A DNA stretch of 32,091 bases from contig MEDY01000346.1 of the NCBI GenBank assembly GCA_001724265.1, forward strand, positions 1 to 32,091. The letters run 5' to 3'. Both the position numbers and the translations under genes were made by a program. Numbering within the stretch: position 1 is the first letter of the stretch; the number at the start of each line of letters is the position of its first letter. The notes below the pieces were generated by a model. It saw nothing but the letters and a program-made list of their open reading frames with translations. It searched no databases and was not told the origin of the DNA. Origin of the DNA: Rhizaria sp. SCN 62-66 (Eukaryota). Shown here one piece after another: positions 1 through 32,091 of the stretch.

Positions 1-294
1 GAGAAGAGAGAAATGGGCGGCTTTTGAAAAAGGTGCATGAGGCTATTGAAATCGATGGGTTGGTGAGGGGTTTTTGTGTTGTAAAACGGTGTCTTGAAAG
101 CCGCATTTTCTATTACTGACTCTAGATCAAGTCGTTTTGATGCTTGAATACATCAACACGTTTCGAGCTAAGTGTGAATATGGTTCCTCGTGTGAATCTA
201 AAAGTGCTGTATTCGCTCTTCTTACGACATCATACTTGATATTGTTTAAGAAACTAATATAAACATAATCGATATACAGTCAAGTTAAAATGGT

Positions 295-3200
295 TTAAAT
301 GTGCACTATCTCGCGCTTCGGCACACTCTTCTGCTGCTGACGCGGCTGGTGTTGCTGCGCCTGCGCCCCAGTGTTGTTGGTGCTGCTGCCGGCGCTGTAG
401 TACCGGTCGAGCCCGAAGAAACGGCCCAGGTTGAACCAACCCCAGAGTAGTCCGCGGCTGGCCTTTGCTCTGGCTGCGGCCACGTCCGCAAGCGCCGCCG
501 CGCCGCCAGACGCAGCAAGCGCAGGCGCGGATTCAGTCGCAGTGGCCGCGGCCGCGGTGGGCACAGTGACGTTGTCAACACCGGCAGCTGTGGGAGCTGA
601 CGCAATGCCGTCGAGAGACAGCGGCGCCGCCACCGCGTTACTGCCGCCGCTGCTGTTGCTGTTGTTGCTGGCGTTGGAGCTCGTGTGGCTGGCGGTGGGG
701 TGGGGCAGCGGGGCCACGAGGGGCGGCACGTGGAAGCCGGCGACCGCGGCCGACGTCGACACGGGGGGCGGCGGCGGCAGCGGGATCGGGTCGGACACGC
801 GCGGAGCAGCGGCCCCAGACGCGAAGTGACCGTGGGCGGCCGCACCGTCGTAGTGGTAGCCGTGCGCAGCGTAGTGACCGTGGGGGTCGTAGTGGTGACC
901 GTGGGCCTCAGCCATCGCCAGCGCCACGGCAACGCGCTCCTGTCGCTGAAGCGCGGCGGCCTCGACCTCCGCGGCCGCCGCCACGGCCTCAACCCTGCGG
1001 CGGCGCGCCTCGGCGACGCGCCACTCGCCCGCGAGCGCGTCCAGCGCCAGCGCGTTGCGGCGCAGCGCCGACACGGCGTCCACGGCCGCCAGGCGCAGCA
1101 GCGAGCGCTCCAGCGTCAGCGCGCCGGCCGTGTCCGCAGTGGACGCTGCCGCCGCGGTGGTCGCCGTCGGCGTCAGCGAGCGCGTGGGCGGGGAGATGGC
1201 GAGGGCGGCGGCCAGGTCGTCGGCCTCGAGCTGCCTGAGGTAGCCGCCGCTCGCGCTGCCGCTGCCGCCGCTGTGAACGCTGCTCGCGTTCGCCAAGCTG
1301 GGGTCAGTCAGCGCCGGGACACTGCTGCTGGCGTTGTTGGCGAGAGCACCCGCACGCGCCTTCTGCTGCTGCCGCTGCTGCTGCTGCTGAGACTGCGACG
1401 GGGATTGTTGGTCGGAATCGCCAGTAGAGCCGACAAGCGCAGCCAGCGACATGGACAGAGCGCCCGCCATTGCCTGCGCCAGAGTGAAGTCCTCCTCGTC
1501 CTCCTCTTCCGGCTCCTCCTGTCCGGCCAGGGACTTCGACTTAGCGTGTTTGGGGTCGGGGAAGAGCAGGGGCAGCCACGCAGGGGGCGCGAGCGCGGGG
1601 GCCAACGCCGCGGCGACCTCGGTCAGCAGCGACGGGGGCACGCACAACACGGCCAGCGCCGACGGCGACGCGTCGCTGTCGTCGGTCTCATCAGCCGCAC
1701 TCGCAGTGCACGCGTCAGAGTTGTTGGGGAGCGAGTCGGAGCGGGAGTCGTCGATGGTCCACCGCAGGAAGCGCGCCTGCGCGGTGGCCGCGGCCTCGGC
1801 CTCAGCGCCCGCCTCAGCGGCCTCCAGCTCGCCGCTCGGCTGCGGGCCGCGCGACTGCAGGCGGCGCGAGCTGCTCGTGGCGTCGATGTCGGCGACGACG
1901 TGGCGCATGCGGGACATAAACCCCGCCAGCTCGCCGACACTCCCCGCGGCCGCAGCGCTTGGGGTCGCCGCAGCGGCGGCGGTGGCGGCGGCGGCGGCGG
2001 AGCTGGCCTCGAGGCCAAGGGCGTGCGCGACGAGCGCGTGCACGCCGGACTCCGCGGCCGTGGCGAGCGTCGACTGTGTCACGGCAGCGTGCAGCGGCTG
2101 CGCCTCGACGCCAGCCGAGTGCCCGTGAGCGCGGCCGTGGCTGGTACGGCTCCCAGCAGCGGGGTACCAAGGGAGCAGCGTCTGCGCCAACGCACTGTTG
2201 TGCCTCGCCGCACTCCCGCCCGACTCTGCGGCAGCGGCGGAGGCGGCAGCGGCAGCGCGCTGCGCCTCAGTCATGATCGCGGTGACGACGTCGGCAGCGG
2301 CGGCGGCGATCTGCTTAGCCCGCTCCTCGCCCTGCGCCTCGCCAGCGGCACTCGCGCCGAAGACGGAGCTGTGGGACGCGAAAGAGCGCGGCGCAGCGGC
2401 AGAGGCGGCGGCGGAGGACGCGGCGGAGGCGGCGAGCGCGCGGCCTGCGGAGGCCAGGAGGGCGAGCGAGGCGGGCAGCCATGAAGACGGCGACGCTGCG
2501 AGTGCGGCCGCGGTCGACACGCCCGTCTCAGCGCCAGCGGCGCCAGCAGCGTTGTGAGACGCGACAGCGAGTTGAGATGCAGCGATCAAGCTGCTGCTGG
2601 ACAAGGGTGAGACGACGCCCTCAACGGCGTGAGAGCCAGTCGCCTCTGCATCAGCCGCCAAAGAAAGGGGCGCAGCGCCGGCAACGATACCAGACTGTGC
2701 AGAGCTCGCGTTACCGTCAACGCTCGCGCCCGCGTTGTGGCGGCGGGAGTTGAGAAGTGAAGCGACTGAAGCGGGGACGGCGGAAGAGATTGGATCGTTC
2801 TCATCGTATTCGTCGTCGTCGTAGCCGGCGCCGTAACCAACGCCAAAGCCAGAGCCGAAGCCAGTGTTAGCGCCGGAGACGGAGTCAAAGCCGTTGCTGT
2901 ACGACGCGCTGCTGCCGAAGACGCCGTCGCCAGCAAGGGCGTTGCTGTCGGCGTCGTTGTTGTCGTTGCTGGTATTCCCTGCAAGAGGAACAGCTTCAGC
3001 AGGAGCAGAAGCAGCAGCATCAACAGCAGAGCTGTCAAAAGCCACGGCATGATGCACTGCGTCAGGCTGCAGCTGCAACTGCAACTGCGACTCAGACTGT
3101 GGCTGTGGCTGGGACTCCAGGTGAGACTGGGCCTGCAGCGCGTGGGACTGAAGCAGCGCCGCAGTCGTCGCCTCGAGCCGGCAGTACAGCGCCCAGAGAC

Positions 3201-6200
3201 GCTGCACAGTCACGCCAACGCCAGCGCCCGCGTTCACCACAGAGGTCGTCGTCGTCGTCGTCGTTGTCATCGTCATCACGGTGCCCGCCGCCACGCCCGC
3301 GGGCGCAACGCCCGCCGCAGCGGCCGCGGCGGCCGAGTTGGAGGCGTGCGTGAGCGCGGCGGTGACCGTGGCCCACAGCGAGCGCGCGAGCACGCGCCGG
3401 TCCGCGGCCGCGGCGGCGAGCGCGCGGCGCAGGCGCGCGTTCTCGGCCTCAGTCGCCGCGTCGGACGCAGGCGCGGGCGCGGCGGCGGCGGCGGCGGCGG
3501 CGACGGAGGCGCGGGCGTGGTAGTGCGCGTGCGACATCGAGTAAGCCTGGGCCGGGGCCTGGGACTGTGTCTGCAACTGCGACTGGGAGAGCGTGTGGTT
3601 GTGGGCGGGCAGCGGCAGCACGGGGATGGAGAGCGCGCGCGAGTGGTCCAGCGGGCCGAATATCGAGTCGGCCAGAGCCTCCTCGCTGTCCTCGTCATCG
3701 TCGGCCTCCTCGGCGTCATCGTCGTCGTCGTCGCTCGCGTCGCGGTCGTCGTCGCGCGCGTCCTCGTCCTCGTCGTCGTGCTCGCTGGAGCCGGCAGGGT
3801 ACCCTGCAACGCCGCCGTCGTCGCCGGAGTGGTTGCGCGCGGCCGCAGCGTCGGCGGAGGTGTGGGGAATCGGGGAGCGCTTGCGCGCGAGGCGCGGGGT
3901 CAGGCCCGAGGCCGCCGACGACAGCGACGACGATGACGACTGCGCCATCTTGTTTCGCGCGTTGTTGTTTTGGCTGTTGGCGCGCGAGTGAGCGTCCGGG
4001 TTCTTGTCGTTGTTCGCGATCGAAAGGTCGACGTCAACCAGGTTGCCGTCTTCCTCTTCCTCATCGTTAGCGTCGCGCGCTCCACTACTATTCTCATTCG
4101 CAACAACATGTACACCACTTGCATGAGCAGTATCAGGCTTGATACCGTGTTGCTGATGCTCTTCGTAGTCGCGATCACTACTCTCCTTGCGGTAGTCGTT
4201 GCTGCCGTCCGTGGCGCCCGAGTCGCCGTCCTCGCCCTCCTCGGCAACAGAGCCGACAAGCGCGGACATAAAGCTCAGCCCCCTCGCAATGGCGCCGGAA
4301 TGCGCCCCGTGAACGTGGGCATGGGCGCCGGCAGAGAGGCTCTTGCGCGCCGCCAAAGCGTCCGCCGACGTCGCCGCAGCTGTGGCCGCCGTGGTCGCCG
4401 ACACCGACGCCGCCTCGGCCGCAGCGGCCGCAGACGCGGTGCCTGCCAGCGAAGAAGATGCGGCGGCGTTGGTGTGCGCCGCGGCGGTCACCAAAAGACC
4501 GGTGATCTGGCGCAACCGACCAGCGAACGCACGCAAGAAGCGTGCGTGCTTCTTGCTGTTGCTGACGCTAGCGCTCAGCCTGGCGCTCTTCTTGGGTTTC
4601 AAACTCATGCCAGCGTCGCTCTCATTGTTGCCATCAGTCTTGTTCTCCGTCTCAGCGTCAGCCTCAGCCTCAGCCTCGGCTTCAGCCTCAGCCTTCGCGT
4701 GGGCGCTCGCGGCCGCCGCCGCCTCCGTCGCGGCCGCGGCCGCCTCGACCATCACTGCGGCGACGTGCGCAACCGCGGCCGACACCTGCCCCAGCGCCCG
4801 CCGCCGGCGCTCATCCGTCTCCTCGGCCTCGCGCACCACGGCGGCCAGCGCGCGCACCTCGAGCCGCGCCGCCGCGCCCGCCTCGGCCTCCTGCTCGGCA
4901 CGCGTGCGCTCCCAGTCGCCGCGCTTGCGCGCCGCGGCCGTCTCCTCGCGCGCGGCGGCCGCGGCGGCCTCGGCGGCGCGCGCGCGGGCCAGCAACGCCG
5001 TCGAATCGCGCTGGTGCGCGGAGAGCGCCTTGGTAAAGTCCTCGGCCGCGTCGGCCGCCGCCGAGTCGAGCCGCACCGAGAGCGAGGAGACCTGCGCCGC
5101 CAGCTCGTCCGCGCGGTCCTCGGCCAGCAGCAGCGCCGTGCGCAGCGACGCGGCGACCGTGCGCTCGTGCGCGAGAGCGGCGGCGGCCTCGCTCTCGCTC
5201 ATGCCGCCGGCGTTCGCGTCAGCGCTCTCGGCAGGGTGGTTGAAGTGCCCTGATCCGTGCTGCGCAGTCGAAGGCGAGATCATGCTCTTCGCGCTCGCGC
5301 TCGAGGTCGAGCCCGCGTTCGTGGTGCTCGACGCAGAGGCCGTGTGTGTGAGCGAGAGCGCGAGGCGGCGCGAGGCGTGCGACTGCGTGCCGAGGGGCGC
5401 GAGGAATACCCCGTCGTCGTCGTCCTCCTCGTCGTCCTCGCCGATGCCGACATCCAGCCCGCCCGCGGCGGCACCCGCAGCGTCGCCCGTCCCCCCGCCC
5501 GCAGAGTCCGCGTGGGCTGCACCGCCGACGAGCGTGCCGCCGCGCGACAGCGGAAGATATTGGTCCGCGAACGAGGGCCGCGCGCTGCGGAACGCGAGTG
5601 CGGGCGAGCCCGACGCGGCCTCGGCGGCGACGGCCGCGGCGGCCGCGGCGGAGGCGGCGACGGCCGTGGTCGCGGACAGCGACGCCGCCTGCGCCTGTGC
5701 GAGCGCGGCCTTGAGTGTGGCGACCTCGCGCTCCAGCAGCGCAACCTGTGCGGCGGCGGCCGTCGTCGACGTCGCCGACGACGCGGCAGACGCGCTAGTT
5801 GCAGTCGCGGTGACGCTGCTGCTGCCGATGTTGCTACCGCGGTGGTGCGAGTAGCGCGATGGCTGCGCGGGGCCGTAGCGGTCGTGCGCGTCCTTCGCGG
5901 CAGCGCCAGCGCGGGCGTGGAGCCTGCCACTGACAGCGGCAGCACCAGCGTGGGTGCGACGGTATCCTGAGGAGGTGGTCTTCTCCTCGACGTCGCGAGC
6001 GTCAGCGTCGTCGCCGACGTCGTCCGCGTGCGAGTACGAGTCGTTCACATTGCCGTGCGCATAGTGGTGCGAATCGTTTTGTGAATCGTGCGAGTCCCCG
6101 GGGTCACCGTGCTGGTGCTGCGCGAGCGCCTGCATGAGGCGCTGCGCCTGGAACGACGCGAGCGGGCTCGGCGACAGCGGGCCCGCGGAAGCGGCCGCGG

Positions 6201-6514
6201 CGCCGGGGTCCGTGTGGAGCCCGCGGTATGCGCCGTTGTCGTTGCCGCCGTAAGTGTCGTGTTCGGCGTAGTAGTTGGAGTGTTCATGGGCGGAGGCGGG
6301 GGCGGGGAGAGACACGCCGTACTTGGCCTCACGGTAGCGGCGAAGCTAAACAAAAACAATTTCAATAGGCACAAAATCAAACACGTGGTGTGGTAAGAGA
6401 GAGAAATTTGATTGATGGTCACGTTACGAGCAGACAGAGCATCATATCGGTGAAGGGGCAACGAAGACGTACCTGCTCACGGCCCTGGGCGATGAGAGCC
6501 TGTCGATCGCTCAT
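295..6514 (-). CDS. Large low-complexity coiled-coil protein (~2030 aa), possible golgin/GM130-like; 2 exons (6473-6514, 295-6345)
   Basis: The 2006-aa ORF is extended by a phase-0 intron at 6346-6472 (CAG|GTACGT...tttgtttAG|CTT) to an ATG at 6514. This gives MSDRQALIAQGREQ|LRRYREAKYGVSLP. The protein has several Ala/Glu/Arg heptad-like helical segments and ends ...KREIVHI, TAA. The function is inferred from motif resemblance only. Confidence 0.85.
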
Positions 6515-7212
6515 AGCGACTGATAATGACACTGAAACGTGTCTTGGTCCCGTTCTAACAGTAAAACCAAGGTGCTCACCCTGTCTTAAATCGCTTACAG
6601 AAAGGACGAAGCTACATAGGAAGTACGAAGAGCAAGAGGTGGCGAAAGAGGGATGGCGTGAGCGGGCTCAAAGACAAGATAAGACAATTGTCTAAACAGA
6701 GGGATAACAGCGGAATCAAGACATCTAATAACAGGATTGTGATAAAGTTGTAGTATTAATACTTGCTGTAAATGGGTGTTCGAACTGGTCGAGTCCTAAA
6801 GGGAGTATTTTATGATAGATCTGACGCCCACATCGGCCACCTCAGCAAACGGAGATGCGACGGCGCACCGGTCAAATTGCTATCAGAAGTGACTGCGCAC
6901 TACGCATGAAAACTATACAAATATTAACAACTATTTTGAACAAAATACGCACATGGTTTTTCTTGGATCGAGTTATTATTGCAATGGAATACGACTAGAG
7001 TTTGTAATCATTCAAAGACTCGAATCCGCAACTGTTACACAGTCACTTAGTATTCAATAGAAGCTCGTTCAAGTTTATAAACATCGAATTCAAACAAACT
7101 ATGTATTAAATGGTGTGTGTCTTTAGGAAATTACTCGTATGAAATCTTAATTGTCGGCTTCATCTCACGTTCTGTTGCACTTGGGCTTAAGTGATAAATA
7201 GTTACAAAATCG

Positions 7213-10200
7213 TTACACAATCGCTCCAGCAGCCGAGGCCTGCCTGTTCAGGCCGCTCCCCGCGCCGGCCATCCCCAACGGCGGCCGGCCCGCGCCCGCC
7301 GTCCCGCCAGCAACTGCCACAGGCGTGGCCGCTGCCGAGGACTGCGGCGTGGTAGCCATGGCCCTGAGTTCCCTGCTCATCGTCAGGATCACTGAGCCGC
7401 GCCGTCCCCCGGCCCCTGTGACGACGGGCCCGCCCAGGCCGGAAGACCCGGCTCCGGCGCCGTGGTGGCCCGCGACCGCCACACCGCCAGTCGCGTTGCT
7501 GCCCGCGACCGCGGTGACGGCCGCGAAGCCCGCCGCGGCCGCAGCGGCCGTGGCCGCCGCCGCCGCAGCCGCGGCCGCGGCAGAAGCCGTGGCGGAGGAA
7601 GCAGTGGCGGTGGCACCGGCGGCAGCAGAGGCGTCATCGACACTACGCGACGCAAACTGGTGCGGCACCGCCGACGACGACGGCACGCGCTGCAACACAA
7701 GCGAGCCGCGCTTGCTGACGACCGCGCCCTCTCCCCCGGCCGCAGCAGCGGTGCCGAGCCCCGGCGTGCCCGCGGGCAGCAACAGGCCCGGCGTGCCGGG
7801 GGTGCGCGTCTGCCTGCGCGCGCGCATGGCGAGCGCCTTGGGGATGGGGAAGCCCCACTCGTCGACCTCGTAGGCTGCCGCGGCGGGGCCCGTCAGCAGC
7901 GGCGGCGCGGTTGGCTGCGCCGTGCCGCGGGACGTCGGCCGCGACAGCGACGCCGAGGAGGAGGACGCCGCGCTGCTGGGCGCCAGAGTGCTCCCGGGTG
8001 CGAAGCCAAAGCCCGCGGCGATGCTCGAGGTCCCGTTGGCGCCGGCGGCGTGGCTGTGGCTCTGGAGGAGGCCGAGACTGCCGCTGGCGCGCACGCTGCC
8101 GCGGCTATTGCCGCGGCTGTTGCCTCGGCTCGCCGGCGCGGCTGCAGTAGTGGCGGCGCTGCTCGCATGGCTGCTGCTGCTGTTGCCAGGGTGAGCACCG
8201 GCGTGGGCGCTCGCGTGCGGGTGTGATTGCGGTGTGGAAGAGCTCTGGGGCAAGTGCCACATTGCGTGTGCCCTCGCAAGTCCGCTAACGCCAGCCCCAG
8301 CGGCCGGAGCAGCTGGCGCCGATGGGTGCGCGGCGGCGTGGGTCTGGTTCTCGCGCGGAGACCGCGGACGGTAGAGCTCGTTCCCACCGCGACTGTCGTC
8401 GGGGCGCGAGCGCGAGCGTGACCGTGAGTCGGACCCTGAGCCTGAGTCGGAGCGCGACTGCGAGCGCGACCGCGAGTGCGAGCGCTCGTGGTCGGTGTCC
8501 TGGCTGCTCCGCCGCCTCGCGCTGCGGCCGTGGCCGTGCCGGCCCCTGCGGTGGCCGTGGGCGGCGTTCGCGGCGACCGTCGCGCGCGCCGCACGCTCCC
8601 CCGCCGCCGTCGCCGCCGCCGTCGCCGCGGCGGCAGCGGAGGTCAGCGCCGCGACCATGGCCCGCAGCTCCGTCACCTCGTGCTCAAGCTTGACGATCGA
8701 GCCGCGGCGCGCCGCCGTCACCGCCGTCACCGCGCCGCCGCCGCCGCTCGGTGCGGCGTCGCCCGCAGTGGGCGACTGCGCGAAGGGGCCGTGCGCAGCG
8801 TGGCCGTGCGCGCCGGCTGCGGGCGTGCAGGCGGAGCCCGCGGGGGAGAGCGCGCCGTTAGCGGGGCTCTGCACTCCGCCGATCACGGGATACAAGTGGC
8901 GCGGACTCATGCTGCCGGCGCGCGCGAGCGAGTGGCCGTGCGCAGCGCTGGTGGCAGAGTGACCGTGAGCGACTGCAGCAGAGGCGGCCCATGCGGGGGA
9001 CCAGGACTCGTCGACGCCGCCTGTGGCCGCGGCCAGCACAGCGGCCGCCATCGGGTCTGCCGCGGCAGCGTCGCCCTCAGCGCCAGCGCCGGTCTGGGCG
9101 TGCGTGAGCGCGTTGTACTGGCGCTGCGCCATCAGCATCTGCTGCTGCTTCGAGGCCAGCGAGAGCGAGTTCGACAGCGCCTGCGCCTGTGCGCGCATGA
9201 TGAGCCCGCTCGCGCCGCCCGCCCCGACGCCGGCACCGGCGCCCGCGCTCGTGCCGGGCCTCATCGCGCCTGATGCAGCTGCATCGCCGCCGAGCTCGTG
9301 CGCGCCGTCCGCGGCGCCGGGGCCGCCGGCGTCCGCGAGCCCCAGCCCGGCGACGGGCAGCGGGCCCGCGGTCGCGGCCTCGGCCGTGGCCGCCGAGTGC
9401 AGCGGCAGCAGCAGCGCGAAGTCGCCCGTCGCGGCCAGACTGCCCAGCACGCTCGCGCCCGCTGTGTCACCCGTGACGGCGACTGCGGCGGCATTGAGCG
9501 CGAGCGCGGAGGAGGCCGCATCGACCGCGGGGCCGCGGGATGACAGCAGCTGCCCGTTGAGCTGTTGCTGCTGGAGCGGCTGGTGGGATTGATGCGGCAG
9601 CTGCAGTTGCTGCTGGGAAAGAGCGGGAAGCATCGCGGGTGGGACGGTACCGCCGTTGTGGCCGTGGCTGGCGGCGTTCATCGCGGCCGCCGTTGCAGCG
9701 GCGGAAGCAAGCGACGCGAAGTTGCTACTGCTGCTCGCCGCGGCCGCGAACGCCGCCAAGCCAGCCGCGCCGGGAATTCCTCCGTGTGCGCCGTGTGCGC
9801 CGTGTGTGCCATGCGCAGCACCAGCGCCAGCGCCAATGGCCGAGCCGGCGGAGGTAAGCGTGGAGCGCCGGCCGACGCCCGCGGCGACGCCCGGGACCGG
9901 CACGGCGGACGTGGAGGCAGAGGCGGCCGCGACGCCCGCGCGGAAGGCGGCCTCGGCCAGCGCGGCCAGCTGCGGCTGCAGCAGCGTCGCCGCCGCGGAC
10001 GCTACCGCCACAACGGCCGCCGGCGGGGGCAGCGCGCCCACATCCACGTCAGTGTTCATGTTGTTAGCGTTCACGCTGTTGTTGTTACCGTCGGTGATCA
10101 TGACATCGACGCCCCAGCGCTCCTCGGCGGCGCGCCGCAGCCGCTCGCGGTCGCCCACGGCGGCGGCGTCGCCCCACACGCGCTCCACGGCGGCCGCCAG

Positions 10201-12624
10201 CGCGGCGAGCCGGCGCTCGGCCTGGCGTGCGCGCGCGCGGGCGCCCGCGGCGTCGGCCGCCAGCGCGGAGATGCGCAGGTCCGTCGCGGCCGCAGTGGCG
10301 CGCGCTGCGGCGGCGGCCGCCGCGGTATGCTGCTGCAGCAACGCGGAGAGCGAGGAGGAGAGCGACGACGAGTGCAGAGAAAGCAGGGAAAGCAGGTGCG
10401 AGGTCCACGAGAGCGGGACCCCCGCCGTGGGCGTTGCTGCGGAGTATGGCTCCTGCGTCAGCTGTTGCTGCTCTTGACTCGCAGGCGGGGCAGCGGGGGA
10501 CGATGACGTTGTCGTCGTCGTCGTCGTCGTTGTCGTCGTCGTGGTAGTGGTCAGCAGAGGACTCAGCGGCTGCTGCTGCTGTTGCTGCTGGACTCTGTTG
10601 GGGTGAGTGAAATGGAGCACCGACTCGTTGCGGCCAATGCCCGCGAGGCCCGACGCAACGACGCTCTGTGCGTGCACCGGGGAGAACGGGACAACCGGTA
10701 AGGGCACCTCGCCACCAGCGCCCGCATTCACAGCTGCGGTCGCGCCGGGGGGCGCTGTCCCCGCCTCTGCTGCTGCCGTCGCCGACGTGACCGTTGAGAC
10801 GGCAGCTGCGACGGGCCAGCGAGGCGGCAACGGCACAGGCGCAGTGCTCGCATGGCTATCAAGGCCCTCATCATCCCCGAGGCCGTTGTTGCTCGCATTC
10901 AACACACCGTCGACGCTGTTAGCGCTGTTCCCGCTCGCGCTCGAACCGCTGCTATTGCTATTGCTGCTGCTGCTGCTGTTCGAGGTCGGGTGCTGGTGCT
11001 GGTGTTGGTCGTACGCGTGCGCAAGCGGGGTGCACGCCAGGCAGTGCGCGTGCGAGCAGTGGATGCACACCTCGGCAAAGCACGCGCCGTGCACGCGCAT
11101 CGCGGCGTCGCGCGCGGTCGTGCCGGCCGCCAGCCCGAGCGCGCCGCTGCCGCCTGAGGGCAGCGAAGGGAGCTCGGGGAGCGCAAGTGAGTTGTTCGCG
11201 CCGCGAGCGTTACTGTTCGCGTTGCTGGTGCGGTGTCCGGCGCGGCTGCCGCTGCGGCTGTTGCAGCGCGAGTTGTTGCGGCTCACGTTGCTCACCAGCA
11301 GCGAGTTGTTCACGTTGTCGCTGTCGCGCAACATGTAGTAGTCGTACGCGGCCGCCTCGCTTGCACTCAGAGGGCCGACAGCGTTGGGGCCAGCGCCAGC
11401 GCCAGCCTCGGCTGCAGGAGTGTTGCCGTTCACAGCCGATGTGGTCGCCGTTGTGACAGCTGCAGTCTGCGTCGCCGCGCGCGCAGCCTTGTACCAGCAC
11501 CAGCCGCAAAGCAGCGGCGCCTGCCACGCGCGCTCAACACGTCCGACGGCGGCCACGGCGGCCTCGGCCTTGCCCGCGGCCGCGGCGACCGCTGACTGGA
11601 GCTGCGCGACGTGGCCCGCCACCTTGCGGCCTTTGCCCAGCTCCTCCTTGACGGCCGCGACCTCGCGCCCCGAGGCGTCTGCGCGCCCGGCCAGCTCAGC
11701 GATGTGGCTCTCTGCGCGCGCAACGGCCGTCTCGAGCGTCTCGATACGGCTGCGCAGCTCTGCGCTCTCCCCGCGCGCCGCCGCCAGCGCGGCCAGTCGC
11801 TCGCCGCGCTCGGCAGTCGTGCGCGCCTCGGCCGCGGCCAGCGCGCGCTCCAGCGCCGCGCGGCGGTCCGTCTCGGTGCTCAGCGCGACGTGCAGCGAGC
11901 GCACCTCGCGGGACGCGGCCTGCGACTGCAGCTGCAGCGGCGTGATCGCAGACGAGAAAGAAGTCAAGCGAGACTGCAGGTCCTGGAGCAACGCGGACAT
12001 TAGGGGCGGGAACGAGGTCATGCCGCCGCCGCCCGCAGGAGACTGCAGGTCGGCCCCAGCGCCAGCGGCGGATGAGGGCGAGAAGCCGCTCGACGTGCGG
12101 GCGAGCGCAGGGAACCCTTGGGCGTTGTTTGCGCCCGCACTGTTCGCGTTATTCTTGCTGTTTTGTGCTGCTGAAGACCTCGACTCGGTCATGATGTCGC
12201 CCGGCAGACTTGGGTAGCCTGTGTAGGCCAGATCAGCCTCGTCGGGCGCCTCAGCGTCCGTATCGCCGCCGGCGACGGCGCCCGCGGCGAGCGCGGCGGC
12301 CGTCACCGGCGGGTTCTGGCCCTCGCCATCGACGCTGCTGGCGGTGGTGCCCGTCAGTGAAGACGCGGCGTCCGTCGACAGCAAACGGCTCAGTGCGCCA
12401 GGGGCACCAGCTGTAGAACCATGAACGGCGAGGCTCGCGGCGCGGGGCAGCGGGGCGCGGGGCGAGGCCCCGTCAGCGGCAGCGGAAGTCGAGTGAGAGA
12501 CTCTCGACGACAGCATCCCCGAAGTCCCCTGCACGGACGCAGGGGCGCGGGAGCGCGGGAGAGTCAGCGCAACATCGGGAAAAATGTCAGTTGGAAGGAA
12601 TAGCGAGTCGCGGTCACCAGACAT
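7213..12624 (-). CDS. Large low-complexity protein (~1803 aa) with coiled coil and split Cys/His cluster; function unknown
   Basis: Uninterrupted GC-rich ORF ending in TAA. The ATG at 12624 (MSGDRDS...) lies where GC-rich coding composition begins; the further upstream open frame is AT-rich. It contains a coiled coil (LQDLQSRL...VKEELGK), CGWC and HGACFAEVCIHCSHAHCLAC, and an RS-like tract. The start codon is uncertain. Confidence 0.8.
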   Translation of the reverse strand: MSGDRDSLFLPTDIFPDVALTLPRSRAPASVQGTSGMLSSRVSHSTSAAADGASPRAPLPRAASLAVHGSTAGAPGALSRLLSTDAASSLTGTTASSVDGEGQNPPVTAAALAAGAVAGGDTDAEAPDEADLAYTGYPSLPGDIMTESRSSAAQNSKNNANSAGANNAQGFPALARTSSGFSPSSAAGAGADLQSPAGGGGMTSFPPLMSALLQDLQSRLTSFSSAITPLQLQSQAASREVRSLHVALSTETDRRAALERALAAAEARTTAERGERLAALAAARGESAELRSRIETLETAVARAESHIAELAGRADASGREVAAVKEELGKGRKVAGHVAQLQSAVAAAAGKAEAAVAAVGRVERAWQAPLLCGWCWYKAARAATQTAAVTTATTSAVNGNTPAAEAGAGAGPNAVGPLSASEAAAYDYYMLRDSDNVNNSLLVSNVSRNNSRCNSRSGSRAGHRTSNANSNARGANNSLALPELPSLPSGGSGALGLAAGTTARDAAMRVHGACFAEVCIHCSHAHCLACTPLAHAYDQHQHQHPTSNSSSSSNSNSSGSSASGNSANSVDGVLNASNNGLGDDEGLDSHASTAPVPLPPRWPVAAAVSTVTSATAAAEAGTAPPGATAAVNAGAGGEVPLPVVPFSPVHAQSVVASGLAGIGRNESVLHFTHPNRVQQQQQQQPLSPLLTTTTTTTTTTTTTTTSSSPAAPPASQEQQQLTQEPYSAATPTAGVPLSWTSHLLSLLSLHSSSLSSSLSALLQQHTAAAAAAARATAAATDLRISALAADAAGARARARQAERRLAALAAAVERVWGDAAAVGDRERLRRAAEERWGVDVMITDGNNNSVNANNMNTDVDVGALPPPAAVVAVASAAATLLQPQLAALAEAAFRAGVAAASASTSAVPVPGVAAGVGRRSTLTSAGSAIGAGAGAAHGTHGAHGAHGGIPGAAGLAAFAAAASSSSNFASLASAAATAAAMNAASHGHNGGTVPPAMLPALSQQQLQLPHQSHQPLQQQQLNGQLLSSRGPAVDAASSALALNAAAVAVTGDTAGASVLGSLAATGDFALLLPLHSAATAEAATAGPLPVAGLGLADAGGPGAADGAHELGGDAAASGAMRPGTSAGAGAGVGAGGASGLIMRAQAQALSNSLSLASKQQQMLMAQRQYNALTHAQTGAGAEGDAAAADPMAAAVLAAATGGVDESWSPAWAASAAVAHGHSATSAAHGHSLARAGSMSPRHLYPVIGGVQSPANGALSPAGSACTPAAGAHGHAAHGPFAQSPTAGDAAPSGGGGAVTAVTAARRGSIVKLEHEVTELRAMVAALTSAAAAATAAATAAGERAARATVAANAAHGHRRGRHGHGRSARRRSSQDTDHERSHSRSRSQSRSDSGSGSDSRSRSRSRPDDSRGGNELYRPRSPRENQTHAAAHPSAPAAPAAGAGVSGLARAHAMWHLPQSSSTPQSHPHASAHAGAHPGNSSSSHASSAATTAAAPASRGNSRGNSRGSVRASGSLGLLQSHSHAAGANGTSSIAAGFGFAPGSTLAPSSAASSSSASLSRPTSRGTAQPTAPPLLTGPAAAAYEVDEWGFPIPKALAMRARRQTRTPGTPGLLLPAGTPGLGTAAAAGGEGAVVSKRGSLVLQRVPSSSAVPHQFASRSVDDASAAAGATATASSATASAAAAAAAAAATAAAAAAGFAAVTAVAGSNATGGVAVAGHHGAGAGSSGLGGPVVTGAGGRRGSVILTMSRELRAMATTPQSSAAATPVAVAGGTAGAGRPPLGMAGAGSGLNRQASAAGAIV

Positions 12625-12984
12625 GACGACGGCGGCGGCGGCGACGGCGGCGGCGACGACGAACAAGACTCTGAAGAACTGTGGAGGAGAGTGGGAACGA
12701 AAGTCGTGTACTATAGGAAACAACAATATTTTAAGAACGTAATAAAGAATGAGATAGTGATTCAAAGATATTTGTACTCGAAAATTACGGTTAAATCCAA
12801 TTTGACGCTCGAATGAAAGAGAGATAGTTTGATAAATTGCTGAGAAACCGACAGCATTCGCTGTCATCCACCTCGAGTCGCACCTCGCTCTTGCCATGAG
12901 CGTAACATACAAAATTGCACGTCGAAAAGCGAGGAGACAAAATCAACCCACGATAAAACTGAAGTATATGATAAAGAATGATGC

Positions 12985-12990
12985 TTTATT
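12985..12990 (-). promoter_or_regulatory. Candidate AATAAA polyadenylation signal of the SAM-domain gene
   Basis: AATAAA on the minus strand ~160 nt downstream of the TGA at 13148. Confidence 0.35.
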
Positions 12991-13147
12991 CGAACTAAGT
13001 ACTAAATTAACCCAATAACCATCGGGTATCCACACCAAACATGCCGCTGCCCAGACTGGCGCAGCAGTGGCCTTGAACCACATACATCAAGCACCGCAGT
13101 TGTCGCTGCGATACTTCTGCGTCGCATTCAGTATCAATACAGGACGC

Positions 13148-14175
13148 TCACTCCCTCAGCGGCAGCGCGGCCGGAGGAGCGTTGGCGACAGCCTCGCCCG
13201 CCGCGGCCGCCGCGGCAGCCTGGTCGGCGGACTTAACTGCCGTCGCGGTGGCCGCCGCGATCTCGGCCTCTTGCTCGGCCGCCTTGATCTTGCTGTACTC
13301 GGCGCGGATCAACGCGAGCTCGGCCTCGACAGTGGTGCCACGGGTGGCGGCGTTCGCGGTGGCGGCCTGCAGCATGGCCTTCTCCTCGGCCACCATCGAC
13401 TCGGCCTAAATTAGAGACAGAACACAAAACAACACATATAAACAGATGCGTGAGGGAATTACATTCCAATAATATGTTAAACAGCATGAAAATCTCGTGA
13501 TTGAACAATTTCAGCAGAAATAGATCAGTCAATGTCAACAAGATATTGAGTGTGCTGAAACGTTAGACGTACCGCGCCCTTCTTGAACTTGCCCTCGGCC
13601 CAGAGCTTCTGGCGCATCGCCTGGACCTCCTTGGCGTACGCCTTGGCGCTGTAGCGCTCGGCCTCGGACTGGCACGAGTTGGAGCGGACGACGGAGATGG
13701 CGGAGAGGAGCATGACGTACTGCTCAGGCCGCAGCCCGGCCAGCTCAAGGTCGGCCTGAGTGAGCGTGAAGAGCGCGGCGCCGTCGATGCGCTGCTTCGT
13801 GATGTACGCCACCGCCTGCGGGTCGACCTTGAGCGAGCGGAGGAAGACGACAACCTGCGGCGGGAGCCAGAGCTTGCTGGTGTGGATCACGGTGGTGTCG
13901 TACGACGTGCGGTGCTGCATGGGCGTCGCGCTGGTGTAGGTCGTGTCGGAGATCGCGATCGTTGCCAGGGGGGACGACATCGGCGGCGCAGGGATCATCG
14001 ACGGGTAGTGCAGCGCAACGGGGGATGCGCAGACAATGCAGGTGACGAGCGGGGTCGCCGTGGGGGTGACGGTGAGCACGGACTGGCAGTGCGGGCAGCG
14101 CACCAGGAAGTGCACGGGCAGCACCACGCCGTTCGGGTCGACATCGGCCGGGGAGGGGACAGCAGGGGCTGACAT
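13148..14175 (-). CDS. Zinc-ribbon (CPHC...CIVC) plus SAM-domain protein, ~286 aa; 2 exons (13573-14175, 13148-13405)
   Basis: A phase-0 intron at 13406-13572 (GCG|GTACGT...ctaatttAG|GCC) joins the 217-aa and 82-aa ORFs in frame. WLPPQVVVFLRSLKV...RIDGAALFTLTQADLELAGL...LLSAI matches the SAM pattern W..V..FL....IDG..L..LT..DL...G. The stop is TGA. Confidence 0.85.
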
Positions 14176-14808
14176 CACAGCAAAAAACGCGGCAGAAACT
14201 GGCGTGGGTAGATTCTCCGCGGGGTTGAGGGGCTTGAAAAGTCTGCGAAGTGAAACTAAGGCGACAAGAAGAAGGGAAGAAGTCGAACAAAAAGCGCAGA
14301 GTGAGTGAGTGTTGATGGGATGACTTGCTGTTCAAATTTAGCATAAAAAGAAAGAGGATGTGCGGTAGCTGTAAACCGATTTGTGGACAAAAATAAACAC
14401 ATGTATAGAAATCATTGAAGGCAGTGTATATGACGTTCAGGCGAACGCGTATTTCAGGTGTTTGTGAAGTGAAGAGTCGGGCGCGAAGCCGAGACTTTTT
14501 GCGAACCCATGTGGTGGTTGGAGGAACAGAGGCGTGAGGTCGCAGTTTCATCCTTAATATAACCGTGCACAATCGTTACTCAGGACTGAAAACGTGTGTC
14601 TGTTAATCTCCATAACGTGGCTTTACGTTTTTTTTAATAGATCTTTTCCTAGCCTTTCATACATCTTACACTCATGTCATTCAGTGAAGTGTCGTTTCAC
14701 CCTCCTCTCACCAGAATCAACCTCTGCTTTCCCTCGCCTCCACACTTGCCAAACAGACTGCTTCAACTCCCTATCTGTGACTGAAGCACACATTGTGTCT
14801 GTAATACA

Positions 14809-16692
14809 ATGTCCGACCGCCTTACAGGTGAGCGCGACGTTGCCCCGGCCCTCCAAGCCGTCCTCGCGCCTACGCCAACTTCAGATTCTCGCTCCGGCTC
14901 TGCTTCGGGCTCTGCTCCCGCCGGGATTCACGGTACATCCTGGCTCAACGGTGGCGCGTACTCTGCCCCGTCACGGTCATTTCCCGCGCCGATGACCCGC
15001 GACGGGCTGCCCGTTATTGTGACGCCGATCCGCTCCCTCAAGTTCGACGAAGAGGAAGAGAACGCCGCCGCTGCCAAGGATAACAGCGGCAACCCTGACA
15101 GCGCTGCGACTGCTGCTGGCAGCACAGCTTCTGCGCCGAAGCCGGTGCTGCCTACGCCAGTCCGCAATCCCGTCGTTGCCCCGGAGCCCGCTCCCGCCTC
15201 TGCCTCTGCTGCTCCCGCTTCCCGCGCCCCCTCCTCGGCCGCTCATGCTGCGGCGACGGCTCGCGCTCCTGCTGCTGCTCCTGCTGCAGCTGCAGTGCCC
15301 CGGTCTGGCCTTGCTGCGTCTACCGCCCCGCCCGTCACGCCCGCTGGCAACGGCGGCTACTCCCGTGGCAACGGCAACAGCAGCGGCAGCGGTCCCCGCG
15401 ACCCCCAAGCCGCGTTCGCTGACTTGATGGCGCAGGTGGCCCCGATCATCGGTCACCAGGGCACGGCGTACAACCCGTCTAAGGGCCCTCATACCCCCGC
15501 CAAGGGCGTTTACACGCCGTCCAAGGGCGCGTACCCCAGTGCTAACAGCCCCGAAGACGTGTTCAAGCGCTCATTCGGCCATGCGCCGCCGGTCACGTCG
15601 CCCGTCTGCGCGCGCGCACGCGCCAGCACCGGCCCCCATGGCAACCACACTAGCGCTGACCCGTTTGGCTGCAACACAAACAACAGCGGTGGTGACAGTG
15701 ATTTCGGCGACTATGATCGCAATGCGCCTGTCTACAGACACGCCTCATACCCTGTCACCACCCCTGCTGCGAATGCAACTGCGCACGCACCGAACGCAAA
15801 CGCAAATGATGCGCTTGCTCGCAGTCGCTCTCCCTTTGCCCCGCGCTCACAGCCACAATTGCAGTCGCAGCTCGCGCGCGCACAGTCCCCACGCAGGCCG
15901 CAGCCTCAGTCGCCGCCGCTGCGCCGCGCGCACCGCTGCGAGGCGTGCCAATACAAGGCCGCCCGCGAGGCCAAGCAGGCCGCCGCCGCGCGCGCCGCCG
16001 CGGCCAGGGACGCCGCCGACGCCGCCGCGGCCGCCGCACACGCGCAGCGCTACCCGTACCCTGGCCAAAGCGGCGGCGAAGACTACTGGAACCAGTCGCC
16101 GTATATGGCGTCTGCGCGCGAGGTTGCCGCGGCGAGCTTGCTGGGCGGACACGGCGGCAGCAGCGGCATTAACGCGCGCTACGCGGCTGCTGTGGCCGCT
16201 GCGAAGACCGCGGCCGCCGCTGCCGCCGCCGCCGCCGCGGAGGCCGAGGCCGCTGCGCGCGCAGTGTCCGAGGCCGAGGCCGAGGCCGCCTCGCGTGGCG
16301 GGGCCGGCAGCGGTGCGCTTTATGTGTGTCACTGTCCCGTGCTGGCGCAGTCGCCCAAGTTCGACGTCAGCGCGCGTGAAGCCGCCAAGCACGGCCGCGC
16401 GCTCGGCAGGACGCCCGCGCTGGCAACGGCCTCGCCCGTTGCAGCGTACGACCGGTACCCCGCGCTCACTGCGGCGCAGAGTCCTGCCCGCGGCCACTAC
16501 CCTGCGCTTATGGCTTCGCACGGCCCCTCCGCGGCAGCTGCCCCCGGGCAGTCCGGCGACGCGACGGTCGACGCTGGCGCTGCCGTGCTGCGCGCCGCGC
16601 TCGCGGAGATCCGCGCAGTCGGCGCGACGCTGGACGACGGCGACGGGGACCGAGACAGTGACAGCGAGAGTGAGGCCCGGTATCGCATGTAG
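14809..16692 (+). CDS. Pro/Ala/Ser-rich disordered protein, N-terminal part (627 aa to the first TAG); probably continuous with 16747-19605
   Basis: The ATG follows a pyrimidine-rich leader and the composition is GC-rich and coding-like. It has many SP/TP sites and CEAC and CHC motifs. It ends at a TAG that is in frame with the downstream ORF, with no intergenic-like sequence between them. Confidence 0.75.
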   Translation: MSDRLTGERDVAPALQAVLAPTPTSDSRSGSASGSAPAGIHGTSWLNGGAYSAPSRSFPAPMTRDGLPVIVTPIRSLKFDEEEENAAAAKDNSGNPDSAATAAGSTASAPKPVLPTPVRNPVVAPEPAPASASAAPASRAPSSAAHAAATARAPAAAPAAAAVPRSGLAASTAPPVTPAGNGGYSRGNGNSSGSGPRDPQAAFADLMAQVAPIIGHQGTAYNPSKGPHTPAKGVYTPSKGAYPSANSPEDVFKRSFGHAPPVTSPVCARARASTGPHGNHTSADPFGCNTNNSGGDSDFGDYDRNAPVYRHASYPVTTPAANATAHAPNANANDALARSRSPFAPRSQPQLQSQLARAQSPRRPQPQSPPLRRAHRCEACQYKAAREAKQAAAARAAAARDAADAAAAAAHAQRYPYPGQSGGEDYWNQSPYMASAREVAAASLLGGHGGSSGINARYAAAVAAAKTAAAAAAAAAAEAEAAARAVSEAEAEAASRGGAGSGALYVCHCPVLAQSPKFDVSAREAAKHGRALGRTPALATASPVAAYDRYPALTAAQSPARGHYPALMASHGPSAAAAPGQSGDATVDAGAAVLRAALAEIRAVGATLDDGDGDRDSDSESEARYRM

Positions 16693-16746
16693 CGACGTCA
16701 ACGGAAGCAATAGAAGCGCGCCGCTGCCGAGGCTGCTGCCAAACAG

Positions 16747-19605
16747 TTGCTGCAGCAGCAACAACAACAGCACCGGCCGAGTGTTAGTCATGCAAACAAG
16801 GCGCCAGTGCAGGTGGCTATGAGCGTTACTGGCCCTAACCATAATAACACCACCGCGAACACGAACAATGTTTCAGCTGTTGTTGACGATGACACCAGTG
16901 ACGACTTTGAGCAGAGTCAGTTCAACACGGACATCAGCATGGGCGGTGGCGCAGGTCTCGGTCTCAACGATATTGAAGCTAGTCCCGAAAAGGGCAGTAA
17001 GAACGGCGGCTACACTGGTAGTTACTTTACTCCCCCGTCTCCAATGTCGCTCATGACCACGCCTACAAATGCGAACACAAACACGAACATGCAGTACTAC
17101 CTTAAAAACATTGCTGAAGTAGTCGAAGACAACGCCCCGGGTAACTTTGTCACTCATGGCGATGACTCTGCTGTTCCTGCTGCTGTGCCCCAAACCAATC
17201 ATAGCGACCTTGCCGCGACCAGTATCACTGCGCCCGCCGTTGCTCCATCTTCATCTGCGACCACCAACACGATTGTCCCAAAAGATGATACTCATGACGA
17301 CGCTAATGCCATTTCTGCCAACGGTACGGCCGGTGTTTACGATGATGTCAATACAACCGTCACCGGCGACGATGGCTGCAGCGGGCTCCCAGCGCTGCCC
17401 CAGGCTTATGATCACGGCAGCATCAACGGGGCGAACACGAACACCGAAGCCGCTGCTGCTGCTGCTGCGGCTGCTGCTACTGTTCCTGCGGTTGCAACTG
17501 AACGTGATGATGATATTAACGAGGTTGACCCTTCGCCCGAGAATGCGCCCGTGTCAGTGGCCGCTAACGACGAACACACTCTCACTAACAGCGCTGACAG
17601 CGCTGACATTCATAATAACGCAAACCCTGAAGCTGACAGTCACTCAGTTCCTCAGAGCAGGCCCGGCAATATCTGCGAAGATCCTGCGGTGAGCGCTGCG
17701 ATCGCCAAGTTTGTGCCCGCGTTTGATTCTGATAGTGAGGATGACGACGGCAACAACAACCACATCAATAACGACGAAGACAATGACAAGTTTGAGACTG
17801 ACGCGTTAGCACACAAGTACAGCTACAACAACGACCTGAGTGTTGACGTTGATCCCAGTCACCTTCAGCCCCATGAGCCTGCGCCTGTTGCGTACACCGA
17901 CTCCGCGGGATCTGACTTCACTGCCAGCGGCTACGGCGACGCACTCAACGCCAGCGACCCGAGAGAGGCAGACCACCCCGGCCCGACGCCCAACACGCTG
18001 CGCCGCTGCACACGCCCCGTGTCACCGTCGTACTCGAACTCGCAGTCGTTCGCTTCGTCTTGTACGCAGCCGCAGCCCGCTGCCGTGCCGTTCCCCCAAG
18101 CTCATACCGCAGACCTCGCCCAGTATTACCGCAACGCCGGCGCTGCGCACAATCACCACGGCGCGCCTGCTTTGACGCAACAGTGGCAGCAACAGCCTCT
18201 TGCATCGCCCCGCTACTTACCTCCGACTCCCGCGTCAGCAAGCGCTGCCACTTCTAGCGCTCGCGCGTCCCAGCCTTACGGTGGCCGCTATGTCGCTAGC
18301 TCTGACGCCGGGGCGAGCGCTGGCGCCAGCGCTGGTGTGAGCGTTGGCAACGAGTCGTACCGCGCACCGCAGCCGTGGGCGGAGCTCCACGCTGCGGCGC
18401 TGCGGCGCGTGCAGCGCGTCGAGTCCGACGTGTTATCGACACTGGCGCAGACGGCGGGCGAGAACACCGCGCGCACGCTCGCCGCCCACGGCCGCCACGG
18501 CCACGCAGGCGCTGTCGGGTACGGTGGCTACGGCTACGACACGGCGGGGTACGCGTACGACGACCCGTATCTTGCCTCACTCAACGCGCTGTCGCAGCGC
18601 GGTCGCGGCCTGCTGCCGGCCTCCGCGTCCTGCTCGGCGGCCGGTCTGGCGCGCGGCTTCGCCAACGCCGCTGAGGCTAAGTCTGATGCGGATGGCCGCG
18701 ATGGTAGCCGCGGGGGGCTGACACCGCAAGCGCGCGCGTACGCCTGTCGCTACCACCACAATGACGACTACAATAGCGCCGGTGCGAGCAGTAACGTTCG
18801 TGGATACGCCGACGCGGAGGCATCACGCTACCGTCAAAGGTCCTCCGTCACTGCTCCCCCGGCCGCCCCCGCGCCGCTACCGTTGTCCACCTCCGCCGCG
18901 ACTGCCGCGGGCTATGCGACCAAAGGTGCACCGCTTGTGCTTGACAGTGATGCGCTGCAACAGCCGCTGCATTTGACGGACAAAGCTCTGCGCGCGGCGC
19001 GCAAGTCCGCGCGGCGCTACGAGGCCCAAGAGCAGCAACAGGATGCGCAGCAGCATCAGCATCAGCAGCAAGCTCAGCAACGCTCAACGCCATCTCAACG
19101 CTCGCGCTCGCAATCGCGGTCCCAGTCGCGCCCTCGCCCATCCTCGTCGCACCCCACTAGCGCGCGCGACAGCGCGCGCGCCGACCGCGAGCAGGAGCGC
19201 TGCGCCCGCCTTTCGCGGCCGACCGCGGCCAGCGACGCGCGCGCCAGTGCGCAGCAGTGCCACAACAGCAGTGTTTACCTGAACAACAACAATACGGTTG
19301 CTGCGGTGGTGGGACAGCGGTACAACGCCGGCGCGGGCGCAGGCGAGCCCAAGGGGCTGCGTGACACTGTGATCGCGCCGCTGCGTCCTGGCATTGGGTA
19401 TCCCGAGAGCGGGAGCGCGGGCGGCCGAGGGACCGTGAGCAGCAAGAAAGCGAGTGGTTCTAGCTGGAGTATGAGTGAAAGTGCAACTGTGTACGACCCT
19501 GTTAAGGGACAGGCTCCGGTTGAGAAGATCAGCAAGAGCGACAGTAGCGCGCACAGCTATAACAGCAACGCAACTAAAAAGAACAACACAGTCATGAATG
19601 TGTGA
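16747..19605 (+). CDS. Disordered Asn/Asp/Ala-rich protein, C-terminal part (952-aa ORF); probably the same gene as 14809-16692
   Basis: Same reading frame as the upstream ORF, with no promoter or UTR space before it. It ends TGA TAA followed by AT-rich 3' sequence and contains an ARLSRPTAAS motif near the C-terminus. Confidence 0.75.
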   Translation: MLQQQQQQHRPSVSHANKAPVQVAMSVTGPNHNNTTANTNNVSAVVDDDTSDDFEQSQFNTDISMGGGAGLGLNDIEASPEKGSKNGGYTGSYFTPPSPMSLMTTPTNANTNTNMQYYLKNIAEVVEDNAPGNFVTHGDDSAVPAAVPQTNHSDLAATSITAPAVAPSSSATTNTIVPKDDTHDDANAISANGTAGVYDDVNTTVTGDDGCSGLPALPQAYDHGSINGANTNTEAAAAAAAAAATVPAVATERDDDINEVDPSPENAPVSVAANDEHTLTNSADSADIHNNANPEADSHSVPQSRPGNICEDPAVSAAIAKFVPAFDSDSEDDDGNNNHINNDEDNDKFETDALAHKYSYNNDLSVDVDPSHLQPHEPAPVAYTDSAGSDFTASGYGDALNASDPREADHPGPTPNTLRRCTRPVSPSYSNSQSFASSCTQPQPAAVPFPQAHTADLAQYYRNAGAAHNHHGAPALTQQWQQQPLASPRYLPPTPASASAATSSARASQPYGGRYVASSDAGASAGASAGVSVGNESYRAPQPWAELHAAALRRVQRVESDVLSTLAQTAGENTARTLAAHGRHGHAGAVGYGGYGYDTAGYAYDDPYLASLNALSQRGRGLLPASASCSAAGLARGFANAAEAKSDADGRDGSRGGLTPQARAYACRYHHNDDYNSAGASSNVRGYADAEASRYRQRSSVTAPPAAPAPLPLSTSAATAAGYATKGAPLVLDSDALQQPLHLTDKALRAARKSARRYEAQEQQQDAQQHQHQQQAQQRSTPSQRSRSQSRSQSRPRPSSSHPTSARDSARADREQERCARLSRPTAASDARASAQQCHNSSVYLNNNNTVAAVVGQRYNAGAGAGEPKGLRDTVIAPLRPGIGYPESGSAGGRGTVSSKKASGSSWSMSESATVYDPVKGQAPVEKISKSDSSAHSYNSNATKKNNTVMNV

Positions 19606-19872
19606 TAAAAAGCAATTCTACAGTGCAACAAAAACATAAGATAATCCCGAAATTGGGTGTGAAATCATGATGGAAATACAAAACTTACAACTGTATTCGT
19701 GTTAAGTGAAACAAACTATTGAACTGCAAACAGACAACGCAAAGAACTGAAGTGAAAAGAAGCTAAAAACAACGAAAGTGTCAGAAAAATCACGTGCGCG
19801 AGTAACACATGCTTTCAGGCACAAGCAACGAAAAGCTAGAGTAACAACAACAACAAACAATAACTCAAGAAC

Positions 19873-20251
19873 TTATGCGCTGGGCGCAGTTGGCTCAACC
19901 CACGCCTGCGACTTGCCAGCAGCAGCACTGTTGTTCGAGTTATCATCGTCGTCAAGCGACATGTCCATGTCGAACCCGTCGCCACTCGCGCTGCTGCTCG
20001 CAGGAGCAGCAGCAGGGGCAGGAGCGGCAGGAGCCGCGCGTGCGGGCGCGGGGGCGCTCGGGCCGGCGCCGCTACTCGTCGCGCCGGTGTTGCTCGAGGT
20101 AGCGGAATTCGGGCGATGTTGCGCGTCAGTCGACTGCGACGGCGGCTGCTGCGATGGGGAGTCCGAGTTCACCACAGGCAGCGGTGGTGCCGTCTTGGAG
20201 AACTGCGCAGACTGTGACTGAGAGTTGGCAGCAGCACTGTTGCCGCTGGAG

Positions 20252-20286
<35 letters not shown>

Positions 20287-23200
20287 AGAGGCAGGCGGGG
20301 CCGGTACGCGGCGCTGCGGCGGCTGCTGCGGCGACTGCTGTTTACTGCCACTGCCGCCCTGCCCTTGCGCCCTCCCCGGCGACCCGCTGCCGCTGTTGTT
20401 CGCGGGCTTCGTGGTGTTGAGATCGTTGAACTGGTGCGCGGCGAGCAGGTGCGGCGGGAACGGCGGCGGCGCAGAGGCCGGGGCGAGCCCGTAGAGGCGC
20501 CGCCAGTCGAACTTGGCCGCGGTGCGCGCCTTGGCCTTGCTCACGCCCGGCGGCAGCGGTTGCTGCGGCTGCGACTGCGTCTGGGGCCCGTCGCTGTCGT
20601 CGCCATGCAGCTGGGCCTGAGACTGCGAGTTCTGCTGCATGCGGCGGCCCTGAGGGTTACCGCTGCCTTGGCCGCCGCCACGTTGCTGTGGCTGTTGCGG
20701 CTGCGGTTGCTGCTGAGGCTGCTGCTGCCGCTGCTGCAAAGGAGGCAGAATCACTGCGCTACCTTGCTGCTGCTGCGAAGGCTGCTGCTGCGAAGGCTGC
20801 GAGTGGGACTGCTGCGTGGGGGACTGTGTCTGTTGAGACTGCGAGTGCGCGCCGCCATTGACGCCGCCCTCGGTCTCCTGTTGGTGCTGCTGCTCGAGGA
20901 TCTGCTCCAAGTCCCCTCTGGCCTTGTGCTTCGCGGCCTCGAGCAGGCGCACGACCTCCTCCAGGCGCGCGGCCCTGCGCTTGAGCTGCACGGTGCGGTC
21001 GAACAGGCGCTGCATGTCCTCGACGCGCGCGCGCCGCATCGCCTGGTCCGCGTCGGCGAAGGCGCGCGCGCGGCGCTGCTGGCCGACGCGCGCCGCCGTC
21101 TCAAGCTCCACCATCTTCTCCAGCTGCGCGCGCGCCGAGGTCTCGTAGGCCTGCACGCGCATGGCGTGGTCCGCGGCGCGCCGCAGCAGCGCCAGCTCCT
21201 CGCCCTGCGCCAGGACCTCGCCCGTGAGCTGCACGTTGCGGTGGAAAAATGCCGCGCCCGCGTCGCGCCAGCGCTGCTTCTGCTGCACGATCGTCTCGGT
21301 GGCCTTGCCCAACGAAGAGAGCTCAGTCTCGATCGCCGAGATCACGTCCGTGACCGTGGGGCCGCTGTAGAGGCTGAAGCCGCTGCCGCGCTCGCCACCG
21401 CTGCCGGAGCTGGGGATCAAAGAGGACGAGCCCGAACCGGCGCCGGAGCCGGAGCCGGAGCCGGAGGACGAGGAGGCCCAGGCGGGGCGCGTGCGGCGGC
21501 GGGCAACGCGGTGGAGGCTCGCGGGCACCGACGACAGCGAAAGCAACACGGGCACGACTGCAGTCGCCTCGCCAGACGCGCCGGTCGCAGCAGGCTGAGC
21601 ATCAGCAGTCGTGTTCGCGCCGTCGCCCTCAGCTGAAGGCGCACTCGCGCCCACACTGGGACTGCCGCTGCCGCTTCTGGAGGCGGAGATGGTGGCCGCG
21701 GTGGAGCTGTTGGTGGCCTGTCTCAACGACACGGCGAGGTTGGGCGACAGCGCGGCCTCGATCAACGTGTCCTGGTTGCTGCGCTCGCTGCGCATCTGGC
21801 CCTCAGCCTCCTGGATCAGCGCGTCGCACGCCATGCGTTGCACGCGCTCGTGCAACGCCAGCAGCTGGCGCCGGTACTTGCGCTCGCGGATCCACCCGGC
21901 GACTGACACATACAGCAGCAGCTTCTTAAACGCGCGCTTGTCCGTCGCCTGTCCCTCCTTGCCCTCGTGCATCGAGACCAAGTCGCCCTTGAGCTGCGCG
22001 ATAACGCCGCGCGCGCGCGCGAGCTCATTCTCAAAAGCCTTCTCGCTGTCGCGCGCGGCGATGAGCTCGGCCTCGCGGCCCGCGGCCAGGTCCGAGGCCT
22101 CGCGCAGCCGCGCGTCGGCGTGCCGCAGCGAGCGCAGCAGCTGCTCCTTCTCCTTGTCGGCGTCGTCGCCGGCAATCTGCGCCTCGCCCAGCTGCCGCGC
22201 GCGCGCCTCGGACTCGGCCTTGGCGGTCGCGGCCGCAGTCCGCGCGTCGGCCGTCTCGGCCTTGACCGACTCGATCGCGAGCTGCAGCTCCAGCACCTGC
22301 GCCTGCGCCAGACGCACGGCAATGGCGTTCTGGTCCGACGATGACGCCAGCTTCGCGTCGCGGTCCGCCACGGCCGCCGTCAGCGCGCTCGTCTCGGCTT
22401 CGAGCGCCGCCACACGCGCCTTGAGCGCCGCCACGGCCTCGTTGGCGGCGGCCAGGTCGCCGCGCTGGCGGCCCTCGCGCTTGACGGCCGCGGCGCGGGT
22501 GTCCTCGGCCTTCTTGGCGCGCGCCTCAGCCTCGGCCAGCGCGTCGGTCAGGCGCGCAATTTTGGCGTTGGCCGAGTCCACGTACGCCTGCGAGTACCGA
22601 CCCGCCCCGCTCGAGCCGGAGCCGGCGTTGAAGCTCGAACTGGAGCCGGAGCTGACGGGCACTGTCGCGGTCGCGTTGAGCGCGGCTGAGGACGGCGCGT
22701 GCGACAGGGTGCCCGCGGCCATGACGGGGGACGGCGTCACGGCAGCGTTTATGCCGCCGCCGTTGACGTTAGCGTTGGAGGTGGACGCAGACAGCGTGGG
22801 AGGGCGCTGGACGCCGAGGCCGACGCCAACCCCGCTGTCGCGGCCCGCGGGCGGGTTGCTGTGGGACGCGGGCAGCGCGGGCGTGCTGCTCGTACTCGGC
22901 CCGCTGTTGTTGTTGTTGTTGGCCAGCGACGACGAGCGCGATGAGCGCGGCGGCGCGCTCGTGCTCGCGCCGCTACTGCTCGCGGCGTTGGCGTGCGCGG
23001 AGCCCGTCCCGGTCTTGTTCCGCGCGGTCGGCGCATGCGGAGCGGTCGAGCCAGAGCCGGAGCTTGAGCTTGAGCCGGCGCCGGCACCGGCGTTCGAAGA
23101 AGCGGCGTTGGCGGCGGTCGGCGTGGGCGCCGTGCTCTCCAGTGCGGGGCTATCCGGCGCCAGCGCGAGTCCCAGCGCCGAGTCATCCTCTCTCTGCTGC

Positions 23201-24297
23201 TGGGACAGCTGTCCCTGCGGCTGCTGGGGGCGGCCCATGTCGCTACGCAGGTCGCTCAGCGGTAGCGGCTCAGGGGTCGGCGTGCGCGCGCGCGCGACGC
23301 TGGCAGCGGCGGCCTTGGCCTCGGCCTCGGCGGCGGCGGCCTTCGCATCAGCATCGGCAGCGGCAGCGGCGGCGGCAGCGGCAGCCTTGGCGTCGTCGTC
23401 GGCCTTCTTCTTATCAGCGGCAGCCTTGGCGTCAGCCTCAGCTTTAGCTTTGGCCTCAGCGTCTGCCTTAACTTTAGCATCCGCATCTGCCTTTGCCTTG
23501 GCATCAGCGTCGGCCTTAGACCTGGCCTCTGCGGCAGCCTTCGCATCGGCATCAGCCTTGGCCTTGGCCTCGATCTCAGCTTTTGCCTTCGCGTCAGCGT
23601 CCGCTTTAGCCTTGGCCTCAGCCTCAGCCTTTGCCTTAGCGTCTGCGTCGGCCTTAGCCTTGGCTTCGGCTTCAGCCTCGGCCTCGGCCTTAGCCTTAGC
23701 CTCAGCGTCTGCCTTGGCCTTAGTCTCGGCCTCGGCATCCGCCTTAGCCTTGGCCTTTGCGGCAGCCTTGTCTGCGGCAGCCTTGTCAGCAGCAGCCTTG
23801 TCAGCAGCAGCCTTGTCAGCAGCAGCCTTGTCAGCAGCAGCCTTGTCAGCAGCAGCCTTAGCCTTTGCATCGGCCTTGGCTTTCTCCTCAGCCGCAGCCT
23901 TTTCTGCCTCGGCCTTGGCCTTGTCGGCGGCGGCTGCGCGCTCTTTGGCGGCCATCTTAGCTGCCGCCTTGGCAATATCGTCGTCGTCATCGTCGTCCTC
24001 TTCTTCCTCTTCGGTGGAGTCGTTGAGACCGAGGCTAGAGATATCGTCGTCGAGCTCATCATTGTCGTCATCGTCGTCGTCGTCGTCCTTGGCAGGGGCA
24101 GGCTTGGCCGGCGTTGCTGCGGGCTTAGCGGGCGTTGCCGCGGGCTTTGCGGGTGTGGGCGCGGCAGACGCTGGCGCAGCGGCCGGCTTAGCCGGAGTCG
24201 CGGGGGCAGCAGCAGCGGGGGCAGGGGCAGGGGCAGAGGACGACAGAGCGTCGTCGAAGCTCATGTCGTCGTCGAGATCCATGTCCTCGAAGTCCAT
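19873..24297 (-). CDS. Coiled-coil protein (~1474 aa) with TolA-like Ala/Lys/Glu/Asp repeats and Q/N-rich C-terminus; function unknown
   Basis: The first ATG in the ORF is at 24297 (MDFEDMDLDDD...). It has a long AKAKADAEAK repeat region and two extended coiled-coil blocks (YVDSANAKIARL...; ISAIETELSSL...EQQHQQ). The stop is TAA. Confidence 0.85.
20251..20286 (-). repeat. (AAC)12 microsatellite encoding poly-Asn
   Basis: Perfect (GTT)12 on the + strand within the CDS. Confidence 0.9.
23762..23859 (-). repeat. 15-bp coding tandem repeat, ~6.5 copies (DKAAA)n
   Basis: The unit gcagccttgtcagca is repeated near-perfectly on the + strand. Confidence 0.9.
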
Positions 24298-25754
24298 CGT
24301 GCTCAGTGTGTAACACTGCGGCGTGGAAGCCGGAGATTGCGATGGAGGTGGGTGTGTGCTAGGAGAGCGGCGCGGGCTCGGGTAGGGTAAGAGAGCGACG
24401 GCTCTGAATCGCTGACTTCGAGTGAGTGCTGGGGCTGGGGAGCGGGGGAAGGCCTGCAGGGAACGGCCAAGGGGCTCAACGGCCGGAAATCCGGAAGGAG
24501 TTGCGCGCAAGCCAAAGAAGAGAGTTTGGGGGGAAAGGGCTTAGAGACCCAGAGAGTGTAGAAAGGCTGCAGGAGCGAAGGGCGGAGACGCGTGAAGTGT
24601 GATGAGGTAACGGTGAGAGGGCAACGGAAATCGGAACTGAGTATGTTTTGAAAAGGTTGATAACATACTGCTTAAGTATACTATTAAAAAGCAAGAAGGT
24701 GATTCATAAATCAAACTAACATTGCCACTAACGGTGTCTAGAGTGCATACGAGAGATGATTTAATCGTCGGCTGGCCGACCGTTTTTCCCCATTTTTCGG
24801 CCCTATTCGCTCGGTCTGTGTTGAGATGCACACCCTAAGCTGCCGATTTCTCGCAAACGATCGTTGAAATCATACAAGACAAGCACAAATCCCAACAATT
24901 GTTGTGTGTACTACTGCTCAATAGCTAGTGTTGCGGAATTCAAAGTTATGCACCTTAGAGTCTAAATCTTGTGCGTGTATTCTACTCAAGGCAACTTGAA
25001 GACAAACATGATTAAGTTTGTTGACAACACCACTATTTCGTGACGCACGCATGTCAATCACATGTCTAAGAGACAAAAACATGTTTCCTGGTATAAATAA
25101 AAGTTGTTTGTTTTGCCATTGCATTATATTTCTTGAGAACACCGAACATCATCTTCATGCACGAGCTCAGCAGCCAAAAGATCGAACATGGACGTTGATG
25201 CAGAACCACATCAATGACTAGCGTAACTATGTTCACAAGAAGTCACAGAAGAGCTGCAGCAATCCCAATAACTAATACATAATGCACTTAGCGGATGAGC
25301 TTGAAAATGCTCGTTTAAACCTGAAAACTTAAGAAGTAGAGAAGATATTTTCTTGAGGAGTGGTCACTTAGGAGGCACGATTTTACAAAACAAGTTAAAT
25401 ATCGTTCATATCTTGCTTTTGCTCCATGAAAATCTGTTTTGGGAGTATTTTTATCTATTTGTATTTATTTTTGTTGTTATTTTTTGTATCTGGTTAGCTT
25501 TACTAATTCAGTATTGCAATTCCTAAAAGTATTTGGAGAGTGATTTTTTTCGATCGCCGGAAATGACGCTACAATTTCTTGAATATACAAAATTAAGCAT
25601 CAAAAATTCATAAAAATAGGAATCAATAAAATCTAAAACTCTTCATTAAGATCTAAAAATAGTTATTGTTTCATTAAAATGTCATTTGTATTGCTAAAGT
25701 ATCTCAAAACTCTGTTTGCCTAACAGGTTTCACGTTGACAGCGCATCACCATTG

Positions 25755-28147
25755 TTACATGTTGCTCTTGGCGGCCCTCGCAGCGTCTTCGCGCTCCTCG
25801 CGCTCGTCCTCCTCAAGGTCGCGCTGCAGCTGCCGCAGCTCGTTCTCATCCTCCGGCCCAATCTCGCCGTCGCCGTCGCCGTCTCCGTTGCGGTCCGCGG
25901 AGCCGCGTTGCGCGATGGCGTCCTCAAGCTCCTTCATCTTGGTCTGCTTCCAGTCGGCCAGCGCGCGCTCGCGCTCGCTGCGCTGCTGCTGCAGCGCGGA
26001 GGACCGCGCTAGAGACTTGTCCAGCAAAGATGCCGTCAATAAGTCAAGCCGCGACTTGCCAGCCCCCGCAGCCCCAGCGCTCACAGGAGCAGTCGCCGTC
26101 AGGTAGGGGTCGTCAGTGACGGCGTTGCTGTCGTTGTTGCTGCTCGTGTCACGGTAGAGGGTGCGCGCAGCAATCATTTGCAGCACTTCCTCCTCTAAGG
26201 GGTCGAAGCCCTTACCGACGAGCCCCTTAGATGCAGACGTGGAAATCGGGTTCCCTTCCTCGTCGTAGTCATCGTCATCGTCTTCATTCTCATCATCAAG
26301 ATCGTCAGCATTATCAATACCCCCATCGTCATCATCGTCGTCATCAGCGTCGTCATCGCCGTCGTCCGTCGCACTTCCGGCCGCCTCCGCCCTCGCGTCG
26401 GCCTCCGCCCGTTCGCGCGCGCTCACGGCCACCCCGTCGAGGCTCCGCAACCGCGGCATCGACCCCACCACCACGGCGCGGTACCCCAGCTGCGCGCGGT
26501 CGCTGGGCCCGTGGACACACGGGTTGCCGCTGAGCCAGAGGTGCTGCACTGAGTCGGGGATCTCGGCGCCCATCAGCGACTCGAAGGCGATGTTGTTATC
26601 CCGCAAATCGAGCACTTTGAGCCTGCGGAGCGCGCCGACCGCGGGCGGCACGGCGGTGAGCCCGTTGCTGGCGAGCGAGAGCAGGCGCAGTGTAGGCGCC
26701 AGATGTGCCAGCGCGGACTCCGGCAGGTCGCTGGGGACGCGGTTGTGCTGCAGGTACAAGTGCGTGGTGCGCGTGCACAGGTCGAGGGTACTTAGATCGT
26801 CTAAGTGGAGCCGGTCGAGGTACAGACGCGGGAAGGCCCACACGCGGTGCGACACGCGCGGCGGCAGCGAAGACGGGTCCCACGACGACAGCAGCGACGA
26901 TACAGCCACCGCGCTCCTACTCGAGCTCGAGCTCGAGCCAGAGCCAGAGCTGGAGCTAGAGCCAGAGCTCGAGTCTGAGCTGGTGCTTGAGCTCGTGTTC
27001 GCGGAACTGTGTGATGGGGCAAGGGCTGCGTCAAAGAGGGCGTCGGTGGTCGTCACGGGGTTCACGCTGCTGCTCATCACGTTGGTCGGACACAGCGGGG
27101 ACGCCAGGAACGCACGCAGCTCGTCGTCGTTCGCCTCAGCCTCCGCAGAAGTGTTGGAAGTGTTGGCTGTGGGACTCGGACCAGCGCTAGCGTTGCTCGC
27201 GGGCGGCAGGATGGCGGCCATCGCGTTCAGCACGCGGATCGCGACCATGGACGGCGTCAGCGCGCGCGCCCCGCCGCTGGAGAGACCGCCGTCGCCGGCG
27301 CCGTCGCCGTCGCCGCCGTCGCCGTAGACGTTGTCGAAGTCGCTCGCAGATGCATACTCACTGCTACCGACGTTCTTAGCGCCCGCACCAGTGACAGTGC
27401 TCGACACAACAGCCGCGGAGCTACTGCCGCGAGCACCAATGTTGCCACTATTGGTGTTTGTGTTGGATTTAGAGTGCGTGGTCGAGAAGGCAGCGCGCGC
27501 GGTGGCGGCGGCGGCGGAGGCCGACATGGCCGCTTCTGCGGCGGCGCGGCGGAACGCGGTGCCCGGCCGGGCCAATGCGGTGCCAGAGGCTGCAGTCACC
27601 GCAGAAACAGACTTGGTTTGCGCTGGCTCATGCTCGTGCTCTTCCTCATCGTCGTCGTCATCGTCATCACCGAAGTTTGGGACATTTTCTAATGAAAGAG
27701 AGCAGAAAGCAGGTGTAACAAAGATAGTGTCAGATGAAACTTGAATAGCACAAGTAAACACAAAAGCGCAGATATTGAACGTAAATTCATTTCAGCACGG
27801 ACAAATCTTGTGCCTCTAACCTGCAGTTATGGGATAAAGCGATGGTGGAGCGTTATGTTGCGCTCGAGTTCGCGCCAGAGCCAGAGCAACAGGTGGAGGC
27901 GGCAAGAGCGTGCTGCGAGCCTGTGGTGGAGTTGTCGTCCAACGCTATCACAAGAAGCAGGAACTTAGACTCAGCGAGCTTAGGCTCAGCGAGACCGCAG
28001 GAGAGGAAACAGCATAGGCTTTCACGTACCGTCGTCCTCGTCGAGGTCAAGTGTGTTTAACTTGTCTTCTACATCAGCCAGACGTGCGAGAAGGTCGTCG
28101 AGCTCTTGCGGAGAGGTGGCAGACGCAGGGGCAGGAGCGCGGCTCAT
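25755..28147 (-). CDS. LRRC46: Leucine-rich-repeat protein with LRRcap, LRRC46-like (~683 aa); 2 exons (28030-28147, 25755-27688)
   Basis: The ATG at 28147 (ccaccATG, MSRAPAPASATSPQELDDLLARL...) joins via a phase-1 intron at 27689-28029 (G|GTACGT...tctttcattAG|AA). The core LYLDRL...THLYLQHN...LRLLSLASN...LKVLDLRDNNI...EIPDSVQHLWLSGNPC...GYRAVVVGSMPRLRSLDG and the following acidic tract parallel the LRRC46 LRR+cap layout. This comparison is from memory; orthology has not been computed. Confidence 0.75.
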
Positions 28148-28941
28148 GGTGGAGTTCGTACGGCGCTAGGCTTAAGGGGAAGGAAACTGAGAGGGCAAAG
28201 CGAGCCAGTACCGTGACAACGGTTCGGATAAGAAGCGGCGAGATAAGCATCAAAACAGCAACGGACAAAGATAAAAAATGAATAGAATACGAGCTAAAGC
28301 AAGGGAGCAAGAAGGCACTGCATGATATCCTTACTGACGGTCATACAAAATCATACATACTCAATCTTTACTGCCTGTTCAAACGCACCACATACTGGTG
28401 ATGCAGATCCCGATCATGTATTTGTCCCAGAACTGTTCATAAACAACGAGTCAGAGAGATATCGTCAACGTCAGGTGACAGCAGAAGCAAGTGGACTTCA
28501 GATAGCTTGATGATTCAGTCCTTGAGCGTCAATGCCGGTCTGAGGAGCAGTCTTACGAAGGGAGGGACAATATGCCATATGCAGGTTGCATTCGAAGTTA
28601 TTTCCGAGATGAAAGACAATGCAGAGTAGGACAAGACGAGAAAGTAATGAAAGAATTTGGCGCAGAAAGAAGGATTTATTAATCAAGACCGACCCACCTT
28701 GTGAGCAGAGCGACCAAAACCATACGATAGCAGCAACCGCACCGATCCAATGCATGAGCGTGCTGACAAGCCTGCATTACTGCAAGCCTACCCGTACACC
28801 CCCACACAGAACCAATACGCCCCCCACCACCACTCTCCAAATCCACTGTTTGTGTTAGTTACGAGAGAGCCTGTCACGAGCCCACGAGTTTTGACACTCG
28901 CGGACCAACTTCAGGTAATCATCACCGTAAAGGAGACGAGC

Positions 28942-29234
28942 TTACTTAGCACGAGCACGCATCTTGCGCCGCTGTAGAGGAGAAAAGAGAGATGAGAAGA
29001 AGACAAGTAGAAGAAAAAGAGAGATGAGAAGATACTCTTGATAGTTAGAAGAGAGTAGGGAAAGAAGAAGGCACAGACAAAAGGCAGAAATGCGCGATTG
29101 CCGTGCGGAGCTTTGGAATCCAGGGAAGCGAGTGCTTCCGAGATATAAAGGGTGGAAAAGAGAGCAAAAGAGGAGGGTCAACATACCTTACGCTTAAGGC
29201 GGCGCATGCGCTTCTTAGCCCACTTGGCACGCAT
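28942..29234 (-). CDS. RPL41: Ribosomal protein eL41 (eS32), 25 aa; 2 exons (29187-29234, 28942-28971)
   Basis: The spliced translation MRAKWAKKRMRRLKRK|RRKMRARAK* is nearly identical to the canonical eL41. The intron at 28972-29186 is AAG|GTATGT...TTCTAAC...pyrimidine tract...tacAG. Confidence 0.97.
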
Positions 29235-29277
29235 GTCCTGCGATTAAAGAGAGAGAGGAAAGGAGAACAGATGAAGA

Positions 29278-29328
29278 GGGGGTGAGCAAGGGGTCCGAGG
29301 GCCGAGGGAAGGGCTGGGTTGGGCCGGG
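29278..29328 (+). promoter_or_regulatory. G-quadruplex-forming motif just upstream of RPL41
   Basis: Eight G3+ tracts, with core GGGAAGGGCTGGGTTGGGCCGGG (29306-29328) having 2-nt loops. Confidence 0.5.
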
Positions 29329-29482
29329 CTTTCAAGAGGCCAGAAGGCGCACAAATTATCGCAGCGCAAAAGAACCAAATAGCAGGCAATGAACTAAAAG
29401 GGCTGTTAAATGCAATAGGAAGCACTGGGCCTCGCTGGATCGCGTTTACTAGAGATTGAATTCAAAATCAAATAAGCCCACC

Positions 29483-29589
29483 ACTCGGCATGACCGAGTC
29501 CCTCGGGCAGCCCGAGGGGGGGTCCGGCCCGACAGGCTAAGGGGTACTTACCCCCTCCCCGCCGGCTACTATGAGGGGTCAGGTTTTTT
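29483..29589. other. Cluster of GC-rich inverted repeats (candidate structured ncRNA, regulatory element or TE terminus)
   Basis: ACTCGG-CATGA-CCGAGT, CCCTCGGG-CAG-CCCGAGGG and GGGGTA-CT-TACCCC (the last nested in CCGGC...GCCGG), followed by T6. It forms a GC island in AT-rich DNA. Confidence 0.55.
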
Positions 29590-31292
29590 ACTATGCCTTG
29601 TAATATCTATATTTTTGCATACAAACAGTTTATATTGTTATGAATTTTAGAGGTCACTGTGATTCGCGTAGTTTCCTTTTAAGACATACACAATGTGTGT
29701 TGTATTCTGCTTGATTCGTCAGGGGTCAAATATTGCCACGATTCAGTAGTAGCAATCAGTCCCTCGAACAGCCAGCTGCGTCGGAGTCACAATTTCTTTC
29801 CCCTCAGCTCGACGGAATTTGATTTCGTGTATCTCACGTTGATACACATCATTTTAAGTTCATCAAAATATATATTGAATCGGACTGACACATTTATTTG
29901 TTTTATATTAATATCGATGTGAACAGAACATTCGTTGAGGAATTCTTTATGAAGCTATCTTGCAGTGAGTTCAACACTTTGAGAACTAACGATGACAAGG
30001 GAGAAAACGCACTAGAAGATCGTATCAAAAGATATCACTATAATATAGGATTTAACAAACGTTTTTAGCTCTAACACATCTGTTTCACATGCTACAGCAA
30101 CTGTTGTCATGACGAAGCAGCACCTTCACAATACGATACAACGAGTGTCACGACGAAGCGCTGCAGAACCTAAAGGAGAGCGCACAATGACTTGCGGGCA
30201 CAGGGTGCTGTTCAGGTCCTGCACATAGTCATCTCAGCATTGCTAAAAGTCTTCTAGAATTCCTTGGGACAGCAATTCCCCACACTGCAATGGTAAGTAC
30301 TGAGGGCTCGGTGCATCGCAGCTGAGCTTGCAGTAACAGCATCTTGACGGCCAAAACCTACTTGTAGCGAGCACACACTGCCCTATCATTATTCATACAA
30401 TACGCATGTGCGCGGGAAAAAGTAGTGATGGTGCACCTGAGCGCGGTATGACTTGATGGCGGCGAGGTTAAGTGGCTATAGCAGAGAAGCCCGACAGTTG
30501 GCAGGAGCGAACGAAAAAGGCGTCACGCCGTTGCCAGGACACGGCTTGCGTGGGATAGCCAGTAACACAGTCACAAATAAACATTATGAAGCTCTTCGCG
30601 GATTGCGTCACGAGCGTTGTATCGTGCAGGAGCTTAGCGTCCACCTCGAGGATTCGGCCGTCGATAGCGCTGCCGTGAACTTAAACGAGCACATGAAGTA
30701 ACGCACAACAAATAGGTTCTTCGTTGTCAAACATAGAAAATACATATTGGGCTTCATGTACACAACGTCCCTAACTGCACATACGTCGCGCTTCGCTTGC
30801 AGAGGTTAAGCAGTCCCGCATCGAAGGCATGAAGCACGGGATTGACGTTGCCGTCGTCACAGAGTCAACGATCTTTGTGGTCAGCAGATTTAAGGACACA
30901 TTGTTGTTAGCGCAAAAAAAACCTTTCACGGAAAAGAAACCTCAGCACCACCTCGCTTAGAGCAAGTCATTGATGCGACTAGGGACGTCGATAGTGGAGC
31001 AAAACAGAGTGAGGATATTTGAACAGAGCAAAGAGTGAGACAGAATCAGGGGTTAGACGCACATTTCACAAAAGTTAATTTACAGAGCAAATTTACTAGA
31101 CAATGAAATAGCGTGACACAAAGAATCTCAGCAATTGACGATATAATTCGAAAGATATTGTGTCTCAAAGATGACCGCAAAGATACGATCGCCGAAGCGC
31201 TGCGGCGAGTGTAGGGTTGACGGGGTTCGCAAAAAAGTAGCCCTTACCCCCCGCCGAAAAAGCTTTCGCATCACGGTCGACCGAGGACATGT

Positions 31293-31309
31293 CTTTTTTT
31301 GCTTCTTTC
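31293..31309 (+). promoter_or_regulatory. Oligopyrimidine (TOP/TCT-like) tract at the probable RPL24 transcription start
   Basis: CTTTTTTTGCTTCTTTC lies 20 nt before the RPL24 ATG. Such tracts are typical of ribosomal protein genes. Confidence 0.45.
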
Positions 31310-31329
31310 ACCGGAGAAACTCTCGTAAG

Positions 31330-32091
31330 ATGGTTGTTAAGACGGAGGTACGTTATATCACCTACTATTCTTTCCATACGCATAATTGCAGACGTTAATG
31401 ACACTGTAGTCTTTGTACTGGCACTCTTTGTTGCCGCGCTCGTAGAGCCCTCGACTCATTGTTTGCCCGACTTCTCGTATCCCTTCTTTGCGCTTCCCTT
31501 CGTCTCCCCTATAGACGTGCTTCTTCTCGGAGCTCAGGATTTACCCCGGCCAGGGCCGCCGCATCGTTCGCCGCGATGGTAAGGTATGTCTTCCCCCTAC
31601 TCTGTCCCCAGTTTGTCACTCTGTCATCTTGCACTGAAGAGCCACACTCCTTCGCTCTCCTGCCGCTCCCTCACAAGCTTGACACAGTTCGCTGACGAGC
31701 TCGCCAGCTTGCCGCGCGAATATAACGCCTTGTTCACTAGCTCATAACGACAACCGCTCACCGTGCACTCGCTTATTCCTCTTCCTCCGTTTGCTTTCTC
31801 GCCCTCTCCGTCCGCTTCGCACACTGCTCGTCTTACTGTTTACAGCTCATGATCTTCATTGATCACCGCTGCATTGCGCACCACGTGAACCGCAAGAAGG
31901 CCCAGCGCCTCCGCTGGACCCGCTCGTGGCGCCGTGCCCACAAGAAGGTGAAGGCTGACAAGCTCACCACCAAGAAGCTTGTCAAGAAGGCTACCAAGAC
32001 CTTCCGCTCCTTCTCCGGCATCTCCGTTGAGGAGATCCACGCCCGCTCCTCCGCCAACTCCGACTACAAGAAGGCCCAGCGTGAGGCTGCC
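31330..32091 (+). CDS. RPL24: 60S ribosomal protein eL24, 3' truncated by the window end; exons 31330-31347, 31515-31583, 31846->32091
   Basis: The spliced translation MVVKTE|TCFFSELRIYPGQGRRIVRRDGK|LMIFIDHRCIAHHVNRKKAQRLRWTRSWRRAHKK... matches the eL24 motif C.FS...IYPG.G....R.DGK...W....R..HKK. The introns are 31348-31514 (GTACGT..TAG) and 31584-31845 (GTATGT..CAG), and codon usage is strongly biased. Confidence 0.96.

Follow-up and report, generated by a model that had tools for sequence, protein, structure and literature searches.

Two in-frame TAG codons in an orphan gene of a wastewater eukaryote are probably better explained by premature stops than by a changed genetic code

An in-frame UAG within an otherwise open gene has precedents of several kinds. 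In systems where UAG alone was reassigned, this codon is the only one that interrupts the frame and UAA and UGA serve as gene ends; one report describes such a change in Iotanema spirale, where UAG is read as Gln, and in the rhizarian exLh, where it is read as Leu and occurs 384 times across 71 genes (PMC5304391), and another adds the phyllopharyngean ciliates as a further case of UAG-only reassignment (PMC11687900). In insects, readthrough candidates, double ones included, are discussed in which a protein-like frame runs on beyond in-frame stops (PMC5100048, PMC3840789). In filamentous ascomycetes, premature UAGs are repaired by A-to-I editing at one life stage only, and in the Fusarium PUK1 gene two tandem UAGs (UAG UAG) are reportedly restored in this way (PMC4817773). 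Two related reports state that this fungal editing favours U at position -1 and hairpin loops (PMC11156358) and that restoratively edited premature-UAG pseudogenes of filamentous ascomycetes number 71 (PMC10776026). Finally, premature-stop alleles and young pseudogenes of lineage-specific disordered proteins carry stops in an otherwise intact frame, have no homologues, and show more replacement than silent changes. Searching the literature for altered codes in wastewater eukaryotes brought up nothing relevant among the entries listed. Here, we compare these systems with a gene that is interrupted by two TAG codons (TAG1 and TAG2).

The gene lies within a DNA stretch of 32,091 nucleotides, the whole of which is referred to below as the window. 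Its host is a eukaryote whose coding sequence is rich in GC and whose spacers are richer in AT, and public runs with this stretch come from metagenomes of bioreactors, wastewater, and activated sludge. The RPL24 exon found in the window is far from every solved ribosome, fungal ones included: the best E-value was 8.6e-9, obtained with entries that we take to be mammalian, and yeast-type ribosome chains gave about 3e-4. The coding sequences of the window end seven times in all, with TAA in five cases, TGA in two, and TAG in none, which reproduces the tally of an initial annotation of this DNA, made from its letters alone; the absence of TAG from seven ends is weak evidence because the sample is too small. 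The real introns, present in RPL41, RPL24, and the genes designated C and A, are 126-262 nt long, start with GTAYGT, are pyrimidine-rich, and end with YAG. An in-frame TAG at 6346-6348, located before the long ORF of gene A, is the 3' end of one of these introns (126 nt).

On re-reading the sequence, the letters of the junction and the positions of both TAGs agreed exactly with the initial annotation. The two codons, 21 nt (7 codons) apart, share their frame with ORFs 14785..16692 and 16714..19605 (cf. Table 1). Besides the stop-free codons that lead from ATG 14809 up to TAG1, there are 963 stop-free codons after TAG2, and the whole read-through span of 1,598 codons is unbroken except for the two TAGs, compared with 18, 86, 19, 54, and 56 stops in the remaining five frames of 14809-19602. 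When scored by codon usage, with four further long genes of the window as the training set, the TAG-bearing frame came out as the top coding frame in all 240-nt scoring windows from 14761 to 19681. The score was above zero from 14881 to 19441, with the exceptions of -2.4 at 15721 and 0.0 at 16561, and near the junction it fell to 0.0 and 10.7. The flanks on either side of the TAGs are coding and share one common frame, which bears out the earlier statement that the two ORFs are in frame with each other, the same frame scoring best on both sides. The read-through protein is almost wholly of low complexity, and the product of the downstream ORF, P0002, is first rich in Asn, Thr, and Asp and then in Ala, Ser, and Gln.

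Table 1. Features of the TAG-interrupted gene, in coordinates of the window
Feature	Position	Strand	Remarks
Upstream part	14809..16689	+	627 codons, Ala/Pro/Ser-rich, low complexity; 0 in-frame stops, best coding frame
TAG1	16690..16692	+	Context ATG TAG CGA, C after the stop; unchanged in X3 DNA and X6 RNA-library contigs
Inter-TAG codons CGA CGT CAA CGG AAG CAA	16693..16710	+	All six poorly used in this genome
TAG2	16711..16713	+	Context CAA TAG AAG; unchanged in X3, X4 (record 13), and X6 contigs
35 in-frame codons from TAG2 to the first in-frame ATG	16714..16818	+	Coding sequence or spacer
Downstream ORF, ATG 16819, protein P0002	16819..19602	+	928 codons, 0 in-frame stops
True gene end, TGA then TAA	19603..19608	+	AT-rich DNA beyond, GC 0.31 over the next 120 nt

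The contigs of four public runs (X3 to X6) were then compared with positions 14300-19900 (5,601 nt), X5 being without cover at the junction. Contigs keep the major form only, and minority alleles or minority editing are invisible in them. In X3, a DNA run from a study different from the likely source, one contig extended over 16257-17050 and was free of differences and gaps. In X6, a polyA metatranscriptome, a 478-nt contig covered 16555-17032, reaching from 135 nt 5' of TAG1 to 319 nt 3' of TAG2, and it differed from the window at 16609, 16611, and 16962. Since all three differences are away from the TAGs, that contig contains both TAGs in unspliced and unedited form. Furthermore, the depth of X6 was nil over the flanks 14300-15047 and 19536-19900, where X4, a run of the same study, had depths of 4.7-6.2 and 5.0-5.2, so X6 acts as RNA and not as carried-over DNA; gene stretches outside its cover were given no weight. 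X4 and X6 carry the same strain differences. Record 13 of X4 spans TAG2, and its differences are all accounted for elsewhere, while record 12 spans TAG1 and has four differences, only three of them listed, so one must sit unseen near a contig end. Contigs of X4 end at 16697 and resume at 16699, which suggests a variant left unresolved between the TAGs at 16698, the third base of the CGT codon. The two strains differ by 16 substitutions in 5,601 nt (about 0.3%), their samplings were roughly ten years apart, and the TAG pair is common to both. X4 and X6 share a loose end at 16589, which was set aside: AG is absent before it, and it most likely reflects a brief GC-rich similarity to DNA from a different organism. 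The TAGs are genuine in the DNA and in an RNA-library contig. Of the options raised by the initial annotation, assembly error is contradicted by the identical stretch in the independent DNA run X3, and RNA editing, in its constitutive form, by the A found at both sites in the X6 contig; constitutive splicing across the TAGs is likewise contradicted, since this polyA contig runs through both.

The DNA that follows the TAGs was examined for signs of a gene boundary. Over 120 nt, its GC content was 0.59 after TAG1 and 0.60 after TAG2, compared with 0.31-0.38 after five of the seven true stops; this contrast is not absolute because the values for gene C (0.55, measured from a point a base or two off) and RPL41 (0.53) were also high. 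In 16714..16818, frame 1 topped the forward frames (12.8 vs -8.2 and -23.1), with 0.37 per codon, and over the stretch from TAG1 to ATG 16819 it was again the best of the three, with 0.07 per codon. Both per-codon values are between the 95th percentile of non-coding DNA (-0.54; mean -1.47) and the 5th percentile of coding DNA (0.43; mean 1.11). The first 42 codons from ATG 16819 scored 0.16 per codon, near the 0.07 of the stretch preceding them, and the six inter-TAG codons scored -1.61, a non-coding-like value. The gap is 126 nt here, compared with about 870 and 1,200 nt between the other same-strand neighbors of the window. We conclude that the two ORFs either still form a single coding unit or did so until a short time ago, and in this form the earlier notion of an apparently single gene stands.

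Comparison of the window with the X4/X6 strain revealed 3 synonymous and 9 non-synonymous codon changes, divided as 0 and 5 in the upstream part (6 substitutions in 5 codons, none silent) and 3 and 4 in the downstream one, while P0003, a strain variant of P0002 identical to it in 927 of 928 residues, adds one more non-synonymous change. The 3:9 silent-to-replacement count is too small to tell neutrality from weak constraint. One indel was found inside the downstream frame, an in-frame 3-nt deletion at 17122 by which a short tandem repeat loses a single unit; a second deletion, of 8 nt at 19775, is just 3' of the gene stop. P0002 was called as a protein on four contigs of the public collection, and one contig with this gene is 115.7 kb long. 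Pfam contained no family matching the read-through protein, and both a word-indexed collection and an exhaustive search of 1.84 billion representatives returned only its own downstream product; in all, 5.8 billion clusters or 1.84 billion representatives held no homologue besides the gene itself. For the upstream part, the homologue search was empty and the exact product was absent from the protein collection, nor did the public collection hold any junction-spanning protein of 883-2,811 residues. The window contains neither a paralogue of the gene nor a second copy of the inter-TAG stretch. An exact-pattern scan of the JGI metagenome collection for the junction, with N at the TAGs and at 16698, gave 0 stretches. 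The scan with gene C gave one locus (L001) among 155 candidate stretches, a 4,951-nt contig that is 100% identical to window positions 10212-15162 and ends before the junction.

We rank first, and believe about as readily as we doubt it, a reading in which both TAGs act as true premature stops and the orphan gene that they interrupt evolves fast and encodes a disordered product; the downstream ORF would be either a young relic or a frame expressed from ATG 16819. Nonsense mutations, a mere caveat in the initial annotation, are brought to the fore by the finding that the TAGs are real and are too rare and clustered for a sense codon. According to this model, the organism would read TAG as stop, and TAG1 would terminate translation. 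Ancestrally, a disordered and fast-evolving orphan protein would have been encoded by one ORF of some 1,600 codons, into which a single local mutation, or two in rapid sequence, probably introduced the TAGs, presumably not long ago. No part of the stretch would be lost from the mRNA, ribosomes starting at ATG 14809 would halt at TAG1 to yield a 627-residue product, and the downstream frame would persist as a young, undecayed relic or be separately expressed from ATG 16819.

Several considerations favor this model of premature stops. With both TAGs inside 8 codons, a local event is a better fit than the scatter that codon usage would produce, and the six codons between them score like non-coding DNA (-1.61 per codon). 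The gene seems weakly constrained, judging from the 3:9 changes and the lack of a Pfam family or a homologue, and its truncation may therefore be tolerable. The strain divergence is small, and a relic ORF should therefore still be intact, provided that the stops do not predate the separation of the strains by much. Nothing promoting readthrough was detected (z = -0.07, see below), and the window contains no decoding machinery. The following observations count against it: (i) the TAGs are common to strains about 0.3% apart and sampled roughly a decade apart, (ii) the 963-codon frame is clean, whereas other frames there carry 15 to 70 stops, (iii) the sole indel inside the downstream frame is an in-frame one of 3 nt, the 8-nt one being past the stop, (iv) the GC content after TAG1 is unlike that after five of the seven true gene ends, and (v) none of these ends is TAG and one RNA-library contig bridges both TAGs. 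Moreover, the odds of two independent sites falling within 8 codons are 0.009-0.011 (about 1%), so a single-event origin of the two nonsense hits must be assumed. The gene resembles the premature-stop alleles and young pseudogenes described above in its otherwise intact frame, its lack of homologues, and its excess of replacement over silent changes; it differs from ordinary ones in having two stops 7 codons apart and none elsewhere, in sharing them between strains, and in its clean downstream frame.

We consider it unlikely that UAG is decoded genome-wide, either through reassignment or through termination so inefficient that near-cognate tRNAs can read the codon. In such a genome, TAG would have gone from gene ends and would be starting to return inside weakly constrained genes, and the full 1,598-residue protein would be made. 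Both interruptions are indeed TAG, and UAA and UGA serve as gene ends, as in UAG-only reassigned systems. The lack of TAG at the gene ends points the same way, weakly at n=7, as do the presence of the pair in an RNA-library contig and in both strains, the intact downstream frame with its in-frame indel, and the precedents of Iotanema and exLh (PMC5304391). However, the eight coding stretches contain only 2 TAGs in 7,819 codons, alongside 283 CAG and 54 CAA (337 Gln codons), and given that TTG:CTG is 52:242 in the same codons, about 60 TAGs would be expected if TAG:CAG behaved alike. As both TAGs are, in addition, confined to 8 codons, the inference of the initial annotation that UAG is a sense codon is left unsupported. 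The known UAG-only systems have several UAG per gene, at conserved positions too, and the 384 UAG of exLh (PMC5304391) set its 71 genes clearly apart from this locus. In the conserved genes of the window (RPL41, the RPL24 exons, and the LRR protein), no in-frame TAG was found. Neither did the window yield any tRNA with ARAGORN, hence no CUA tRNA, or any Rfam family. Premature stops probably explain the TAG pair better than a changed genetic code.

Another possibility, which we regard as quite unlikely, is that there are two separate tandem genes, the first ending at TAG1 and the second starting from ATG 16819 under its own promoter inside or just past the first, with TAG2 incidental in the spacer. 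This would agree with the 928-residue product that gene callers give from ATG 16819 on four contigs; a common frame is a 1-in-3 chance, and one extra stop in a 42-codon spacer is, by our estimate, about what composition would lead one to expect. The spacer, however, would be 126 nt long with a GC content of about 0.6, whereas longer, AT-richer spacers of about 870 and 1,200 nt separate the other same-strand pairs; frame 1 is the best all through these 126 nt, one RNA-library contig crosses them, and no other gene end uses TAG.

Programmed double readthrough of this gene alone, in which most ribosomes would halt at TAG1 and a few would pass both stops to make a long isoform, appears very unlikely. 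The C after TAG1 and the CAA before TAG2 speak for it, a C after and a CAA before a stop being relatively leaky contexts, and so does the long and clean downstream frame. No stable downstream fold was found over 16680-16830 when compared with shuffles (z = -0.07). In addition, two stops mean that two small efficiencies are multiplied, and a 963-codon extension is well beyond the usual size, readthrough extensions being typically far shorter. Homologue searches gave the gene itself alone and offered no related species in which conservation could be seen. The insect candidates share with this locus the frame that continues past in-frame stops and provide a precedent for double readthrough, but no stimulating structure was found at this locus and its extension is far longer (PMC5100048, PMC3840789).

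Still less can be said for one broken allele in a diploid or mixed population, with an intact sense-codon allele hidden by the assembly; we judge this highly improbable. Minority variants are dropped from contigs, the break of the X4 contigs around 16698 may reflect a variant there, and X4 record 12 has its one unlisted difference near a contig end. Contigs of X3 and X6 nevertheless pass both TAGs without a break, and an intact allele is not represented by any junction-spanning protein in the size range given above.

Conditional restorative A-to-I editing, which would convert UAG to UIG, read as Trp, has in our view only a slight chance of being correct. The frame is interrupted by UAG alone and never by UAA or UGA, and each TAG is located in a small predicted hairpin loop. 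These hairpins are, however, no more stable than those of shuffles (z = -0.68 and +1.13, not significant), and the polyA X6 contig has A, not G, at 16691 and 16712, although minority variants and editing confined to one stage would be hidden there. The RPL24 exon is remote from fungal ribosomes and, indeed, from all solved ones, and a filamentous ascomycete is therefore an unlikely host. The likeness to the fungal cases consists in a nearby pair of premature UAGs in an otherwise intact, transcribed gene (PMC4817773, PMC10776026), and the difference in the lack of G in the RNA-library contig, the non-significant hairpins, and an organism that is not ascomycete-like. We treat the parallel with fungal tandem-UAG editing, drawn by analogy with these reports (PMC4817773, PMC11156358, PMC10776026), as a lead only.

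The GTAYGT motif of the real introns was sought on the + strand of 14785-19605 and was absent. Frame-preserving GT-AG pairs numbered 283 in the scanned range, the shortest being 93 nt. The initial annotation was right that the GT-AG options of 25-37 nt shift the frame, but it overlooked the in-frame pairs available from 93 nt upward; its statement that no intron akin to the real ones removes the stops holds, given the missing GTAYGT and the low pyrimidine share (0.33-0.56 in the last 30 nt of the candidates listed vs 0.70-0.96 in four real introns). In RNA, no supported joint across the TAGs was found, the X6 contig being colinear with the DNA, and the joints listed were solely low-complexity joins with sides of 20-31 nt. 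An unrecognized intron or alternative splice that excises both TAGs, such as the 108-nt segment 16680-16787 (GTATCG at 16680 to TTAG at 16787), is thus barely credible, even with so many in-frame pairs at hand and the precedent of gene A, where an in-frame TAG belongs to a real intron.

If the model of premature stops is true, the locus is a nonsense-interrupted orphan gene with no wider consequence. It is doubtful that this uncultured GC-rich wastewater eukaryote has ceased to use UAG as a dependable stop, the codon being reassigned or chronically leaky in an early UAG-only code change. Were UAG decoded, one more eukaryotic lineage would have split UAG from UAA, and it would be seen at a stage when the codon is almost unused, which would bear on whether such changes start with the disappearance of a codon or with an ambiguous intermediate state. 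The case also illustrates that a change of the genetic code can be mimicked where coding is GC-rich and a long clean frame extends on either side of stops.

TAA is the terminator in five of the seven gene ends of the window, although the coding sequence is GC-rich, and a tandem TGA-TAA closes the target gene, the plus-strand orphan gene that carries two in-frame TAG codons. Another in-frame TAG, found at the border of the long ORF of gene A, is the 3' end of an intron that follows a short first exon (see table). Between the two TAG codons of the target gene, the contigs of X4, a DNA run of a public wastewater-type metagenome, break off at position 16697 and resume at 16699, which suggests a population variant at 16698, the third base of a CGT codon. 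For record 12, the X4 contig covering the first TAG, one more difference was counted that is absent from the listed ones.

RPL41 and RPL24 are close neighbours in the window, and the RPL24 exon shows unusual divergence when compared with all solved eukaryotic ribosomes. The about 1.5 kb separating these two genes (29640-31200) contains a small ORF; the codon-usage signal there was not strong, and no Rfam match was found in this interval.

Coordinates of genes, introns and stop codons in the window
Feature	Position	Strand	Details
Gene A	6346-6514	-	start of the gene only: short first exon (ATG at 6514) and its intron
Gene A intron	6472-6347	-	126 nt, GTACGT to TTTAG
Gene C	13148-14175	-	two exons, TGA stop
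Gene C intron	13572-13406	-	
RPL41	28942-29233	-	one intron
Small ORF	30441-30701	+	TAA end, in RPL41-RPL24 interval
RPL24	31331-32091	+	two introns, truncated by window end
Gene-end stops	295-297; 7213-7215; 19603-19608; 19873-19875; 25755-25757; 28942-28944		listed with TAA tally

Gene C and the target gene are divergently transcribed, with about 630 nt between them, and the two stop-to-stop frames tested over gene C matched no Pfam family. In the JGI metagenome collection, a 4,951-nt contig that carries gene C (L001, positions 1-4951) matches positions 10212-15162 of the window at 100% identity, so at least one additional data set contains the organism.
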